Assembly: GCA_049323835.1 (NCBI GenBank)
Contig: JBMOOJ010000104.1
Location: 9,692 to 73,691, forward strand
Source of the DNA: Pseudomonadota bacterium
GTDB lineage: Bacteria > Pseudomonadota > Alphaproteobacteria > Rhizobiales > Xanthobacteraceae
Length of the DNA stretch: 64,000 nucleotides
Direction: 5' to 3'
The stretch's first letter is position 1. Each line of letters opens with the position of its first letter. Positions 1-64,000 of this stretch are shown here, piece after piece. Under the pieces are notes generated by a model. It had not been told where the DNA came from and searched no databases. It saw nothing but the letters and a program-made list of their open reading frames with translations. The position numbers and the translations under genes were made by a program.

Positions 1-1
1 C

Positions 2-94
2 GAGGGCCGGTTGCTTGCCGGCGCCAGGGCGCTGGAGGGCATCATCGGCGCGCTGGGCAACGACCCGATCGATCCGAAGCCGCCGAAAAACTGA
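2..94 (+). CDS. 3' end of an upstream gene (partial; product unknown, possibly the amidase that often precedes AtzH-like genes)
   Basis: Frame 2 is open from the window edge to TGA at 92-94 (..EGRLLAGARALEGIIGALGNDPIDPKPPKN*) with GC3-rich codons. The stop lies 15 nt before the next start. The product guess rests on context only. Confidence 0.3.
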   Translation, partial: EGRLLAGARALEGIIGALGNDPIDPKPPKN

Positions 95-109
95 CGGAGC
101 ACATCGCGC

Positions 110-505
110 ATGGAGATCGATCATCCCGAGACACTGGCCGAGGTCACGGCCGCGTTCCGCCGCTATGAAGCGGCGCTGGTGTCGAACGACGTCGCGGTGC
201 TGGACGAGCTGTTTCGCGACGATCCGCGCACGCTGCGCTATGGCATCGGCGAGAACCTTTACGGCCATGCCGAGATCAGCGCGTTCCGCTCCGCGCGCTC
301 GCCGCTCAATCTGGCGCGCGATCTCTCGCGCACCGTCATCACCACCTACGGCCGCGATATGGCGGTGGCGTCGACGCTGTTCCATCGCGCCAGCGCGCCC
401 GGCAAGGTCGGGCGTCAGATGCAGACGTGGGTGAAATTTCCGGAAGGCTGGCGCATCGTCGCTGCGCATGTGAGCGTGATCGACGCACCGAAGGCGTCCG
501 CTTAG
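110..505 (+). CDS. AtzH-like / HpxZ-type NTF2 (SnoaL-like) fold protein
   Basis: 131-aa ORF with ATG preceded by GGAG. Small alpha+beta protein (..YEAALVSNDVAVLDELFRDDPRTLRYG..GWRIVAAHVS) that matches my recollection of the AtzH-like/DUF3225 family. Confidence 0.6.
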   Translation: MEIDHPETLAEVTAAFRRYEAALVSNDVAVLDELFRDDPRTLRYGIGENLYGHAEISAFRSARSPLNLARDLSRTVITTYGRDMAVASTLFHRASAPGKVGRQMQTWVKFPEGWRIVAAHVSVIDAPKASA

Positions 506-526
506 CGGCGACATGATGAGCGCTGC

Positions 527-664
527 CTCTCCCCGCTTGCGGGAGAGGGTTAGGGTGAGGGGTACGTGCGCATCCGGTGCGCTGCGTGTGAGGAAATGCC
601 GAGACTTGCCCCTCACCCGGATCGCTGACGCGATCCGGCCTCTCCCCGTACAAACGGGGAGAGG
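527..664. repeat. REP-like intergenic element made of three GC-rich hairpins
   Basis: Three stem pairs: CCTCTCCC(527-534)/GGGAGAGG(541-548), GGGTGAGGGG(553-562)/CCCCTCACCC(609-618) and CCTCTCCCCG(639-648)/CGGGGAGAGG(655-664). The element sits between two convergent genes. Confidence 0.6.
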
Positions 665-685
665 TAAAGAGGATGCTCCAGAAGA

Positions 686-1717
686 TCAGAAGCGGTAGCT
701 GGCCTCTATCGCGCCAAACGTGGTGGCGGCCGGCTGCGTGTCGTATTCCTTCGTCCGGTGCGTAACCGAGAAGGCCAGCCGGTGGCCGGTCTGCGTGTAG
801 AGCTCGATACCGCCGATGAAGTCAGCGACGAAGGTCTTGCGCGAGACGCTCAGGCTGTTCTGAAAATTGTTGCCGTCGAGGAAAACGTTGAGCGCGACCG
901 CGCGCGCCTCGACGCCGGCGAACACGTTCCAGCCGAGCCACGGTCCGTTCGGATCGGGCGAGAAGAAGGTGCCGCCCGACGGCGACGGACGGATGCGGGT
1001 CGGCCCCCACGTCGAGGACAGCGAGCTGCCGAAACGCACCATGCCGCCGACCGAGCCATAGGTGTAGACGTTGCCGCCGCTGAAGCCGACCGACGGAATG
1101 AAGTCGATGCCGTAGCCGCCGCCGAGATCGGAACCGAACTTCCATTTGCGATCCCACGACAGGACGATGCCCGGCTCGTTCTTCAGGCGGAAGTTGCCGA
1201 CGAATGGACGGCCCTGCCCGAGCAACTGATGAAAGGCGTCCTGCGTCTCCTTGCCGAGCGCCGCCGGACCGACGACGCCGGCCAGGATCTCAAACGTGTC
1301 GAGCTGGCGGCCGCCGGTTTCCTGCATCGCCGAGACGCCCGTATAGAGCCAACCGGCGAATGGCCGCTCAACGCCCGGAATGCGCGGCAAGCGCGAGCTG
1401 ATGCGATCCGGCGTGAAGATGCTCTGGCCGACCGGAATCCATTCGAGCTGCTTCTTCACCGGACCCGCAATCGAGAACGGCGTGAAGAGGCCCATACCGA
1501 CGACGTCATAGACGCGGCCCGCAGTCGGATGCCGGGTGAAGTCGTCGAAGGTGACCGAGAAGCGCAGGCCCTGCGTGTAATCGCGGTCTTTGCCGTTGCC
1601 GAGCGCATCGTTCTCGCCGATCAGCGTAAAGCGCTGCGCCGACGCAACCGACGGCACAGCCACTGCAACAAGCAGCGCTAACAGGGCAAGAAAGACTCGC
1701 GAAAACATGGGCCTCAT
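686..1717 (-). CDS. Lipid A deacylase LpxR-family (DUF2219) outer-membrane protein
   Basis: ORF trimmed to ATG 1717 (alternative 1708), which gives a signal peptide MRPMFSRVFLALLALLVAVAVPSVASA. It has the ENDALGNGKDRDYTQGLRFS motif and a beta-barrel-like C-terminus ending in F. Confidence 0.7.
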   Translation of the reverse strand: MRPMFSRVFLALLALLVAVAVPSVASAQRFTLIGENDALGNGKDRDYTQGLRFSVTFDDFTRHPTAGRVYDVVGMGLFTPFSIAGPVKKQLEWIPVGQSIFTPDRISSRLPRIPGVERPFAGWLYTGVSAMQETGGRQLDTFEILAGVVGPAALGKETQDAFHQLLGQGRPFVGNFRLKNEPGIVLSWDRKWKFGSDLGGGYGIDFIPSVGFSGGNVYTYGSVGGMVRFGSSLSSTWGPTRIRPSPSGGTFFSPDPNGPWLGWNVFAGVEARAVALNVFLDGNNFQNSLSVSRKTFVADFIGGIELYTQTGHRLAFSVTHRTKEYDTQPAATTFGAIEASYRF

Positions 1718-1936
1718 CCGAGCGGCAATCTGCCTCATCGGCCACCGCGCGAACAAGCCTAATTCGTTGGCGGGATTCAATTTTCCGCATCTGTTGCAAG
1801 ATTTCAGCGGTATTCCGGAACGGCATGCCGGCGCCGATTTGACCGGCCCAACGGCAGCATCGACAATCAATCCCTCATCTCCCGTGTCCTGATCCGGGAC
1901 CGCAGCCCAAATCCTTTAAAATACTGGAGAAATCCC

Positions 1937-2713
1937 ATGGACCTCGCGCTTCGCGGCAAAACCGTCCTGATTACCGGCGCCTCCAAGGGCATTGGCGCGG
2001 CCGCGGCCGAGGTCTTTGCCGAGGAGGGCTGCAACCTGCGGCTTGCCGCCCGCAACCAGACGGCGCTTGAGACCCTGGCGACCCAGTTGCGGAGCGCTCA
2101 TCAGATCGCGACCCATGTCCACGTCACGGACCTGCGCAAGCCTGAGGACGTGGTTGCGCTCGCCCGCGAGGCTGCCGACGCCGATATTCTGGTCAACAAC
2201 GCCGGCGATATCCCGGGCGGTTCGCTCGACAAGATCGACGAAGCGACCTGGCGGCACGCATGGGAGCTGAAGGTCTTCGGCTACATCAATCTGACGCGCC
2301 TGTTCTACGCGACGATGAAGACGCGCGGCCATGGCGTGATCATCAACGACATCGGCGCGGCGGGCGAGAAGTTCGATTTCAACTACATCACTGGCAGCGC
2401 CGGCAACGCGGCGCTGATGGCGTTCACCCGCGCACTCGGCGGTGGAAGCCTGAAGGACAACATCCGCGTCGTCGGCATCAATCCGGGTCCGGTCGCGACC
2501 GAGCGCAACATCGCGCTGACGCGGCGACAGGCGCAGGTGCGTTTCGGCGACGAGAATCGTTTCCAGGACATCCTCGATGCCTATCCGTTGCGCAGACCCG
2601 CCAAGCCGCGCGAGATCGCCGACATGATGGCATTCCTCGCATCCGATCGATCCGCCTACACGACCGGCGTGATCATCACCATCGACGGCGGCATGTGCGC
2701 TGCTCCGCGATGA
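1937..2713 (+). CDS. SDR-family oxidoreductase
   Basis: TGASKGIG Rossmann motif, NNAG, and a typical 258-aa length. SD GGAG lies upstream. Confidence 0.85.
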   Translation: MDLALRGKTVLITGASKGIGAAAAEVFAEEGCNLRLAARNQTALETLATQLRSAHQIATHVHVTDLRKPEDVVALAREAADADILVNNAGDIPGGSLDKIDEATWRHAWELKVFGYINLTRLFYATMKTRGHGVIINDIGAAGEKFDFNYITGSAGNAALMAFTRALGGGSLKDNIRVVGINPGPVATERNIALTRRQAQVRFGDENRFQDILDAYPLRRPAKPREIADMMAFLASDRSAYTTGVIITIDGGMCAAPR

Positions 2714-2834
2714 TCTCTCCTCGCCCGATACTTGCGCGGCGCTGCCATCCAGTTTCGCAACTGACGGATTGTGCAGCCTCCTTCGCAATGACAGACTCTC
2801 TCGACTGAACACCGACAACGAAAGAAACGCGCCG

Positions 2835-4085
2835 ATGGCCCCTTCCCGCCCCAACCTTCGCATCGACTCCGGCCGCCTCTGGGGCACGATCCACGAGACA
2901 GCGAAATTCGGCGGCACGCCGAAGGGCGGCGTCAAGCGCCTGACGCTCGGGCCCGAGGACAAGCAGGTCCGTGACTGGTTTCGCGCCGCGTGCGAAGCCG
3001 CCGGCTGCGAGGTGCGCGTCGATGCGCTCGGTACGATGTTCGCGATCCGCAAGGGCCGTGACATGTCGAAGGCGCCTGTCGGCCTCGGCTCCCATCTCGA
3101 CACACAGCCGACCGGCGGCAAATTCGACGGCATCCTCGGCACGCTCGCGGCGCTGGAAGTGGTGCGTACGCTGAACGACGCCGGGATCGAGACCGACGCG
3201 CCGCTCTGCATCACCAACTGGACCAACGAGGAAGGCTCGCGCTTCGCCCCGGCGATGATGGCGTCGGCCGCCTACGCCGGCGACTTCACCACCGACGACA
3301 TTCTCGGCCACGTCGACGCCGAAGGCATCAGCGTCGCGCAGGCGCTCGACACCATCGGCTATCGGGGCAGCGATCCGGTCGGGCGGCAGAAGTTCAGCGC
3401 GTTCGTCGAATTGCACATCGAGCAAGGACCGCTGCTCGAAGCCGAAGGCAAGACCATCGGCGTGGTCGACCGCGGTCAGGGCATCATGTGGTACGACGGG
3501 CGCATTGCCGGCTTCGCCAGCCATGCCGGAACGACGCCGATGCCGATGCGGCGCGACGCTCTCTCCGCCTTCGCCGAACTGACCCTGGCGATCGAAAAGA
3601 TCGCGAAGGATCACGGACCGAATGCGGTCGCAACCGTCGGCGAAATCACCGTCGAAAATCCGTCACGTAACGTCGTGCCGGGCGATCTGGTGTTCACCAG
3701 CGATATCCGCAGCCCCGACAGCAAGACCCTCGACGCACTGCATGCGGCGGTCCAGGCCGCGGCCGCGGAGATCGGCAAGCGGCGGAGGGTCGAGATCACG
3801 CTGCGACAGGTCTGGCGCAAGGAGCCGACCGTGTTCAACACCAGGCTGGTCGATGCGGTCGCCTCCGCCAGCGAAACGCTCGGCTACAGCAACCGCCGCA
3901 TCACGTCGGGCGCCGGTCACGATGCCTGCAATCTCGCGACCGTCATTCCGAGCGCGATGATCTTCGTGCCGTGCAAGGACGGCGTCAGCCACAACGAGCT
4001 TGAGGACGCAACGCAGGTCGATTGCGCGGCGGGCGCAAACGTCCTGCTGCACACGGTGCTGTCGCTCGCGGGTAGCGCCGACTAG
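2835..4085 (+). CDS. M20 Zn-dependent amidase, hydantoinase/carbamoylase (allantoate amidohydrolase / N-carbamoyl-amino-acid hydrolase) family
   Basis: GSHLDTQPTGGKFDGILG and NEEGSRF motifs. Start moved to ATG 2835 (MAPSRPNLRID..). Confidence 0.8.
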   Translation: MAPSRPNLRIDSGRLWGTIHETAKFGGTPKGGVKRLTLGPEDKQVRDWFRAACEAAGCEVRVDALGTMFAIRKGRDMSKAPVGLGSHLDTQPTGGKFDGILGTLAALEVVRTLNDAGIETDAPLCITNWTNEEGSRFAPAMMASAAYAGDFTTDDILGHVDAEGISVAQALDTIGYRGSDPVGRQKFSAFVELHIEQGPLLEAEGKTIGVVDRGQGIMWYDGRIAGFASHAGTTPMPMRRDALSAFAELTLAIEKIAKDHGPNAVATVGEITVENPSRNVVPGDLVFTSDIRSPDSKTLDALHAAVQAAAAEIGKRRRVEITLRQVWRKEPTVFNTRLVDAVASASETLGYSNRRITSGAGHDACNLATVIPSAMIFVPCKDGVSHNELEDATQVDCAAGANVLLHTVLSLAGSAD

Positions 4086-4100
4086 CGCAACATCACACCA

Positions 4101-4556
4101 CTACGGCTCGATGTCATAGTGGTGCGCGATGATGTGCTCTGACGCGAGCTTGGCATAGAGCGCGCGGGCGGGCTCGTCTTCCTCCGCGTTGTCTGCCTGG
4201 ACGAACATCACGTAAGCGCCCTGCTTGCGCGCCGCCTCACCCAGCGTGCGGATCAGCGCGGTGGCGACACCCCGCCGCCGGTGCTCCACATCGACAGCGA
4301 GATCGTAGATGTAGATTTCGCTGCGCTGCTGCTCGAACTTCCTCAGTTCATAAGCAGCGAGTCCACCGATCACGGAATCGCCGTCGCTGGCGATCACCGC
4401 AAAAAAGCTCTTGTCGTTGATGCGCTCACGCAGATAGGCATCGGCCGGAACGTGCGCGTGATAGTTGTCCGGATCCTCGAAGGCATTTCCGAACATCCGC
4501 AGCAGCGCTTTCATCTCGGCGAGATCGTCAGCGCCCAAACGCTTCGTCGAATACAT
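4101..4556 (-). CDS. aac(3)-I: AAC(3)-I-family aminoglycoside 3-N-acetyltransferase homologue (GNAT)
   Basis: The 151-aa protein aligns by eye along its whole length with AAC(3)-Ia as I remember it. Example: [30 protein letters not shown] here versus [30 protein letters not shown], and [10 protein letters not shown] versus GAYVIYVQAD. Confidence 0.75.
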   Translation of the reverse strand: [151 protein letters not shown]

Positions 4557-4576
4557 GCAACACTCCCCAAAGCAAT

Positions 4577-4598
4577 CCGCCCGGCGCGGGCCGGGCGG
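4577..4598 (-). terminator. GC hairpin between the RND permease and the aac(3)-like gene (possible attenuator or terminator)
   Basis: CCGCCCGGC (4577-4585), loop GCGG, GCCGGGCGG (4590-4598). Only a weak T tract follows on the minus strand. Confidence 0.35.
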
Positions 4599-4622
4599 AG
4601 GACAAGGCGGGCACTGCGCGGG

Positions 4623-7600
4623 TCAGCGCCCTTGCGGCGCGAGCCCGCCGGGACCGTCGTAGTCGCGCTCGAATTCCTCGACCTCGCGCGTCCGCTGCGA
4701 ACCGGCCACCGCGCGGTGATCGGTCGCAATCGCCACATACACCGCCGGCAGCACGAACAGCGTGAACAGCGTGCCGATGGTCATACCGGCAACGACGACG
4801 AGGCCGATGGAGAAACGGCTCGCCGCACCCGCACCGGACGCGGTGAGCAGCGGCAGCAGGCCCGCCACCATTGCCGCCGTCGTCATCAGGATCGGACGCA
4901 AGCGCACGCGCGCGGCCATCTCGATCGCCGATCGCCGGTCGAGCCCTTCCTTCAGCTGAAGTTCGTTGGCGAACTCCACCATGAGAATGCCGTGCTTGGA
5001 GATCAGGCCGATCAGCGTGAGCAACCCGACCTGCGTGTAGATGTTGATCGTGGCCGCGCCGAAGAACAGTGGAATCAGGGCGCCCGAGATCGCCATCGGC
5101 ACGGAAATCAGGATCACGAGCGGATCACGCAGGCTTTCGAACTGCGCTGCCAGCACGAGGTAGATAATGACCAGCGCGAAGGCGAAGGCGATTGCGAGCT
5201 GATTGCCCTCCTGCGTGTATTGCCGCGCGTCCGCAAGGAAGGCCCGATTGTAGCCGGTCGGCAGCTTCTTGGCCTGCTCCTCGAGGAATTCGACCGCCTT
5301 GCCAACCGTAACGCCCGGCATCGGCACTGCCTGGAACGTCGCCGAGTTGAGCTGGTTGAAGCGCGTCAGCGCGTTCGGATCGGTGCCCGTCTCGATCGAC
5401 ACCACCGTCGACAGCGGCACCTGCCGGCCTTGCGGCGTCTGCACGTAATACTTGGCAAGGTCGTCGGGTGTCAGCCGCAAATCGCGCGGCACCTGCGGGA
5501 TCACCTGATACGAACGGCCTTCGAGGTTGAACCGGTTGACGAAGTTGCCGCCCAGCATCATCGCCAGCGTATTGCCGATCTGTTGCATGGTGACGCCGAG
5601 CTCGTTCGCCTTCGAGCGGTCGATCTTCACGCGCAGCACCGGCTGGTTGAAGTCGAGATCGCTGTCGGCAACGATGAACAGGCCGCTCTTGCGCGCCGCG
5701 TCCTTCAACTTGTTCATCTCTTCATAGATCGACTTGAAGTCGCCGATGGTCGAGATCGCCATCTGCACCGGCAGACCGCCCGGCCCGCCCGGCAGCGGCG
5801 GCAGGTTGAAGACGAAGGCGTTGACGCCCTCGACCTTGTTGATCTCGTTCTGCACCGGCTGCTTCAGCACATGCGACGAGCGCTTGCGCTCGTCCCACGG
5901 CTTGAGGATCATGCCGGCAATGCCCTGGCTCGGACCGCTGATGCCATTGAGCACGAAGCGCAAATCCGTTTCCGGGAAGCTGCCGAACGCCTTATCGAGC
6001 TTCTCGCCGTAGTAGTCGGAGTAATCGATGTTGGCGTACTTCGGCGCCTTGGTCACCGAGAACAGGATACCCTGATCTTCCTCCGGCGCGAGTTCCTTGC
6101 CGGTGTTCATGTACATGAAGGCCACGAGACCGAGGATCGTCACCGCGAACATCGCCGTCACCGGACGGTAGTCGAGCGAGCGGTCCAGCATCCGCCCGTA
6201 GGTCCGCGTGGTCGCCCGGAACACCCGATCGATCATCTGGGCGAACCGCCCCTGCTCCGCGCCCTTCAGCAGCGTCGAACACATCATCGGCGACAGCGTC
6301 AGCGCGATCACGCCGGACACGATCACCGCGCCCGCAAGCGTGAAGGCGAACTCGCGGAACAGCGCGCCCGTGAGGCCGCCGAGAAAGCCGATCGGCGCGT
6401 ACACCGCCGCCAGCGTGATCGTCATCGAGATCACGGGGCCGACGATTTCGCGCGCGCCTTGCAGCGACGCCTGTACCGGCGTTTTCCCTTCCTCCAGGTG
6501 GCGGTGGATGTTCTCGACCACCACGATCGCGTCGTCGACCACGAGGCCGATCGCGAGCACCATCGCCAGCAGCGTCAGAAGATTGAAGCTGAAGCCGAGC
6601 GGCATCATCAGGATGCAGACGCCGACCAGCGACAGCGGAATGGTCACCACCGGGATCAACACCGAGCGGAACGAGCCGAGAAACAGGAAGATGACGACGA
6701 CGACGATGATGACGGCCTCGAGCAGCGTATCGCGCACCTCGTCGATCGACGACTGAATGAACTTGGTCGAATCGTAGGCGACCTGCATCTTCAGCGATGG
6801 CGGCAGGTTGCGCTCGATCTCCGGCAAGAGCGCCCGTACACCCTTGACGATATTGAGCGGGTTGCCCTGCGGCGTCGACTGCACGCCAATGAAGATCGCC
6901 TTGTCGCCGTTCATCGACACGCTCGCGTCCGTGCTTTGCGCGCCGAGCTGAACGGTAGCGACATCCTCAAGCCGCACCAGCGCACCGTCCTTGGATTTGA
7001 CGGTCATCCGCTTGAACTGGTTGATGTCGGTGAGGCCCGTATTGGTCGAGACGTTCGAGACGACGAAGTAGCCTTTCGCCTGCCCGGCCGCCGCCTGGAA
7101 GTTGTTCGCACGGATCGCCGCTGCAACATCGTCGGCGGACACGCCGCGTCCCGCCATGCGCGCCGGGTCGAGCCACAGCCGCATCGCGAACGTCTGGCCG
7201 CCGAGAATATCGGCCGACGCCACGCCGTCGACGGTTGCGAGAATGGGCTGCACCACGCGCGTCAGATAGTCGGAAATCGCCGAACCGCCGAGTTCGTCGC
7301 TGGCGAAACCGATATACATCACCGCCGTGGTCTGACCGGTCGACTTCAGGATCACCGGATCGTTCGCTTCGCGCGGGATCAGGTACTTGACCGAATTGAC
7401 CTTGGAAAGAACCTCGGTAAGCGCCTGGTTCGGATCGACGTTGAGCTTGATGTAGGCCGAGATCGTGCTCGTGCCCTGCACCGACGACGACGTCAGGTAG
7501 TCGATGCCCTCGGCGGCGGCAACCGCCTGCTCGATCGGCGTCGTAATGAAGCCCTGCATCAGTTCCGGCGAGGCGCCCGGATAGGTCGTGGTGACGGTAA

Positions 7601-7733
7601 CGACCGTATTGTAGAGCCGCGGATACTGCCGGATCGGCAGCTTGAACGCGGCGTTCAGCCCGATCAGCAGGATCAGTGCGCTGACGACGAGCGACAGCAC
7701 CGGCCGCTTGATGAAAATGTCCGTGAAACGCAT
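4623..7733 (-). CDS. RND efflux transporter permease (AcrB/Mdt-like)
   Basis: 1036 aa starting at MRFTDIFIKRPVLS. Typical 12-TM RND layout with large periplasmic loops and conserved VVDDAIVVVENI. Confidence 0.9.
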   Translation of the reverse strand: MRFTDIFIKRPVLSLVVSALILLIGLNAAFKLPIRQYPRLYNTVVTVTTTYPGASPELMQGFITTPIEQAVAAAEGIDYLTSSSVQGTSTISAYIKLNVDPNQALTEVLSKVNSVKYLIPREANDPVILKSTGQTTAVMYIGFASDELGGSAISDYLTRVVQPILATVDGVASADILGGQTFAMRLWLDPARMAGRGVSADDVAAAIRANNFQAAAGQAKGYFVVSNVSTNTGLTDINQFKRMTVKSKDGALVRLEDVATVQLGAQSTDASVSMNGDKAIFIGVQSTPQGNPLNIVKGVRALLPEIERNLPPSLKMQVAYDSTKFIQSSIDEVRDTLLEAVIIVVVVIFLFLGSFRSVLIPVVTIPLSLVGVCILMMPLGFSFNLLTLLAMVLAIGLVVDDAIVVVENIHRHLEEGKTPVQASLQGAREIVGPVISMTITLAAVYAPIGFLGGLTGALFREFAFTLAGAVIVSGVIALTLSPMMCSTLLKGAEQGRFAQMIDRVFRATTRTYGRMLDRSLDYRPVTAMFAVTILGLVAFMYMNTGKELAPEEDQGILFSVTKAPKYANIDYSDYYGEKLDKAFGSFPETDLRFVLNGISGPSQGIAGMILKPWDERKRSSHVLKQPVQNEINKVEGVNAFVFNLPPLPGGPGGLPVQMAISTIGDFKSIYEEMNKLKDAARKSGLFIVADSDLDFNQPVLRVKIDRSKANELGVTMQQIGNTLAMMLGGNFVNRFNLEGRSYQVIPQVPRDLRLTPDDLAKYYVQTPQGRQVPLSTVVSIETGTDPNALTRFNQLNSATFQAVPMPGVTVGKAVEFLEEQAKKLPTGYNRAFLADARQYTQEGNQLAIAFAFALVIIYLVLAAQFESLRDPLVILISVPMAISGALIPLFFGAATINIYTQVGLLTLIGLISKHGILMVEFANELQLKEGLDRRSAIEMAARVRLRPILMTTAAMVAGLLPLLTASGAGAASRFSIGLVVVAGMTIGTLFTLFVLPAVYVAIATDHRAVAGSQRTREVEEFERDYDGPGGLAPQGR

Positions 7734-7847
7734 GTCCCGGCTCCTGTCGGCGCTCGATCCCGCAAGCAAGGCCTGCGATCAGATACGCTCAATCCATATT
7801 CCGGGTCCGCTCACCATGCGATCGGACCCGTCTTTGTTTCCTCGCTG

Positions 7848-9047
7848 TCAGTTCAGCGGCGTCTTCGCCGGTATCGGCGGCGGCGGGTCTTTCGAAATGG
7901 CAACGGCGGCACCCGGTTGCAGCTTGAGCTGGCCGACGGCGACGACGCGATCGCCACCATTCAAACCACTCTGGATGACGGCCTTGCCATCGACGCGCAC
8001 CCCGACGCGCACCGGAACGCGCTCGACCGAATAGGCCGGCTCGCCCTTTTCGTCCTTCTTCTCAACCACGCGATAGACGGAATCGCCGTAGAGCGTGTAG
8101 TCGACCGCGGTCTCCGGCACCACCAGCACCGGCGGATCGGGCGGCAGCACGACCGTCGTGCTCGCGAACATGCCCGGCTTCAATGCGCGGTCGGCATTGT
8201 CGAGCGTCGCCTGAATGCGGACGTTGCGCGTATCCGAGTTGATTTGCGGATCGATGGTCGTGATCTTGCCCTCGAACTTGCGGGTCGGATACGCATCGAC
8301 GTTGACGCGCACGATCTGGCCGACGGCGAGCACCGCGCGATCCTTCTCCGTGACGGTGAAGTTCAGGAACACCTTCGAGAGGTCGGTCAGCGACACGATC
8401 TGCGTGCCGGCGCTCAGGAACTGTCCGAGATCGATCTTGCGCACGCCGAGTTCGCCGTCGAACGGCGCCCGGACGAGCTTCTGCGAGATGATGGTTTCGG
8501 TCTTGGTGACGGCGGCGTTAGCCTGATCGAACGCGGCCTGCGCGGTGTCCACCGTCGCCTGCGGGCCGGACTGCTTCGCCAGCAGCGCCTTGGCGCGTTC
8601 GAGCGTCAGTTCGGCCGACTTGGCCTGCGCCTTGAAGCTTGCAAGATCACTCTGTTCCGGCTCGTCGAAGAGCTGTACCAGCGGGTCGCCCTTCTTCACC
8701 ATGGCACCCGACTCGAACAGGATTTTGGTCACGCGGCCCGATACGTCGGGCGTGACTTCGACCTGGTGTACGGCGGCAAGATCGCCGATGCCGGTGAGCA
8801 GCCGCGGCACCACCTCGGACTTCACCTCGGCCACGCTGACGGTCGCCGGCGGCGGCTTCATGTTGGCGAAGAACTGCCCAATCATCTTGGCGCGGAAGGC
8901 GTTGAACCCCCACAATCCGCCGACCAGAAGGACCAGCAGCAGACCGACGATGACGACCCAGCGCACCATCTTCACCGGTTTCCTGGGAGGCTTTTGCTCA
9001 ACGCTCTCGGACACTTTCGTCCCGTGGATTTCCGTTTGAATGTTCAT
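7848..9047 (-). CDS. RND periplasmic adaptor (membrane fusion protein)
   Basis: N-terminal TM segment followed by HlyD/AcrA-like lipoyl, hairpin and barrel regions (VRAPFDGELG.., ..LKPGMFA..). ATG 9047 lies 1 nt after the tetR stop. Confidence 0.85.
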   Translation of the reverse strand: MNIQTEIHGTKVSESVEQKPPRKPVKMVRWVVIVGLLLVLLVGGLWGFNAFRAKMIGQFFANMKPPPATVSVAEVKSEVVPRLLTGIGDLAAVHQVEVTPDVSGRVTKILFESGAMVKKGDPLVQLFDEPEQSDLASFKAQAKSAELTLERAKALLAKQSGPQATVDTAQAAFDQANAAVTKTETIISQKLVRAPFDGELGVRKIDLGQFLSAGTQIVSLTDLSKVFLNFTVTEKDRAVLAVGQIVRVNVDAYPTRKFEGKITTIDPQINSDTRNVRIQATLDNADRALKPGMFASTTVVLPPDPPVLVVPETAVDYTLYGDSVYRVVEKKDEKGEPAYSVERVPVRVGVRVDGKAVIQSGLNGGDRVVAVGQLKLQPGAAVAISKDPPPPIPAKTPLN

Positions 9048-9048
9048 A

Positions 9049-9747
9049 TCAAGCGCTTTCTGTAGCCATGACCGGCACTGAGGACGACACGTCCTGCACG
9101 AGGAGACGAGCGATCGCATCGTTGGTGACGCCGATGCCGCGTAAAACAAACTCGCAGACCTGCCGCTGCAGCCCGCCATCATCCGAATAGGAAATCGTCG
9201 GCATCGCCGGCAACCGCGACAATGCCAGCATCAGCAGCGTCTGATGCGTGAACCAGAACAGGTCGCGTGCCGGCGTACTGGAAGGCTCGGCGTCGCCCGC
9301 GGCGATCGCACGCGCCAGCGACGCCTCGAAAATCGGTTCGATGATGTGGCCGATCTTCTCGAACAGAAGACGCGCGAACTCGCCGCCTTCGAGATGGCTC
9401 GATATCACGAGTTTCAGCCGCTGCACTTCCTCATGGTCGGGCGAGTTCGATGCATGCATGAACTCTGTGACCATCACGCGGATCAGCACCACGAGCGTTG
9501 CCGTCGATGGTTCCAGCGCCTGCAATTCGAGCAGGCCGGGATCGGTCTCGCAGGCGTCCGCCAGGACCTCCGCATAGAGCGCGGCCTTGGTCGGGAAATG
9601 CTTGAACAGCAATCCCTCCGAGATACCCGCCGCAGCCGCGACGCTGCGCGTGGTCGTACCTGCATACCCGTGACGCGCGAAGCAGCGCTTCGCGGCGTCC
9701 ATGATTTGCTCACGGCGCAGGTCGCTCGGTAAACGGACGGGTCGCAT
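9049..9747 (-). CDS. TetR-family transcriptional regulator
   Basis: N-terminal HTH (REQIMDAAKRCFARHGYAGTTTRSVAAAAGISEGLLFKHFPTK). It is the first gene of the tetR-MFP-RND string. Confidence 0.85.
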   Translation of the reverse strand: MRPVRLPSDLRREQIMDAAKRCFARHGYAGTTTRSVAAAAGISEGLLFKHFPTKAALYAEVLADACETDPGLLELQALEPSTATLVVLIRVMVTEFMHASNSPDHEEVQRLKLVISSHLEGGEFARLLFEKIGHIIEPIFEASLARAIAAGDAEPSSTPARDLFWFTHQTLLMLALSRLPAMPTISYSDDGGLQRQVCEFVLRGIGVTNDAIARLLVQDVSSSVPVMATESA

Positions 9748-9797
9748 GGCGCGGTAAGTAACCGCTCACTAGCCACAACGTCAAGGCGAAATGCTGC

Positions 9798-9817
9798 CCT
9801 GCAAACTCAATTGCAGG
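9798..9817. promoter_or_regulatory. Candidate TetR operator (inverted repeat)
   Basis: CCTGCAA-N6-TTGCAGG, about 50 nt upstream of the tetR start at 9747. Confidence 0.3.
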
Positions 9818-9904
9818 TTCCACCGCAAATCTCACTTCTCGCAAAAACCGTCGCCAAAACAGTAGCTTGAACGGAAGCGTCAGTTCCTGCCATCAAACCC
9901 GGGT

Positions 9905-11395
9905 TTAGATTCCGCCCATGCAGAGGTACTTCACCTCGAGATAGTCCTCGATGCCGTACTTCGAGCCCTCGCGGCCGTTGCCGCTCTCCTTGACCCCGCC
10001 GAACGGTGCGATCTCGGTCGAGATCAGGCCCTCGTTGATGCCGACGATGCCGTACTCCAGCGCCTCTGCGACCCGCCAGATGCGACCGATATCGCGGCCA
10101 TAGAAATAGGCGGCAAGACCGAACTCGGTGTCGTTGGCGAGACGGATCGCATCCTCCTCGGTCTTGAAGCGGAACACGGGAGCAACCGGACCGAACGTCT
10201 CCTCGCGGAAGATCAGCATGTCCGGCTTCGCGTCGGCGAGCACGGTCGGCAGATAAAATCTGCCGCCGAGCGCAGGCTGCTTGCCGCCGGTGACAACGCG
10301 CGCGCCCTTCGAAACGGCATCGGTGACATGCTCCTGCACCTTGTCGACCGCGTCCTTGTTGATCAGCGGGCCGATGGCGACGCCCTGCTCGAAGCCGTCG
10401 CCGACCTTCATCGCGTTCACGGCCTCTGTCAGCTTCGCGACGAAGGCGTCGTAGATCTTGTCCTGCGCGAACAGGCGATTGGCGCAGACGCAGGTCTGGC
10501 CAGCGTTGCGGTACTTCGAAGCGATCGCGCCCTTCACCGCCGCGTCGATGTCGGCGTCGTCAAACACGATGAACGGCGCGTTGCCGCCGAGCTCCATCGA
10601 TGTGCGTTTCACAGTCGCGGCGCTCTGCGCCATCAGCTTCTTGCCGATTTCGGTCGAGCCGGTGAACGTCACCTTGCGCACGATCGGGTTCGACGTCATC
10701 TCGCCGCCGATCGCCGTTGCCGATCCGGTGACGACACTGAACACGCCCTTCGGAACACCCGCGCGCTCCGCGAGGATGCCGAGCGCCAGCGCCGACAGCG
10801 GCGTCTGGCTCGCCGGCTTCACCACCATGGTGCAGCCGGCGGCGAGCGCCGGACCCGCCTTGCGGGTGATCATCGCAGCCGGGAAATTCCAGGGCGTGAT
10901 CGCAGCGCAGACGCCGATCGGCTGCTTGATGACGACGATGCGCTTGTCGCTGCCGTGCGGAGGGATGGTGTCGCCATAGATACGGCGCGCTTCCTCGCTG
11001 AACCACTCGATGAAGTTCGCGGCGTAGGCGATCTCGCCGCGGCTTTCGGTCATCGGCTTGCCCTGCTCCGCCGTCATGATGGTGGCGAGGTCTTCCTGAT
11101 TGGCCATCATCAGATCGTACCACTTGCGCAGGATGTTCGAGCGCTCCTTGGCGGTCTTCGCACGCCACGCGGGCCACGCCGCATTCGCGGCCTCGATCGC
11201 GCGCCGCGTTTCGTTCGCGCCCATGTTCGGCACCGTGCCGATGATGGCGCCGGTTGAGGGATTATCCACGGCGATGGTCTTGCCGTCGTCCGCGGCGACC
11301 CACGCGCCGTCGATCAGACATGCATCGCGCAGCAACGAGGGGTCCTTCAAGTTGAGCGAAGCCGGCGCATCCTTGAGCTTGAGATTCGTTGCCAT
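9905..11395 (-). CDS. gabD: NAD(P)-dependent succinate-semialdehyde dehydrogenase
   Basis: Aldehyde dehydrogenase motifs (ITPWNFP, ELGGNAP, catalytic-Cys context GQTCVCANR) with overall GabD-like sequence. Start at ATG 11395 (MATNLKL..). Confidence 0.85.
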   Translation of the reverse strand: MATNLKLKDAPASLNLKDPSLLRDACLIDGAWVAADDGKTIAVDNPSTGAIIGTVPNMGANETRRAIEAANAAWPAWRAKTAKERSNILRKWYDLMMANQEDLATIMTAEQGKPMTESRGEIAYAANFIEWFSEEARRIYGDTIPPHGSDKRIVVIKQPIGVCAAITPWNFPAAMITRKAGPALAAGCTMVVKPASQTPLSALALGILAERAGVPKGVFSVVTGSATAIGGEMTSNPIVRKVTFTGSTEIGKKLMAQSAATVKRTSMELGGNAPFIVFDDADIDAAVKGAIASKYRNAGQTCVCANRLFAQDKIYDAFVAKLTEAVNAMKVGDGFEQGVAIGPLINKDAVDKVQEHVTDAVSKGARVVTGGKQPALGGRFYLPTVLADAKPDMLIFREETFGPVAPVFRFKTEEDAIRLANDTEFGLAAYFYGRDIGRIWRVAEALEYGIVGINEGLISTEIAPFGGVKESGNGREGSKYGIEDYLEVKYLCMGGI

Positions 11396-11821
11396 GTCTT
11401 TCTCCTGTTCTCCGGTCGCCGTTTTCGGCGTGCCCGGCATTCCGTTTCGCCATTGATCCTGATCGGGATTGCGGCGCAGCTTAACCGCCCGAAGACGCAG
11501 GTCTATGAAAATCGGCGGCCTTTCCGGTTACCTCCCGGTAACGTCCGGCCGTCTCATTTCAGTAGTTTTATTAGATAATTTTCAAAGATAATCAAGATCC
11601 GCGACAGCGAACGGGCCTCCGGCCGCAGGCGTCCATTTATCTTTTGACGACCGCCGCTTCGGTATCACCGGCTACCGGATTGCGCCCTTCTTGGCCCGGC
11701 AGCGGCGACTCGTCGAAGAAACGCAGCACCATCGGCGCATGCGACACCGTGCCCCCGGCCTGCACATTCAGTTTTCACATTTCTGGGTATCGCCGCGATG
11801 GCATCGGTAATACGCGATCCG

Positions 11822-13387
11822 TTACGTCCCGTGCGCCAGCGTACCTGACCGGCGCGGCGGCTGCGGCGCGAGATCGATCGCGAACAGGTTGCGGTCCTCG
11901 ACGTCCTTCAGCGTCACGGTCATGATGCCGCTGCGGCCGTCGATCTCGACGAGCCCGAAGAACTGAAGTCCGAAACAGGGTGCGAGATTTTCACCCTGCT
12001 CCGGCGAGCAGCCTTTCTGATAGCGCACGCTCGGCCCGAAGGTGTTGTCGAGCGGCGCCGGCATCCACGTGCCGGCATGCAGCGGCCCGGAAACGAATTC
12101 CCAGAACGGTTCGAAGTCCTGGAATACGGCCTTGTTCGGATCGTAGTAGTGCGCTGCCGTATAGTGCATGTCGGCCGTCAGCCAGACGAGATTGGTGAGA
12201 CCCGAACGCTTGATGAAGGACAGAAGGTTCGCGACCTCGTGCTCGCGTCCTTCCGGCGGACCATCACTCGACGCCACGCCATCGGGCGTCACAAGACCGA
12301 TCGGCAGATCGGCTGCGATGACTTTCCAGGTCGCCTGCGAGCGCGCCAGCTCCCATTTCAGCCACGCGAGTTGCTTCGCACCGAGCAGCGGCGCGCGCTG
12401 GTCGTGCGGCGCGGCCTCGTTCGACTCGCGATAGCTGCGCATGTCGAGCATGAACACGTCGAGCAGCGGACCGTAGGCGATCTTGCGATAAACCCGACCT
12501 GCTTCGGCCAGCGTCTGCCTCGTCGGCATGTATTCGTGGAAAGCGCGCGACGCCCGTGCCGCGAGCGCAAGTGCACTCTGCTCGACATAACCAGGCTCGT
12601 CAATCGTGCGCGCCGGCCACCAGTCATTGGCGACCTCGTGATCATCCCACTGCGCGAGGATCGGCACCTCGGCATTGAACGCGCGCACGTTCGCATCGAT
12701 CAGGTTGTAGCGATAGTTGCCGCGGAACTGCGCCAGCGTCTCCGCGACCTGCGACTTCTCTTCCGTCACGACGTTGCGCCAGATCTCGCCGTCCGGAAGT
12801 TTCAGTTCGCGCAGAATCGGGCTGTCGGCATAGATGCAGTCGCCCGAGTGGATGAAGAAGTCCGGACGATGCCTGAGCATGGTCGCGTATGTCCGCATGC
12901 CGCCGCGCGTTTCGTCGATGCCCCATCCCTGCCCGGCCGTGTCGCCGGACCAGATGAACGATACGGACCGCCGCGACGTCGGCGCCGAGCGGAAGCGCCC
13001 GACCCGCGCGGGTCCGACGATCGCCGGCGACGACAGGTTCTGCGCGCGCACGCGATAGAAGATGTCCTGATCGCCCGGCAGATCGTCGAGCAGCGCCTTG
13101 CCGGTGAAGTCGCTCTCCGGCAGCGCGTCGACGAATGTGGAGGCAACGATGTCCTTGAAGCTGTCGGTGGTCGCGGCTTCGATCAGCAGGCGCGAGGGCC
13201 GGTCCGCCCGCGCCCAGACCATTGCGGTGTCGCCCGACACGTCGCCCGACTGCAGCCCGAGCGAGAGTCCAGTGCGCTGACTGGCATAGCTGATCGCGGG
13301 CATGGCCAAGCAGGCCGCAGTTGCTGCGGAACCCGCGAGGAACTTTCGCCGAGAGAGCAACCCCGCGCCGCTCGTCCGCCTTCGCAT
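11822..13387 (-). CDS. phoD: Alkaline phosphatase D-family phosphodiesterase/phosphatase with Tat signal
   Basis: Twin-arginine signal (SRRKFLAGSAATAACL) and PhoD-like metallophosphatase motifs (GDCIYAD, WDDHEVANDW). Confidence 0.8.
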   Translation of the reverse strand: MRRRTSGAGLLSRRKFLAGSAATAACLAMPAISYASQRTGLSLGLQSGDVSGDTAMVWARADRPSRLLIEAATTDSFKDIVASTFVDALPESDFTGKALLDDLPGDQDIFYRVRAQNLSSPAIVGPARVGRFRSAPTSRRSVSFIWSGDTAGQGWGIDETRGGMRTYATMLRHRPDFFIHSGDCIYADSPILRELKLPDGEIWRNVVTEEKSQVAETLAQFRGNYRYNLIDANVRAFNAEVPILAQWDDHEVANDWWPARTIDEPGYVEQSALALAARASRAFHEYMPTRQTLAEAGRVYRKIAYGPLLDVFMLDMRSYRESNEAAPHDQRAPLLGAKQLAWLKWELARSQATWKVIAADLPIGLVTPDGVASSDGPPEGREHEVANLLSFIKRSGLTNLVWLTADMHYTAAHYYDPNKAVFQDFEPFWEFVSGPLHAGTWMPAPLDNTFGPSVRYQKGCSPEQGENLAPCFGLQFFGLVEIDGRSGIMTVTLKDVEDRNLFAIDLAPQPPRRSGTLAHGT

Positions 13388-13665
13388 CCCGTGACCTCTG
13401 CCGAATCGCAGCAGGACCGTGCCTGCGCCGTTTGACTCTGGCTCAACGGTTTTGCGACGCGGCGGTGACAACGACGACGTGCGAGTTCCCGATCCACCGA
13501 TGCTCACGCTCGCGTGAAGTCAGCGGGTTTCTAAGCCTATCGTATGAGGCCGAGGGAAAGCCCAAGGCTTGCGTGACTCCGGAGCCGCTGAAATAGTCCG
13601 CACCTTGGCATGCCAGAACGCCAATAAGAAACATGCTCCCCCGAGGGAGCGCTTTGGAGGCTCAA

Positions 13666-14862
13666 ATGCGTCTTGGATTTTTTACCGCCGCCGTTGCGTG
13701 CGCCCTTTCATTGCCAACGATGTCGTCCGCGCAAGGCGCGGTGAAGATCGGCATCCTCAACGATCAGTCCGGCGTCTACGCCGATTACGGCGGCAAGTGG
13801 TCGTTCGAAGCAGCCAAGATGGCGATCGAGGATTTCGGCGGCGAAGTGCTCGGCAAGAAGATCGAAATCGTCACCGCGGACCATCAAAACAAGCCCGATC
13901 TCGCCGTCAGCATCGGCCGCCGCTGGTATGACGTCGAAGGCGTCGACATGATTACCGAGCTGACGACATCGTCGGTCGCACTCGCGATCCACGATCTGTC
14001 GAAGCAGATGAAGAAGATCGACATCGTCGTCGGCGCGGCGACCTCCCGCCTGACCGGCGACGCCTGCCAGCCCTACGGCTTCCACTGGGCCTACGACACC
14101 CATGCACTTGGCGTCGGCACCGGCGGCGCACTCACCGAAGCCGGTGGCGACACCTGGTACTTCCTCACCGCGGACTATGCGTTCGGCCATTCGCTCGAAG
14201 CCGACACCGGCAAGGTTGTCACTGCAAAAGGCGGCAAGGTTCTCGGCGCCGTGCGTCATCCGCTGAACTCGTCGGACTACTCGTCGTTCCTGCTCCAGGC
14301 GCAGAGCTCCAAGGCGAAGATCATCGGCCTCGCCAATGCTGGCCTCGACACCACCAACTCGATCAAGCAGGCCGCCGAATTCGGCATCGTCGCCGGCGGC
14401 CAGAAGCTTGCAGGTCTGCTGCTCACGCTCGCGGAGGTCCACGGCCTCGGCCTCAACGCGGCGCAGGGCCTCGTACTCACCGAAGGTTACTACTGGGACC
14501 TCAACGACAAGAGCCGTGAGTTCGCCGATCGCTTCTTCAAGCGCACCGGCCGCATGCCGAACATGATCCAGGCCGGCACCTACTCGGCGACCTTGCAGTA
14601 CCTGAAGGCTGTGAAGGCCGCCGGCACGAAGGAAACCGAAGCCGTCACCGCCAAACTCAAGGAACTGCCGGTCGACGATGCCTTCGCGCAGGGCGGCAAG
14701 GTGCTGCCGAACGGCCGCATGGTGCACGACATGTACCTGTTCGAAGTGAAGAAGCCGAGCGAGTCGAAGAAGCCGTGGGATTACTACAAGCTTGTCTCGA
14801 CGGTTCCCGGCGACAAGGCGTTCCTGTCGGCCAAGGACAGCGGCTGCCCGGCCACGAAGTGA
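13666..14862 (+). CDS. ABC transporter substrate-binding protein (Liv/branched-chain amino-acid type)
   Basis: Signal peptide, then VKIGILNDQSGVYADYGG, typical of the family. GGAGG SD lies 6 nt upstream of ATG 13666. Confidence 0.85.
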   Translation: MRLGFFTAAVACALSLPTMSSAQGAVKIGILNDQSGVYADYGGKWSFEAAKMAIEDFGGEVLGKKIEIVTADHQNKPDLAVSIGRRWYDVEGVDMITELTTSSVALAIHDLSKQMKKIDIVVGAATSRLTGDACQPYGFHWAYDTHALGVGTGGALTEAGGDTWYFLTADYAFGHSLEADTGKVVTAKGGKVLGAVRHPLNSSDYSSFLLQAQSSKAKIIGLANAGLDTTNSIKQAAEFGIVAGGQKLAGLLLTLAEVHGLGLNAAQGLVLTEGYYWDLNDKSREFADRFFKRTGRMPNMIQAGTYSATLQYLKAVKAAGTKETEAVTAKLKELPVDDAFAQGGKVLPNGRMVHDMYLFEVKKPSESKKPWDYYKLVSTVPGDKAFLSAKDSGCPATK

Positions 14863-14882
14863 GCCGCGCACGACCAAACGAC

Positions 14883-14911
14883 ATCGGCCCGGACTTCGCG
14901 TCCGGGCCGAT
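14883..14911. terminator. Bidirectional stem-loop between convergent genes
   Basis: ATCGGCCCGGAC, loop TTCGC, GTCCGGGCCGAT: a perfect 12-bp stem. Confidence 0.5.
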
Positions 14912-14934
14912 CCGTTATTGAGCAGTGAAACAGA

Positions 14935-15631
<697 letters not shown>

Positions 15632-15642
<11 letters not shown>

Positions 15643-16369
15643 GGTGGCGGTCTCCGAGATAGGCGGAAATCACTTTCTCGTCGCGAACCACGGCGGACGG
15701 CGCGCCTTCCGCGAGCACTTTGCCGAGATGCAGTACGACGGCGCGATCGACCAGCGGCATGACGACTTCCATCACATGCTCGACCATGACGATGGTGATT
15801 CCGGTCCCGCGCACCTTGCGGATCAGTTCGACGCCCGCCTGCGCTTCGGCTGGCGTGAGGCCGGTCAGAACCTCGTCGAGCAGAAGGAGCTTCGGTTCGG
15901 TTGCGAGCGCACGCGCAACCTCAAGCCGGCGCTTCTGCGGCGGCGTCAGTTCGGAGCCCGCCGCATCAGCCATGCGCGCCAGCCCGACATAGTCGAGCAC
16001 GGCCATCGCCTTCTCACGCGCTTGCAGGATTCGCGGATAGCGCACGAATGCGCCGACGGTGACGTTCTCGATCACGGACATCGAATCGAACGAACGCGGA
16101 ACCTGGTAGGTGCGCGCGATGCCCAACGCGCACAGCTGCGCGGCTGGCAATCCGGTAATGTCGCGGCCATCGAACCTGATCGTGCCCGACGATGGCGGAA
16201 ACGCGCCGGCAATCAGGTTGAACAGCGTCGACTTGCCGGCGCCGTTCGGACCGATCAGACCGAGGATTTCGCCGCGTTTGACGATCATGTCGATCTGGTC
16301 GTTGGCGACGAGGCCGCCGAAGCGGCGCGTCACCTTCTCGCAGGTGATGATGGGATCGCCGCCGCTCAT
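15632..16369 (-). CDS. ABC transporter ATP-binding protein (LivG-like)
   Basis: GPNGAGKST and LLLLDEV motifs. ATGA overlap with the permease stop. Confidence 0.85.
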
Positions 16370-17376
16370 GATGCGTCAGCCTTTTTGACCGGCGACCGCT
16401 TGAACAGGCCCATGATGCCTTCCGGCTGGGTCAGCGCCACGACCATGACCAGCGCTCCGTAAATCACGAGGTCGAGGCCCGAGCCGGTGCCACCGAGATA
16501 GGAGCGCGTCAGTTCAGCCATCGGGATGAGGATCAGCGCGCCAACCGCCGGGCCCCACAGCGAACCGACTCCGCCCAGCACAGCCGGCAGCGCCATCAGC
16601 AGCGAGAAGCGGAAATGCATCACACTTTCCGGGTCGATGTAGGAGACGAACGCCGCGTAGAAGCCGCCACCGATCGCCGTGAAGAACGCCGAGATCGCCG
16701 CCGCGCCCATCTTCGAATGAAACACGGTGACGCCGAGACTCTCCGCGGCTTCGGGATCGTCCTTCACCGCACGCCACCAGTAACCCCAGCGCGACTCGAT
16801 GATCGCGTAGGTCACGAGCCAGGTCAGCGCGAACAGGCCGAGCACGAAGTAGAAGTACGGCACCTTGTTGCGCGCAAACTGAAGCGTCCACCAGCTGTCA
16901 GGATTGAACGGCCACTGGATGCCGAGCGCCGCTCCGCCGTAATCCCAGTTGTGGACCAGCAGCAGGCCGATTTCCGCGATGACGATGGTCGCGATCGAGA
17001 AATAATGCCCCTTCAGCCGGAAGCAGGGATAGCCGAGCGCCAGCGCCACCAGCGCCGAGAGAATTCCGCCGGCGAGCATGCCGCTCCAGGCGACGATGCC
17101 GAAATTCACGAACAGGATGCTGGTGGCGTAGGCGCCGATACCGAAATAGAGCGCATGCCCCAGCGACACCTGTCCGCAGTAGCCGCCGAGAATGTTCCAG
17201 CTCTGCGAGAGCGCCGCGAACAGCAGCGTCAAAATGAGAACGTTCATTGTATAGACATCGGAGATCGCACGCGGGATCAGCGCGATCAGCGCAAACACAG
17301 CGAGTGCGATCAGAAGCTGCCGCCGTCGGCCGGCGGTGAACGAGGCATTGGGGACCGTGGCCGCGATATCGCTCAT
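16366..17376 (-). CDS. Branched-chain amino-acid ABC permease (LivM-like)
   Basis: The 500-aa track ORF is trimmed to ATG 17376 (MSDIAATVPN..), which overlaps the LivH-like stop by ATGA. Polytopic membrane protein. Confidence 0.85.
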   Translation of the reverse strand: MSDIAATVPNASFTAGRRRQLLIALAVFALIALIPRAISDVYTMNVLILTLLFAALSQSWNILGGYCGQVSLGHALYFGIGAYATSILFVNFGIVAWSGMLAGGILSALVALALGYPCFRLKGHYFSIATIVIAEIGLLLVHNWDYGGAALGIQWPFNPDSWWTLQFARNKVPYFYFVLGLFALTWLVTYAIIESRWGYWWRAVKDDPEAAESLGVTVFHSKMGAAAISAFFTAIGGGFYAAFVSYIDPESVMHFRFSLLMALPAVLGGVGSLWGPAVGALILIPMAELTRSYLGGTGSGLDLVIYGALVMVVALTQPEGIMGLFKRSPVKKADAS

Positions 17377-18254
17377 CACAGCCTCCCGAACAGGCCGCTC
17401 GGCCTGACAAAGAGAACGGCGAGATAGAGCGCATAGACGCCGACGGACTTGAGCGCGGGTGGCAGGATCAGCGCCGTCAACGCCTCGATGATGCCGACGA
17501 TCAGTCCCGCTACCAGCGCGCCGAAGATGCTCCCGAAACCGCCGAGCGCCACGGTGACGTAAGCGATCAGCGCGAACGGCCCGCCGACCTGCGGATAGAT
17601 GTAGTAGAAGACGGCAAGCACCGCACCGGACAATCCCACAAGCGCCGCGCCAAGTCCCCAGCCGAGCGCGAAGACGCGATTGCGGTCGATGCCGACCAGC
17701 GCCACCGCGCCTTGATCTTCTCGTGTGGCTTCCAGCGCCTTGCCGAAGTCGGTTCGCGTGATCAGCAGGTAGAGCCCGCCGAAGGCAAGCAGCGAGATGA
17801 CGCCGCCGTAGATCTGCGGCCACGGCAGAAACACGCCACCGATATTGAGCGTCTTCCCGCCGAGCCACGAGTTGCCGAGATTGCGGTAATCCGGCGTGAA
17901 GAAGTACTGCGCCAGTCCCTGAATCACGAGCGCAAGGCCGAAGGTCGCGAAAATCTGCACCATGCCCGGATTGGCCTTGGCCCGCATCGCAAAACGGATC
18001 ACGCCGGCATACGCCGATACGCCGACCACGAACATCACGCCGACGACGATCGGCATCAGCAGCACGGGATCAAGCGCGCTGATGACCACGAGCCCGAACA
18101 TGGCGTACATGGCCAGCATGAGGAACTCGCCGTGCGCGAAGTTCACCACGTCCATCAAGCCGAAAATCAGCGACAGGCCGACAGCGATCAGGGCATAGAT
18201 CAACCCGATCAGCAGCCCGCTCGCCAGCACCTGTAAAAATGCCTGAACAGTCAT
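17376..18254 (-). CDS. Branched-chain amino-acid ABC permease (LivH-like)
   Basis: MTVQAFLQVLASGLLIGLIYALIAVGLSLIFG.. is a typical LivH N-terminus. Confidence 0.85.
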   Translation of the reverse strand: MTVQAFLQVLASGLLIGLIYALIAVGLSLIFGLMDVVNFAHGEFLMLAMYAMFGLVVISALDPVLLMPIVVGVMFVVGVSAYAGVIRFAMRAKANPGMVQIFATFGLALVIQGLAQYFFTPDYRNLGNSWLGGKTLNIGGVFLPWPQIYGGVISLLAFGGLYLLITRTDFGKALEATREDQGAVALVGIDRNRVFALGWGLGAALVGLSGAVLAVFYYIYPQVGGPFALIAYVTVALGGFGSIFGALVAGLIVGIIEALTALILPPALKSVGVYALYLAVLFVRPSGLFGRL

Positions 18255-18321
18255 CGTCCCCCGCCCCGCGCAAACGCCGAGGGCGCTAGTCAACAATGAC
18301 TAACGCCCTCGCATGATCGGA

Positions 18322-19578
18322 TCAGCCGTTCATCGGCCATTTGGCCTGCGCAACGGCGACGTTCTCCGGGAAGATCGTGATGAACTTGCCGCCGATGTAC
18401 TGGATCAGCACCGGATCGGCGTCGGCATTCTGGCCGTCGGCGCCGAACTTGATCCGTTTCCACGGCATGATGGTCTTGTCGCCGGGGGTGTCGGTCGCCG
18501 CGAGCGCGGCGCGGATTTTCTCGCCATCGGTCGATTTCGCGCGGTCGATCGCATCCGCGAGGATGAGGATCGAAGTGAACTGGCGCGAGGTGTTGTCGTT
18601 CAGGTCGCGATTGGCGCGCTTCTTGAAGAGCTCGTTGACCTTCGCGATCGATGGCCGCTTCGCCGCCATATCGATCGAGAAGCTGGCGCGCGAGATCAGT
18701 CCGGTCAGCTTGTCGCCCACCGCATCGAACGTCGCCTTGTCGGCGAAACCGGCCGCCTGCGCGACCAGGTTCTTCGGCTTGTAGCCGAGTTCTTCCATCG
18801 TCTTGATCAGCAAGATCGAGTCGGTGGTGTAGCCCGACGGCAGCAGCACATCCGGATTGGCGCTCTTGAGCTGCTGCACTTCGGATGTCAGCGACGGCGA
18901 GTTCGAGCGGTACTTGATGTCGGCCACGACCTTGTAGCCGCGGTCGGTCGCAAGCTTGCGCTGAACGTTCGAGGAATCGGTACCGAAGATCGTGTCTTCG
19001 TAGAACAAGGCCACGCTTTCGATCTTCTTGCCGGCCTTTTTCTGCGCGTCGAGGAAGTCGAACATGCCCGCCGAAAACATCTCGTCGTGCGCGGCGGCAC
19101 GGAAGAAGAACTTCAGATTGCGGCGATGCAGGCTCGGCGACGATGAGTCGGCAGCAAGATACGGGATACCATAGCGTTCGCACGACGCGCTGACCGTCGC
19201 CGACACCGACGAATGGAATGCGCCGACGATGGCGACGACCTTGTCCTGCGTGATGAGGCGCTCGGCTTCTGCGCGGCCCTTCTGCGGATCGCCCTGATGG
19301 TCGGCGAAGATCAGCTTGATCTTGGCGTTGCCGAGGCCGGCAAGACCAGCATTCTTCGCGGTCGGCAGATCGATATCGAACGAGCCGTTGACGATCTCAG
19401 CCGCCGTTTCAAGCGCATGCTTGGCGTCGACACCGATCTGCGCACTCGGACCGGACAGCGGCCAGATCACACCGATCGCAACTTCGCCACCGCCTTGCGC
19501 AAACGCTCTTGCTCCCACCAGCGGCGAGCTTGCCAACGACAAGGCCGCACCGGCCAACAACACTTCACGACGATTCAT
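18322..19578 (-). CDS. ABC transporter substrate-binding protein (Liv type) with Tat-like signal
   Basis: MNRREVLLAGAALSLA.. ATG 19578 is preferred over the track GTG 19587 because AAGGAG lies about 7 nt upstream. Confidence 0.85.
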   Translation of the reverse strand: MNRREVLLAGAALSLASSPLVGARAFAQGGGEVAIGVIWPLSGPSAQIGVDAKHALETAAEIVNGSFDIDLPTAKNAGLAGLGNAKIKLIFADHQGDPQKGRAEAERLITQDKVVAIVGAFHSSVSATVSASCERYGIPYLAADSSSPSLHRRNLKFFFRAAAHDEMFSAGMFDFLDAQKKAGKKIESVALFYEDTIFGTDSSNVQRKLATDRGYKVVADIKYRSNSPSLTSEVQQLKSANPDVLLPSGYTTDSILLIKTMEELGYKPKNLVAQAAGFADKATFDAVGDKLTGLISRASFSIDMAAKRPSIAKVNELFKKRANRDLNDNTSRQFTSILILADAIDRAKSTDGEKIRAALAATDTPGDKTIMPWKRIKFGADGQNADADPVLIQYIGGKFITIFPENVAVAQAKWPMNG

Positions 19579-19631
19579 TGACGTCACTCCTTATGTTTAT
19601 CGGCGCCGGTTTGTGCGGCTTTTTGCATGGA

Positions 19632-20453
19632 TTATTGAATCGAGAACTCCGAGTTGCGCAAATCGGTCACCAGCATGTGGCCCGGCGCGTGCGTGATCGC
19701 AAAGTCGGGACGGGATTCAAGGATGATCGACTGCGGTGTCACTCCGCAGGCCCAAAATACCGGGACTTCGTCCGGAGCGATAGTTACGGAATCGCCATAG
19801 TCAGGCTTGGCGATATCGGCGATGCCGATCTGCTGCGGATTGCCGAAATGCACCGGCGCACCGTGCACTGCGGGAAAGCGCGTGGTGATCTGGATGGCGC
19901 GGATCGCATCGGCAGGACGGAACGGCCGCATCGACACGACGAGCCGCCCTGCGAAAGGCCCCGCCGGCTCGCACGGCACCGACGTCCGATACATCGGCAC
20001 GTTGCGGTTCTCGTCGATATGCCGGATCGACAGCCCGTCCGCGATCAGCGCCTCCTCGAAGGAGAACGAGCAGCCGAGCACGAAAGCGACGAGGTCGCTG
20101 CGCCAATGCGCCATGATGTCGGTCGGCTCATCGGCCAGTTCGCCGTTCCGCCACACACGGTAACGCGGCACGTCGGTGCGAATGTCGAGGTCGAGACCGA
20201 GCGCAGGAATCCGCGGATCGCCGGCCTCGGACATGCCGATGATCGGGCACGGCTTGGGATTGAGCTGACAGAAGCGATGGAACGCGCCCGCGAGTTTCTC
20301 GGGCAGGATCGCGAGGTTGCCCTGAACGAATCCCGGCGCGATGCCCGCGGTCGATGTTCCGACATGCCCGGAGCGATAGGCGAGCCGCGCCTGAGCGCTT
20401 GGCAGCGGCGCAGCCGCATCGCGTTGAAACGATTTCGCTGACAAGCCCATCAT
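19632..20453 (-). CDS. Putative hydro-lyase, DUF1445/UPF0317 family (D-glutamate cyclase-like)
   Basis: Family-typical stretches: [15 protein letters not shown].., [10 protein letters not shown].., VPMYRT.., [11 protein letters not shown]. The start is uncertain (20453 or 20468). Confidence 0.7.
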
Positions 20454-20530
20454 CGCGCCGCCCTTCATTCCCCTCGACAAGGATTGGATCACGCCGCTAC
20501 GATAATGTCGAGTAGAGATTTTTGATCCAG

Positions 20531-20553
20531 ATCGATAAATATTCATAATCGAC
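20531..20553. promoter_or_regulatory. LysR-type T-N11-A box in an AT-rich divergent promoter
   Basis: ATCGAT-AAATATTCATA-ATCGAC. TCGAT (20532-20536) and ATCGA (20548-20552) are inverted repeats 11 nt apart, lying between the divergent lysR and hydro-lyase genes. Confidence 0.35.
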
Positions 20554-20554
20554 G

Positions 20555-21466
20555 ATGGGACAGCCGATGGTGGACTTCAAGGCGATCGAGACGTTCCTCT
20601 GGGTGGTCACGCTCGGAAGCTTCCGGCGCGCGGCGCAGAAGCTGAACACCACGCAACCCGCGATCTCCCAACGCATCGCCCAGCTCGAAAGCGAATTCGG
20701 CGTCAAACTGTTGCAGCGGGATCGCCGCGCCACCCTGCCGACGCCGAGCGGGCGGCAGATGATGGTCTACGCCGAAAAACTCATCGGCTTGCGGTCGGAG
20801 ATGCTTGCCAGCGTCCGCGATCGCAGCGCCACAAGCGGCGTGTTGCGGCTCGGCGTGTCGGAGACGATCGTGCACACTTGGCTGTCGCGCCTGATCGAAG
20901 CGGTCAACAACACCTATCCTCATCTGTCGCTCGAGATCGAAGTCGATATCACGCCGAACCTGACGGAGCGGCTGCTGGCGCAGGAAATCGATCTCGCTTT
21001 CCTGCTCGGCCCCCTGTCCGCAACGGAGGTCCGCAATCGGGTGCTATGCGACTACCCGAACGCCTTTGTCGCGAGCCCGTCGCTTGGTTTGGGACAAGGC
21101 CGCAAGAGCGTCGGCGAACTCGCGCGGTTTCCGATCATCACCTTCCCGCGCAAGACGCAGCCGTATGAAGTCATTCGCTCGCTGTTCAACCGGCCGGATC
21201 TGCCAGCGATCCGGCTGCACGCGAGCGCATCGCTCGCCACCGTCATCCGCATGGCGATCGACGGCATCGGTGTCGCCGTGATTCCCACCGCGATCGTCGA
21301 GGAAGAGCTCGCGAACGGCCGGTTACAGCTGCTGGAAACCGATATCCAGATTCCCGACCTGACGTTCTCGGCAAGCTGGCTGTCGTCGCCGGATACGCTT
21401 GCGGTCGAACTGGTCGCGGAACTGGCAGTTCAGCTTGCCCAGAAGGACAAGGCGCGCGTGGCCTAG
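20555..21466 (+). CDS. LysR-family transcriptional regulator
   Basis: N-terminal wHTH ([38 protein letters not shown]) plus a LysR substrate-binding domain. The start could be ATG 20567. Confidence 0.85.
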
Positions 21467-21783
21467 TCGTTCGCGGATTTTGCCGCAATCTCGCGGCACT
21501 CGCCCGGCGACAAGCCAAAGGCCGCCCGCAACACACGATAGAACGTGGCAAGACTCTGGAAGCCGCAGGCATGCGCAATATCGGCGACCGCGGCGTCCGG
21601 CGATTGCACCAGCAACAACCGCGCTCGCTCAAGCCGCCGCCCAAGCACATAGCGCGCATAGCTGGTCCCGGTCGGTTCGAACAGCATCAGCAAATGTCGT
21701 ACCGAAACGCCAAGCCGCGCGGCCATGTCAGCCGGCGACAGTTCGGACTTATGCAGCTCGCGGTCGATGATCCCGCGCGCCAT
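21463..21783 (-). CDS. AraC-family DNA-binding domain protein without a sensor domain (106 aa)
   Basis: Two HTH units (..LSPADMAARLGVSVRHLLMLF.. and ..VADIAHACGFQSLATFYRVLRAAFGLSPGE). The ATG overlaps the dctM stop (ATGA at 21783). Confidence 0.65.
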   Translation of the reverse strand: MARGIIDRELHKSELSPADMAARLGVSVRHLLMLFEPTGTSYARYVLGRRLERARLLLVQSPDAAVADIAHACGFQSLATFYRVLRAAFGLSPGECREIAAKSAND

Positions 21784-23102
21784 CAATTGAGGAGCTTGAC
21801 CAGCGGCAGCGCGAGCGCCGGAAACGCCACGACGATGCCAAGGCGAATCACGTCCGCCAGAACGAACGGCAGAACGCCCCGGTAGGTGGCCGTAATCGGC
21901 ACAGTTTTGGCGATCGCCGAGACGACAAAAACGTTGAGCCCGATGGGCGGCGCCGTCAGGCCGATCCCGACGACGATCAGGACGAGGATACCGAACCAGA
22001 TCTGCACGTCCTCGGTCGGGAAGCCGAAGTCGAGCGCCGAGACGATCGGAAAGAACACAGGCAGCGTCAGCAAGATCATGGCGAGTTCGTCCATCACACC
22101 GCCGAGGATGAGATAGAAGACCAGCAGACAGCCCAGGATGGTGTACGGCGCCCAGCCGGAATTCGCGATCATCTGCGCAGCGCTGTCCGGCACATGGGTC
22201 AGCGCAAGGAAGGCGTTGAACACCTCGGTGCCGAGCAAGATCATGAAGATCATCGCCGACGTCTCGGCCGTTTGCAGCAAGCTCTCCTTGATCTCCCTGA
22301 GTCTGAGCGTGCCGCGGATGACGCCGGCGATCAGCATCACCACCGCGCCCACCGACGCGCCCTCCGTCGGCGTGAAGATGCCGCCATAGATGCCGCCAAG
22401 CACAACGACGGCGATGCCGAGCGCGGGGATAACGCCCAGCGACGGCGCAAGCCGCTCTCCCCACGGCACGCGCGCCTGCGCCGGACCGAGCGCTGGATTC
22501 CGCCGCACCATGATCGCGATGACGACGCAATAGAACAGCGTCGCGAGCAGTGCCGGAATCAGCGCCGCCTGGAACAGCTTGGCGATGTTCTGCTCGGTCG
22601 AGATCGCGTAGACGACGAGAATGACCGACGGCGGAACGAGAATACCGAGCGTGCCGCCGACCGCGATCACGCCCGTCGAGAAGCCGCCATCATAGTTGTA
22701 CCGGCGCAGCTCCGGCAGCGCGGCACGGCCGAAGGTCGCGGTTGTCGCAACCGACGATCCGCAGATCGCGCCGAAGCCGGTGCATGCGGCGATCACCGCC
22801 ATCGTCAGCCCGCCGCGGCGATGTCCGGCAAAAGCAGCGGCGGCACGAAAGAGGTCCGTTGCAAGACCTGAGCGTTCGGCGAAGGCGCCCATCAGGATGA
22901 ATAGCGGAATGACGGACAGCGTATAGTTGGCGAAAATGCCGTAGGGCGTGGTCTTGATATAGTTGAGGAACGGCAGCAGGCCGTTGAGCTGGATATACCC
23001 GAGACTGCCGGCCAGCAGCATGGCGAGCCCGATCGGCAAACGGAACGCCATCAGCACCAGCATGCCGGCGAAACCGAGAATGGCGAGAGTGAAACCACTC
23101 AT
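21783..23102 (-). CDS. dctM: TRAP transporter large permease
   Basis: 439-aa polytopic protein with a DctM-like N-terminus (MSGFTLAILGFAGMLVLMAFRLPIG). ATGA overlap with dctQ. Confidence 0.9.
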   Translation of the reverse strand: MSGFTLAILGFAGMLVLMAFRLPIGLAMLLAGSLGYIQLNGLLPFLNYIKTTPYGIFANYTLSVIPLFILMGAFAERSGLATDLFRAAAAFAGHRRGGLTMAVIAACTGFGAICGSSVATTATFGRAALPELRRYNYDGGFSTGVIAVGGTLGILVPPSVILVVYAISTEQNIAKLFQAALIPALLATLFYCVVIAIMVRRNPALGPAQARVPWGERLAPSLGVIPALGIAVVVLGGIYGGIFTPTEGASVGAVVMLIAGVIRGTLRLREIKESLLQTAETSAMIFMILLGTEVFNAFLALTHVPDSAAQMIANSGWAPYTILGCLLVFYLILGGVMDELAMILLTLPVFFPIVSALDFGFPTEDVQIWFGILVLIVVGIGLTAPPIGLNVFVVSAIAKTVPITATYRGVLPFVLADVIRLGIVVAFPALALPLVKLLN

Positions 23103-23608
23103 GATCCCGCCTTCACCCGGCGCGCGGCCGTTACGAAACACACGACCGCAAGCAGCACGGCAAGAACCGCACAGACCGCGACGGGGACATAGGTCGGAAA
23201 GCGCAGAACCATCGAGTTCTCGCCGGACACCCAGGCGCTCATGGCTCCCACGCCGAGACGCCATGCGATCACGATCATCGCCACGCCGAACACCACGTCC
23301 CATGTTGCATCGATCGCGCGATTGACGCTCACGGGGAACTTCGACGTAAAGGTGTCAACGAAGATGTTACCGCGGCGAAGCTGGCATAGCGGCAGGAAAG
23401 CGAACGCGCAGACAGCAGTCGCCATCTGCACCAGTTCGAAGTCGCCGGGCACGCCCGCCGCTTTCACCAGATCGCTGCGCAGCGTCACGCTGACGACAAC
23501 CATCGTCGCGGCCATAACGAGCAGCGTCCCGCCCGCCAACGCCACCCATCGCACCAATGCGTCGATGCCACGCTCGCGCGTGGCATCGGTCCGTTCCGTT
23601 ACGCTCAT
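23099..23608 (-). CDS. dctQ: TRAP transporter small permease
   Basis: 169 aa with 4 TM segments, positioned between dctP and dctM. Confidence 0.85.
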   Translation of the reverse strand: MSVTERTDATRERGIDALVRWVALAGGTLLVMAATMVVVSVTLRSDLVKAAGVPGDFELVQMATAVCAFAFLPLCQLRRGNIFVDTFTSKFPVSVNRAIDATWDVVFGVAMIVIAWRLGVGAMSAWVSGENSMVLRFPTYVPVAVCAVLAVLLAVVCFVTAARRVKAGS

Positions 23609-23619
23609 CGATGAAAGCC

Positions 23620-24669
23620 TTAAGTTGCCTTTTCGTACTTCGCCAGCAACGCCCTTGCGTTCTCAAGCAGCTTGCCGCCATCGAGGTTCTTGTCCTTCAT
23701 GCCCTTGATCCAGGCCTCGATCACCGGCTCGGTCGCCTTGCGCCATTTGGCAGCTTCGGCTTCCTCGATCACCGTGATGGTGTTGCCGCGCTTGGCAACC
23801 ATGTCGGACACAACTCTCGCCTGTTCATCCCAGACGGCGCCGGCAGTCGCCGATGTGGCCATGCCGGAGTTCTTGTCGATCACCGCCTTGAGATCGGCCG
23901 GCAGACCGTCGTACTTCGCCTTGTTCATCGCGAGAATGAAAGTCGACGTGTAGAGCGTCGGCGATCCGGGAATCTCGGCATGGAATTTGACGAGCTCCTG
24001 CAGCTTCAGCGCGGGGACCACCTCCCACGGCACCACCGCGCCGTCGATCACGCGCTGCGCCATCGCTTCCGGCACCTGCGGAATCGGCATGCCGATGGCA
24101 TTGGCGCCGAGCGCCTTCAGTGCTTCGCCGGCGAGGCGCGTCGGGAAGCGCAGCTTGACGCCTTTCAAGTCGTCGAGATTGGCAATCTTCTTGGTCGAGT
24201 GAATGAGGCCGTGATCGTGCGCCCAGAAGCAGATCGGCTTCACTTCCCGGAACTCGTCCTGAAGGTTGGCTTGGGCGTAATCGTGAAGCGCGCGGGAGTT
24301 CACATGCGCGCGCTTGTTGACGACAAACGGAAGCTCGAATGCCTCGATCTTCGGAAACCGTCCCGGGGTGTTTCCCGGCAGCGTCCAGATCAGGTCGGCG
24401 ACGCCGTCGCGCGCCTGGTCAAACAGCTGCGGCGGCGTGCCGCCGAGCTGCATCGACGGGAAAATGTCGATCTTGATGCGCCCGCCAGAATCGGCGCCGA
24501 CCTTGTCCGCCCACGGCTTCAGGAACTTGGTGTGCGGATTGGACACCGCAGGCAGGAAGTGGTGCAGCTTCAGTGTCACTTCCTGTGCGTTGGCTGCTGA
24601 GGCGCGCATGATCACTGGCGCAGCGACAGCGGCACCGGTCAATGACAGGAATTTGCGGCGATTGAACAT
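23620..24669 (-). CDS. dctP: TRAP substrate-binding protein (copy 1, adjacent to dctQM)
   Basis: Tat-like signal NRRKFLSLTG and the DctP family fold. 349 aa. Confidence 0.9.
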   Translation of the reverse strand: MFNRRKFLSLTGAAVAAPVIMRASAANAQEVTLKLHHFLPAVSNPHTKFLKPWADKVGADSGGRIKIDIFPSMQLGGTPPQLFDQARDGVADLIWTLPGNTPGRFPKIEAFELPFVVNKRAHVNSRALHDYAQANLQDEFREVKPICFWAHDHGLIHSTKKIANLDDLKGVKLRFPTRLAGEALKALGANAIGMPIPQVPEAMAQRVIDGAVVPWEVVPALKLQELVKFHAEIPGSPTLYTSTFILAMNKAKYDGLPADLKAVIDKNSGMATSATAGAVWDEQARVVSDMVAKRGNTITVIEEAEAAKWRKATEPVIEAWIKGMKDKNLDGGKLLENARALLAKYEKAT

Positions 24670-24732
24670 CAGTCTCTCCTTGAGGACATCGTCAGGCGGC
24701 CGCGATTCCGCGGGCCGCAGCTCCGCAGCGGG

Positions 24733-25782
24733 CTACGCTGCTTTCTCATATTTTGCGAGCAAGGCTTTCGCATTCTCGAGCAGCTTGCCACCGTCGAGGT
24801 TTTTGTCCTTCATGCTCTTGAGCCATGCCTCGGTCACCGGCTCGGTCGACTTGCGCCACTTGTCGGCTTCGGCCTGCTCGATGACCGTGATGGTGTTGCC
24901 GCGCTTGGCGACCATATCGGAGACAATCCGCGCCTGTTCGTCCCAGACGCCGCCGGCAATCGCCGCCGTGCCCATGCCCGAGTTCTTGTCGATCACCGCC
25001 TTGAGGTCGCCTGGCAGGCTGTCGTACTTCGCTTTGTTCATCGCGAGAATGAAGGGCGTGGTGTAGAGCGTCGGCGATCCGGGAATCTCGGTGTGAAACT
25101 TGACGAGTTCCTGCAACTTCAGCGCCGGCACGACTTCCCACGGCACGACGGCGCCGTCGATCACCCGCTGCGCCAGCGCTTCAGGCACCTGAGGCACGGG
25201 CATGCCGATCGCGTTGACGCCGAGCGCCTTCAGCGCCTCGCCGGCCAGCCGCGTCGGGAAGCGGAGCTTCAAGCCTTTCAGATCGTCGAGTGTCGCGACT
25301 TTCTTGCTTGCGTGAATCAGTCCGTGATCGTGCGCCCAGAAACAGATCGGCCTCACCTCCCGGAACTCGTCCTGAAGGTTGGCTTCGGCAAACTCCTGCA
25401 ATGCACGAGAGTTCACATGCGCACGCTTGTTGACGACGAACGGCAGCTCGAACGCCTCGATCTTCGGGAAGCGCCCCGGAGTGTAGCCGGTGACCGTCCA
25501 GACCAGATCGGCGACACCGTCGCGCGCCTGATCGTAGAGCTGCGGCGGCGTGCCGCCGAGCTGCATCGACGGGAAGATATCGATCTTGATGCGGCCGCCG
25601 GAATCGGCGCCGACCTTGTCGGCCCACGGCTTCAGGAACTTGGTGTGAGGATTGGATACGGCAGGGAGGAAGTGATGCATCTTGAGTGTCACTTCCTGGG
25701 CATTGGCGGCCGAGACACGCATGATCGCGGGTGCAGCGACCGCAGTGCCCGTCAATGACAAAAACGTCCGGCGATTGAGCAT
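24733..25782 (-). CDS. dctP: TRAP substrate-binding protein (copy 2, tandem paralogue)
   Basis: 349 aa, collinear with copy 1 and identical at the great majority of positions by eye. Confidence 0.9.
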   Translation of the reverse strand: MLNRRTFLSLTGTAVAAPAIMRVSAANAQEVTLKMHHFLPAVSNPHTKFLKPWADKVGADSGGRIKIDIFPSMQLGGTPPQLYDQARDGVADLVWTVTGYTPGRFPKIEAFELPFVVNKRAHVNSRALQEFAEANLQDEFREVRPICFWAHDHGLIHASKKVATLDDLKGLKLRFPTRLAGEALKALGVNAIGMPVPQVPEALAQRVIDGAVVPWEVVPALKLQELVKFHTEIPGSPTLYTTPFILAMNKAKYDSLPGDLKAVIDKNSGMGTAAIAGGVWDEQARIVSDMVAKRGNTITVIEQAEADKWRKSTEPVTEAWLKSMKDKNLDGGKLLENAKALLAKYEKAA

Positions 25783-25935
25783 GTGTCCCTCCTGATGGCC
25801 GTCTTGAGCGGCTTTGTATAACGTTGCGCTGGCAACGATTTTGCGCGGAGTCTGTCAAGTCGCGCGGCCGTTGGCAAGGAACGCGCGAGCCTTTTTCCGC
25901 TCTCCGCATCCTCCCCGACACCGGCCCAAAAGTAT

Positions 25936-25959
25936 ACCCCCGGGGTGGCCCCCGGGGGT
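25936..25959 (-). terminator. Intrinsic terminator downstream of the SBP gene
   Basis: ACCCCCGGGG, loop TGGC, CCCCGGGGGT: a perfect 10-bp stem. On the minus strand it is followed by TATACTTTT. Confidence 0.5.
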
Positions 25960-26021
25960 TAGTCACATTCAGGTAACTCGCCGGTCGCCGCACAAGTTTG
26001 GCGGCACCACCTGTCAGCGCG

Positions 26022-27221
26022 TCAGAACGACAGGCTGTCCTTCATCAGGACCCAGCGGCCATTCTTGATTTGCTGCACCTGGGTGATGGTGGTCGCGAGG
26101 TGGTTCGTCTTCGAGAACTTCGTCGGCGGCGAGCTGAAGATGTCCTGGAAGACGTCGCCCGACTCGAGCGCATCCAGCATCTTCTGGCCGCTCAGATCCT
26201 TGCCCGCTTTGTTGGCGTAGTGGGCGAAGGTCATGACGGTGTTGTAGCCGATGATCGCCTGCGTATTGGCGTCGATGCCAAAAGACTTCTTGTAGTTGAC
26301 GAGCCAGTCCTTCACCTTGCCCTTCGCCGTATCTTCGTAGGGAATTTCGAAGCCCGACGCGGCATAGAGACCTTCGACAGCTTCCTTGCCGAGCGCCGGG
26401 ATTTCGAGAACGTTCGTCGGCGTCGCGCCGAGGAAGATCACATCCCAGCCGAGCTTCTTGGCTTCGACCATGGCGCCGATGGTTTCACGCACGACCGTGC
26501 CGAGCACGACCATGTCGCATCCGTCCGCCTTCATCTTGGCGACCTGCGCGCTGAAGTCCGATACGCCGCGCTTGTAGCTCGTGATCGACGCTGGCTGAAG
26601 CTTCATCGCCGCAACCTGCTGGGTGAAGCCGTCGAGCACGTTCTTACCGTACTCGTCATCCTGATGCATGATGCAGGGCTTCTTCAGGTTCTTTGACTCG
26701 ATCATGAACTTGACCGCTGCGCGCGTGCTTTCCACATACGGCAGCAGGTTATTGAACTTCAGCCGCTCCTGCGGCTTCGCCGGATCGAACTTATAGGTGA
26801 ATTCGGCGGCCGTCAGCGGGAATAGCTGCAGCACGCCGGCATCGAACAGAATGTCCTGTGCGGCGAGCACGGTCGGCGAACCCATCGGGCCGACCATCGC
26901 AAACACCTTGTCCTTTTCGATCAACTTCTGTGACGCCAGCACGGCGCGCTTCGGGTCGTAACCGGAATCCTCGATGATCAGCTTGATCTTGCGGCCGTGG
27001 ATGCCGCCGGCAGCGTTGATTTCCTCGGCCGCCATCTTCATTCCGTTGGCAACCGGCACGCCCCATGACTTGATCGGCCCGGACAGATCCTGGTGCGATC
27101 CGAGCACGATTTCGTTGGCTGAGATGCCCTGGTTGGTCACCTTGGTCTGCGCGAAAGCTGGCACCTGCGCCAGCGCCAAAGCGCCCACGGCAAGGCCCAG
27201 CACCTTGTACGATGTCGACAT
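26022..27221 (-). CDS. ABC transporter substrate-binding protein (Liv type)
   Basis: Signal peptide MSTSYKVLGLAVGALALAQVPAFA and a periplasmic binding protein type I fold. Confidence 0.85.
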   Translation of the reverse strand: MSTSYKVLGLAVGALALAQVPAFAQTKVTNQGISANEIVLGSHQDLSGPIKSWGVPVANGMKMAAEEINAAGGIHGRKIKLIIEDSGYDPKRAVLASQKLIEKDKVFAMVGPMGSPTVLAAQDILFDAGVLQLFPLTAAEFTYKFDPAKPQERLKFNNLLPYVESTRAAVKFMIESKNLKKPCIMHQDDEYGKNVLDGFTQQVAAMKLQPASITSYKRGVSDFSAQVAKMKADGCDMVVLGTVVRETIGAMVEAKKLGWDVIFLGATPTNVLEIPALGKEAVEGLYAASGFEIPYEDTAKGKVKDWLVNYKKSFGIDANTQAIIGYNTVMTFAHYANKAGKDLSGQKMLDALESGDVFQDIFSSPPTKFSKTNHLATTITQVQQIKNGRWVLMKDSLSF

Positions 27222-27355
27222 TTCACTCTCCTCTATTGGCCCGTTTTGAGCGAAGGTCAGGGCCTGTACGTGCCTTCGCCGCTTTCTTTACGTCTATTGA
27301 AGTCTATCGCATCCATCGCCGCGGTCCCCCGCGACAATCCGTCCGGGAACAAAGG

Positions 27356-29191
27356 CTACGCCACCGCCTTCGCTCCGTACATAGCCTCGATTTCACTGGC
27401 GTAGCGCTGGTTCACGAATTTGCGCTTCAGCTTCATCGTCGGCGTCAGCTCCTCATCTTCCGGGGTGAGCTGCCGCTCGATCAGGTAGAACTTCTTGATG
27501 GTCTCGACGCGGGCGAAGTTCGCGTTCACCGCCTCGATCTCCTTCCAGATGAGATCCTGCACCTCCGCGGCGCGGCAAAGGCTCGCATAGTTCGTAAACG
27601 GAATGTCGCGGTCCTGCGCGAACTTCTCGACGTTCTCCTGATCGATCATGATCAGGCACGTCAGGAACGGACGCTTGTCGCCGACCACCACCGCATCGGA
27701 GATGTAGGGCGAGAACTTGAGCTGGTTCTCGATTTCGGACGGGGTGATGTTCTTGCCGCCGGACGTGATGATGATGTCTTTCATCCGGTCGGTGATCTTG
27801 ATGTAGCCCTCGTTGTCGATGGAACCGACATCGCCGGTATGCAGCCAGCCGTTCCGGATGGTTTCCGCCGTTTTTTCCGGCTGGTTCAGGTAGCCCATGA
27901 ACAGGAAGTCGCCCTTGATGAGGATTTCCCCCTCCGGCGAAATCTTCACCTCGCCCCACGGCACCGTCTTGCCGACCGAGCCGAGCTTGGTGCGGTCGCT
28001 CGGCATCAGCGTCGCGACGCCGCAATTCTCGGTCTGGCCGTAGACCTCGCGCATATCGAGGCCGAGCGCCATGTACCAGCGGATCAGATCGGGTGCGATC
28101 GGGGCGGCGCCGGTGAAGCAGATGTGGCAGCGGTCGAGACCGATCATGCGGCGGATATTGCGGAACACCAGGCGGTACGCGAACCAGTTGGCGATCTGCA
28201 ACGGCAGCGGCACCGGCTCGCCCTCGACCTTGCAGTCGGCGACGCGGTTACCGATCGCGAGCGCCTTGCTGTAGATCCATTTCTGCAGCGGCGTTGCGTC
28301 CTTCAGCGCAATCATGACGCCCGAGTAGAATTTTTCCCAGATGCGCGGCACCGCAAGGAACGTTGTCGGCTGCACCTCGCGAATGTTGTCGGGCACGGTT
28401 TCCGGGCTCTCGGCAAAGTTCATCACCGAGCCGACCGCGATCGAAAGATAGTAGCCGCCGATCCGTTCAGCCACATGGCACAGCGGCAGGAACACCAGCC
28501 GCTCCTCGCTCTCGTTCGGAATCAGCAGCGTGTCGGCGTTGCGCATCTGATGCACAACGCTGCGGTTCGAATGCATCGCGCCCTTCGGCGGCCCGGTGGT
28601 GCCGGACGTATAGACGAGGATCGCCAGATCGTCGGCCGTGCGGCTCCTGACCATCTCCTCCCAAAGCGCCTCCCGGCCGGACATGTGGTTGCGGCCGAGT
28701 GCACGGAATTCGTCGAACGACATGGCCATCGGATCGTTGAAACCGCCCAGGCCCTCCATATCGAAGATCACGATCTTCTCGAGAGACGGACAGCGCGTGC
28801 GGCAGGTCAGAACCTTGTCGAGCTGCTCTTCGTCCTCGACGAAAATGACCTTGGTCCGCGAGTCATTGACCAGATACTCGACCTGCGGGATCGAGTCGGT
28901 CGGATAGATGCCGGACGAGACCCCACCCGCGCACAACACGCCCATGTCGGCGTAAAGCCATTCCGGAACGGCATTGGCGACGATGGATGCGACGTCGCCG
29001 GGCTTGAAGCCGATGGCGTGCAGCGCGTAGGCCACCTCCTTGGACGTTTGCAACCATTCGTTCCAGGTCGTGGCCTGCCAGACGCCGAACACCTTCTCGC
29101 GGATCGCGGGCTTGTCGCCGCGCAACTTCACCGATGCGAGAAAGCTTCCCGCAATCGTGTCCGCCACCGTTACCGTAGCCGCCCTCGTCAT
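27356..29191 (-). CDS. AMP-dependent synthetase / long-chain acyl-CoA ligase
   Basis: AMP-binding motif YTSGTTGPPKG plus GWLHTGD and TPTMKLKR. Confidence 0.85.
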   Translation of the reverse strand: MTRAATVTVADTIAGSFLASVKLRGDKPAIREKVFGVWQATTWNEWLQTSKEVAYALHAIGFKPGDVASIVANAVPEWLYADMGVLCAGGVSSGIYPTDSIPQVEYLVNDSRTKVIFVEDEEQLDKVLTCRTRCPSLEKIVIFDMEGLGGFNDPMAMSFDEFRALGRNHMSGREALWEEMVRSRTADDLAILVYTSGTTGPPKGAMHSNRSVVHQMRNADTLLIPNESEERLVFLPLCHVAERIGGYYLSIAVGSVMNFAESPETVPDNIREVQPTTFLAVPRIWEKFYSGVMIALKDATPLQKWIYSKALAIGNRVADCKVEGEPVPLPLQIANWFAYRLVFRNIRRMIGLDRCHICFTGAAPIAPDLIRWYMALGLDMREVYGQTENCGVATLMPSDRTKLGSVGKTVPWGEVKISPEGEILIKGDFLFMGYLNQPEKTAETIRNGWLHTGDVGSIDNEGYIKITDRMKDIIITSGGKNITPSEIENQLKFSPYISDAVVVGDKRPFLTCLIMIDQENVEKFAQDRDIPFTNYASLCRAAEVQDLIWKEIEAVNANFARVETIKKFYLIERQLTPEDEELTPTMKLKRKFVNQRYASEIEAMYGAKAVA

Positions 29192-29293
29192 GGCCGTCTT
29201 CCCTCGTTCGATTCCGCTCCCGTCCGCGCCCGGCTTTTCACCGGGTTCTTGTTGAGACTGCCGCCAGTCATCGGCGGGTTGCCGCGATATCCT

Positions 29294-30073
29294 CTATCGC
29301 CACGTTTTCTTCTTCTTCCAGCGCCGCTCGCCGCGCGCACCGTGGTCGGCAGCGCCGAGATAGAACTCCTGAATGTCCTGCGACTGCATCAGCTTCTCGC
29401 AGGTATCATTCATCACCACGCGGCCGATTTCGAGCACATAGCCGTAGTGCGCCGTCTCCAGCGCCACCTTGGCGTTCTGCTCGACCAGCAGGATCGACGT
29501 GCCCCGCTCCTCGTTGATACGGCGGATGATGTTGAAGATTTCCTTCACCAGCAGCGGCGACAGGCCGAGCGACGGCTCGTCGAACAGGATCAGCTTCGGC
29601 CGGTTCATCAGGGCGCGGCCGATCGCCAGCATCTGCTGCTCGCCGCCGGAGAGCTGACCCGCCGGCTGATTGATGCGCTCGCGCAGGCGCGGGAAGTAAT
29701 TGTAGACCTGCTCGAGATCCGCCGCGACACCATCGCTGTCGCTACGCGGATAGGAGCCCATCATCAGGTTCTCACGCACGCTCAGGAACGGAAACACTTC
29801 CCGCCCCTCGGGGACGTGGCTGAGACCGAGCCGAACGATTTTATCTGCGTCCATCCGCTGAATCGGCTTGCCTTCGAACTCGATCGAGCCCTTCTGCGGA
29901 TCGAGAATGCCGGAGATGGTTTTCAAGACCGTGGTCTTGCCGGCGCCGTTGGCGCCAAGCAGCGTCACGATCTTGCCGCGCGGCACCTCGAGCGAAATCC
30001 CGCGGATGGCCATGATCGGCCCGTAGTAGCTTTCGATGTTACTGACCTTGAGGACGATGTCGTTTGCGCTCAT
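29294..30073 (-). CDS. ABC transporter ATP-binding protein (LivF-like)
   Basis: GANGAGKTT, LSGGEQQ and ILFDEP motifs. Carries a basic C-terminal tail (..GERRWKKKKTWR). Confidence 0.85.
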   Translation of the reverse strand: MSANDIVLKVSNIESYYGPIMAIRGISLEVPRGKIVTLLGANGAGKTTVLKTISGILDPQKGSIEFEGKPIQRMDADKIVRLGLSHVPEGREVFPFLSVRENLMMGSYPRSDSDGVAADLEQVYNYFPRLRERINQPAGQLSGGEQQMLAIGRALMNRPKLILFDEPSLGLSPLLVKEIFNIIRRINEERGTSILLVEQNAKVALETAHYGYVLEIGRVVMNDTCEKLMQSQDIQEFYLGAADHGARGERRWKKKKTWR

Positions 30074-30083
30074 GCCATCATCC

Positions 30084-30842
30084 TCATGCGCCGAGATAGG
30101 CCGCAACGACATCCGGGTGCGACTGCACCTCGGCCGGCTGCCCCATCGCCAGCACCTTGCCGTAGTTCAGCGCGATCACGCGATCGGACACCCGGCTGAC
30201 CAGCGACATGTCGTGCTCGACCATCAGAACGGTGATGCCGAGCTCGCTCTTCATGTCGCGAATCCAGAACGACATGTCGGTCGTCTCCTCCACGTTCAGT
30301 CCGGATGACGGCTCGTCGAGCAGGATCAGCTTCGGCTCGGTGCAAAGCGCCCGCGCCAGCTCGACCACCTTGCGGACGCCGTAAGGCAGACCCGAGATCA
30401 CGCGATCGCGATACGGTTCGAGATCGAGAAACTCGATCACCTGCTCGACCTTGTGACGGTGCATCTTCTCGTCACGCCGCACGCTCGGCATGAACAGCAC
30501 TTCCTGCCAGAGGCTCGACGTGCAGTGGCGATGGCGGCCGACCAGCAGGTTGTTCAGCACCGACGCATTCTCGAACAGCTCGATGTTCTGGAAGGTGCGC
30601 GCGATGCCGAGCTTGGCGATGTCATAGGGCGCATCGTTGGTGATGTCGCGATCCTCGAAGTACAGTTTGCCCGTGGTGGGATTGTAGAGCCGCGAAATCA
30701 GGTTGAAGATCGAGCTCTTGCCGGCGCCGTTCGGGCCGATGATCGACAGGATCTCGCCTTTCTCGATCGCAAAGCTCACGGAATCGACGGCCTTCAGGCC
30801 GCCGAAGTGCAGCGACAGGTTCTCGGCGCGAAAGTAGCTCAT
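30084..30842 (-). CDS. ABC transporter ATP-binding protein (LivG-like)
   Basis: GPNGAGKSS and ILLDEPSSG motifs. ATG 30842 overlaps the permease stop (ATGA). Confidence 0.85.
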
Positions 30843-31990
30843 CGATTTCGCTCCGACTTCATGTAGATCTTCTGCCGTTTGAAAGTGGCGCGCTTGTAGA
30901 GCGGGAACAGTTGGAAGAAGAGCTTGATCTTCAGCCAGCGCCCGTAGAGGCCGAGCGGTTCGAACAGGATGAACGCCATGATGATGAAGCCGTAGATCGC
31001 GCCTTTCAGGCCGTTGGCGGACGCAATTGCGGACACAGTCCTCTCGATCTCCGCCGCTTTCGCGGCACCCGCACCGAACAGCATCGAGAAGTTTGCGATC
31101 GCGCCCGGGATATCGTCCTTCAAGAACGTCAGGAACGGATCGATCATCACGACGAAGATCGCGCCGAGCACAGCGCCATGCAGGCTGAATGCGCCGCCGA
31201 TCAGAATCACCATGATGAATTCGATCGACAGCGCCAGCGTGAACATCTCCGGCGATATGAACGACAGCTTGTGCGCATAGAGACATCCGGCAAGGCCGGT
31301 GATCGCCGCACTGATCGCAAATGACTTCACCTTGTAGAGGGCGACGTTGATGCCCATGCTCTTCGCGGCCGTCTCGCTGTCGCGGATGGCGACAAAGGCG
31401 CGGCCGGTCGGCGAGCGCATCAGGTTGATTGCACCGAGAATGATCAGCAGCAATACACCCATGCACAGATAGTAGAAGGTCGGACTGTCGCGCGGGATCG
31501 TCGTGCCGAGCATCTCGATGGTCTTGACGCGCAAGCCTTCGTTGCCGTGGGTGACGCTTTCCCAGCGCGCTAGGATTTCCTCGACGATGAAGGCAAAGGA
31601 AATAGTAGCGATGACGAGATAGATGCCCTGCAGGCGCAGGGCCGGAAAGCCGACCATCGCGCCGATCAGGCCGGTCAGAAGCCCCGCCGTCAGGAAATAG
31701 ACAGGAAACGGCACACCATGCTTCTGCAAGTAGGCCGTGGTGTAGGCGCCGATCGCCAGAAACGCCGCATGGCCGAGCGAAGCCTGCCCGGTGAAGCCGG
31801 TCAGGATCAGCAGCGCGACACCGACGATGGCGTAGATCGCGACGAACACGAGCTGGCTGACGAGATAGCTCGAGAGCACGAATGGCGCGATCACAAGCAG
31901 CGCCAGAAGCGTGCCGTAGGTCCACACGTAGCCCGCATGCGGAAAAAGCTTGATGTCGTCTTCGTAGTCGGTCTTGAAGAGAAACTTCAT
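30839..31990 (-). CDS. ABC permease (LivM-like)
   Basis: Polytopic; GQASLGHAAFLAIGAY motif. Start at ATG 31990. Confidence 0.85.
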   Translation of the reverse strand: MKFLFKTDYEDDIKLFPHAGYVWTYGTLLALLVIAPFVLSSYLVSQLVFVAIYAIVGVALLILTGFTGQASLGHAAFLAIGAYTTAYLQKHGVPFPVYFLTAGLLTGLIGAMVGFPALRLQGIYLVIATISFAFIVEEILARWESVTHGNEGLRVKTIEMLGTTIPRDSPTFYYLCMGVLLLIILGAINLMRSPTGRAFVAIRDSETAAKSMGINVALYKVKSFAISAAITGLAGCLYAHKLSFISPEMFTLALSIEFIMVILIGGAFSLHGAVLGAIFVVMIDPFLTFLKDDIPGAIANFSMLFGAGAAKAAEIERTVSAIASANGLKGAIYGFIIMAFILFEPLGLYGRWLKIKLFFQLFPLYKRATFKRQKIYMKSERNR

Positions 31991-32003
31991 TGGACGCTTC
32001 CCC

Positions 32004-32879
32004 TCAGACTTTCTTGCGAACGTGCAGGCCAAAGATGCCTTCGGGCTTCAGCAGCAGCACGGCCAGCAGCACGAGATAGGGAGCGACATCCTTCCAGCCC
32101 TGAGGCAGGTAGAAGCCGGCCATGCTTTCGATCACGCCGATCAGCACGCCGCCAACGACAGCTCCGGGGATCGATCCGAATCCGCCCAGCACGGCCGCCG
32201 GAAACGCCTTCAGTCCCAGCACCAGGCCGACGTTCGAATGGATGAAGGTGATCGGCGCGAGCAGAACGCCGGCGCAGGTCGCAACCGCAGCCGAGATCGC
32301 CCAGACGATCGCCACGACGCGCTTGACCGGAATGCCCATGTAATAGGCAGCGAGCATGTTTTCCGACGTCGCCCGCATCGCCGTGCCGAGCGTGGTCTTG
32401 TTGAAGAACAGATAGAGCAGCAGGCACAGCAGCAGCGTCGCCGCGATCACCGAGAGTTTGTCATGCGCGAGCACGAGGCCGCCGAGCCGCAGCACGCCCT
32501 GCGAGAACGGCGTCTCGATCTTGAGGTCGTCGGTACCCCAGATCATGCCGGCGACGGAGCGCAAGAAGAAGCCGAGGCCGATCGTCGCCATGACGATGGT
32601 GAACTGCGGATAGCCGAGGATCGGCCGCACGATCAGCCGCTCGGCAACCATGCCGCACGCAGCCATCGCGATCACCGCGCCGAGAAATCCGAGCCAGTAG
32701 TTGAAGCCGAGGATGCCGATGAAGGTGAAGGCGAAGAAGCCGCCCAGCATCATCAGGTCGCCCTGGGCGAAGTTGACAACTTCCGTTGCCTTGTAAATCA
32801 GCACGAAGCCGAGAGCGATCAGGCCATAGACGCACCCAAGCGCAATTCCGCTCACTAGCTGCTGAACGAAGTCCAGCAT
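32004..32879 (-). CDS. ABC permease (LivH-like)
   Basis: MLDFVQQLVSGIALGCVYGLIALGFVLIYKAT.. Start at ATG 32879. Confidence 0.85.
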   Translation of the reverse strand: MLDFVQQLVSGIALGCVYGLIALGFVLIYKATEVVNFAQGDLMMLGGFFAFTFIGILGFNYWLGFLGAVIAMAACGMVAERLIVRPILGYPQFTIVMATIGLGFFLRSVAGMIWGTDDLKIETPFSQGVLRLGGLVLAHDKLSVIAATLLLCLLLYLFFNKTTLGTAMRATSENMLAAYYMGIPVKRVVAIVWAISAAVATCAGVLLAPITFIHSNVGLVLGLKAFPAAVLGGFGSIPGAVVGGVLIGVIESMAGFYLPQGWKDVAPYLVLLAVLLLKPEGIFGLHVRKKV

Positions 32880-33489
32880 CGCGATCGTCCCTCCCCCTGT
32901 CGCACAGCGATTTTTATCGTCTTGTGCGTGCAGCAACCGCGTCTTGTTTTTGTTTTTACGTTCGTGGACGAACGCAGCGTCGCTCGAAGCATAGTGCCAA
33001 ATCACGACGGCAAGTCAACACGATGCGGACTGCCCCGCAGCTTCATCAGATGAAATGCGTGCACGAGAAAATCTCGTTGGCGCACGATATGCCAAGCATC
33101 ATTTCATGTGCTGGTGTGCTCCGCGATCATCGTGCGCAGCATGTGTATGCTCATGTTGCAGTCATCCCCGGCAGCGATGCTGCGACAGCACGTCGCTGGA
33201 CGACGCAAACCCGCAGCAGCCCGCGACCATGTCCGGCGGTCACGGCAAGGAGATTGCGAGTGTTGGCAATTGACTTCGTATCGCAATGTAGCGCGCAGCA
33301 TTTGCTGCTGCGTTGCAACATGGTGTCATGGCACCACAATTTAATTTGAGCGATTCCAAATTCCTTGCCGGGACTTCTGAAGCGGCTCATTCTTTGCCCG
33401 CCCCGCGCGCCGACCCGGTGGGCGCCGGACGCAGTCTCGATGGTCCAAATCGTCGCCGTAAGTGACGCCAGCACCGGAGGGGAAGAAGC

Positions 33490-33978
33490 ATGCCCAACCT
33501 CAATATCAATGGGCGGAATGTGTCCGTCGACGCAGCGGGAGATACGCCGCTGCTGTGGGTCATCCGCGAACAACTGCAAATGACGGGAACGAAGTTCGGC
33601 TGCGGTGCAGGTCTCTGCGGCGCGTGCACGGTTCATGTCAACGGCGAAGCCGTGCGCTCGTGCCAGACGCTGGTGAGCGAGGTCGGCAACAAGAAGATCA
33701 CGACCATCGAGGGGCTCAGCACCAAGGGCGATCATCCGCTGCAGAAGGCATGGATCGCGGAACAGGTGCCGCAATGCGGCTACTGCCAGTCCGGCCAGAT
33801 CATGCAGGCTGCTTCCCTGCTCGCGAAAAACAACAACCCCACCAAGGAGGAAGTCATCGAGCACATGGACGGCAATCTCTGCCGTTGCATGACTTATTCC
33901 CGCATCCAGAAGGCCGTGATGCGCGCCGCCGCCGATATGCGCACGGCCGCCACCGCCAGCGATCGGAGGAACACATGA
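33490..33978 (+). CDS. (2Fe-2S)-binding small subunit of a molybdenum hydroxylase (IorA-like)
   Basis: GCGAGLCGACTV and CGYCQSGQ cluster motifs. 162 aa. Confidence 0.9.
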   Translation: MPNLNINGRNVSVDAAGDTPLLWVIREQLQMTGTKFGCGAGLCGACTVHVNGEAVRSCQTLVSEVGNKKITTIEGLSTKGDHPLQKAWIAEQVPQCGYCQSGQIMQAASLLAKNNNPTKEEVIEHMDGNLCRCMTYSRIQKAVMRAAADMRTAATASDRRNT

Positions 33979-36266
33979 CCAAGCATGTGAAACCCGCCGC
34001 TCCCGAAGCAACCGACCTCTCCCGCCGCTCGTTCCTCGTCGGCTCCGCCGCCACCGGCCTCGCGCTCGGCTATGCCGGCGTCCCCGGTTTGCTCGGCGCC
34101 GATCAGGCTCTCGCCGCGCCCGGCAATTTCGAACCGAGCGTCTGGTACGGCATCGCGCCGAACGGTCTCGTCACCGTGACCTGCGGCAAGGCCGACATGG
34201 GCCAGCATATCGCCTCCACCATGGCGCAGATCGTCGCTGAAGAACTCGGCGCCGACTGGAAGGACATGCGTGTCGTGCTCGCGTCCAACGACCCGAAGTT
34301 CAATGATCCGGTGCTCGGTGCGCAGATCACCGGCGGCTCGTGGTCGACAATGATGAACTTCGATGCGATGAGCCGCGCCGGCGCCGCCGGACGCATCGCC
34401 CTCACCGAGACGGCTGCCGGCATCATGGGCGTGCCTGCATCCGAACTCGTGGTGCGCGATTCCAAGATCACGCACCCGAAGTCGAAGAAGTCCATGTCGT
34501 TCGCCGACGTCGTCAAGAGCGGCAAGATCAAGAAGGCCTTCACGCCGGACGAATTGAAGGCGATCAAGCTGAAGACGCCGAACCAGTACACGCTGATCGG
34601 CCAATCGGTGCCGCAACTCGACATCCCGCCGAAGGTCAACGGCACCGCCAAGTACGGCATCGATAACTTCGTGCCGGGTATGGTTTACGGCAAGCTCGTG
34701 CTGCCGCCGGTGCGCTACGGCGCAAAGGTGACGGCTGTCGACGAGTCGGCCGCGAAGAAAGTCCCGGGCTTCATCAAGGCCGTCGTGGTCGAGGACAAGA
34801 CCGGCACCACCACCGGCTGGGTCGTCGCCGTCGCCAGCACGTATCAGGCGGCGAAGAAGGCCGCCGACGCCCTGAAGGTGACGTGGGACAAGGGGCCGAA
34901 CGCGAAGGTGACGAGCGAATCCCTGCTCGCGGAATCGAAGCGCATCCAGGCGCTCAACGATTCCGGCCTCTACTTCGTCAAGACCGGCGACGCGGCCGCA
35001 GCACTCGGCACCGCCGCCAAGGTGATGGAGGCGGAGTACACCACCAGCATCAACATTCACGCGCCGATGGAGCCGATGAATGCGACCGCCGAGAAGAAGG
35101 GTGACATCTGGCACCTTTATTCCGGCAATCAGTTTGCGACCCGCACAGGTGCGATCGCGGCCGCCGCCGTCGGCGTCGACCCGAAGTACGTGGTGATGCA
35201 TCAGATGTGGCTTGGCGGCGGCTTCGGCCGGCGTCTCGACGGCGACATGATGATCCCCGCCATCGTCGCCGCGAATGCGGTCGGCAAGCCGGTCAAGGTC
35301 ATCTACTCGCGCGAAGACGACATGACCATGGACTTCTCGCGCCCCCTGACCTTCCAGAAGATCAAGGCGGGGCTGGATGCGGACGGCAAGCTCGTCGCCA
35401 TGGAGCATGACGTGGTCGGCGCATGGCCGACGAAGCGCTGGGGAATTCCCGAATTCCTCACGCCGTCGGTCGACAAAAAGGGCGGCCTCGACGGCTTCAC
35501 CGTCAACGGCGCGGATCACTTCTACACCGTGCCGAACCACAGTGTCCGCGCCATCCTCAATGAAATGGCGCAGAACGCGACACCATCCGGCCAGCTCCGC
35601 TCGGTCGCGCCGGGCTGGACGTTCTGGGCGGTCGAAAGCATGCTCGACGAGCTCGCGCACTCCGTCGGCAGGGACCCCGCGCAGTTCCGCATCAGTATGC
35701 TGGACGGCAAGGGAGAGAATGCCGGCGGCGCCGAGCGGCTGCGCAATACGCTCCTCGCCGCGATGGGACTGTCGGGCTACGGCTCGAAGAAGCTACCGAA
35801 GGGCGAAGGCATGGGCGTCGCGTGCGTCTCCTCGCAGGAGCGCAAGACCGCAAGCTGGACGGCGTGCGTCGCGCACGTCGGCGTCGACGGCTCGGGCAAC
35901 GTCAGCGTCAAGAAACTGACGATCGCCACCGACGTCGGCACGCAGGTGCATCCCGACAACATCCGCGCTCAGGTTGAAGGCGCGGCGCTGTGGGGACTGT
36001 CGCTGGCACTGTACGAGAAGGCCACCATGAAGGATGGCGCGATCGAACAGACCAACTTCGACAGCTACACGCCTCTGCGGATGAGCCAGGTGCCGGAAGT
36101 GGCGATCAGCGTCATCGCCAACGGCGAAGGCCCGACCGGAGTCGGCGAACCGGCGGTGACGGTGGTGGCGCCGGCGATCGGCAACGCCATCTTCAACGCG
36201 GTCGGCGCGCGCGTTCGTGCGTTGCCGATCACGGCGGAAGCCGTGAAGGCCGGCATGAAGGCGTAA
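33975..36266 (+). CDS. Molybdopterin-binding large subunit (IorB / aldehyde oxidoreductase-like) with Tat signal
   Basis: ATG 33975 overlaps the iorA-like stop (ATGA). Tat motif SRRSFLVGSAATG. Sequence is xanthine-dehydrogenase-family beta-subunit-like. Confidence 0.9.
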   Translation: MTKHVKPAAPEATDLSRRSFLVGSAATGLALGYAGVPGLLGADQALAAPGNFEPSVWYGIAPNGLVTVTCGKADMGQHIASTMAQIVAEELGADWKDMRVVLASNDPKFNDPVLGAQITGGSWSTMMNFDAMSRAGAAGRIALTETAAGIMGVPASELVVRDSKITHPKSKKSMSFADVVKSGKIKKAFTPDELKAIKLKTPNQYTLIGQSVPQLDIPPKVNGTAKYGIDNFVPGMVYGKLVLPPVRYGAKVTAVDESAAKKVPGFIKAVVVEDKTGTTTGWVVAVASTYQAAKKAADALKVTWDKGPNAKVTSESLLAESKRIQALNDSGLYFVKTGDAAAALGTAAKVMEAEYTTSINIHAPMEPMNATAEKKGDIWHLYSGNQFATRTGAIAAAAVGVDPKYVVMHQMWLGGGFGRRLDGDMMIPAIVAANAVGKPVKVIYSREDDMTMDFSRPLTFQKIKAGLDADGKLVAMEHDVVGAWPTKRWGIPEFLTPSVDKKGGLDGFTVNGADHFYTVPNHSVRAILNEMAQNATPSGQLRSVAPGWTFWAVESMLDELAHSVGRDPAQFRISMLDGKGENAGGAERLRNTLLAAMGLSGYGSKKLPKGEGMGVACVSSQERKTASWTACVAHVGVDGSGNVSVKKLTIATDVGTQVHPDNIRAQVEGAALWGLSLALYEKATMKDGAIEQTNFDSYTPLRMSQVPEVAISVIANGEGPTGVGEPAVTVVAPAIGNAIFNAVGARVRALPITAEAVKAGMKA

Positions 36267-36385
36267 CGCTGGACGTAACAAACGCCGCCGGGATCATCAT
36301 TCGCGGTGCTCCCGGCGGGTTTTTGTTTGCGTCGTGCACGCAGCTACCCTTATCTGGTTCGCACCAACAACAAGAAGAAATCGCG

Positions 36386-38293
36386 ATGCTGGATACGACG
36401 AACGCCAAATCCTCTCCCGACCAGCTTCGCGCCGGTCTCGACGCCGCCGATCCGGCGACGCTCATGCTCGTGCTGGTGCATCTCACCGGCGAACGCGAAT
36501 GGCTGGAGCGCGCGCGTCCGCACCTGCGTGGACCGATGAGCTATCAGGAGTTCATGCCGCAGGAACTGCGCCGCGCGATCCGCGACCGGCTTTACGGGGT
36601 TCTCTCGCAAGGCGGCCCCTTCGCAGCCGAACCCGACGACGCGCTGCTGCGCGAGATGATGTCGGTCGCGGCCGGCGAGCCGATGAGCGAAGACTACATT
36701 GCGATGATGCGCGAGGACCTGACCCTCGACACCCTCGACTCCCGCGCCATGAAGTGGCGCAACGAACCGGGCCGCGACGCAAAGCAGGCTTGCGACGTAC
36801 TGATCATCGGCGCCGGCATGTCCGGCATCTATGCCGGCATTCAACTTCAGCAGGCCGGCATTCCGTTTCGCATCTTCGAGAAGAACGAGGCGGTCGGCGG
36901 CACCTGGTTCGAAAACACCTATCCCGGCTGTGGCGTCGACACGCCGAACCACTTCTACTCGTTCGCGTTCGAACCGAACCATGAATGGTCGCACTTCTTC
37001 GCCAAACGCAAGGAGCTGTGGAGCTACTTCGAGCGCGTAGCCGACAAATATGACCTGCGCAAGCACATCGCTTTCCGCACCGAAGTCATCGAGGCCGCCT
37101 TCGATGAGGCAGCGGCGCGCTGGCATGTCACCGTGCGGAATCCGGACGGCAGCATCGCGACGCATACCGCGCGCATCCTCGTGTCCGCCGCCGGCATCCT
37201 CAACCGGCCACGCCTGCCGGACATTCCCGGACGCGACAGCTTCAAGGGTCCGGCATTCCACACCGCCGAATGGAACAAGAGTTTCGACTGGCGCGGCAAG
37301 CGTATCGCGCTGATCGGCACCGGCGCGTCAGGGCATCAGGTCGGCCCGGCGATCCAGCCGGACGTCGCGCGGCTGATGATCTTCCAGCGCTCGCCGCACT
37401 GGGCGGTGCCGAACCCGAACTATCACCTCGGCGTCAGCGACGGAAAGAAGTGGGCGCTCGCCAACATTCCGACCTATCTGCGCTGGTATCGCTTCCAGCT
37501 GTTCTGGGGATTCGCCGACGGCCTGCACGCGGCATTACAGCTCGATCCGAACTGGCCGACGCCGGATCGCTCGCTCAACGAAGTGAACGAGCGGCATCGT
37601 ATCTTCATGGAACGGCACATCCGCAAGGAAATCGGCGACCGGCCCGATCTGCTGGCGAAGGCCATTCCGCCGTATCCGCCCTATGGCAAGCGCATCCTGA
37701 TCGACAACCACTGGTACCGCATGCTGACGCGGCCGAACGTCGATCTCATCACCGACAAGATCGCCGCGATCGAACCGAACGGCATCCGCATGGCCGACGG
37801 CACGCTATGGGAGGCCGACGCGCTGGTGCTCGCGACCGGCTTCCTCGCCATGAAGATGCTGCACCCGATGAGGATCATCGGCCGCCAGGGACAAGAAATT
37901 CACGATGTCTGGGGCGATGACGATGCCCGCGCCTATCTCGGCATTACCGTGCCGGATTTCCCGAACTTCTTCATGCTGGTCGGCCCGAACACGGGCCTCG
38001 CCCACGGCGGCAACCAGATCTTCATGGCCGAGTGCCAGGTGAAGCACATGATGCTGGCGCTGCGCGACATGCTGGAGAACGGCCATCGCACGATCGAGCC
38101 GAAGCAGGACGTGCACGATCGTTACAACGAGAAGGTCGACGAACTGCATCGCGGCATGGTGTGGATGCATCCCGGCATGACCAACTGGTATCGCAACCGT
38201 CACGGCCGCGTGTTCGCGATCTCGCCGTGGCGGCTGGTCGAATACTGGCGGATGACGTCGAATTTCGAGCCATCCGACTACGTACTGGGCTAG
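36386..38293 (+). CDS. Type I Baeyer-Villiger monooxygenase with a ~135-aa N-terminal extension (HAPMO-like)
   Basis: GAGMSG at about residue 142, BVMO fingerprint FKGPAFHTAEW, second Rossmann motif GTGASG. 635 aa. Confidence 0.8.
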   Translation: MLDTTNAKSSPDQLRAGLDAADPATLMLVLVHLTGEREWLERARPHLRGPMSYQEFMPQELRRAIRDRLYGVLSQGGPFAAEPDDALLREMMSVAAGEPMSEDYIAMMREDLTLDTLDSRAMKWRNEPGRDAKQACDVLIIGAGMSGIYAGIQLQQAGIPFRIFEKNEAVGGTWFENTYPGCGVDTPNHFYSFAFEPNHEWSHFFAKRKELWSYFERVADKYDLRKHIAFRTEVIEAAFDEAAARWHVTVRNPDGSIATHTARILVSAAGILNRPRLPDIPGRDSFKGPAFHTAEWNKSFDWRGKRIALIGTGASGHQVGPAIQPDVARLMIFQRSPHWAVPNPNYHLGVSDGKKWALANIPTYLRWYRFQLFWGFADGLHAALQLDPNWPTPDRSLNEVNERHRIFMERHIRKEIGDRPDLLAKAIPPYPPYGKRILIDNHWYRMLTRPNVDLITDKIAAIEPNGIRMADGTLWEADALVLATGFLAMKMLHPMRIIGRQGQEIHDVWGDDDARAYLGITVPDFPNFFMLVGPNTGLAHGGNQIFMAECQVKHMMLALRDMLENGHRTIEPKQDVHDRYNEKVDELHRGMVWMHPGMTNWYRNRHGRVFAISPWRLVEYWRMTSNFEPSDYVLG

Positions 38294-38715
38294 CGCCCGC
38301 CTTCATCAGCAGCGGGTGGCCGCGCGCGGAGCGAAGCAATCTTCCAGCTGTCCCCTTCCTTGCGGACGGCAAAGACGATCTCTCCTTCGACATCACGCGG
38401 CGGCGAGTCCGGCGGAATGCAGACGCCGCTCATCCGGTAGGTCGCATCGGCCTCGGCCGCCGCGGCGCCGTGCATCGTCACGCGATGAACCAGCGTGGCC
38501 GTGATCACCGCCTTGCGATAGCTCGGCTGCTGCTTCTGCTCGGTATAGAGCCGGATCGCTTCGTCGATTCCATGCGACGTGCGCCCCGTGGCGCTGATGA
38601 TCTCGATATCATCCGTGAGAAGCGCGCGGTAAGCCACCGGATCGCGGCTGTTCCAGACAATGCGGCGACGTTCGAGCAGGTCGCGGATCGCCCGCTCTTC
38701 CGGAGCGCTCGTCAT
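38290..38715 (-). CDS. NTF2/SnoaL-like (DUF4440-type) small protein
   Basis: 141 aa. ATG 38715 overlaps the upstream stop (ATGA). The pattern ..IRDLLERRRIVWNSRDPVAYRALLTDD.. is typical of SnoaL-like folds. Confidence 0.55.
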   Translation of the reverse strand: MTSAPEERAIRDLLERRRIVWNSRDPVAYRALLTDDIEIISATGRTSHGIDEAIRLYTEQKQQPSYRKAVITATLVHRVTMHGAAAAEADATYRMSGVCIPPDSPPRDVEGEIVFAVRKEGDSWKIASLRARPPAADEGGR

Positions 38716-39065
38716 GATTCGTCCGCGACAAGAATTGTCAGCACCGCATGAAAGCTGATGCTCGCCTTGCCGACCAGCGCGGTGCCGAACACTTTCGCTG
38801 TTCCGCTCGCGTAGCTGCCAGAGAAGCCGCAGCTGACATCGCGGCCGCCGAAAACGAAGTTCGTACCGATCGCCTCCGTATGCTGATGGGTGATCAGCTC
38901 GCCGCTCCACTTGCCGGCCTGACAGGTGTAGGAGCCGGTGTAGTAGAAATAGCTATCGCCGCCGAGGATTGCGCCGTCACGCAGCAAGATCACGCCGGTC
39001 GCGCGTCCCCGCGCGCCGTCGCGCATGTCGATACTGATCGCGTAAAGGCCGTTCCTGATCGGCAA
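38712..39065 (-). CDS. Hypothetical small beta-rich protein (GrlR-like lipocalin family?)
   Basis: The sequence ..GVILLRDGAILGGDSYFYYTGSY.. resembles the GrlR-like family as I remember it. The first codon is TTG, and the nearest in-frame ATG is at 39026. Confidence 0.45.
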   Translation of the reverse strand: MPIRNGLYAISIDMRDGARGRATGVILLRDGAILGGDSYFYYTGSYTCQAGKWSGELITHQHTEAIGTNFVFGGRDVSCGFSGSYASGTAKVFGTALVGKASISFHAVLTILVADES

Positions 39066-39170
39066 GGATGGAGCCTGGTTTCATGACGCGGAGCGGTCGA
39101 GACTTACCGCAAACGTCCGCGCTCGGTCCAGAGCGGCCGGCGCGAGGCAGCGGCGCAACGCGCCGGAATG

Positions 39171-40163
39171 TCAAAGCGTCGGCGTCTTCGTCACCGACAC
39201 GCGGATCGCCGCCCACGGAGCAGCATCGTCGAGCTCGATCCGGCCGCCGCGCATCGACAGGCCGAGCTTCTGCCAAATGCCCGCAAGATCGGGTTCCATC
39301 GGCTTCAGCCCCATCTCGTCATAGAGCCGCGTCATGACGTCGACGCCGACCGCCGCATCCGCCGTTTCCAGCACCTTGCGCAACGACCACGAGCGTACCT
39401 CGTGGTTGCCGCCGGCGGCGAGAACGCCACGCATGGCGTCCTGCAATCCAAAACGGTTGTCGGTGCGCTTGCGGATTTCGAGATCGGCGATCATGCAGAA
39501 GATCGCGCCGCCCCAATAGGTGCGGCCCCAGGTCGGCGTGTGATCGAGTCCGCGATCGCCGCCGCCCGGCATGCCGTTCGGCATCCCGCGCATCATCGAG
39601 CGCCAGACATCTTCCGGTGCGAGCTGTCCCGCCTGCACGCGCGCGATCGGCTCGATATAGACGGCGAGCCCCTCCGACAGCCAGTTGTGCCGCTCGCGCA
39701 GATCGGGCAGCGCCAGATGCACCATCTCGTGCACCATAATCCAGTCGCGCAGCAGATCCGCTTCGCTGGCATCGCTGCCGAGCGTAATGCGAATCGCGCC
39801 GCCGCGATAACCCCATGTGGTGCCGCCCTGCACGCCGCGTCCGTTCACCGGAACGATGAGCAGTTTAACCTTCTTCAGCGGAAACTGTCCGTAGTAGGTC
39901 GAAACGGCTTCCGCGGATTTCCTGACCCAGCCGAGCACCGTCTCCTGCGGCAGCGCGATGCGCCCCGGCGCGAACGCCACCTGAATGGTGCCGCCCCCGG
40001 CCTGAATTTCGGTCTTCGGCAGACGCTCGAATGCGTCGTAAGGCATTCCGACACCGCCGAGATACTCTGACTGTGCGCCCGAATGGGTCGAGAACAGGCC
40101 GATGAGCAAGCCGGCTCCGACCAGCGCCACCGCGACAATGCGCAAACCGCGTGAGCGCATCAT
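39171..40163 (-). CDS. Exported HExxH zinc metallopeptidase (gluzincin, M1-like active-site region)
   Basis: N-terminal signal/TM segment (LRIVAVALVGAGLLIGLF). HEMVH followed by NWLSEGLAVY, resembling the HExxH..W-L-x-E-G motif of clan MA. The start overlaps the upstream stop. Confidence 0.65.
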   Translation of the reverse strand: MMRSRGLRIVAVALVGAGLLIGLFSTHSGAQSEYLGGVGMPYDAFERLPKTEIQAGGGTIQVAFAPGRIALPQETVLGWVRKSAEAVSTYYGQFPLKKVKLLIVPVNGRGVQGGTTWGYRGGAIRITLGSDASEADLLRDWIMVHEMVHLALPDLRERHNWLSEGLAVYIEPIARVQAGQLAPEDVWRSMMRGMPNGMPGGGDRGLDHTPTWGRTYWGGAIFCMIADLEIRKRTDNRFGLQDAMRGVLAAGGNHEVRSWSLRKVLETADAAVGVDVMTRLYDEMGLKPMEPDLAGIWQKLGLSMRGGRIELDDAAPWAAIRVSVTKTPTL

Positions 40164-41011
40164 CTGCCAGTACTCCCGCTGCCGGTTCGGCGCTCCGCAG
40201 AGTCTCCGGACTGCCGCGCCGCGAATTGCTGCGCATGGCCGATGACATCTTCCATCATTGCTGCGAGTAGAACGTCGCCCTTCGCGCGCGTCGCCAGCGT
40301 CGGATCGCCGAAACTGCCGGAGGGACTGTAACTCGGCGACGAGGAATCGCTGCGCGTCAGCGGCCCCAGCACATTGACGCGATCGGCCGGACTGGCTTCA
40401 GCCCGCGCCATCGTCACCACATGCGGTGCGATCGCCAGCATCAGCGAGGTTTCGAGTTCGTCCGCGTGGCTGCCGTGACGCTGCTCGGCGAGCCTGCTTG
40501 CGGCCGCGCGATAACGAGCGCCCTGATGCACGCGCAGATGCAGCACGTCGCTCGGCTTGAATGATGCAAGGGCGCGCTCGGTCGGCGCGATGGTCGAAAT
40601 GCCGGTATCGATCACGATCAGTGCGCGGACACCGGATGCGAGAATGCCTGCCGCGATTTCAGCTATCAGCGATTCATAGACCGGCGCAGAGAGCGAACTG
40701 CTGCCAGGATAATCCACGAACGCCGGATAGTGTCCGTATGCGACCGTCGGCCAGATCAGCGCATCGATCTTCTCGGCGATCCGCGCGGCGAAGAACTCTG
40801 CCTGAATCTGATCCGTGTTCATCGGCAGATGCAAGCCATGCTCCTTGCTGCCTGCGCCGATCGGCAGCAGCGCCACCGCGCCTGTCTTGATCCGGGCCTC
40901 AATCGCATCCCAAGTCATTTTCGCAACAGCATGACGATCGCCATTGACCGAGCCGCGGAACAGACTGGTCAACCCGGACGTCGCGTCTGCAAGGGTGAAC
41001 GGAGCTTTCAT
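40160..41011 (-). CDS. Creatininase-family amidohydrolase/peptidase
   Basis: LLPIGAGSKEHGLHLPMNTD and HADELETS metal-ligand motifs of the creatinine amidohydrolase fold. The start is uncertain (41011 or 40918). Confidence 0.75.
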   Translation of the reverse strand: MKAPFTLADATSGLTSLFRGSVNGDRHAVAKMTWDAIEARIKTGAVALLPIGAGSKEHGLHLPMNTDQIQAEFFAARIAEKIDALIWPTVAYGHYPAFVDYPGSSSLSAPVYESLIAEIAAGILASGVRALIVIDTGISTIAPTERALASFKPSDVLHLRVHQGARYRAAASRLAEQRHGSHADELETSLMLAIAPHVVTMARAEASPADRVNVLGPLTRSDSSSPSYSPSGSFGDPTLATRAKGDVLLAAMMEDVIGHAQQFAARQSGDSAERRTGSGSTGR

Positions 41012-41145
41012 GCGGCCATCGTCATCCGCCAAACATTGTATGCGATTGGACGCGAGACGCACGTGCGCGGCAATTCACATTCCTGTTGCGCGCATGACAA
41101 TTTGGTTAGTTTCGGACGCGATCCGCACGGCGATGCGGCGTGCTG

Positions 41146-41931
41146 CTAGGCGCCGACGGCGACGCCACCAAGCAGGCCGGACGTCACCCAGCCGCGCAGA
41201 TAACCTGCGCCACGGCCGGCGGCGTTGTCCGGATCGTCGTAGGTCGCCAGCATCGAGCACAGTACGCCAAACGGAATGCCGGCGGCAGCCTCGTCCCACA
41301 TCATCGCCTCTTCCACGGTGAGTTCGCGGAACATCGGCGTGTTGTCCTGCCGCCAGACGAGAATGCGGCAGGGTTCGCCGAGCACCTCCGCATCCGGCGG
41401 CGTCTCTTCGTTCTTGAGCGCGATCCAGATGGCGGCTGCGTTGGTCGTGAGATCGAAACGCTTCGCTGTGGAATGCGGCTTGAAGCGCAGGTCGTTCCAG
41501 GACTCAGGCGGCACTGCCGCGATATCCTCGATTGCGACGACGTCACCATCCGTCGCATCGAATACGTCGTTGAGCGCACGCTCGAGTTCGGCGAGTTCGC
41601 AGATCGCGGGGTAGTCCGAATAGGGCTCGGTCGCGCGCAGGAAATCCGGAATGCCGCGCGAGTACCAGCGCAGGTTCGGATGCTCGGACGGCTTCGCCTG
41701 AACATAGGCCTTGCCCATGGCGTCGAACTCGTCGTCGCCGAGATACGTGTGCAGGTATGGATGGTCGTTGCCGATCGCCTCGACAAGGCGCGAGGAGTAA
41801 GCGTAGCGATAGACACCGAACAGGACGTCGCGCTTTTCCTTCGGGCTGTCGAGAATCTCGGCCAGAACGGAATCGTCACCGCTCATGATGCAGCGCTGGA
41901 ACTCGTCCTGAAGCTGCTGAAAGTTCTTCAT
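41146..41931 (-). CDS. bufC: DUF2063 protein, BufC-like partner of the MNIO enzyme
   Basis: 261 aa with the DUF2063 N-terminal pattern (FQ..I..GD....L..I......R..VYRYAYSSRLVEAIGNDHPYLHTYLGDDEFDAMGKAYVQAKPS..LRWY). ATG 41931 overlaps the DUF692 stop (ATGA). Confidence 0.8.
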   Translation of the reverse strand: MKNFQQLQDEFQRCIMSGDDSVLAEILDSPKEKRDVLFGVYRYAYSSRLVEAIGNDHPYLHTYLGDDEFDAMGKAYVQAKPSEHPNLRWYSRGIPDFLRATEPYSDYPAICELAELERALNDVFDATDGDVVAIEDIAAVPPESWNDLRFKPHSTAKRFDLTTNAAAIWIALKNEETPPDAEVLGEPCRILVWRQDNTPMFRELTVEEAMMWDEAAAGIPFGVLCSMLATYDDPDNAAGRGAGYLRGWVTSGLLGGVAVGA

Positions 41932-42866
41932 GCCTGCTGCCGCACCTGCTCCGTCGCCGGCAACACCTCCGCTGCGATGTCGCGCAGCTTCTGGACCTCG
42001 ACCAGAAGCTCGTCGAGCGGTGGGATATTGTCGTCGCGCTCGATAATGGTCGACACCGCACCGAAACGTTTCAGTGCAGCCGCGTACAGGTCCCAGACGT
42101 CGTCGCAGACGGGATGATCGTGCGTATCGACGATGTGCGTATCCATGTGCGTGTGGCCGGCCATATGGAACTGCACCACGCGGTCGCGTGGAATGCCTTC
42201 GAGGAACGTGTGCGGATCGTAGCCGTGATTGAAGGCGCTGACGTAGACATTGTTGACGTCGAACAGCAGCCAGCAGCCTGTGCGCCGGGACAGCTCGCTC
42301 AGAAACTCCCACTCGGTCATGTCGGGGTTCGCGAACTGGACATAGGTCGACACATTCTCAAGCACGATCTCGCGGCCGAGGAAATCCTGCACGAGATTCA
42401 CACGGCTCGCCACGTGATCGAGCGATTCGGTCGTATAGGGAATCGGCAGCAGGTCATGCAGGTTCTTTCCGTGCACGCCGGTCCAGCAGAGATGATCGGA
42501 AACCCATTTCGGTTCGACGCGCCTGGCGAGATCGCGCAGTTCGGTCAGGTAGTCATAGTTCGGCGGCGCAGTCGACGCGATCGAGAGCGACACACCATGC
42601 ATCACCACCGGATACCGCGCGCGGATACGTTCCAGCATCTGCAGCGGCTTGCCGCCGGGGATCATGTAGTTTTCGCTGATGACCTCGAACCAGTCGATCG
42701 GCGGATCGCCGTCGAGGATGTCGTTGTAGTGCTGAGGACGAAGGCCAAGCCCGAAGCCAAGGAATGGCGGCTTGGCGCCGGACAGTTTACTCTCGCTCAG
42801 ACGCGCCGTCTGGCGCGGAGCAGATGAAGCCTTCTCTGCGGTCGCAGTGGCGGCGCTGGACGTCAT
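41928..42866 (-). CDS. bufB: DUF692 / MbnB-like multinuclear non-haem iron oxidase (MNIO), BufB-like
   Basis: 312 aa. Motifs: FLGFGLGLRPQHYNDIL, DWFEVISENYM, VVMHGVSLSIAS, WVSDHLCWTG, LLPIPYT, VLENVSTY and IERDDNIP. GGAGG SD lies before ATG 42866. Confidence 0.85.
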   Translation of the reverse strand: MTSSAATATAEKASSAPRQTARLSESKLSGAKPPFLGFGLGLRPQHYNDILDGDPPIDWFEVISENYMIPGGKPLQMLERIRARYPVVMHGVSLSIASTAPPNYDYLTELRDLARRVEPKWVSDHLCWTGVHGKNLHDLLPIPYTTESLDHVASRVNLVQDFLGREIVLENVSTYVQFANPDMTEWEFLSELSRRTGCWLLFDVNNVYVSAFNHGYDPHTFLEGIPRDRVVQFHMAGHTHMDTHIVDTHDHPVCDDVWDLYAAALKRFGAVSTIIERDDNIPPLDELLVEVQKLRDIAAEVLPATEQVRQQA

Positions 42867-42941
42867 CCGGTGGCCTCCAAAGTCTCGATCGATCGGCGTC
42901 GGAACCGCGATACGATTACGGTTCCTAATTACCACAAAGAG

Positions 42942-42972
42942 AAAAGGACTGGCAGAGGCTGCCAGTCCTTTT
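42942..42972 (-). terminator. Intrinsic terminator/attenuator between precursor copy A and bufB
   Basis: AAAAGGACTGGCAG, loop AGG, CTGCCAGTCCTTTT: a 14-bp stem. On the minus strand it is followed by CTCTTTG. It starts 14 nt after the copy A stop. A second hairpin GGAACCG-N11-CGGTTCC lies at 42901-42925. Confidence 0.5.
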
Positions 42973-42985
42973 CGGAAGAAGACGC

Positions 42986-43243
42986 TTACGACTTCTTGAA
43001 GTTGCCCTTCGCGGCGTCGCACTTGTCCTTCGACATCATCGCAAAGCCCTGACCCTTGCAGGCGTTCTGGCCTTTGCATGCATTCGCGCCGCCCTTGCAG
43101 GCGCCCTGGCCCTTGCAGGCGTTCGCGCCGACGCACTGACCTTCGCCAGCAGCCTGGGCGTTCGCCGAAACAGTCGCGCCAGCGAGGAAGAGAGCAGCAG
43201 CGGCGACGGCGAGCGTCGCACCAGACTTCGAATTGAGCTTCAT
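42986..43243 (-). CDS. bufA: Secreted 6-Cys RiPP precursor, copy A (BufA2-like bufferin precursor)
   Basis: 85 aa: MKLNSKSGATLAVAAAALFLAGATVSANA|QAAGEGQCVGANACKGQGACKGGANACKGQNACKGQGFAMMSKDKCDAAKGNFKKS. GGAGGA SD lies 7 nt upstream. Confidence 0.8.
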   Translation of the reverse strand: MKLNSKSGATLAVAAAALFLAGATVSANAQAAGEGQCVGANACKGQGACKGGANACKGQNACKGQGFAMMSKDKCDAAKGNFKKS

Positions 43244-43373
43244 GGTAATCCTCCAGAGGTTTTCGACAGAAAGAACTGTCGCGATAACAGCTACGGGCGA
43301 ATTCAAGATCGTTTCAGGAATCGGCAGGAAGAAAAATATTCTCGCACCCGCACTTGTCATCGCGACGACAGAC

Positions 43374-43399
43374 GGGGACCGGCTACGCAGCCGGTCCCC
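43374..43399 (-). terminator. Stem-loop downstream of precursor copy B
   Basis: GGGGACCGGCT, loop ACGC, AGCCGGTCCCC: a perfect 11-bp stem, 14 nt after the stop. Confidence 0.45.
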
Positions 43400-43412
43400 G
43401 CTGCGTTCCGGA

Positions 43413-43670
43413 TCAGGACTTCTCGAACTTGCCCTTGACCTTGTCGCACTCGGCCTTGCTGACCGAGGTGAAGCCCTTGCCCTTGCAGGCGTTCTGGCCC
43501 TTGCAGGCGTTCGCACCGCCCTTGCAGGCGCCCTGGCCCTTGCAGGCGTTCGCGCCGACGCAGTGGCCCTTGTCCTGGGCCTGGGCGACCGACGTCATGG
43601 CCGCACCGGCCAGGAACAGGGTCGCAGCGGCAACAGCGATGGTCGCGCCCGATTTCGAATTCAGTTTCAT
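43413..43670 (-). CDS. bufA: Secreted 6-Cys RiPP precursor, copy B
   Basis: 85 aa: MKLNSKSGATIAVAAATLFLAGAAMTSVAQA|QDKGHCVGANACKGQGACKGGANACKGQNACKGKGFTSVSKAECDKVKGKFEKS. GGAGGA SD upstream. Confidence 0.8.
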   Translation of the reverse strand: MKLNSKSGATIAVAAATLFLAGAAMTSVAQAQDKGHCVGANACKGQGACKGGANACKGQNACKGKGFTSVSKAECDKVKGKFEKS

Positions 43671-44046
43671 AACGAGTCCTCCAGAAGACATGATTGACTT
43701 GGATAAGTCACTTGAACTGGACATCGCCGGAGCGGCTTCGCACGCAAATGGATGTGCACGCCGACGCTCAGGCTCAATCGAGGTGCCGTGCAGCATCCAA
43801 GGATGAGAACGGTCACGAGGAGCATTACGCCGGGAGCTGCGTTTGGTTACTTCGGGCTTGAAAATAATTCTTCCGCTACCGCCTGCCGCGAAACGTCATG
43901 CCTGCGGAGAACGGCGATCACGAAAAGGTTGACTTAGCTCGTTGCGGCGTTCCGCCTGGCGCAAGAGCAACAGCTGTCACCTGTCCGCCACAGGCATCTG
44001 ACAGGTACGCTGGAAACAGGCCCGCAAAAACGGCGTAGAAACGGAA

Positions 44047-44073
44047 AGGAGGCCGGCAACTAGCCGGCCTCCT
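44047..44073 (-). terminator. Intrinsic terminator downstream of precursor copy C
   Basis: AGGAGGCCGGC, 5-nt loop, GCCGGCCTCCT. On the minus strand it is followed by TTCCGTTTCTACGCCGTTTTT. Confidence 0.5.
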
Positions 44074-44084
44074 TCGCATCGTTA

Positions 44085-44342
44085 TCAGCTTGCGACGAAC
44101 TTGCCGCCGACTGCGGCGCAGCTCTTCGCATCGGTCAGCGAGAAGCCCTGGCCCTTGCAGGCATTCTGTCCCTTGCAAGCGCTCGCCCCGCCCTTGCAGG
44201 CGCTCTGGCCCTTGCAGGCATTGCCGACCATGCACTTGCCCTTGGCCGCCTGAGCGTTAGCGGTCGAAACGGCAGCACCTGCCAGGAACAGCGCGGCAGC
44301 GGCGACAGCGAGGGTGGCACCCGACTTGGAATTCAGCTTCAT
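44085..44342 (-). CDS. bufA: Secreted 6-Cys RiPP precursor, copy C (most diverged)
   Basis: 85 aa from ATG 44342: MKLNSKSGATLAVAAAALFLAGAAVSTANA|QAAKGKCMVGNACKGQSACKGGASACKGQNACKGQGFSLTDAKSCAAVGGKFVAS. GAGGAG SD upstream. Confidence 0.8.
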   Translation of the reverse strand: MKLNSKSGATLAVAAAALFLAGAAVSTANAQAAKGKCMVGNACKGQSACKGGASACKGQNACKGQGFSLTDAKSCAAVGGKFVAS

Positions 44343-44673
44343 GACGATCTCCTCTGATGTGTTGAGGCGCATGGACGACGGAATTCTTCGGACCGCCCAC
44401 GCACCGTTTGCTTCGGAGATCCCTCCGGCAGGTCAATCAAAAGGAACGCAATGATGCAGTGCGAGCCCGGGGATGAGCCCACGCGCGTTCAAGACGTTCC
44501 CATCGCTCCCACACCTCCCCGGACGAACCATCCGGTGGCGAGATACGAGGCACCTTCCGTTCGGGGTGCAGGACGGCGAAAAAAATCTGCCGGCCGTGGA
44601 GCGGCGGAACGCCGCACTGAAGTATCGGGGCACCTCCAGCGAAATCGTCAACGCAAGATTTGCTTGCAACGCA

Positions 44674-44705
44674 ATATGCCGGATCTCTTGCGAGATCCGG
44701 CATAT
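44674..44705 (-). terminator. Perfect 14-bp palindrome downstream of the DUF255 gene (terminator or operator)
   Basis: ATATGCCGGATCTC, loop TTGC, GAGATCCGGCATAT. It starts 28 nt after the stop at 44733. No clear T tract follows. Confidence 0.4.
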
Positions 44706-44732
44706 CCATATCCTGACGCCGAACAGCTGCAA

Positions 44733-46538
44733 TCACTTCATCGATTGCCGCTGTGGCTTGAGCTTCGCCATCTGCTCGACGGTGTCTTTCAGTTCCTTCG
44801 CGTTGAATGACGGGAAGGAGCAGATTCGGTTGCTGCACGCGAACGCAGCCGCCTGGCCGAGGTCCGGATATTCGACATCCGGGTTCGGCAGTTTGCCTTC
44901 GCGCAGATCGAGCCACTCGAGCCGCTTGTAGCGCGCCGGATAGGCCCGGGCGACGCTGTGCAGATCGCGTGCCTTCGTGTCGTCCTTGCGGCCGACGATC
45001 GTGATATGGGTCGGCTCGACCGCGAGTTCTTCATCGGCGAGCAGCACGCCCGGCAGCGGCCGCACCAGTTCGGCGGTCATGCCGGCGAGATACTTCATCG
45101 CGTGCACCGCATTGTCGTGATATGCCTCGCTGCCGAAATACCGGTCGAGCAGATTGAGGAAGCGCGCGACCTGAATCTGATCTTCCATCAGCTTGGCCGG
45201 CTTCGCGAATACGCCAACCTTGGCTTCGCTGGTCTTTGAGGTAAAGAAGCCGCCGCCGGCCTCGTCCTTGAAGTTGGCGATGACGAAGTCGCCGGCCTTG
45301 CCCGCCGCGGTCAGCCATTCGCGGTTACCTGTCGCGCCATACAGGTCGAGAAACGCCTGCCCCATGGTGGCGGTATCGCCGAGGAACGGGCCGCCGCGAT
45401 CCTTCGCGCCATGCTTGAAGCCGCCATCCGGCAACGAACGGTTGGCGATCACCCAGCGCGCCGCGCGCTCCATCCGCTCGAGCGTCGCCGCATCCTTGGT
45501 GACGCCGTAGTAGGCGGCAAGTCCGCTGATCGCCCAGCCATTTTCACGTGCGTAAAGGTTCTTGTCGATGCGCGGCATGCCAAGCTTGCGGCGCTCCGCG
45601 TCGTTCAGCGCGTAGAAGGCATGGCCATCGACCTCGCGATTGAGATCGGCGTCCTGGCTGACATAGTACGCGCCCTCGGGCCCGAGCATCATCGACGTCA
45701 GGTAGCGCTCGATGTCCTTTGCCGCCTTCAGGTACTTCGGGTCGTTCCAGCGCGCATATGCCTGGCTGTACTGACGCAGATACTGACCCTGGAACGACAT
45801 GATCTTTTCGAAGTGCGCCTTCTGCCAGGAGCCGGCTTCGGAGTATTGATAGACGCCGCCCCACACCGGATCGATCAGCGCGATCGCGGCATCGAGCGTC
45901 TGGCGTGCGCGCTTGACCGCTTGCGCATCCCCCGCTTCCGCACGCAGCATCGCATAGTCAAAGCTGTCGGCGTCGATGTACTTCTGGTTTTCGCCCCAGG
46001 CGCCGATCTTGTCCTCATAGGATTCGTCGTAGCGCTTGATCAGCGCCTCGCGCTTCTCCTTCGAGAGGAACTTCTCCTTGGCCGGCTCGACAGCGAACGC
46101 CTGCCCGATCGACGGGCCCGGCGTCGGATCGTCGATCACCGCTTGCAGGATCGACGCCATCCGCTCCGGCTCGATGTAGCCTCGGAATTTCGCGATCTCG
46201 TTGCCGTCCGGCCCAAAGATGATGGTCGCGGGCCAGCCCCAGTCGCCGTAACGGCTGGAGAGATCCGGATTGGCGTCCTGATCGGCACGGACCGGAATGT
46301 ATTTCGCAGCGAGCAGCTCGTTGACCTTCTTGTCCGCGTAGGTGGTTTTGTGCATCACATGGCACCAGTGACACCACACCGCCTCCATATCGAGGATGAC
46401 GAATCGCTTCTCCGCCGTCGCCTTGGTGAAGATATCCTCACTCCATTCGCTCCATTTGACGCCGCCCTCGTCGGCGGCGAAGGCAGGCAAAGCGAACAGC
46501 GCGGCGATGGCGAGTGCCAGGACCCGGACGAACTTCAT
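44733..46538 (-). CDS. Secreted thioredoxin-fold DUF255 (YyaL-like) protein
   Basis: Signal peptide MKFVRVLALAIAALFALPAFA. CxxC in the DUF255 context (DMEAVWCHWCHVMHK). Long alpha/alpha-toroid-like C-terminal domain. 601 aa. Confidence 0.8.
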   Translation of the reverse strand: MKFVRVLALAIAALFALPAFAADEGGVKWSEWSEDIFTKATAEKRFVILDMEAVWCHWCHVMHKTTYADKKVNELLAAKYIPVRADQDANPDLSSRYGDWGWPATIIFGPDGNEIAKFRGYIEPERMASILQAVIDDPTPGPSIGQAFAVEPAKEKFLSKEKREALIKRYDESYEDKIGAWGENQKYIDADSFDYAMLRAEAGDAQAVKRARQTLDAAIALIDPVWGGVYQYSEAGSWQKAHFEKIMSFQGQYLRQYSQAYARWNDPKYLKAAKDIERYLTSMMLGPEGAYYVSQDADLNREVDGHAFYALNDAERRKLGMPRIDKNLYARENGWAISGLAAYYGVTKDAATLERMERAARWVIANRSLPDGGFKHGAKDRGGPFLGDTATMGQAFLDLYGATGNREWLTAAGKAGDFVIANFKDEAGGGFFTSKTSEAKVGVFAKPAKLMEDQIQVARFLNLLDRYFGSEAYHDNAVHAMKYLAGMTAELVRPLPGVLLADEELAVEPTHITIVGRKDDTKARDLHSVARAYPARYKRLEWLDLREGKLPNPDVEYPDLGQAAAFACSNRICSFPSFNAKELKDTVEQMAKLKPQRQSMK

Positions 46539-46740
46539 GGGAATTCCCCTTGATGATCCACGTTAAAGTCACGTGGGATGCGAGCAGAGCGATGCCGGAA
46601 ATACGGGCCACGCTCCGATCCGGCTCAGGGGGACAGAAGGGTCACGCAAACGTGAGGCTGCTGCGCCACCCGCGCAAGGCCGAGCGTCCGGACTACGCCG
46701 GACGCGCGTCAAGCTCTGCGCACCGGAGCAGTCGCGATGC

Positions 46741-47229
46741 CTATTTTCCGCTCTCGTTACGCCCGCTGCTGCGCAACAGCAGGTAATCGAGCGACACCTT
46801 GCCGGGGCCAGCGACGGCGAGCCAGAAGAACACCGCCATGTAGGTGAACTCCTCGAAGCCCAGCAGGATATCGAGCGAGCTCTCGCCGGCCGAGTAGGAC
46901 TTCATCCAGTCACCGAATTTCGCCACCTTGACCGCAACGATCATGACGAAGGCGAGTTGCGCCGCGAAGATGCGCGTGAACAGGCCAAGGATCAGGGCGA
47001 TGCCGCCGAAAAACTCGACGCCGGACGCGAACGGCGTAAGAAGAGCGGGGAACGGAATGCCCCACTCGGTGAAGTTCTGGATCATCACCGGCAGGTTGTT
47101 GAGCTTCTGCCAACCCGTCCACATGAAGACGTAGCCTACCACGAGACGCGCGTACAAAGGCCCGGCCCACGAAAAATGCGCGGCGATCCGGGCAGGCAGG
47201 GCAATCAGCAGGTTAACGAGAAAATCCAT
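46741..47229 (-). CDS. DoxX-family membrane protein
   Basis: 162 aa from ATG 47229, 4 TM segments, DoxX-like sequence (..LVVGYVFMWTGWQKL..GGIALILGLFTRI..). Confidence 0.8.
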   Translation of the reverse strand: MDFLVNLLIALPARIAAHFSWAGPLYARLVVGYVFMWTGWQKLNNLPVMIQNFTEWGIPFPALLTPFASGVEFFGGIALILGLFTRIFAAQLAFVMIVAVKVAKFGDWMKSYSAGESSLDILLGFEEFTYMAVFFWLAVAGPGKVSLDYLLLRSSGRNESGK

Positions 47230-47263
47230 GATACCCCCAGATGCTTGTCCCTCAGGCGCCAAA

Positions 47264-47319
47264 CTTCAAACGACCAAGGTTTCAAACCACTAAAACCTTC
47301 AACTACCAAGGCTTCAAAC
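47264..47319. promoter_or_regulatory. Four direct repeats (C/T)TTCAA(A)C with ~16-nt period upstream of doxX
   Basis: CTTCAAAC at 47264, TTTCAAAC at 47280, CTTCAAC at 47297, CTTCAAAC at 47312. The longer unit ACCAAGG(T/C)TTCAAAC occurs at 47273-47287 and 47305-47319. The array lies 35-90 nt upstream of the doxX ATG. Confidence 0.3.
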
Positions 47320-47381
47320 GCTCGGCGTGACACTACGGCTCACGAGGTATTCGAACGGAAACGGATGGATGTTACGGCCGC

Positions 47382-48116
47382 CTATCCGAAATTTGCCAGC
47401 GCCGGGAAGGTTTCCAGCAGCCAGATGCTCATGCTGGTGATCGAGCCGGTGAGGAACGCGATGCCCGTTACAACCATCAGGACACCCATCGCCCGCTCGA
47501 CATTGTGCAGTTGCCGTTTCATGCGGTTGAAGGCGGCCGAGAAACGATCAATCGCGAACGCGGCAATGAGGAACGGAATGCCGAGGCCCGCCGAATAAAC
47601 CGCGAGCAGCCACGCGCCCTTTGTAACGGTCGCATCGGCGGCGGCAACCGACAGGATCGCGGCGAGGATCGGCCCGATGCACGGCGTCCAGCCGAAGGCG
47701 AACGCAAGTCCCATGACATAAGAACCGGTGTAGCCAACCGGCTTCGACATCGTCGCGCGCCCTTCCCTCATCAGAAACGCAAAGCGCGTCAGCCCGAGGA
47801 AGTGCAGGCCCATCAAGATAATGAGAACGCCGGCGACGATCGAGAACTGCGCGGAATAGGCGCGGATGAAGCCGCCGATGTAGCTCGCGCTGGCGCCGAG
47901 GGCGACGAACACCGTCGAGAAGCCGAGCACGAAGCAGAGCGCCGAGAACATGATGGCGCTCTTCGAGGCCGACGAGATATCCTCGTTGTTCGCGTTGTTC
48001 AGCGTCGCGCCGGTGAGGTAGATCAGATATGGCGGCACCAGCGGTAGCACGCAGGGCGACAGGAAGCTGATAATTCCGGCGAGGAACGCGGCGGGGACCG
48101 AGATATCGCTACCCAT
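47382..48116 (-). CDS. ccdA: CcdA/DsbD-family thiol-disulfide electron transporter (cytochrome c biogenesis protein transmembrane region)
   Basis: AAFLAGIISFLSPCVLPLVPPYL and FAFGWTPCIGPILAAIL: the two conserved membrane Cys motifs of the family. Confidence 0.8.
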   Translation of the reverse strand: MGSDISVPAAFLAGIISFLSPCVLPLVPPYLIYLTGATLNNANNEDISSASKSAIMFSALCFVLGFSTVFVALGASASYIGGFIRAYSAQFSIVAGVLIILMGLHFLGLTRFAFLMREGRATMSKPVGYTGSYVMGLAFAFGWTPCIGPILAAILSVAAADATVTKGAWLLAVYSAGLGIPFLIAAFAIDRFSAAFNRMKRQLHNVERAMGVLMVVTGIAFLTGSITSMSIWLLETFPALANFG

Positions 48117-48352
48117 GGGACATCTGACCTTCAAACTGCGCGCCGCGGGCGCGGCGGAAAACATGGCAATCAGCGTAATCTACGAACTCGGCCGCTCGCG
48201 GTTTCGAAACCCGGGATCGAACTTACCAGCGCTAAGGACCGCAAGGACAAGCTTGGCTTCGGGGGCAGCGATACATACGTTAGCCTAAGCTGGCCACCCA
48301 GAATCTCGCCGCTTCCCCGTCATATCAGTCACTTGAAGTTGAAAAGCCGTTT

Positions 48353-50437
48353 ATGATCCGCCTCTCGCCACCCTCCGCGCCGCGCCGTCCGCATCAATTC
48401 ATCGCTCATGGCGTCACCGTCACCGACGACTATGCTTGGTTAAAAGATCCGGATTGGCAGAAGGTGCTGCGCGAGCCCGCGCTGCTCGACGCCGATATCC
48501 GCGCCTATCTCGAAGCAGAGAACGCATTTGCAGAGCAGCTGCTCGGTCATACGAACGCCCTGCAGAAGACGCTCGTCGCGGAGATGCGCGGCCGCGTCAA
48601 GGAGGACGACTCGAGCGTTCCCTCCCCCGATGGCGCATTCGCTTACTTCAGCAAGTATCGGGAGGGCGGCCAGCATCCGCTGATCGGCCGCATGGCGCGC
48701 GCCGGCGGCAGCGAGACGTTCATCCTCGACGGCGACGAACTCGCGAAACACAGCGACTACTTCCAGCTGCGTGGCTCGCGGCATTCGCCGGACCACGCGC
48801 TGCATGCCTGGAGCAGCGACACCAAGGGATCGGAATACTTCACCATCCGCGTGCGCGACTGGGCAACGGGCAACGACCTCGACGACAGCATCGAGGAAAC
48901 CGATGGCGCTGTGGTCTGGGCCGCAGACTCGAAGTCCTTCTACTACGTCAAGCTCGATGATAATCACCGGCCGCTGAAGGTCTATCGCCATCGCCTCGGC
49001 ACCGCGCAGGTGGACGACATTCTTGTCTACGAGGAAAAGGATTCAGGCTGGTTCACCCATATTCATGAAAGCGCCAGCGGCCGCTTCTGCGTCATCGCCG
49101 GCGGCGATCACGAAACGTCCGAGCAACGGCTGATCGACCTGGCCGATAGCAACGCGATACCGCACCTCGTCGCCGAACGCGAGGACGGCGTACAGTACTC
49201 GGCTGCCGACCGCGGCGATCAGCTCTATATCCTGACCAATGCTGACAAGGCGATCGACTTCAAGATCGTGACAGCGCCGCTCGCTGCGCCCGGGCGCGAG
49301 AACTGGTGTGATCTGATCCCGCATCGCGCGGGCGTCTTCGTGCTCGACTTCGAGCTTTTCGCCAATCACCTGGTGCGGCTCGAGCGCAAGGACGCCCTGC
49401 CCTCGATCGTCATCCGCGACCTGCGGACGAGCGATGAGCACGCGATCGCCTTCGACGAGGCTGCGTATTCGCTCGACACGCTCGGCAGCTACGAGTTCGA
49501 CACGACGAACCTGCGCTTCTCGTACTCATCAATGACGACGCCGTCGGAAGTCTTCGACTACGACATGGAGAAGCGCACGCGCATTCTGCGCAAACGTCAG
49601 GAAATTCCGTCCGGCCACAACCCCGCGGACTACGTCACTACGCGCATCCTCGCCACGGCGCATGACGGCGCACAGGTGCCGGTCTCAATTCTCTATCACA
49701 GGACAACCACGATCGACGGAAGCGCGCCGCTGTTGCTGTACGGCTACGGCTCCTATGGCCACGCCATGCCGGCGTCGTTCTCATCCAACCGGCTGTCGCT
49801 GGTCGATCGCGGCTTCGTCTACGCTATCGCGCACATCCGCGGCGGCTCCGACAAGGGTTGGAGCTGGTATCTCGACGGCAAGCGCGAGAAGAAGACCAAC
49901 ACCTTCGACGATTTCGCCGCCGCAGGCCGCGCGCTGATCGAGAAGAAATACACCTCGCCGAAGAAGATCGTCGGCCACGGCGGCAGCGCCGGCGGCATGC
50001 TGATGGGTGCGGTTGCCAATCGCGCGGGCGACTTGTTCGGCGGCATCGTCGCCGAGGTGCCGTTCGTCGACGTGCTCAACACGATGATGGACGATACCTT
50101 GCCGCTGACGCCACCGGAGTGGCCCGAGTGGGGTAATCCGATCACCGACGAAGCCGCGTTCAAGACGATCCTGTCGTACTCGCCTTACGACAACGTCGAG
50201 GCGAAATCCTATCCGGCGATCCTGGCGATGGGCGGCCTCACCGATCCGCGCGTGACGTATTGGGAGCCGGCGAAGTGGGTGGCGCGGCTGCGCGCGACCA
50301 TGACCGGCGGCGGGCCGGTCGTGCTGCGAACCAACATGGGCGCAGGCCACGGCGGCGCATCCGGCCGCTTCAACCGGCTGGACGAAGTCGCGATCGTCTA
50401 TGCGTTCGCACTATGGGCAGTGGGGCTGGTGAAATAA
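48353..50437 (+). CDS. ptrB: S9A prolyl oligopeptidase-family protease II (oligopeptidase B)
   Basis: 694 aa. N-terminal beta-propeller region (DDYAWLKD..), catalytic GGSAGG motif and a C-terminal hydrolase domain. Confidence 0.85.
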   Translation: MIRLSPPSAPRRPHQFIAHGVTVTDDYAWLKDPDWQKVLREPALLDADIRAYLEAENAFAEQLLGHTNALQKTLVAEMRGRVKEDDSSVPSPDGAFAYFSKYREGGQHPLIGRMARAGGSETFILDGDELAKHSDYFQLRGSRHSPDHALHAWSSDTKGSEYFTIRVRDWATGNDLDDSIEETDGAVVWAADSKSFYYVKLDDNHRPLKVYRHRLGTAQVDDILVYEEKDSGWFTHIHESASGRFCVIAGGDHETSEQRLIDLADSNAIPHLVAEREDGVQYSAADRGDQLYILTNADKAIDFKIVTAPLAAPGRENWCDLIPHRAGVFVLDFELFANHLVRLERKDALPSIVIRDLRTSDEHAIAFDEAAYSLDTLGSYEFDTTNLRFSYSSMTTPSEVFDYDMEKRTRILRKRQEIPSGHNPADYVTTRILATAHDGAQVPVSILYHRTTTIDGSAPLLLYGYGSYGHAMPASFSSNRLSLVDRGFVYAIAHIRGGSDKGWSWYLDGKREKKTNTFDDFAAAGRALIEKKYTSPKKIVGHGGSAGGMLMGAVANRAGDLFGGIVAEVPFVDVLNTMMDDTLPLTPPEWPEWGNPITDEAAFKTILSYSPYDNVEAKSYPAILAMGGLTDPRVTYWEPAKWVARLRATMTGGGPVVLRTNMGAGHGGASGRFNRLDEVAIVYAFALWAVGLVK

Positions 50438-50451
50438 GTGCTCATCGCTTT

Positions 50452-50580
50452 CCCCCCCCTTGTGGGGAGGGTGGCGCGAATGAGCGTCGCGAATGGAGCG
50501 CCGGGTGGGGCTCGTTCGCTGCAAGTGCCTCCACCCCGGCCTCCGCTACGCTCGGCCGACCCTCCCCACAAGAGGGAGGG
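50452..50580. repeat. Structured intergenic repeat with long-range inverted arms
   Basis: TGTGGGGAGGGT (50461-50472) pairs with ACCCTCCCCACA (50559-50570), extended imperfectly on both sides. An inner imperfect GC-rich pairing is also present. The element lies between convergent ptrB and RND genes. Confidence 0.5.
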
Positions 50581-50593
50581 ATTCAGCAAATCC

Positions 50594-53500
50594 TCACAGC
50601 GAATGCGGTTTGGCCTCGCCTGCCGGCTGCGGCGCCAGCACTTGCTTATTGGCGGACATCGCCGTCCCCGCCTCTTCCCGCGCCTGCTTCGAGAACGCTT
50701 TCAGCACACCGACGAAGAACACCGGCACCATCAACAGCGCCAGAACGACGACGGCGATCATGCCGCCCATGACCACCGTGCCGATCGCCTGCTGGCTGGC
50801 GGCTCCGGCGCCGGTGGCGATCACCATCGGCACCACACCGCTGACGAATGCAAAGCCGGTCATCAGAATCGGGCGGAAGCGCAGATGGCAGGCTTCCGCC
50901 GTCGCTTCGAGGATCGGCTTGCCTTGCGCGCGCAGATCCTTGGCGAACTCGATGATGAGAATGGCATCCTTGGCCGCGAGCCCGATAATGGTGATCAGGC
51001 CGACCGTGAAATACACGTCATTCGGCAGGCCGCGCAGCATCGCCGCAATCACCGCGCCGAGAATGCCGAGCGGCACCGTCATCAGCACGGCGACCGGAAT
51101 CGTCCAGCTCTCATACAGCGCGGCGAGACACAGGAACACCACCAGCGCCGAGAGCGCGAGCAGGAACGGCGCCTGCGAGCCGGAGAGCTTTTCCTGGAGC
51201 GACTGGCCCGTCCACTCGTAGCCGAAGCCGCGCGGCAACTGCCCTGCGAGCTTCTCCATCTCGGCGATGGCGTCGCCGGAGGTGAAGCCCGCACGCGCGA
51301 CGCCGCTGATGCGCACCGAGGGATAGTAGTTGAAGCCGACGATCTGCGTCGGGCCGACCGTCCACTCGACGGTTGCAACCGACGCCAGCGGCACGAGCTG
51401 CCCGCGGCTGTTCTTGACGTTATACGAGAGAATGTCGTCAGCGTTCATGCGCGCCACCGCCTCCGACTGCACGATCACGCGCTGCATGCGACCGCGGTTC
51501 GGGAAGTCGTTGACGTAGTTCGAGCCGAGGTTGGTCGAGATCGTGTTGTTGATCTCCTCGAAAGTGACGCCGAGCGCACTCGCCTTCTCGCGATCGACGT
51601 TGAGCTGCACCTGCGGCGCCGGCGGCAGACCTTCCACGAACACGTTCTGAAGGATCGGGCTCTTGTTGGCGGCGGCGATCAGCTGATCCTTTGCCGCCAT
51701 CAGCGCCGGATAGCCCTTCTGCCCGCGATCCTGCAGGCGGAAACTGAAGCCGGACGAATTGCCGAGGTTATCGATCGGGGGCGGCTGCTGCGCGTTCACC
51801 TTGGCGTCGCGCACCGATGACAGCTTGCGATTGGCGTCATCGACGATCGCCGCAGCCGAATCGCGCGGCCCGCGCTCCGACCAGTCCTTCAGCGTCACGA
51901 ACGCCTGCGCGGTGTTGATGCCCTGACCGAGGAAGCTGAACCCGGTGAGGAACGTCACCTCATCGATGCCGGAGCGCCCGAGCAGATACTTTTCGACCGC
52001 CTCCACCGCATTCGCAGTGCGGCTGTAGGACGAGTCGGACGGCGTCTGCACGTCGACGGTGATGAAGCCTTGATCGTCGACCGGCAGGAAGCCGCCCGGC
52101 AGGCGCACGAACGCCCAGCCCATTGCGATGACGATCGCGGCGTAGATCGCCAGCAACCGTCCGGTGCGCAGGATCGACCAGCCGACGATGCCGCTGTAAC
52201 GATCCTTGATCCCGTCCAACACGCGGTTGAACAATCCGAAAAAACCCTTCTTCGCGTGGCCGTGCCCCGCTTCCACCGGCTTCAGCAACGTCGCGCACAG
52301 GGCCGGCGTCAGCGACAGCGCCATCAGTGCCGAGAAGCCGATCGCCGACGCCATGGTGATCGAGAACTGCCGGTAGATGATGCCGACCGAGCCCGGGAAG
52401 AACGCCATCGGCACGAACACCGCGATCAGCACCAGCGTAATACCGACGATGGCGCTGGTGATCTGGGTCATCGCCTTGCGGGTCGCTTCCTTCGGCGGCA
52501 AACCCTCCTCCGCCATGATGCGCTCGACGTTCTCGACCACGACGATGGCGTCGTCGACGATGATGCCGATTGCCAGCACCATGCCGAACATGGTCAGAAT
52601 GTTGATGGAATAGCCGAGCAGCAACAGCATCAGACACGTGCCGAGCAACGCGACCGGCACAACGATGGTCGGGATCAGCGTGTAGCGGATGTTCTGGAGG
52701 AACAGGAACATCACGACGAACACGAGCCCGACGGCTTCGAGCAAGGTCATCAGAACCTTGTTGATCGAGGCCTGCACCACCGGCGTGATGTTGTACGGAA
52801 TCTCATAGGCGATATTCGCCGGGAAGAACTTCGACAGCTCCTGCATCTTGGCTTCGACGGCGCGCGCCGTCGCCAGCGCATTGCCGGTCGGCGACAGCAG
52901 CACCGAGAGACCCGCCGTCGGCTCGCCGTTGAGGCGCGTCGTGAACTGATAGCCGAGGCCGCCGATCTCGATGCGTGCGACGTCGCGCAGCCGCACGGTC
53001 GAACCGTCGGCGTTGGCGCGCAACACGATCGCGCCGAAGTCGTCGGTCGATGAGAGCTGACCCTTGACGAGAACGAGCGCGGAGATGCGCTGGTCCTTGG
53101 TGCTCGGCTCGGCGCCGACGCTGCCAGAGGCGACCTGCGCGTTCTGTGCGGCGATCGCCTTGGTTACGTCATCGGCATTGAGGTTGTAGCCGACGAGCTT
53201 CGCCGGATCGATCCAGATGCGCAACGAACGTTCGGTCGAGAACAGCGTGGCGCGGCCGACGCCGGGAATGCGGCGGATTTCGCCGAGCACGTTGCGGATC
53301 ATGAAGTCGCCAAGGCCGACTTCGTCCAGCGACTTGTCGGTGGACTTCAGCGTCACGATCTGAAGCACCGCGCTGGAGGCTTCCTCGACGAGAATGCCCT
53401 GCTGGATCACCGCGCGCGGCAGGCGCGCCTCGACGCGCTTGATGCGGTTCTGCACCTCGACCGAGGCGAGGTTGGAGTCCGTGCCCGGCACGAAGTTGGC

Positions 53501-53773
53501 GATGATCTCAACCTGCCCCAGCGAGTCGCTGGTGGATTCGAAGTTGAGAATGCCGCTGGCGCCGTTGAGCTCTTCCTCGATCAGGCGCGTGACGCTGTTG
53601 TAGAGGTTTTCAGGCGACGCGCCGGGATAGCTCGTCGAGATCGAAATCGACGGCGGTGCGATGATCGGATACTGCGCGATCGGCAGTTGCGGAATCGCGA
53701 TCGCGCCAAGCAGACAGATAAAGAGAGCCACGACCCATGCGAACACGGGCCGGTCGATGAAGAAACCCGGCAT
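50594..53773 (-). CDS. RND multidrug efflux permease (HAE1, AcrB/MexB-like)
   Basis: 1059 aa. N-terminus MPGFFIDRPVFAWVVALFICLLGAIAIPQLPIAQYP is typical of AcrB. Confidence 0.9.
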   Translation of the reverse strand: MPGFFIDRPVFAWVVALFICLLGAIAIPQLPIAQYPIIAPPSISISTSYPGASPENLYNSVTRLIEEELNGASGILNFESTSDSLGQVEIIANFVPGTDSNLASVEVQNRIKRVEARLPRAVIQQGILVEEASSAVLQIVTLKSTDKSLDEVGLGDFMIRNVLGEIRRIPGVGRATLFSTERSLRIWIDPAKLVGYNLNADDVTKAIAAQNAQVASGSVGAEPSTKDQRISALVLVKGQLSSTDDFGAIVLRANADGSTVRLRDVARIEIGGLGYQFTTRLNGEPTAGLSVLLSPTGNALATARAVEAKMQELSKFFPANIAYEIPYNITPVVQASINKVLMTLLEAVGLVFVVMFLFLQNIRYTLIPTIVVPVALLGTCLMLLLLGYSINILTMFGMVLAIGIIVDDAIVVVENVERIMAEEGLPPKEATRKAMTQITSAIVGITLVLIAVFVPMAFFPGSVGIIYRQFSITMASAIGFSALMALSLTPALCATLLKPVEAGHGHAKKGFFGLFNRVLDGIKDRYSGIVGWSILRTGRLLAIYAAIVIAMGWAFVRLPGGFLPVDDQGFITVDVQTPSDSSYSRTANAVEAVEKYLLGRSGIDEVTFLTGFSFLGQGINTAQAFVTLKDWSERGPRDSAAAIVDDANRKLSSVRDAKVNAQQPPPIDNLGNSSGFSFRLQDRGQKGYPALMAAKDQLIAAANKSPILQNVFVEGLPPAPQVQLNVDREKASALGVTFEEINNTISTNLGSNYVNDFPNRGRMQRVIVQSEAVARMNADDILSYNVKNSRGQLVPLASVATVEWTVGPTQIVGFNYYPSVRISGVARAGFTSGDAIAEMEKLAGQLPRGFGYEWTGQSLQEKLSGSQAPFLLALSALVVFLCLAALYESWTIPVAVLMTVPLGILGAVIAAMLRGLPNDVYFTVGLITIIGLAAKDAILIIEFAKDLRAQGKPILEATAEACHLRFRPILMTGFAFVSGVVPMVIATGAGAASQQAIGTVVMGGMIAVVVLALLMVPVFFVGVLKAFSKQAREEAGTAMSANKQVLAPQPAGEAKPHSL

Positions 53774-53775
53774 CG

Positions 53776-54969
53776 TCAGCGGCTCGCCGCCGAAGCTTCC
53801 ACTGCCGACGGATCCTCAGTTGCGGCAACCTCGCGCCACTCGTTTGGCGTGACGATGTCGCCCGGCGCGAATTTCTGGAAGCCTTCGACCACGACCTTGT
53901 CGCCGGCCTTGAGACCATGGCTGACGAGCCATTGTCCCTCGATCATCGAACTCGTGCGGATCGGCTGCGCCGCGATGCGGTTGTCGTCCTTGAGAACGAA
54001 CACCTCGGCGCCGCCGCCGGCGTTGCGCTGCACGGATTGCTGCGGCAGCAGGATCGCATCGGTGTCGATGCCCTGCTCGATCTGCACGCGCACATACATG
54101 CCCGGCAGCAATTCGCGGTTCGGATTTGGAAACTCGCCGCGCAGCGTCACCTGCCCGGTGGTCGCATCGACGCGCGCGTCGGAGAACAGAAGCTTGCCCG
54201 GCAGCGGATAGACCGAACCGTCGTCGAGCACGAGGCGAACCTTCACCGCGTCCGGCGCGATCTGGTCGAGCGCGCCTTCCTTGAAGTCGCGGCGCAGCTT
54301 GTTCATTTCGCTGATCGACTGCGTGAAATCGGCATAGACCGGATCGATCTGCTGGATCGTCGCAAGGCTCGCCGTATCGTTCTGAAGAACGAGCGCGCCT
54401 TCGCTCATCAGCGCGGCGCCGATGATGCCGCTGATCGGCGCGCGGATGGTTGCGTATTCGAGGTTGAGGCGCGTGCGCGCCGCATCCGCCTGACGCGCGG
54501 CGAGATCCGCCTCAGCCTGGCGCATGTTGGCGAGCGCGGTTTCGTTCTCCGACTCTGAGACAGCCTTGCTCAGGATCAGGATGGATGTCCGGCGATACTG
54601 CTGGGTAGCCTGCTGGAGAACGGCGCGCGCCTTGGCGACCGCGGCTTCGTTCGCCTGCAGATCGACTTCGAACGGCTTCGGATCGATGTGATAGAGCGGA
54701 TCGCCGGCCTTCACCATGCTGCCCTGTTCGAACAGGCGCGCGATGATGATGCCCGATACACGCGGCCGCACGTCGGCGACCCGTGTCGGCGCGATGCGTC
54801 CGGGCAGTTCGCGGACGATGGATTTCCAGGTGGGCTTGACGGTGACAAAACTGACGTCAGGTGGTTGGGGAATTGCCGCGGCCGCAACGGGCTCGTCACA
54901 GGCCGAAAGAAGTGAAGCCAGTCCGAACAGCAAAGCCGCTGTTGCGACCGGCCGCGTCCACGAGTTCAT
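53776..54969 (-). CDS. RND periplasmic adaptor lipoprotein (AcrA/MexA-like)
   Basis: Lipobox LLSAC after ATG 54969. IRAPISGIIG and LLPGMYVRV motifs. The stop lies 2 nt before the permease ATG. Confidence 0.85.
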   Translation of the reverse strand: MNSWTRPVATAALLFGLASLLSACDEPVAAAAIPQPPDVSFVTVKPTWKSIVRELPGRIAPTRVADVRPRVSGIIIARLFEQGSMVKAGDPLYHIDPKPFEVDLQANEAAVAKARAVLQQATQQYRRTSILILSKAVSESENETALANMRQAEADLAARQADAARTRLNLEYATIRAPISGIIGAALMSEGALVLQNDTASLATIQQIDPVYADFTQSISEMNKLRRDFKEGALDQIAPDAVKVRLVLDDGSVYPLPGKLLFSDARVDATTGQVTLRGEFPNPNRELLPGMYVRVQIEQGIDTDAILLPQQSVQRNAGGGAEVFVLKDDNRIAAQPIRTSSMIEGQWLVSHGLKAGDKVVVEGFQKFAPGDIVTPNEWREVAATEDPSAVEASAASR

Positions 54970-55261
54970 GCCGCACCTTTTTTGTTCTTGATCGCCCATC
55001 GGTCTGGTCCCTGCCGCATTGCAGGAACCAGGCCATGTGAGGTGATGGGCTCGAATCCGACAGCTCGAACGAACATAGAATTGTCAGGGTGCATCGCAAC
55101 ATGAATGCGACATGAACAAGCGGCGACCCAATGTCGCGCGACCTAAAGGACTGAAATACTTACCTATTCGAAGGATGACGCGATCGTGTCCGGGTGATTG
55201 ACAGGCACTCAGTCGCGGGAATCCGGCACAGTTTGTGACTTCATTGTGTCGGGAACCGAGC

Positions 55262-56341
55262 TCAGTGTGTCGGATCGACGATGATCTTGGTATGCCGCTC
55301 AGGGTTGGCGAGGTCCGCAAACGCCTGCGCCACGCCGTCGATGCCGACGGTCGCGGTGATCAGGGATCCGGCATCGACGTGCCCTTCCGCGATCAATCGC
55401 AGGGCAGACGCGAATTCGTCGGGCGTATAACCAAGCACGTACTGCACCGACAGTTCCTTGATGATGCCCAGCATCGGCTCGGAGCGGTCCTGTTCCATGC
55501 AGACGCCGACGACGACAATCCGCGCGTCGCGCGGCGCGCCCTCGAACACCTGCTGGATCAGGCCCGGCACGCCGACGCATTCGAAGATCAGCGCCGGCTT
55601 CAACGCAGGCAGAAACATCTGGAACGGCGGGCGGTTCGCCTTTTCTTCCTCCGACATCGCCGCGTGCTCGGCCCACGCCGCATACGGCTGCGTGCGGGCG
55701 GGATCGACGACGACATCGGCACCGAGTTTCTCCGCGAGTGCGCGGCGCGCCGGTGAATAGTCGGCGGCGATGATTGTGCGGAAGCCGCGCATTTTCAGCG
55801 CCGCGATCACCGCAAGTCCGACCGGGCCGCAGCCGATGACGAGCGGAATCTCGTCGCCGCGCGCGTTTGCTTTCGCCACCGCATGGATGCCGACGGCCAG
55901 CGGCTCGGTCAGCGCCGCATGCTCCGGCGCAAGGCCGTTCGGCACTTCGAGCAGCAGCGCCTCGCTCAAGACCATCTGCTCGGCATAGCCGCCGACCACA
56001 TCGTTCGAATAGCCGATGCCTTGCGGCCCGGTTGCGGTGATCAGCGCCGGGATCGAACAGACATGCGTGCCGGGCTTGAGCCTGCGCTCAGTACCGGGGC
56101 CGTAGTCGATCACCTCGCAGCAGAACTCGTGGCCGAAGACGACATCGCGCGTCAGGTCCATCGGCTTGCGGCCGGTGAACTTCGCCATGTCCGACATGCG
56201 CGACGCGAACTTGCGCGCATGCAGGTCGGACCCGCAGATGCCGCAGGCGAGCGTCTTCACCAGCACCTGTCCTGCCGCTGGGACGGGCGCAAGCAGCGTG
56301 TCGACGACGATCTCGCCGTTTCTGAAAACCGCAGCGCGCAT
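55262..56341 (-). CDS. Zinc-dependent medium-chain alcohol dehydrogenase family protein
   Basis: GICGSDLH zinc motif and GCGPVGL Rossmann motif. ATG 56341 (MRAAVF..) is preferred over the track GTG 56353. Confidence 0.85.
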   Translation of the reverse strand: MRAAVFRNGEIVVDTLLAPVPAAGQVLVKTLACGICGSDLHARKFASRMSDMAKFTGRKPMDLTRDVVFGHEFCCEVIDYGPGTERRLKPGTHVCSIPALITATGPQGIGYSNDVVGGYAEQMVLSEALLLEVPNGLAPEHAALTEPLAVGIHAVAKANARGDEIPLVIGCGPVGLAVIAALKMRGFRTIIAADYSPARRALAEKLGADVVVDPARTQPYAAWAEHAAMSEEEKANRPPFQMFLPALKPALIFECVGVPGLIQQVFEGAPRDARIVVVGVCMEQDRSEPMLGIIKELSVQYVLGYTPDEFASALRLIAEGHVDAGSLITATVGIDGVAQAFADLANPERHTKIIVDPTH

Positions 56342-56349
56342 CGCTGACC

Positions 56350-56970
56350 TCACTTCCGTCCGGACGCCTTCGCCAGCGCCACGTCGCAGAACACGGCCGC
56401 GGTGGCGACAACCTCATCGATCGGCTGCGGGTAGCCTTGCGACACCCAGCGCAGCGCGATGTTGATGACCGCACCGACCATGCCGACCGACAGCATGGAC
56501 GTTTCGGTCGCGCCCTTGGCGGGGGGCGCGAGCAGCGCACTCATCGCTTTCAGCGCATTCATACGCACCGCGTCGACCTCGGTGCTGATGCCGCCCATCT
56601 CCAGAAGGAAGACGCGGGCCGGACGCGGATGCTCGCGCAGGCGCGTGAAGTAGACGGCGAGGATCGCGCGCATCCTCCCCGCGGCATCGCCGGTGAACTG
56701 CACGCCCGCGGCCGCCATCTGCCGGTGCAGTTCGTCAGTCACGTGGATGTAGGCTGCGATCAAAAGCGCTTCGCTGTTGGCGAACGACTCATAGAAGTAG
56801 CGCTCCGTCAGCTTCGCGGCTTCGCACACCGCTTTCACGGTCGCGTTGCGATAGCCGACGCGGCCATAGACCTGCACCGCCGCCTCGATCAGCCGCAGCC
56901 GCCGCTCGGCGCGCCGCTCGTCCGCATGCACGCCGCCATAAAGCCGCGAAACCTTCGCCGGATTCGTCAT
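56350..56970 (-). CDS. TetR-family regulator (EthR-like position)
   Basis: HTH (RLRLIEAAVQVYGRVGYRNATVKAVCEAAKLTERYFYESF). Divergent from the EthA-like monooxygenase. Confidence 0.85.
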   Translation of the reverse strand: MTNPAKVSRLYGGVHADERRAERRLRLIEAAVQVYGRVGYRNATVKAVCEAAKLTERYFYESFANSEALLIAAYIHVTDELHRQMAAAGVQFTGDAAGRMRAILAVYFTRLREHPRPARVFLLEMGGISTEVDAVRMNALKAMSALLAPPAKGATETSMLSVGMVGAVINIALRWVSQGYPQPIDEVVATAAVFCDVALAKASGRK

Positions 56971-56993
56971 TCCCGATTATTGACATGATGCAT

Positions 56994-57021
56994 TGTCAGA
57001 TACAAGCTGTGTATCCTGACA
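56994..57021. promoter_or_regulatory. Candidate TetR operator in the divergent promoter
   Basis: TGTCAGATACA-N5-TGTATCCTGACA, an inverted repeat with a one-base bulge. A TTGACA hexamer lies at 56980-56985. GGAGG SD at 57031. Confidence 0.3.
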
Positions 57022-57042
57022 GCCTTGCCGGGAGGTGGCCTC

Positions 57043-58542
<1,500 letters not shown>

Positions 58543-58562
58543 AGCAGGCCTCTAATCGTCGT

Positions 58563-58640
58563 GCCGGGGCTTGACCCGGGCATCCATCTTCCCTGCCAAT
58601 GATCTCGCAAGACAAAATGGATGGCCGGGTCAAGCCCGGC
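58563..58640. repeat. Bradyrhizobiaceae-type intergenic inverted-repeat element
   Basis: GCCGGGGCTTGACCCGGGCATCCAT (58563-58587) and ATGGATGGCCGGGTCAAGCCCGGC (58617-58640) are near-perfect inverted copies. Confidence 0.6.
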
Positions 58641-58802
58641 AATGACTGGAGATGGGGAGAAATACGGCCGCGCACGCTTCCAAGTCTGCTCCTTTGCAGC
58701 ATCCCCGAATTACATCGGCCAGCCCTCGCCCTCGCCCCGGAACATGCCATCCCCCACCTTAGAGCCGTTCTCAGGCCGGGCGATTGATGCTAGTGCTTGG
58801 AC

Positions 58803-60902
58803 ATGAACCAGCGCGCCAACATCCGGGTCGGCCACTCGACCTGTCCGCATGATTGCCCCTCCGCCTGTGCGCTCGATGTCGATATCATCGACAACACGAC
58901 CATCGGCCGGGTCCGCGGCTCGAAGCAGCAGACCTACACGGCCGGCGTCGTCTGCGCGAAGGTCGCGCGCTACGCCGAGCGCATTCATCATCCCGATCGG
59001 CTGATGGTGCCGCTCAAGCGCACCGGTCCGAAGGGCTCCGGCCAGTTCAAGCAGATTACCTGGGACGAGGCGCTAGACGAAATCGCCCAGCGCTTCAACG
59101 CGGCCGAGCGCGAGTTCGGCGCGCAGTCGGTCTGGCCCTATTATTATGCGGGCACGATGGGCCTGATCATGCGGTTCAGCGTTAACCGGCTGGCGCATGC
59201 GAAAAAGTATTCGCGTTTCTACAGCACCATCTGCGCGACGATCGCCCGCGCCGGTTTCGCCGCCGGTACCGGCAAGGTCGCGGGCGCCGACCCGCGCGAG
59301 ATGGCGATGTCCGATCTCGTCGTGATCTGGGGCACCAATCCGGTGTCGACGCAGGTCAATGTGATGACGCACGCGACCCGCGCGCGCAAGGAACGCGGCG
59401 CCAAGATCGCTGTCGTCGACATCTACCAAAACGACACGATGAAGCAGGCGGACATCGGCATCATCGTCCGCCCAGGCACCGACGGTGCGTTCGCTTGCGG
59501 CGTAATGCATGTGCTATTCCGCGACGGTTATGCCGACCGCGCCTACATGGCGAAATACACCGATTGCCCGGATGAACTGGAAGCGCATCTGAAGACGCGC
59601 ACACCTGAATGGGCCTCCGCCATCTGCGGCGTGCCGGCCGCCGAGATCGAGGCTTTCGCGCACGAGATCGGCAAGACGCCGCGTTCCTTCTTCCGTCTCG
59701 GTTACGGCTTTACCCGCAGCCGCAACGGCGCGTCGCAGATGCATGCGGCGCTCTGCATTCCCGCCGTCACCGGCGCATGGCAGCACGAAGGCGGCGGCGC
59801 ATTCTTCAACAACGCCGGCATCTGGGGCTTCAATCACACGCTGATCGAAACACTCGACGAAGTGGACAAGACGACACGCCAGCTCGATCAGTCGGCGATC
59901 GGCCGCATCCTCACCGGCGATGCCGTGGCGCTGCAAGGCGGCCCGCCCGTCAAGGCGATGATCATTCAGAACACCAATCCGGTGAACGTCGCGCCCGAGC
60001 AACTGCTCGTGCGGCAAGGCTTCGCCCGCGAGGACCTGTTCGTCGCCGTGCACGAGCAGTTCATGACCGAGACCGCGATGATGGCCGACATCGTGCTGCC
60101 GGCGACCATGTTCATGGAGCACGACGACCTTTATTACGGCGGCGGCCACCAGCACATTTCCGTCGGGCCGAAGCTGATCGATCCGCCGGGCGAGTGCCGC
60201 TCGAACCAGCAGCTGATGAAGGGCCTTGCCGACCGGCTCGGCATCATGCATCCGACGTTCCACATGACGGATCGCGAGATGATCGACGCGACGCTCAAGC
60301 TCAGCGGCCACGGCGACATCGAAGCGCTTGAAGCCGATCTCTGGCGCGATATCCAGCCGGATTTCCGCAAGTCGCACTATCTCGACGGCTTCGCGCACAA
60401 GGACGGAAAGTTTCACTTCAAGGCCGACTGGGCGCAGGTGCCGGGCGCGAACACCCTCAATCTCGGGCCGATCGCCGACATGCCCTCGCTCCCGGATCAT
60501 TGGGCGGTGATCGAGAATGCCGACGACGAGCATCCGTTCCGCCTCGCGACCAGCCCCTCGCGCAGCTTCCTCAATTCGACGTTCGCGGAAACGCCGTCAT
60601 CGCTGGCCCGCGAAGGCGCACCGTCGGTGATGATGCATCCGGCCGATGCGGCGAAGCTCGACGTTTCCGACGGCGACGTCGTCCTGCTCGGCAACAAGCG
60701 CGGCGAGACCAGGCTGACGGTAAAGATTTTCGACGGCGTGCGCCATGGCGTGCTGATCGCCGAGTCGATTCATCCGAACAAGAATCACATCGGCGGACGC
60801 GGCATCAACAGCCTCACCGGCTCGGAAGCGGTCGCCCCGCACGGCGGCGCGCCGTTCCATGACAACAAGGTGTGGGTGAAGAAGGTTGCCGCGAGGGCCT
60901 AA
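58803..60902 (+). CDS. Molybdopterin (bis-MGD) oxidoreductase family protein with N-terminal 4Fe-4S motif
   Basis: HSTCPHDCPSACALDV cluster motif and DMSO-reductase-family domains. ATG 58803 is preferred because the track start at 58797 is TTG. Confidence 0.85.
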   Translation: MNQRANIRVGHSTCPHDCPSACALDVDIIDNTTIGRVRGSKQQTYTAGVVCAKVARYAERIHHPDRLMVPLKRTGPKGSGQFKQITWDEALDEIAQRFNAAEREFGAQSVWPYYYAGTMGLIMRFSVNRLAHAKKYSRFYSTICATIARAGFAAGTGKVAGADPREMAMSDLVVIWGTNPVSTQVNVMTHATRARKERGAKIAVVDIYQNDTMKQADIGIIVRPGTDGAFACGVMHVLFRDGYADRAYMAKYTDCPDELEAHLKTRTPEWASAICGVPAAEIEAFAHEIGKTPRSFFRLGYGFTRSRNGASQMHAALCIPAVTGAWQHEGGGAFFNNAGIWGFNHTLIETLDEVDKTTRQLDQSAIGRILTGDAVALQGGPPVKAMIIQNTNPVNVAPEQLLVRQGFAREDLFVAVHEQFMTETAMMADIVLPATMFMEHDDLYYGGGHQHISVGPKLIDPPGECRSNQQLMKGLADRLGIMHPTFHMTDREMIDATLKLSGHGDIEALEADLWRDIQPDFRKSHYLDGFAHKDGKFHFKADWAQVPGANTLNLGPIADMPSLPDHWAVIENADDEHPFRLATSPSRSFLNSTFAETPSSLAREGAPSVMMHPADAAKLDVSDGDVVLLGNKRGETRLTVKIFDGVRHGVLIAESIHPNKNHIGGRGINSLTGSEAVAPHGGAPFHDNKVWVKKVAARA

Positions 60903-60911
60903 GCCCGAGGT

Positions 60912-61016
60912 GCTCCTCATCCTGAGAAGCGCGGTGCGCATCTCGACGGATGAGCGGCCACGCAGCTTCATGGTTCGAGGCGCACCGCAATTGTGATGCT
61001 CCTCACCCTGAGGAGC
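60912..61016. repeat. Intergenic repeat with GCTCCTCA(T/C)CCTGAG(A/G)AGC arms
   Basis: GCTCCTCATCCTGAGAAGC (60912-60930) and GCTCCTCACCCTGAGGAGC (60998-61016). The second arm is itself a palindrome. Confidence 0.5.
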
Positions 61017-61033
61017 TAACAAGAAACAAAAAA

Positions 61034-61067
61034 GGGCCGCACGGCATTGGCGCCATGCGGCCCTTTT
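61034..61067. terminator. Bidirectional intrinsic terminator
   Basis: AAAA-GGGCCGCA, 14-nt loop, TGCGGCCC-TTTT, between convergent genes. Confidence 0.55.
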
Positions 61068-61079
61068 GACGATTGCGGT

Positions 61080-62705
61080 TTATTTCTTCTCGATATTCCA
61101 AAACACAGGGGTTGCCGGACCATCGACGACGCCGGTGATCTCCTTGCGCCAGGCGCTGGGCGAGGTGTACTGGCCGAGCGGCAGATAGATCACCTGATCG
61201 AACACCCGTGCCTGGATCTGCGCGGCGATCTTCTTCTGCTGTTCCAGATCGGTCGAGCGTGCATAGGCGTCGCGCAGCTTTTCCATTTCCGGATCGTCCG
61301 GCCAGCCGAACCAGCCGCCGTTCTTGCCCTTGCTGTTCAGCGTCGCGTGGGCGACCGGATTCATGATGTCGGGGCCGGCCCAGTTGGTGAAGAACATGTT
61401 CCAGCCGCCCTCCTTGACGGGCTTCTGGCTGGCGCGGCGAGTCACGACGGTCTGCCAGTCGGTGGCCTGAACTTCGACCTTGAAGCCGGCATCGCGCAGA
61501 AGCTGCGCACCGACGATCGGCTGCGCCTTCAGCGTCACGACGTCACCGGGCGCCATCACGACAACCGGCGTTCCGTCATAACCGGACTCGGCAAGCGCCT
61601 TTTTGGCCGCTTCCATGCCCGTCTTCTTGGTGAGCGTGTCCGCGCCGGCTTCGGTGGCGAGCGGCGTGCCGCAACCGAAGACCGCGCCGCAGACCTTGTA
61701 GTAGTCGGGATTGCCGACCAGCGCGTCGAGCACGTCCTTCTGGTTCATCGCCAGGAACGCGGCGCGGCGGACCTTCACGTTGTCGAACGGCGGATGCAGG
61801 AAATTCATCCGGCCGATGGTCTGGAAGCCGAGCGGGCTCAGCGTCTGGACGACAATATCCTTGTTGCCCTTGAGGATCGGCAGCAAGTCGAACGACGGGT
61901 TCTCCATGAAGTCGATATCGCCGGACTGAAGCGCATTCACGGCGGTCTGCGCGTCAGGCATGGTGATCCACTCGACGCGATCGACCTTCACGACCTTGCC
62001 GCCCGAATTCCAGCTCGGCGGTTCGGCACGCGGCACGTAATCCTTGTTCTTCTCATAGACGGCCTTCACGCCCGGCTGGAATTCACCCTGCACGAACTTG
62101 AAGGGACCGGAACCGACGTGCTCGGTGATCGCCTTGGTGTGCGGCGTTTCAGCCATACGCTTCGGCATCATGAACGGCACGATCGACGACGGCTTGCCGA
62201 TCGATTCGAGCACGAGGCCATACGGCTCCTTCAGCTTCAGCGTAATGGTTTTCGGATCAGTCGCCGTGATCGACGCTGTGAAATCCATCAGCTTCTGACC
62301 CATGCCGTCCGCTTTGCCCCAGCGTTGCAGCGATGCGACGCAGTCCTCCGCAGTGACGGGCGCGCCGTCATGCCACTTCAGGCCGTCGCGCAACGTGAAG
62401 GTATAGGTGAGCTTGTCGTCGGAAACCTTCCAGCTCGCCATCTGCGGCTGGACTTTGAAGCTCGAGTCCATTGCCAACAGCGTGTCGTAGATCATGTAGC
62501 CATGATCGCGCGTGATGTAGGCGGTCGTCATGGTCGGATCGAGCACACGCAGATCCGAGTGCATCACCGCTGTCAGCGTCTTCGCCTTCTGCGCCAGAGC
62601 CGGCGTCGCCGCTGATAAAGAAGCCGCAACCGCGGCTGCAAAAATAAGACCTGGACGCCGGGCTTTCAGCGGAGCTCGAATACATCCACGCAAGACTTCA
62701 GACAT
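61080..62705 (-). CDS. ABC transporter substrate-binding protein, family 5 (peptide/nickel, DppA-like)
   Basis: Signal peptide after ATG 62705 (..LIFAAAVAASLSAATPALA). About 540 aa with a typical family-5 sequence. Confidence 0.85.
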   Translation of the reverse strand: MSEVLRGCIRAPLKARRPGLIFAAAVAASLSAATPALAQKAKTLTAVMHSDLRVLDPTMTTAYITRDHGYMIYDTLLAMDSSFKVQPQMASWKVSDDKLTYTFTLRDGLKWHDGAPVTAEDCVASLQRWGKADGMGQKLMDFTASITATDPKTITLKLKEPYGLVLESIGKPSSIVPFMMPKRMAETPHTKAITEHVGSGPFKFVQGEFQPGVKAVYEKNKDYVPRAEPPSWNSGGKVVKVDRVEWITMPDAQTAVNALQSGDIDFMENPSFDLLPILKGNKDIVVQTLSPLGFQTIGRMNFLHPPFDNVKVRRAAFLAMNQKDVLDALVGNPDYYKVCGAVFGCGTPLATEAGADTLTKKTGMEAAKKALAESGYDGTPVVVMAPGDVVTLKAQPIVGAQLLRDAGFKVEVQATDWQTVVTRRASQKPVKEGGWNMFFTNWAGPDIMNPVAHATLNSKGKNGGWFGWPDDPEMEKLRDAYARSTDLEQQKKIAAQIQARVFDQVIYLPLGQYTSPSAWRKEITGVVDGPATPVFWNIEKK

Positions 62706-62787
62706 CGCTACCTCTCCTGAATCATTTCTCGTCTGTGATTGCTTTGTGAGTCCTGTGCGGACTTTTTTAAGCGTCCAGCCAAACTGT

Positions 62788-62983
62788 AGACGTAGAACAT
62801 AAGACGTTGAACATGTTCCCCAATCGAGAGTTGCACCAACCTCGGCAGGCGTCAATCGCGATTTGCCGCGATGCTTGTAGAAGGATCAAACAAAGACGTG
62901 TGATCAAGCAAGCGATCGACATCTGCAAAGAATGCATCTTGCCGTTCACTCCAAGACGTTCTGAAATGAACCGTTCTGAAATG
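62788..62983. promoter_or_regulatory. Repeated AAGACGT motifs and two short tandem direct repeats in a divergent promoter region
   Basis: GACGTAGAACAT (62789-62800) and GACGTTGAACAT (62803-62814). CGTTCTGAAATG occurs twice (62957-62968, 62972-62983). (A)AGACGT occurs at 62788, 62801, 62893 and 62953. Confidence 0.3.
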
Positions 62984-63049
62984 CCGCTTCGTCTCCCGCC
63001 CATCACACCCGTCATCGGGGGAGCGTGCAAGATCAAGGGAATAGTCTTC

Positions 63050-64000
63050 ATGAACCCCGCCAACCTTCCGTTCGATAGTGAAGTCATGCTTGCCGGCCTG
63101 CGTCCGTGGGTCGAATGCGAAAGCCCTACCTGGGATGCTGCGGCAGTTGAACGCATGCTCGACCTTGCTGCCCGCGACATGGCTATCTGCGGCGCAACAA
63201 TTGAGCGCATTGCCGGACGACAAGGTTTCGCCGGCTGCATTCGCGCACGCTTTCCGCATCCCGATTTCGGACAGCCGGGCATTCTGATCGCAGGTCATAT
63301 GGATACGGTGCACCCCATCGGTACGATCGCGCAGTTGCCGTGGCGTCGCGAGAACGGCAAGTGTTACGGCCCCGGCATTTTCGACATGAAGGGCGGAAAC
63401 TTCGCGGCGCTCGAGGCCATTCGCCAGCTCCAGAAAGCCATGTTCACGACTCCTCTCCCCGTCACCGTCCTGTTCACTCCTGACGAAGAAGTCGGCACGC
63501 CGAGCACACGCGACATCGTCGAGGCCGAAGCCGCACGCAACAAGTACGTGCTGGTTCCCGAGCCTGCCTTCCAGAACAAGGGCGTCATCACCGGGCGCTA
63601 TGCGATCGCCCGCTTCAATCTCGAAGCAACTGGCGTGCCAAGTCACTCCGGCGCGACGCTGTCGTCGGGCCGCTCCGCGATCCGCGAGATGGCGCGGCAG
63701 ATCGTCGCCATCGACGCGATGACCGGCGAGGATTGCACCTTCAGTGTCGGCATCGTGCACGGCGGCCAATGGGTCAACTGTGTTGCCTCACGTTGCACCG
63801 GCGAAGCGCTGAGCATGGCGAAACGCCAGAGCGACCTCGATCGCGGTGTCGAGCGGATGCTCGCTCTCTCCGGCACCAACAACGACGTGACCTTCACGGT
63901 CACACGCGGCGTCACTCGTCCGGTCTGGGAACCAGACCAGGGCACCATCGCTCTCTACGAACGCGCGCGCGACATCGGCAAGCAGATTGGAATCGATCTG
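63050..64000 (+). CDS. M20-family metallopeptidase (glutamate carboxypeptidase CPG2-like), 3' end outside the window
   Basis: My own translation from ATG 63050 is open to the window edge: MNPANLPFDSEVMLAGLRPWVECESP..ILIAGHMDTVHP..GPGIFDMKGG..TPDEEVGTP. It is absent from the ORF track because no stop is reached. Confidence 0.8.
   Translation, partial: MNPANLPFDSEVMLAGLRPWVECESPTWDAAAVERMLDLAARDMAICGATIERIAGRQGFAGCIRARFPHPDFGQPGILIAGHMDTVHPIGTIAQLPWRRENGKCYGPGIFDMKGGNFAALEAIRQLQKAMFTTPLPVTVLFTPDEEVGTPSTRDIVEAEAARNKYVLVPEPAFQNKGVITGRYAIARFNLEATGVPSHSGATLSSGRSAIREMARQIVAIDAMTGEDCTFSVGIVHGGQWVNCVASRCTGEALSMAKRQSDLDRGVERMLALSGTNNDVTFTVTRGVTRPVWEPDQGTIALYERARDIGKQIGIDL

Follow-up and report, generated by a model that had tools for sequence, protein, structure and literature searches.

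A probable Buf2-type bufferin cluster with three precursors and conserved neighbouring genes

Five genes lie in order on the minus strand of the window, that is, the whole 64-kb stretch of DNA that was analysed: three bufA2 precursor genes (bufA2-1, 44085..44342; bufA2-2, 43413..43670; bufA2-3, 42986..43243), then bufB (41928..42866) and then bufC (41146..41931). All five open reading frames proposed by the first-pass annotation were present at these positions.

Each precursor gene encodes an 85-aa predicted secreted protein with six Cys residues. The three proteins share the start MKLNSKSGAT, and a Shine-Dalgarno sequence of the proposed GGAGG type, GAGGAG or GGAGGA, was found 6-8 nt upstream of each. 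The proposed Sec signal peptides were judged by sequence features and by the BufA2 family model spanning residues 8-82: every precursor possesses a hydrophobic core, LAVAAAALFLAG, with a mean Kyte-Doolittle value of 2.25-2.40, followed by ANA/AQA sites, consistent with the prediction. The Cys residues occupy positions 37, 43, 49, 56, 62, and 75 in all three, giving the spacing C-x5-C-x5-C-x6-C-x5-C-x12-C with four ACKG units, as had been described. When the whole window was translated in six frames, this pattern occurred three times, only in the precursor ORFs. The four motifs around the Cys residues predicted to be modified are near-identical among the paralogues. All three proteins exceeded the 60-bit cut-off of NF050166, the curated NCBIfam equivalog model for BufA2 (73.5 bits for the 'distal-type' bufA2-1, 82 bits for the divergent 'proximal-type' bufA2-2, and 78.9 bits for the 'proximal-type' bufA2-3; E-values 1e-20 to 3e-23), and a Pfam search gave no match to DUF2282, in agreement with the earlier placement in the six-Cys BufA2 class rather than DUF2282.

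Profile searches also bore out the assignment of the two larger ORFs to DUF692 and DUF2063. [quoted passage not shown] It matched PDB 3bww at E 1.8e-45 and keeps the positions aligned with the conserved His/Glu/Asp/Asn of solved MNIOs. BufB has ERDDN at the place of ERDFN in 3bww, which is of the Lys-Cys class, and this Asp-Asp pair fits the rule for Cys-Lys-class enzymes (PMC13097082); BufB also has the Asp whose predicted contact is the Lys of Cys-Lys substrate motifs. BufC (261 aa), the DUF2063 partner (PME1), scored 68.8 bits on PF09836 over residues 6-98. Its reading frame overlaps that of bufB by ATGA, as previously noted, an arrangement that points to translational coupling of the two genes. 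With a 19-sequence profile of BufC, the top PDB match was 3dee (N. gonorrhoeae PME1), weak (E 0.037) and covering the C-terminal part only; an RRE-like C-terminal domain was thus weakly recovered. Among 80 related loci examined, the order precursor-MNIO-DUF2063 was kept in all 70 with a detected precursor.

The expectation that such genes would be annotated only as hypothetical or DUF proteins holds for the deposited record, which uses the labels 'hypothetical protein', 'DUF692 domain-containing', and 'DNA-binding domain-containing', although it is outdated for NCBIfam as it now stands, where four of the five genes have names. The exact 85-aa sequence of bufA2-2 is deposited at NCBI (MFZ5733998.1, 'hypothetical protein'). 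Those of bufA2-1 and bufA2-3 were absent from the public protein collection; in the depositor's gene calls, both probably begin at a start farther upstream.

We compared the precursors with each other and with their orthologues. bufA2-1 groups with promoter-distal precursors of Bradyrhizobium loci (dN/dS 0.21-0.23 against orthologues), whereas the closest relative of bufA2-3 is L016_7615 (83% identity, dN/dS 0.10); dN/dS of bufA2-2 against L016_7615 was 0.12. For the paralogues, dN/dS was 0.10-0.51 with dS of 0.6-1.1. The three paralogues are old, and each is under purifying selection. The distal and proximal types are conserved across Hyphomicrobiales in about 12 related loci, and the residues between the Cys differ between them. 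The triple layout, of which the first-pass annotation knew no characterised member with this neighbourhood, is not unique: tandem precursor genes and up to four Buf2 precursors per genome have been reported (PMC12452194), and the 80 related loci include another three-copy locus, L016.

A strong hairpin follows each precursor gene on the minus strand. Directly 3' of bufA2-1 lies a stem-loop (44040..44080; -30.6 kcal/mol, z -4.56) followed by UUUCCGUUUC; none of 200 shuffled sequences folded as well. The stem-loop directly 3' of bufA2-2 (43365..43406; -35.9 kcal/mol, z -5.25) is without a clear U tract. Between bufA2-3 and bufB, a terminator scan found an intrinsic-terminator-like hairpin (42941..42973; -26.2 kcal/mol, z -4.88) of 15 pairs and then TCTTTGTGGT.

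We searched for promoter-like motifs of the SigF/EcfF type (ECF group 16) according to the published consensus sequences (PMC3511200, PMC3420878). The strict pattern GTAAC-N15-18-CG[AT]A had only two matches in 128 kb (both strands of the window), and both were inside the bufferin cluster, on the coding strand, and conserved in orthologous loci: GTAACC-N15-CGTA (43826..43850), 180 nt upstream of bufA2-2, and GTAACA-N16-CGAA (47350..47375), upstream of doxX. The motif matches both the Bradyrhizobium EcfF consensus and GTAACC-N16-CGAA, the published site from which SigF drives buf1 and buf2 in Caulobacter. In related loci, such a motif preceded 20 of 25 proximal-type and 9 of 12 distal-type precursors, and the doxX-upstream motif was conserved in 16. 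The remaining minus-strand candidates are less clear. TTGACC-N15-CGAA (44412..44436), 94 nt upstream of bufA2-1, is weak, with two departures from the consensus in its -35 element, and GAAAC-N15-CGTA (43292..43315), 72 nt upstream of bufA2-3 with short spacing, is only suggestive because the relaxed pattern matches nine times in 128 kb. Another variant, GAAAC-N16-CGTA (48181..48205), lies upstream of ccdA and recurs at the same position in L004, L005, L007, L009, L011, L012, and L058. Neither an ECF sigma gene nor an NrsF gene was found within the 64-kb window.

The cluster is embedded in a synteny block of CcdA, DoxX, a secreted DUF255 thioredoxin, bufA2 (1-3 copies), bufB, bufC, a creatininase-like protein, and a secreted protein without a Pfam family, all on the minus strand here. 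DoxX (46741..47262), a BufD/HvfX-like membrane protein and a known frequent component of bufferin clusters, scored 71.7 bits on PF07681 and 69.3 bits on NF050144 (HvfX family), under the cut-off of 80; it is syntenic in related loci. The other four, which the bufferin surveys searched do not mention, are candidate accessory genes whose tie to bufferin function is suggested by their conserved position. CcdA, a CcdA/DsbD-core membrane electron transporter (47382..48164, true start probably an internal Met near 48116; PF02683, 60.1 bits), shows both conserved Cys motifs, FLSPCVLP and GWTPCIGP, and has syntenic counterparts in 10 loci (67-76% identity). The 601-aa DUF255/DsbH-type thioredoxin (44733..46538; PF03190, 78.5 bits) has a WCHWC motif, an N-terminal signal-like sequence (MKFVRVLALAIAALFALPAFA), matches to several thioredoxin families, and an alpha/alpha-barrel-like C-terminal part; in 17 alphaproteobacterial loci of several families, its gene immediately precedes bufA2, and this synteny is what points to a link with the bufferin genes. 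Downstream of bufC in 15 loci, and absent from L002, L003, and L014, is the gene for a creatininase-fold amidohydrolase (40160..41062, start codon uncertain; PF02633, 149.9 bits), which is MftE-like with 84 bits on TIGR03964, under the cut-off. Overlapping it by 4 nt is the gene for a 330-aa predicted secreted HExxH protein (39171..40163), for which no Pfam or NCBIfam family was matched even at E 10. Its AlphaFold2 model (pLDDT 82.8, pTM 0.81) had M61 aminopeptidase 7xyo_A as the top Foldseek match (E 1.7e-8), predicting an M61/M1 gluzincin peptidase fold, and residues H145, E146, H149, and E164 are invariant. This gene adjoins bufC in 17 alphaproteobacterial loci and is oriented divergently from bufA2 in Dyella flava (L077).

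Bufferins are secreted bacterial peptides in which an iron enzyme turns cysteines into copper-binding rings. More than 24,000 MNIO-DUF2063 loci have been surveyed and catalogued as "captophorins" (PMC13097082), and NACKG is a listed common 5-mer motif of their Cys-Lys class. The gene and family assignments, the intact catalytic motifs, the purifying selection seen in all three paralogues, the hairpins, and the conserved promoter-like motifs computed here lead us to conclude, with a probability of about 0.88, that this locus of an uncultured Hyphomicrobiales-like bacterium is a Buf2-type bufferin cluster belonging to the Cys-Lys class of captophorins. It is a genuine but fairly ordinary bufferin cluster, unusual only in its three precursor genes and conserved neighbour set.

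By analogy with Caulobacter Buf2, the experimentally characterised founding member (PMC11626156), and with related systems, the three precursors would be translated in the cytoplasm, and a complex of the multi-iron oxidase BufB and its DUF2063/RRE-like partner BufC would use O2 for a four-electron oxidation at each central Cys of the ACKG units (C43, C49, C56, and C62), converting each to a 5-thiooxazole. In Caulobacter Buf2, each of the four central Cys loses 4.03 Da, CysI and CysVI are unmodified and probably disulfide-bonded, the absorbance maximum is near 305 nm, and buf genes confer protection against copper (PMC11626156). The window peptides would likewise be exported by Sec, cleaved by signal peptidase after A-x-A, and closed by a C37-C75 disulfide, and the product of about 55 residues would be kept in the periplasm to sequester excess copper via its thiooxazole thiolates, the metal specificity being extrapolated from these systems. 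A SigF/EcfF-type ECF sigma factor probably drives separate promoters before doxX and the precursor genes, and the hairpin after each precursor gene may hold precursor transcripts in excess over bufBC transcripts.

It is possible, though doubtful, that the cluster makes bufferins whose main target is not copper, the paralogues serving other thiophilic metals (Cd, Hg, Au, Cr-related stress) or redox/HOCl-type stress. The age of the paralogues and their division into two conserved types, distinct in the residues between the Cys, can be read more easily as sub-functionalisation than as a simple dosage effect; moreover, SigF targets in Caulobacter are responsive to chromate and cadmium, H2O2 and singlet oxygen induce the EcfF regulon of Bradyrhizobium, and some bufferin fusions, such as those with MerC, point to mercury. 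However, every MNIO-DUF2063 product characterised so far binds copper, in Caulobacter, Cu induces the bufA1 and bufA2 reporters whereas Fe, Zn, and Mn do not (PMC11626156), and the modified-Cys motifs scarcely vary across the window paralogues. Less likely still is a partly active array, in which bufA2-2 with its strict motif works and bufA2-1 and/or bufA2-3 are poorly expressed or decaying. The mismatched -35 element of bufA2-1, the relaxed motif of bufA2-3, and hairpins that could block read-through would agree with this, whereas none of the three frames is broken, each is preceded by a Shine-Dalgarno sequence, the Cys positions are the same throughout, all exceed the BufA2 cut-off, and all are under purifying selection against orthologues (dN/dS 0.10-0.23). 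That the precursors act as unmodified Cys-rich periplasmic metal/redox proteins, with another substrate for the DUF692/DUF2063 pair, is highly improbable: modification at this locus is argued by analogy and elsewhere a sizeable share of bufferin precursors is encoded away from MNIO genes, but here the gene order is constant across the 70 precursor-bearing loci, modification in the characterised homologue requires both BufB and BufC, which together suffice for it (PMC11626156), and the Lys-contacting Asp is in place. Finally, although the region is full of spurious overlapping ORFs on both strands, the idea that the three small reading frames are open merely by chance in GC-rich DNA is refuted by the family-model scores (BufA2, MNIO_BufB, Pfam), including the BufA2 E-values, by orthologues conserved in dozens of genomes, and by dN/dS far below 1.

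As to known systems, the candidate accessory genes alone resemble Scs (suppressor-of-copper-sensitivity), DsbD/CcdA-thioredoxin relays, and Bradyrhizobium japonicum bll1027-bll1026, in the combination of a membrane electron transporter with a periplasmic thioredoxin-fold protein. The window thioredoxin is the 601-aa DUF255 protein, neither ScsC nor a membrane-anchored thioredoxin. bll1027-bll1026 is controlled by a SigF-class sigma factor (EcfF) and co-regulated with envelope stress genes (PMC3420878); orthology with the window genes was checked and rejected. Methanobactin MbnABC shares with the Buf2-type cluster the MNIO fold and, by the proposed chemistry, a four-electron Cys oxidation to a copper-binding heterocycle, but its product is an oxazolone-thioamide rather than a thiooxazole, its partner is MbnC rather than DUF2063, its precursor has a leader peptide instead of a Sec signal, and the product is a secreted chalkophore for copper uptake. 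In oxazolin (HvfABCX), fontiphorin, and gonophorin, the Lys-Cys captophorins, an MNIO works with a DUF2063 protein to form 5-thiooxazoles in secreted peptides rich in Cys; these systems are associated with DoxX and yield copper-binding products (PMC13097082, PMC11252979). Their repeats are Lys-Cys (EGKCG) and their enzymes have Phe (ERDFN), whereas the window has Cys-Lys repeats (ACKG) and Asp (ERDDN); a NACKG substrate is not processed by FonBC. Bufferin 1 clusters (buf1ABCD; gig operons) have the same two enzymes and Sec export, often include DoxX as a fourth gene, and act in periplasmic copper buffering, a role that the window cluster may share, but their precursors are DUF2282 proteins with four Cys and two thiooxazoles. 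The closest counterpart is Caulobacter vibrioides Buf2 (buf2ABC, CCNA_02999-03001; PMC11626156), with a Sec-exported six-Cys precursor (predicted in the window), a BufB-type MNIO and DUF2063 partner in the order precursor-bufB-bufC, a SigF-type promoter matched by the window motif, and four modified central Cys, which are predicted for the window precursors as well. Compared with that system, the window has no sigF-nrsF pair within its 64 kb, three diverged precursor genes instead of one, each with a separate hairpin and, in part at least, a separate promoter-like motif, a doxX that Caulobacter buf2 is without, and conserved CcdA, DUF255-thioredoxin, creatininase-like, and M61-like neighbours. 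Old paralogues in two types, a hairpin per precursor gene, SigF/EcfF-type motifs, and the synteny block are the points that this locus adds to the known family.

The bufferin-type reading that the first-pass annotation had proposed for this locus was supported, as the BufA2, MNIO_BufB and DUF2063 family models were all passed. The precursor genes bufA2-1 (44085-44342), bufA2-2 (43413-43670) and bufA2-3 (42986-43243) are three 85-aa ORFs on the minus strand at the coordinates originally assigned to them; each begins with MKLNSKSGAT and carries GAGGAG or GGAGGA ahead of its start, in line with the Shine-Dalgarno sequences described there. The suggested Sec signals agree with sequence inspection: an n-region with two Lys residues is followed by a 12-residue hydrophobic core (mean Kyte-Doolittle value 2.25-2.40) and by A-x-A sites at about residues 28-31. 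The six Cys residues (37, 43, 49, 56, 62 and 75) occupy identical positions in all three precursors with the spacing C-x5-C-x5-C-x6-C-x5-C-x12-C, and each central Cys (43, 49, 56 and 62) lies in one of the four predicted ACKG units. A six-frame translation of the window contains this six-Cys pattern exactly three times, each time as a precursor ORF, and the six-Cys/central Cys-Lys pattern is also kept in 37 related precursors. Placement in the BufA2 class likewise held: NF050166 ("BufA2 family periplasmic bufferin-type metallophore", NCBIfam), whose match spans precursor residues 8-82, gave 73.5, 82.0 and 78.9 bits for bufA2-1, bufA2-2 and bufA2-3, respectively, against a cut-off of 60. Pfam gave only a sub-threshold match to DUF7640 (21 bits vs 28.1), and a PDB sequence search with the precursor gave no match. 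By analogy with the homologues for which this chemistry is known, the central Cys residues would be converted to 5-thiooxazoles and the product would bind copper. Of the exact 85-aa products, the public protein collection contains that of bufA2-2 and lacks those of bufA2-1 and bufA2-3; the deposited annotation of bufA2-1 and bufA2-3 probably uses longer upstream starts, for example a 95-aa ORF from 44372 (44085-44372).

The 312-aa ORF (bufB, 41928-42866, minus strand), earlier taken for a DUF692/MNIO oxidase, scored 385.2 bits with NF050167 ("MNIO family bufferin maturase"; cut-off 310) and 376.8 bits with PF05114. It fell below the cut-offs of the sister models HvfB (271 vs 360), ApyH (92.9 vs 400), MbnB (83.5 vs 325) and ChrH (39 vs 600). 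The BufB motifs VVMHG, SDHL, LENVS, FDVNN, FHMAGH, VDTHDH and IIERDD fall at positions that are conserved in 3bww, 8hci and MbnB (7tcr/7fc0), and the conserved His, Glu, Asp and Asn positions are intact in this alignment with solved MNIOs; the assignment of residues to iron is taken from the published MNIO structures. In MNIOs of the Cys-Lys class, an Asp replaces Phe250 of FonB and has been modelled against the substrate Lys of BufA2 (Gadgil et al., PMC13097082). BufB follows this rule, with Asp at the FonB-Phe250 position (ERDDN), whereas 3bww of the Lys-Cys class has ERDFN at the same place.

The 261-aa ORF (bufC, 41146-41931, minus strand), proposed as the DUF2063 partner, matched PF09836 over residues 6-98 (68.8 bits; cut-off 27.2), and its ATGA overlap with bufB was seen. 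The HvfC model gave 17 bits on BufC against a cut-off of 142. A PDB sequence search with BufC alone gave no match; the top match of a profile of 19 BufC orthologues was 3dee (PME1 of N. gonorrhoeae; residues 178-251), with a weak E of 0.037. Because of this E-value, an RRE-like C-terminal domain in BufC is rated as plausible and no higher.

The gene order, three bufA2 genes followed by bufB and bufC on one strand, is the same in related loci. The number of precursors detected varied among the 80 related loci compared: none in 10 loci, one in 46, two in 23 and three in a single locus, a Hyphomicrobiales MAG (L016). Two precursor paralogue types recur in Bradyrhizobium-like genomes, a promoter-distal type with the sequence GKCMAGNACKGQSACKG..NSCKGLNACKG.GFS and a bufB-proximal type with the sequence GEG[KH]CVGANACKGQ[SG]ACKGGANACKGQNACKGQGF. 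In the window, bufA2-1 is of the distal type, and both bufA2-2 and bufA2-3 are of the proximal type. The three genes share 69-77% DNA identity and are not recent copies. Their dS is 0.6-1.1 and their dN/dS 0.10-0.51, and we therefore conclude that selection maintains all three. A strong stem-loop lies 3' of each precursor gene (-30.6, -35.9 and -26.2 kcal/mol for bufA2-1, bufA2-2 and bufA2-3; z -4.6 to -5.3), and the one after bufA2-3 also scores as an intrinsic terminator. Such per-gene hairpins presumably hold the precursor mRNA above the enzyme mRNA, for which this is the usual arrangement. In one Bradyrhizobium MAG (L003), the block is evidently rearranged: two proximal-type precursors (4558-4806 and 7328-7570) lie 2.5 kb apart, one just 3' of doxX and the other just 5' of bufB. 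Both have a GTAAC motif of their own, and this locus lacks the DUF255 gene.

The strict pattern GTAAC-N15-18-CG[AT]A, of the SigF/EcfF type, has only two matches on both strands of the window (128 kb), and both lie on the coding strand of the cluster: one upstream of doxX (47350-47375, minus strand) and one 180 nt upstream of bufA2-2 (43826-43850, minus strand). The sole version at bufA2-1 is a degenerate motif, TTGACC-N15-CGAA (44412-44436, minus strand), and weaker GAAAC variants are found at bufA2-3 (43292-43315, minus strand) and at ccdA (48181-48205, minus strand), the latter kept in seven related loci. Among the related loci, the GTAAC motif stands upstream of doxX in 16, and it precedes nine of the 12 distal-type and 20 of the 25 proximal-type precursors, against a background of about 0.02 matches per 260 nt that includes the conserved sites themselves. 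The window motif agrees with the SigF site of Caulobacter, GTAACC-N16-CGAA, which was mapped by 5'-RACE before the buf1 and buf2 operons (PMC3511200), and with the EcfF consensus of Bradyrhizobium, GTAAC(g,a)-N14-15-(t,c)CG(t,a) (PMC3420878). A sigma-70 promoter scan of the cluster gave hits no more numerous than in shuffled sequence, and an Rfam scan of 38500-48500 with E up to 1 gave only two sub-threshold hits at chance level. Regulation of the cluster by a SigF-class sigma factor is well supported by the conserved motifs. We infer this and do not regard it as demonstrated, because no ECF sigma/NrsF gene was found in the window by GC3-based gene calling and a Pfam scan of size-appropriate genes, a non-exhaustive search. 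In B. japonicum, the adjacent genes bll6527-bsl6528-bll6529, annotated as hypothetical or unknown and including one small gene, show strongly raised expression when the anti-sigma gene osrA is mutated, bll6527 by 78-fold (PMC3420878, Table S4); they could be a bufferin cluster of that strain.

The cluster is part of a longer one-strand order, ccdA, doxX, the DUF255 gene, bufA2 (one to three copies), bufB, bufC, a creatininase-like gene and a gene for a 330-aa HExxH protein, which is found whole or in part in about fifteen alphaproteobacterial loci. Upstream of the precursors, doxX (46741-47262) is flanked by the gene of a secreted 601-aa DUF255/DsbH-type thioredoxin with a WCHWC motif (44733-46538, minus strand) and by ccdA, encoding a CcdA/DsbD-core transporter (47382-48164, minus strand). 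The DUF255 gene also lies directly 5' of bufA2 in a Methylobacterium locus (L002), a Beijerinckiaceae MAG (L013) and two further divergent loci (L008 and L024), and in several Hyphomicrobiales families the DUF255/CcdA pair keeps its synteny with Buf2 clusters. Together, the thioredoxin and the transporter look like a periplasmic reductant relay. Farther along the window (50594-56970, minus strand) are genes for an AcrB-type RND efflux pump of 1059 aa and for a membrane-fusion protein that has CusB-like domains; genes for a zinc-type alcohol dehydrogenase and for a TetR regulator come next.

The secreted 330-aa HExxH protein (39171-40163, minus strand) had no Pfam or NCBIfam match even at E = 10, and PDB sequence searches with it, alone or as a profile, gave nothing useful; distant and longer family members also carried no Pfam domain over the shared region. 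It has more than 7,000 close homologues, labelled hypothetical, and at 50% identity its family divides into about 3,200 representative clusters. H145, E146, H149 and E164 are invariant. An AlphaFold2 model (pLDDT 82.8, pTM 0.81) has a predicted M61/M1-like fold: the top Foldseek match was the M61 peptidase 7xyo_A (E 1.7e-8, TM 0.51), and M1 aminopeptidases also matched. The spacing in this protein, which has no sequence-level match in Pfam, NCBIfam or the PDB, is HExxH-x14-E, and that of M1 peptidases is HExxH-x18-E. The model points to a gluzincin peptidase. The gene adjoins bufC in 17 alphaproteobacterial loci and is the most persistent linkage, lying beside bufC even in the loci without the creatininase-like gene (L002, L003 and L014). 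A 43%-identical copy, oriented divergently from bufA2, is present in the gammaproteobacterium Dyella flava (L077). A profile search of all 80 loci found no remote copies beyond these, so that for the most part the association is limited to a single lineage. In two Bradyrhizobium loci the M61-like gene is in two fragments (L005, 10385-11457; L007, 10372-11426), which a frameshift, pseudogene formation or a faulty assembly could explain.

Between bufC and the M61-like gene is a gene for a creatininase-fold, MftE-like protein (40160-41062, minus strand; 84 bits with the MftE model, below its cut-off), which occurs in 15 related loci but not in L002, L003 or L014. It shares 4 nt (40160-40163) with the HExxH gene, and the two therefore look translationally coupled. 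On the far side (38290-39065, minus strand), a 117-aa ORF without a family match ends in an ATGA overlap with the likely start, at about 38715, of a DUF4440/SnoaL-like gene. As both lack counterparts among the 80 related loci, we place the edge of the conserved block here.

The neighbours may act on bufferins, or they may merely share a stress regulon and an inherited synteny with them. Dyella aside, the loci with this association all belong to a single order. One candidate link to a known regulon, orthology of the window ccdA-doxX pair to the EcfF-controlled bll1027-bll1026 of B. japonicum, was rejected, since Bll1026 is a membrane-anchored periplasmic thioredoxin and not DoxX (PMC3420878) and since ecfQ does not stand beside ccdA in the Bradyrhizobium loci compared. 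Speculatively, a CcdA-to-thioredoxin relay could hold thiooxazole thiols in the reduced state, or it could mend envelope proteins that copper has caused to be mis-oxidised.

The fullest reading combines a dedicated thiol relay, peptide turnover by the M61-like and creatininase-like proteins, and type-specific metal preferences; jointly, we consider it unlikely, with a probability of about one in five. Under this reading, CcdA would pass reductant to the secreted DUF255 thioredoxin, possibly with DoxX, which would keep the oxidation-prone thiols of the bufferin thiooxazoles reduced and metal-competent. The secreted M61-like peptidase and the creatininase-fold amidohydrolase would trim or recycle bufferin peptides, and the distal and proximal precursor types would differ in metal preference. 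These roles are absent from the searched portions of the bufferin and captophorin surveys. Likewise, the main texts and searched supplements of PMC12452194 and PMC13097082 name no thioredoxin, DsbD, DUF255, creatininase or peptidase gene among the neighbours, and nothing relevant was found in the literature on bacterial DUF255/YyaL. One landscape survey admitted unrelated genes only when they lay within 10 bp of a core gene (PMC12452194), so all these neighbours would have been excluded, and published surveys may have missed the conserved neighbourhood. If the neighbours act on bufferins, they would bear on how thiooxazole thiols are reduced in an oxidising periplasm and on peptide turnover. 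The array of three paralogues, of two ancient conserved types that share one enzyme pair, could reveal how a single MNIO copes with more than one substrate. It could also tell whether metal specificity varies between bufferin paralogues. We regard the array and the neighbourhood as leads rather than findings.

The source is a MAG with a 74.9-kb contig, and the deposited proteins (MFZ5733995-MFZ5734000) are named "hypothetical protein", "DUF692 domain-containing protein" and "DNA-binding domain-containing protein". The expectation that routine annotation would label these genes hypothetical or DUF was thus borne out for the deposited record and not for current NCBIfam, which names BufA2 and BufB. 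The nearest BufB relatives, at about 80-85% identity, are in Hyphomicrobiales MAGs, Bradyrhizobium and Methylobacterium. For a thiol relay of the CcdA-to-thioredoxin kind under a SigF-class regulator, bll1027-bll1026 of B. japonicum (PMC3420878) is a precedent, as an analogy only.

Buf2 of Caulobacter has been characterised as a Sec-exported precursor with six Cys, in which each of the four central Cys loses 4.03 Da, while CysI and CysVI escape modification and are probably joined by a disulfide (Leprevost et al., PMC11626156). Its total mass shift is -18 Da, with an absorbance peak near 305 nm; minor -12 and -20 Da species were put down to labile disulfides between modified residues, and its genes are copper-induced and copper-protective (PMC11626156). 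For Buf1, BufB1 and BufC1 are necessary and sufficient for modification, and the signal peptide is dispensable for it (PMC11626156). The dispute between thiooxazole and oxazolone-thioamide has since been settled as 5-thiooxazole for oxazolin too. Thousands of Buf2 precursors have been reported, with at most four per genome in 864 complete genomes and with tandem-precursor clusters explicitly noted (PMC12452194). More than 24,000 MNIO-DUF2063 loci have been catalogued, about 1,500 of them with Cys-Lys precursors; NACKG is listed as one of the common 5-mer motifs, and captophorins was proposed as the class name (Gadgil et al., PMC13097082). Because the bufferin family, its chemistry and its role with copper are already established and tens of thousands of loci are catalogued, a bufferin locus in itself adds little to these known systems; the value of this one lies mainly in its conserved multi-paralogue array and its undescribed neighbourhood.

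Follow-up and report, generated by a model that had tools for sequence, protein, structure and literature searches.

Three tandem bufA2 genes with near-identical cores in a probable Buf2-type bufferin cluster

Introduction

How can neighboring genes be almost identical in one part of their DNA and drift in another? The question is raised by three small genes (copies A, B, and C) in the stretch of Xanthobacteraceae DNA analyzed here, 64 kb in all and hereafter called the window. An initial annotation, made from the letters of the window, described them as a triplicated precursor with a nearly frozen core and drifting leaders. It suggested that gene conversion, or a constraint on the nucleotides themselves, keeps the cores of A and B alike. 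The answer depends on what the genes encode, how old the copies are, and how much identity ordinary selection would leave behind.

The locus and its genes

The genes needed for the argument are these.

41146..41931, minus strand: bufC, DUF2063 partner protein (Pfam PF09836, 68.8 bits)
41928..42866, minus strand: bufB, MNIO-family bufferin maturase (NF050167 and PF05114)
42986..43243, minus strand: bufA2 copy A, proximal slot, 258 nt, 85 amino acids
43413..43670, minus strand: bufA2 copy B, middle slot, 258 nt, 85 amino acids
44085..44342, minus strand: bufA2 copy C, distal slot, 258 nt, 85 amino acids
44733..46538, minus strand: secreted thioredoxin/DUF255-type protein of 601 amino acids (Pfam PF03190), context
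46741..47262, minus strand: DoxX (BufD-like; Pfam PF07681), context

The copies were said to be equal in length and collinear, and they do align without a gap, all on the minus strand. Each exceeds the 60-bit cutoff of the NCBIfam model NF050166 (BufA2), with 78.9 bits for A, 82.0 for B, and 73.5 for C; the matches span residues 8-82. The copy B protein has an exact match in NCBI, the "hypothetical protein" MFZ5733998.1. A PDB sequence search with precursor A found no relative.

Downstream of copy A by 119 bp begins bufB, whose stop is overlapped by the start of bufC. Its protein scores 385.2 bits against the NF050167 equivalog (cutoff 310) and 377 bits against PF05114, fell below cutoff for the other MNIO subfamily models that were tried (HvfB, ApyH, MbnB, and ChrH), and has 3bww, TglH, and MbnB as relatives in the PDB. 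The linkage of bufA2 to an MNIO bufB and a DUF2063 bufC recurs in 80 of 80 related loci, the wider set used for neighborhood counts. The 601-residue thioredoxin/DUF255-type gene lies directly upstream of the precursors, a position kept in 17 of these 80; loci L081, L091, L093, and L095 have it there (L-numbers denote related loci). The DoxX protein reaches 69 bits against NF050144 (HvfX-like), under the cutoff of 80. A gene for a DsbD-type membrane protein also lies upstream of the precursors, and a creatininase-family gene lies downstream.

MNIO/DUF2063 bufferin clusters are, of course, a known RiPP copper-metallophore system, and tandem precursors have already been reported in them. The locus is, in all likelihood, a Buf2-type bufferin biosynthetic gene cluster with three paralogous bufA2 genes. 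Three tandem copies are a real but ordinary finding.

Architecture of the precursors

Cysteines stand at residues 37, 43, 49, 56, 62, and 75 in all three copies, and those at 43, 49, 56, and 62 are each followed by lysine to give four Cys-Lys motifs. This pattern of six cysteines with central Cys-Lys motifs is kept across 37 relatives. By inspection, the N-terminus resembles a signal peptide, with a basic MKLNSK, about 15 hydrophobic residues, and AxA sites at 29-32.

The four Cys-Lys motifs sit in an internal repeat that is found in all three copies and is given here for copy A.

43049..43126, minus strand: core repeat of 2 x 39 nt (13 amino acids), copy A, ANACKGQGACKGG / ANACKGQNACKGQ

The repeat halves differ at 5-10 of 39 positions; those of copy B are 92.5% alike by self-BLAST. 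The distal copy of L009 lacks exactly one 13-residue unit.

The copies are told apart by what flanks the core. The C-terminal tail of copy A is AMMSKDKCDAAKGNFKKS; that of copy B is TSVSKAECDKVKGKFEKS, and in copy B a histidine precedes Cys I. Copy C is of a "distal type" (GKCM.GNAC ... GGKFV.S) common to the distal copies of Bradyrhizobium-like loci.

Divergence among the three copies

Copies A and B differ at 60 of 258 nucleotides, A and C at 81, and B and C at 76. Copy C is the most diverged, as had been noted, and its Ser/Met substitutions and GGKFVAS tail are as described. The hand count of the A-B core also proved exact: 43053-43138 versus 43480-43565 (gene positions 106-191) holds five differences in 86 nt, at gene positions 108, 156, 162, 165, and 171, and one identical run of 47 nt.

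43089..43135, minus strand: 47-nt run in copy A, identical to B (gene positions 109-155)
43516..43562, minus strand: partner of this run in copy B

It is the longest within-genome run seen, and its identity depends on a single derived change, TGT to TGC, at gene position 129 of copy B.

Synonymous and non-synonymous divergence between A and B was estimated by the method of Nei and Gojobori for signal-peptide codons 1-24 and core codons 37-67. In the signal peptide, pS is 0.73, from 15 synonymous and 3 non-synonymous differences; in the core, pS is 0.30 and pN is 0.014. The synonymous contrast is significant (Fisher p = 0.013), and the differences between the signal-peptide halves are, as claimed, mostly synonymous. 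The leaders drift, however, at synonymous sites alone. As protein, the signal peptide is strongly conserved, its first 24 residues as much so as the core (pN 0.02-0.06). The parts of the protein that truly diverge between paralogs are a 12-residue linker and the 18-residue C-terminal tail.

The spacers (169 and 414 bp) are as unrelated as the initial annotation held, with self-BLAST aligning no more of them than about 12 nt around the ribosome-binding site. Its view that this is not a recent simple tandem duplication also stands: recent tandem duplication is ruled out by the saturated synonymous sites, the unrelated spacers, and slots that are orthologous in related genomes.

Why the core looks frozen

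The contrast is not peculiar to this pair. In a comparison set of 37 bufA2 genes from 20 genomes, every pair shows more synonymous divergence in the leader than in the core, whether within or between genomes (0.50 versus 0.23 between genomes, 0.47 versus 0.20 within). The core of copy A stands 7/93 from that of L018_5566, which belongs to another genus, and likewise 7/93 from copy B. The core of copy B is closer to L016_5615 (5/93) than to copy A.

Codon usage in the core is extreme (AAG 95%, TGC 95%, CAG 98%, GGC 82%), and its four Cys-Lys motifs are spelled in two-fold codons with a strong bias. A null model was simulated in which codons are chosen independently under this biased usage. It expects 8.6-9.6 core differences between A and B, and seven were found (P 0.18-0.30); the 47-nt run goes modestly beyond chance (P 0.025-0.043). 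Under window-wide usage, 11.2 +- 2.5 codon differences would be expected and six are observed. Because the bias of the core exceeds the window average, the explanation relies on translational selection. Among orthologs, too, the synonymous rate is lower in the core (18/62 versus 8/59, p = 0.047).

Here, the core amino acids would form an invariant motif, serving both as enzyme substrate and as metal ligands, and encoded by extremely biased codons for Cys, Lys, Gln, Asn, Gly, and Ala. With such bias, synonymous divergence may be saturated and still leave about 90% identity. The signal peptide is built from four-fold Ala, Leu, Gly, Thr, Val, and Ser codons with several acceptable alternatives, and there saturation becomes visible. 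The near-identical cores would thus be due to an invariant motif spelled in preferred codons rather than to recent copying of DNA; together with the identification of the locus as a Buf2-type cluster, this makes up one explanation that we consider probable as a whole.

The suggestion of nucleotide-level constraint is supported, then, in its ordinary form, as an invariant amino acid motif with strong codon bias. A further function of the core as nucleic acid (mRNA structure, a small RNA target, or an overlapping antisense gene) would also account for codon bias above the window average, and long antisense open reading frames do overlap the precursor genes. Chance alone, however, is expected to produce such frames in high-GC DNA, and the bias runs towards the genome's own preferred codons, as translational selection predicts. 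Folding of the core mRNA, compared with synonymous-codon permutations, gives z values of +0.19, +0.31, and -0.40; being about zero, these rule out a constraint from mRNA structure. A search of Rfam with 40000-49000 returned nothing below E = 0.1. An extra function of this kind is very improbable.

Age of the copies and gene conversion

The copies of this genome have counterparts, slot by slot, in others. Copy A differs from L081_A at 12 nucleotides, B from L081_B at 22, and C from L081_C at 27, against 59 between A and B; paralogs are not more alike than orthologs. The genes form slot clades rather than genome clades, with bootstrap values of 99-100%: 100% for the A clade with its orthologs L081_A and L093_A, 99% for the B clade, and 100% for a distal clade that takes in L058, L010, L016, L018, L001, and L095. 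The collinear block of copy B, spacer, and copy A has an identity of about 84-86% over 800 nt.

This clustering, together with the presence of the same slots in relatives, indicates that the triplication is old and that it is not being homogenized in this genome. The distal type would be older than the divergence of the Bradyrhizobium-like genera, and the A/B split older than the separation of this organism from L081 and L093, each slot then evolving on its own. That the copies were acquired independently is ruled out as well, since close relatives have the A, B, and C slots in conserved synteny and the slot clades hold across them.

Conversion between A and B might nonetheless homogenize the core while the flanks escape. 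Conversion is known in the bufA2 family: the slot-A gene of L091/L092 is a mosaic of B and A sequence (A at 18; B at 30-100; A at 108; B at 171-220; A at 229-230), although its promoter and flanks are of the A type. In the present genome, a GENECONV-like permutation gives p = 0.0235 for a concordant A-B fragment, and the 47-nt run is longer than the codon-bias null would have it; these p-values are, however, uncorrected for the three pairs compared, and they assume uniform constraint. The derived TGC at position 129 of copy B matches A, and a micro-conversion at that position is conceivable.

Against this, the count of core differences is in line with what codon bias predicts. Cores of A and B lie equally far apart within three genomes (7, 7, and 9) and across genomes (5-9), copies in other genera match the cores of A and B at least as closely, and the slot clades are firm. 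Diagnostic sites revealed no contiguous donor-type tract in copies A or B, whereas L091_A has clear tracts; the discordant sites are scattered (112-113 and 242 in A; 58, 78, 87, and 129 in B). The only true conversion mosaic is the one in the sister lineage, L091/L092. Conversion as the cause of the frozen core here is therefore unlikely, and this part of the original suggestion finds no support in this genome.

Promoter-like motifs and hairpins

The DNA around the copies carries the following elements.

42941..42973, minus strand: terminator-like hairpin with U-rich tail, between copy A and bufB (terminator scan)
43292..43316, minus strand: variant promoter-like TGAAAC-N15-CGTA, upstream of copy A
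43365..43406, minus strand: strong hairpin with poor U tail, after copy B (dG -38 kcal/mol, z -4.6)
43826..43850, minus strand: ECF (SigF-type) promoter-like GTAACC-N15-CGTA, upstream of copy B
44040..44080, minus strand: terminator-like hairpin with U-rich tail, after copy C (dG -30.6 kcal/mol, z -4.9)
44544..44569, minus strand: tentative promoter-like GCACCC-N16-CGTA, about 200 nt upstream of copy C

In Caulobacter, the SigF site reads GTAACC-N16-CGAA (PMC3511200). The motif before copy B is the sole match to GTAACC-N15-CGTA in 64 kb, where 0.02 would be expected. It is kept in L081 and L093, and a GTAACC-type motif precedes both tandem copies in L006, L009, L010, L011, L012, L030, and L058. 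In L081, L091, and L093, the variant before copy A is kept as well, 43-46 nt ahead of the ATG of the A slot. The motif before copy C forms a conserved block amid otherwise diverged upstream DNA of L081 and L091; it is a weak motif, its -35 element fitting GTAACC at only 4 of 6 positions. A scan for sigma-70 and terminator consensus sequences gave two weak promoter-like sites and one terminator, the hairpin after copy A. That hairpin has a dG of -26.2 kcal/mol (z -5.5) and compensatory changes in L081, L093, and L091. Searching the 64-kb window by phmmer with E. coli RpoE, a weak test, found no ECF sigma gene.

Each precursor gene seems to form a cassette of its own, in which an ECF/SigF-like promoter motif is followed by a ribosome-binding site, an open reading frame, and a hairpin. 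The bufBC pair would probably depend on transcripts that read through the terminator following copy A.

One enzyme pair and three precursors

The three genes would encode precursors exported by Sec, judging from homology. In the Buf2 system of Caulobacter, the four central cysteines are modified and Cys I and Cys VI form a disulfide, and copper induces the buf genes, which are members of the SigF regulon (PMC11626156); a Cys-Lys group has been described (PMC13097082). By analogy, a single BufB/BufC pair would convert Cys 43, 49, 56, and 62 to copper-binding 5-thiooxazoles, and Cys I and Cys VI would form a disulfide.

Are all three copies substrates? Perhaps only one is genuine, the rest being decaying duplicates or unmodified secreted Cys-rich peptides. 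Relatives offer precedents: in L093 and L094, copy B has a premature stop (TAG) and copy C is absent, which suggests that not every copy is indispensable; the distal copy of L008 is frameshifted, and that of L009 has the shortened repeat described above. Published surveys likewise mention precursor genes whose functionality is uncertain (PMC12452194). Here, however, all three copies are intact, each with a GGAGG ribosome-binding site, a conserved promoter-like motif, and a hairpin. All have their cysteines and Cys-Lys motifs at identical positions, and all are under purifying selection among orthologs (core pN 0-0.028). A single genuine substrate is quite improbable.

It is plausible instead that up to three distinct mature products come from one enzyme pair, an idea with which a published comment on tandem precursors agrees (PMC12452194). 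Among orthologs, the paralog-specific flanks at both the N-terminal and the C-terminal side are kept, with Met-Met in A, His in B, and Met in C. The tails are under purifying selection (pN/pS 0.023/0.10 for A and 0.098/0.46 for C), and between paralogs tail pN is 0.33-0.60. The conservation of these flanks suggests that selection has maintained three mature metallophores, each distinct from the others.

Whether they are also functionally specialized, each with its own ECF-type promoter but sharing one BufBC to give a graded or condition-specific mixture, is more speculative, and we offer it as a tentative possibility. The auxiliary ligands would differ (the Met-Met tail of A, the His by Cys I in B, and the Met after Cys I in C), as would net charge and the -35 elements (TGAAAC for A, GTAACC for B, GCACCC for C), and the copies would have been kept since before the split from related genera. 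Such a mixture might serve, for example, Cu(I) versus Cu(II), or other soft metals, with a conserved periplasmic module of thioredoxin-like protein, DsbD, and DoxX supporting the redox state of the bufferins.

Significance

The locus offers a well-resolved example of one MNIO/DUF2063 pair that would serve three long-kept precursor paralogs. It maps the parts of a bufferin that are free to vary (the linker and C-terminal tail) and those that are fixed (the signal peptide and the four Cys-Lys motifs), a map useful for studies of substrate scope and for engineering. It is also a cautionary case, in that the DNA of paralogs may be nearly identical without gene conversion, given an invariant motif and biased codons. 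There is a practical side as well. Five independent short-read contigs stop precisely at the 47-nt run. Exact repeats of this sort interrupt assemblies from short reads within the precursor array, so that metagenomes probably hold more tandem bufferin precursors than have been counted.

Comparison with known systems

The nearest known system is bufferin 2 of Caulobacter vibrioides (bufA2B2C2, CCNA_02999-03001; PMC11626156), which shares the probable Sec signal peptide, the six-Cys precursor, the adjoining MNIO maturase and DUF2063 partner, and the SigF-like promoter motif (PMC3511200). It has one precursor where the present locus has three in tandem, each apparently with its own promoter motif and hairpin. 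Here, DoxX, DsbD-type, and 601-residue thioredoxin-like genes stand upstream and a creatininase-family gene downstream, and fewer residues of the mature N-terminus precede Cys I. The chemistry (thiooxazoles and copper binding) is established for the Caulobacter homologs (PMC11626156) and is predicted here.

Bufferin clusters with tandem precursors have been surveyed, with up to four Buf2 precursors per genome (Microb Genom 2025, PMC12452194), and the phenomenon is the same as is found here. The parts of that survey consulted contain no analysis of duplicate age, slot orthology, codon-level divergence, or per-copy promoters. Because the survey allows genes to lie no more than 10 bp apart, it would leave out the thioredoxin-like and creatininase neighbors. 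The two-domain, 12-Cys Buf2 precursors (Buf_6/12Cys), found in L057, L071, L075, and L080, also duplicate a six-Cys module served by one enzyme pair. Their duplication, however, lies inside one polypeptide, whereas here the genes are separate, as are their putative signal peptides, promoters, and terminators.

In methanobactin biosynthesis (MbnA with MbnBC), a copper chelator likewise arises when an MNIO enzyme and a partner protein modify the cysteines of a ribosomal peptide. The match of BufB to the MbnB model is weak (83.5 bits, cutoff 325), and the precursor family, the export route (Sec here), and the heterocycle chemistry all differ.

The prochlorosins are alike in having one modifying enzyme and several paralogous precursor genes. 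There, a single ProcM acts on many ProcA precursors whose leaders are conserved and whose cores are hypervariable. The pattern here is the opposite: the modified core is invariant, the linker and tail vary, and the signal peptide is conserved.

Three precursor genes in an extended bufferin locus

The locus belongs to the Buf2 bufferin family. Three tandem bufA2 copies lie head to tail on the minus strand, and each exceeds the curated cutoff (60 bits) of NCBIfam NF050166, "BufA2 family periplasmic bufferin-type metallophore". Genes for the MNIO maturase (bufB) and its DUF2063 partner (bufC) follow copy A.

Genes of the locus
42986-43243, minus: bufA2 copy A, 258 nt / 85 aa, NF050166 78.9 bits
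43413-43670, minus: bufA2 copy B, 258 nt / 85 aa, NF050166 82.0 bits
44085-44342, minus: bufA2 copy C, 258 nt / 85 aa, NF050166 73.5 bits
41928-42866, minus: bufB, 119 bp downstream of A, NF050167 MNIO bufferin maturase, 385 bits (cutoff 310)
41146-41931, minus: bufC, Pfam DUF2063, overlapping the bufB stop
44733-48164 and 39171-41062, minus: neighborhood beyond the bufferin core

Each precursor has a basic N-terminus, then a hydrophobic stretch and AxA sites. Six cysteines occupy the same positions in all three (37, 43, 49, 56, 62, 75), with Lys-Gly directly after each of the four central ones.

The whole neighborhood runs DsbD_TM - DoxX - 601-aa protein - bufA2 xN - bufB - bufC - creatininase-family - 330-aa. 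Here, the genes upstream of the precursors, on the same strand, encode a membrane protein of DsbD type, DoxX and a secreted 601-aa protein of thioredoxin/DUF255 type; downstream of bufBC stand a creatininase-family protein, weakly MftE-like (84 bits, cutoff 172), and an unassigned secreted protein of 330 aa that contains an HEMVH motif. The neighborhood thus extends past the published bufferin core, and the MNIO landscape paper makes no mention of the thioredoxin-like, creatininase-family, 330-aa or other added genes. Among 80 BufB-linked loci from species-representative genomes, 17 carry the 601-aa gene immediately upstream of the precursors, 15 have the creatininase-family gene and 18 the 330-aa gene. 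Relatives by BufB similarity are Bradyrhizobium, Methylobacterium and other Hyphomicrobiales.

NCBI contains exact matches to BufB, BufC and copy B under a MAG labelled "Pseudomonadota bacterium", where their annotations go no further than DUF692, DNA-binding-domain and hypothetical protein. The exact copy A and copy C proteins were not found in a 15-billion-protein collection that holds the other three from the same MAG; the deposited record may lack annotations for A and C or place their start codons elsewhere.

Leader and core diverge differently

All of the figures in the initial annotation were reproduced. Between A and B, 5 of 86 nt differ over gene positions 106-191, there is an identical run of 47 nt at positions 109-155, and the spacers (169 and 414 bp) are unrelated to each other. 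Whole-gene differences number 60 for A-B, 81 for A-C and 76 for B-C.

That annotation described a near-frozen core and drifting leaders. By Nei-Gojobori counting, the leader (codons 1-24) of A and B has a pS of 0.73, with 15 synonymous and 3 non-synonymous changes, versus a pS of 0.30 and a pN of 0.014 in the core (codons 37-67; Fisher p=0.013 for the contrast). The leaders drift at synonymous sites; as protein they do not, since their pN (0.02-0.06) matches the low value in the core. The true divergence between paralogs lies in the 12-residue linker around the signal-peptidase site and in the 18-residue C-terminal tail (pN 0.33-0.60).

With this low pN and a saturated pS, the signal peptide of A, B and C (MKLNSKSGATLAVAAA.LFLAGA, codons 1-24) is under purifying selection that is unusually strong for a Sec signal. 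Its Val13, common to the three copies, is lineage-specific. Together, these features hint that it may also serve another function, such as that of a leader recognized under native conditions, which PMC11626156 left as a possibility.

The copies are old and keep their slots

Close relatives (BufB at least 90% identical) were obtained via exact-protein look-ups. Three copies are found at locus L081, in the same slots as in the window, and three at L091 and L092; L093, L094 and L095 have two. The C slot is missing in L093 and L094, two separate assemblies whose copy B (3185-3442 and 1527-1784, respectively) is interrupted in frame by a TAG at codon 32 (CAG>TAG). This shows that some lineages have lost copies.

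The copies pair by slot. Window and L081 differ by 12 nt in A, 22 in B and 27 in C, versus 59 between A and B of the window, and the B-spacer-A block is collinear with L081 and L093 at ~84-86% identity over 800 nt. A bootstrapped NJ tree recovers an A clade (100%), a B clade (99%) and a "distal" clade (100%), the last joining window C to the distal copies of Bradyrhizobium-like, L016, L018, L001 and L095 loci. This makes the C/(A,B) split ancient. The A/B split is older than the separation of the window organism from L081 and L093, and each slot has since evolved on its own. The earlier view that this is no recent simple tandem duplication therefore holds, given the pairing with L081 and the unrelated spacers.

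In the 80 representative loci, where bufA2 genes were located by HMM, one copy was detectable in 49, two in 16 and three in one (L016), counts in which distant precursors may be missed because the HMM was made from the window copies. Fused two-domain 12-Cys precursors occur in 4 of the 80. The distal copy at L008 (2216-2479) has a frameshift near its 3' end.

A probable ordinary cause for the frozen core

To explain the core, the initial annotation proposed gene conversion or nucleotide-level constraint. The frozen core is not special to the window genome. A codon alignment of 37 bufA2 genes, taken from 20 alphaproteobacterial genomes, was scored for how often codons for the same amino acid differ: between genomes, the fraction is 0.50 in the leader versus 0.23 in the core, and within genomes 0.47 versus 0.20. 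The core of A differs from that of B at 7 of 93 nt, and likewise at 7 of 93 from the L018 copy; the core of B is nearer to copies in L016 (5), L001 (6) and L008 (6) than to A.

The core is composed of Cys, Lys, Gln and Asn, which have two-fold codons, plus Gly and Ala, and its codon bias is extreme across the family (AAG 0.95, TGC 0.95, CAG 0.98, GGC 0.82). Leader codons specify Ala, Gly, Leu, Thr, Val and Ser, with several alternatives tolerated (GCC/GCT/GCA; GGC/GGT). When codons for A and B were drawn independently from the core usage of other genomes, 8.6-9.6 differences were expected, and the real pair shows 7 (P 0.18-0.30). The one mildly unusual feature was how long the longest run is (P 0.025-0.043).

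The same direction is seen between orthologs, a comparison that paralog conversion does not affect: the synonymous rate is lower in the core (8/59) than in the leader (18/62; p=0.047). The core is built as an ancient 2 x 13-aa repeat (ANACKGQGACKGG / ANACKGQNACKGQ), and the two 39-nt halves in copy B are still 87-92% identical, an internal control that agrees with this. The distal copy at L009 (5209-5433), a 4-Cys variant, lacks exactly one such 13-aa (39-nt) unit, likely through recombination between the internal repeats.

Core mRNA structure showed no excess over synonymous-codon permutations (z +0.19, +0.31, -0.40), and an Rfam search gave no family match. Nucleotide-level constraint thus holds in an ordinary sense, as a fixed amino-acid motif written in strongly biased codons, and not as mRNA structure.

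Conversion would be favored by a GENECONV-like permutation on polymorphic sites (A-B, p=0.0235), a value uncorrected for three pairs and assuming uniform constraint. The 47-nt run hinges on TGC at gene position 129 of win_B; every other B ortholog reads TGT there. The TGC could be micro-conversion from A, or plain mutation to the preferred codon. However, sites with fixed A-type or B-type differences gave no contiguous tract in A or B of the window, only scattered discordances, and the 7 differences lie within the null. No conversion is therefore detectable in the window core; the cause of its DNA-level identity is probably ordinary.

Conversion does occur in the family. The slot-A gene of the relatives L091 (3493-3750) and L092 (3492-3749) is a clear B/A mosaic at the diagnostic sites: A-type at 18, B-type at 30-100, A-type at 108, B-type at 171-220 and A-type at 229-230. 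Its flanks are A-type, and it keeps the A-type promoter motif and downstream hairpin. The pattern marks a genuine conversion tract, with B as donor, over roughly gene positions 30-220.

The repeat is also confirmed in natural populations by Logan short-read contigs (L082-L090). Five, from independent runs and at least 99.5% identical to the window, start at 43118 (gene A position 126), 30 nt inside the run, which fits k-1 for an assumed k of 31; two more start at gene position 109 (43135), the start of the run. Tandem bufA2 arrays thus break k-mer assemblies and, being fragmented, are likely undercounted.

Putative promoters and terminators

A strong stem-loop follows each gene within ~15 nt (A -26.2, B -38, C -30.6 kcal/mol; z -4.6 to -5.5). 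Those after A and C have U-rich tails, and the one after A shows compensatory changes in relatives.

Promoter-like motifs
Upstream of B: ECF-like GTAACC-N15-CGTA, sole site in 64 kb (0.02 expected)
43-46 nt before the copy A ATG: variant TGAAAC-N15-CGTA, conserved
Upstream of C: block GCACCC-N16-CGTA, conserved, weaker; tentative
48181-48205, minus: GAAACC-N15-CGTA, 17 nt upstream of the DsbD_TM start, of the type upstream of A

The motif of B resembles the Caulobacter SigF site, GTAACC-N16-CGAA (PMC3511200). It is kept in L081 and L093 amid otherwise diverged DNA, and precedes both tandem copies in seven Bradyrhizobium-like loci. The DsbD_TM motif suggests shared regulation of the redox module and the precursors. 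The three precursor cassettes would be co-regulated yet separately transcribed, and bufBC is probably expressed via read-through of the terminator after A.

Two further features were noted. The 5' UTR of copy B (43671-43825, minus) has ~100 nt more than L081 and L093 between the GTAACC motif and the ribosome-binding site. An inverted repeat, GGAACCG-N11-CGGTTCC (42880-42915, minus), lies between the A hairpin and bufB; its pairing is kept in L081 and L093 despite sequence change, its folding energy alone being not significant (z -0.12).

Products and comparison with known bufferins

By analogy with Caulobacter Buf1/Buf2 (PMC11626156), BufB and BufC would turn the four central cysteines into 5-thiooxazoles in the cytoplasm, a disulfide would join Cys I and Cys VI, and the Sec signal peptide would direct export. 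The mature peptides would then bind excess periplasmic copper. Tail pN/pS among orthologs is 0.023/0.10 for A and 0.098/0.46 for C. Because the tails are conserved among orthologs but very different between paralogs, three distinct, selected products from A, B and C are favored.

Tandem bufferin precursors were noted before, with as many as four Buf2 precursors in one genome (PMC12452194), and the Cys-Lys substrate group has already been described (PMC13097082). The present case adds the age and slot orthology of the duplicates, the ordinary cause of their DNA-level core identity, the promoter/terminator architecture of each copy, and the conversion mosaic in a sister lineage.
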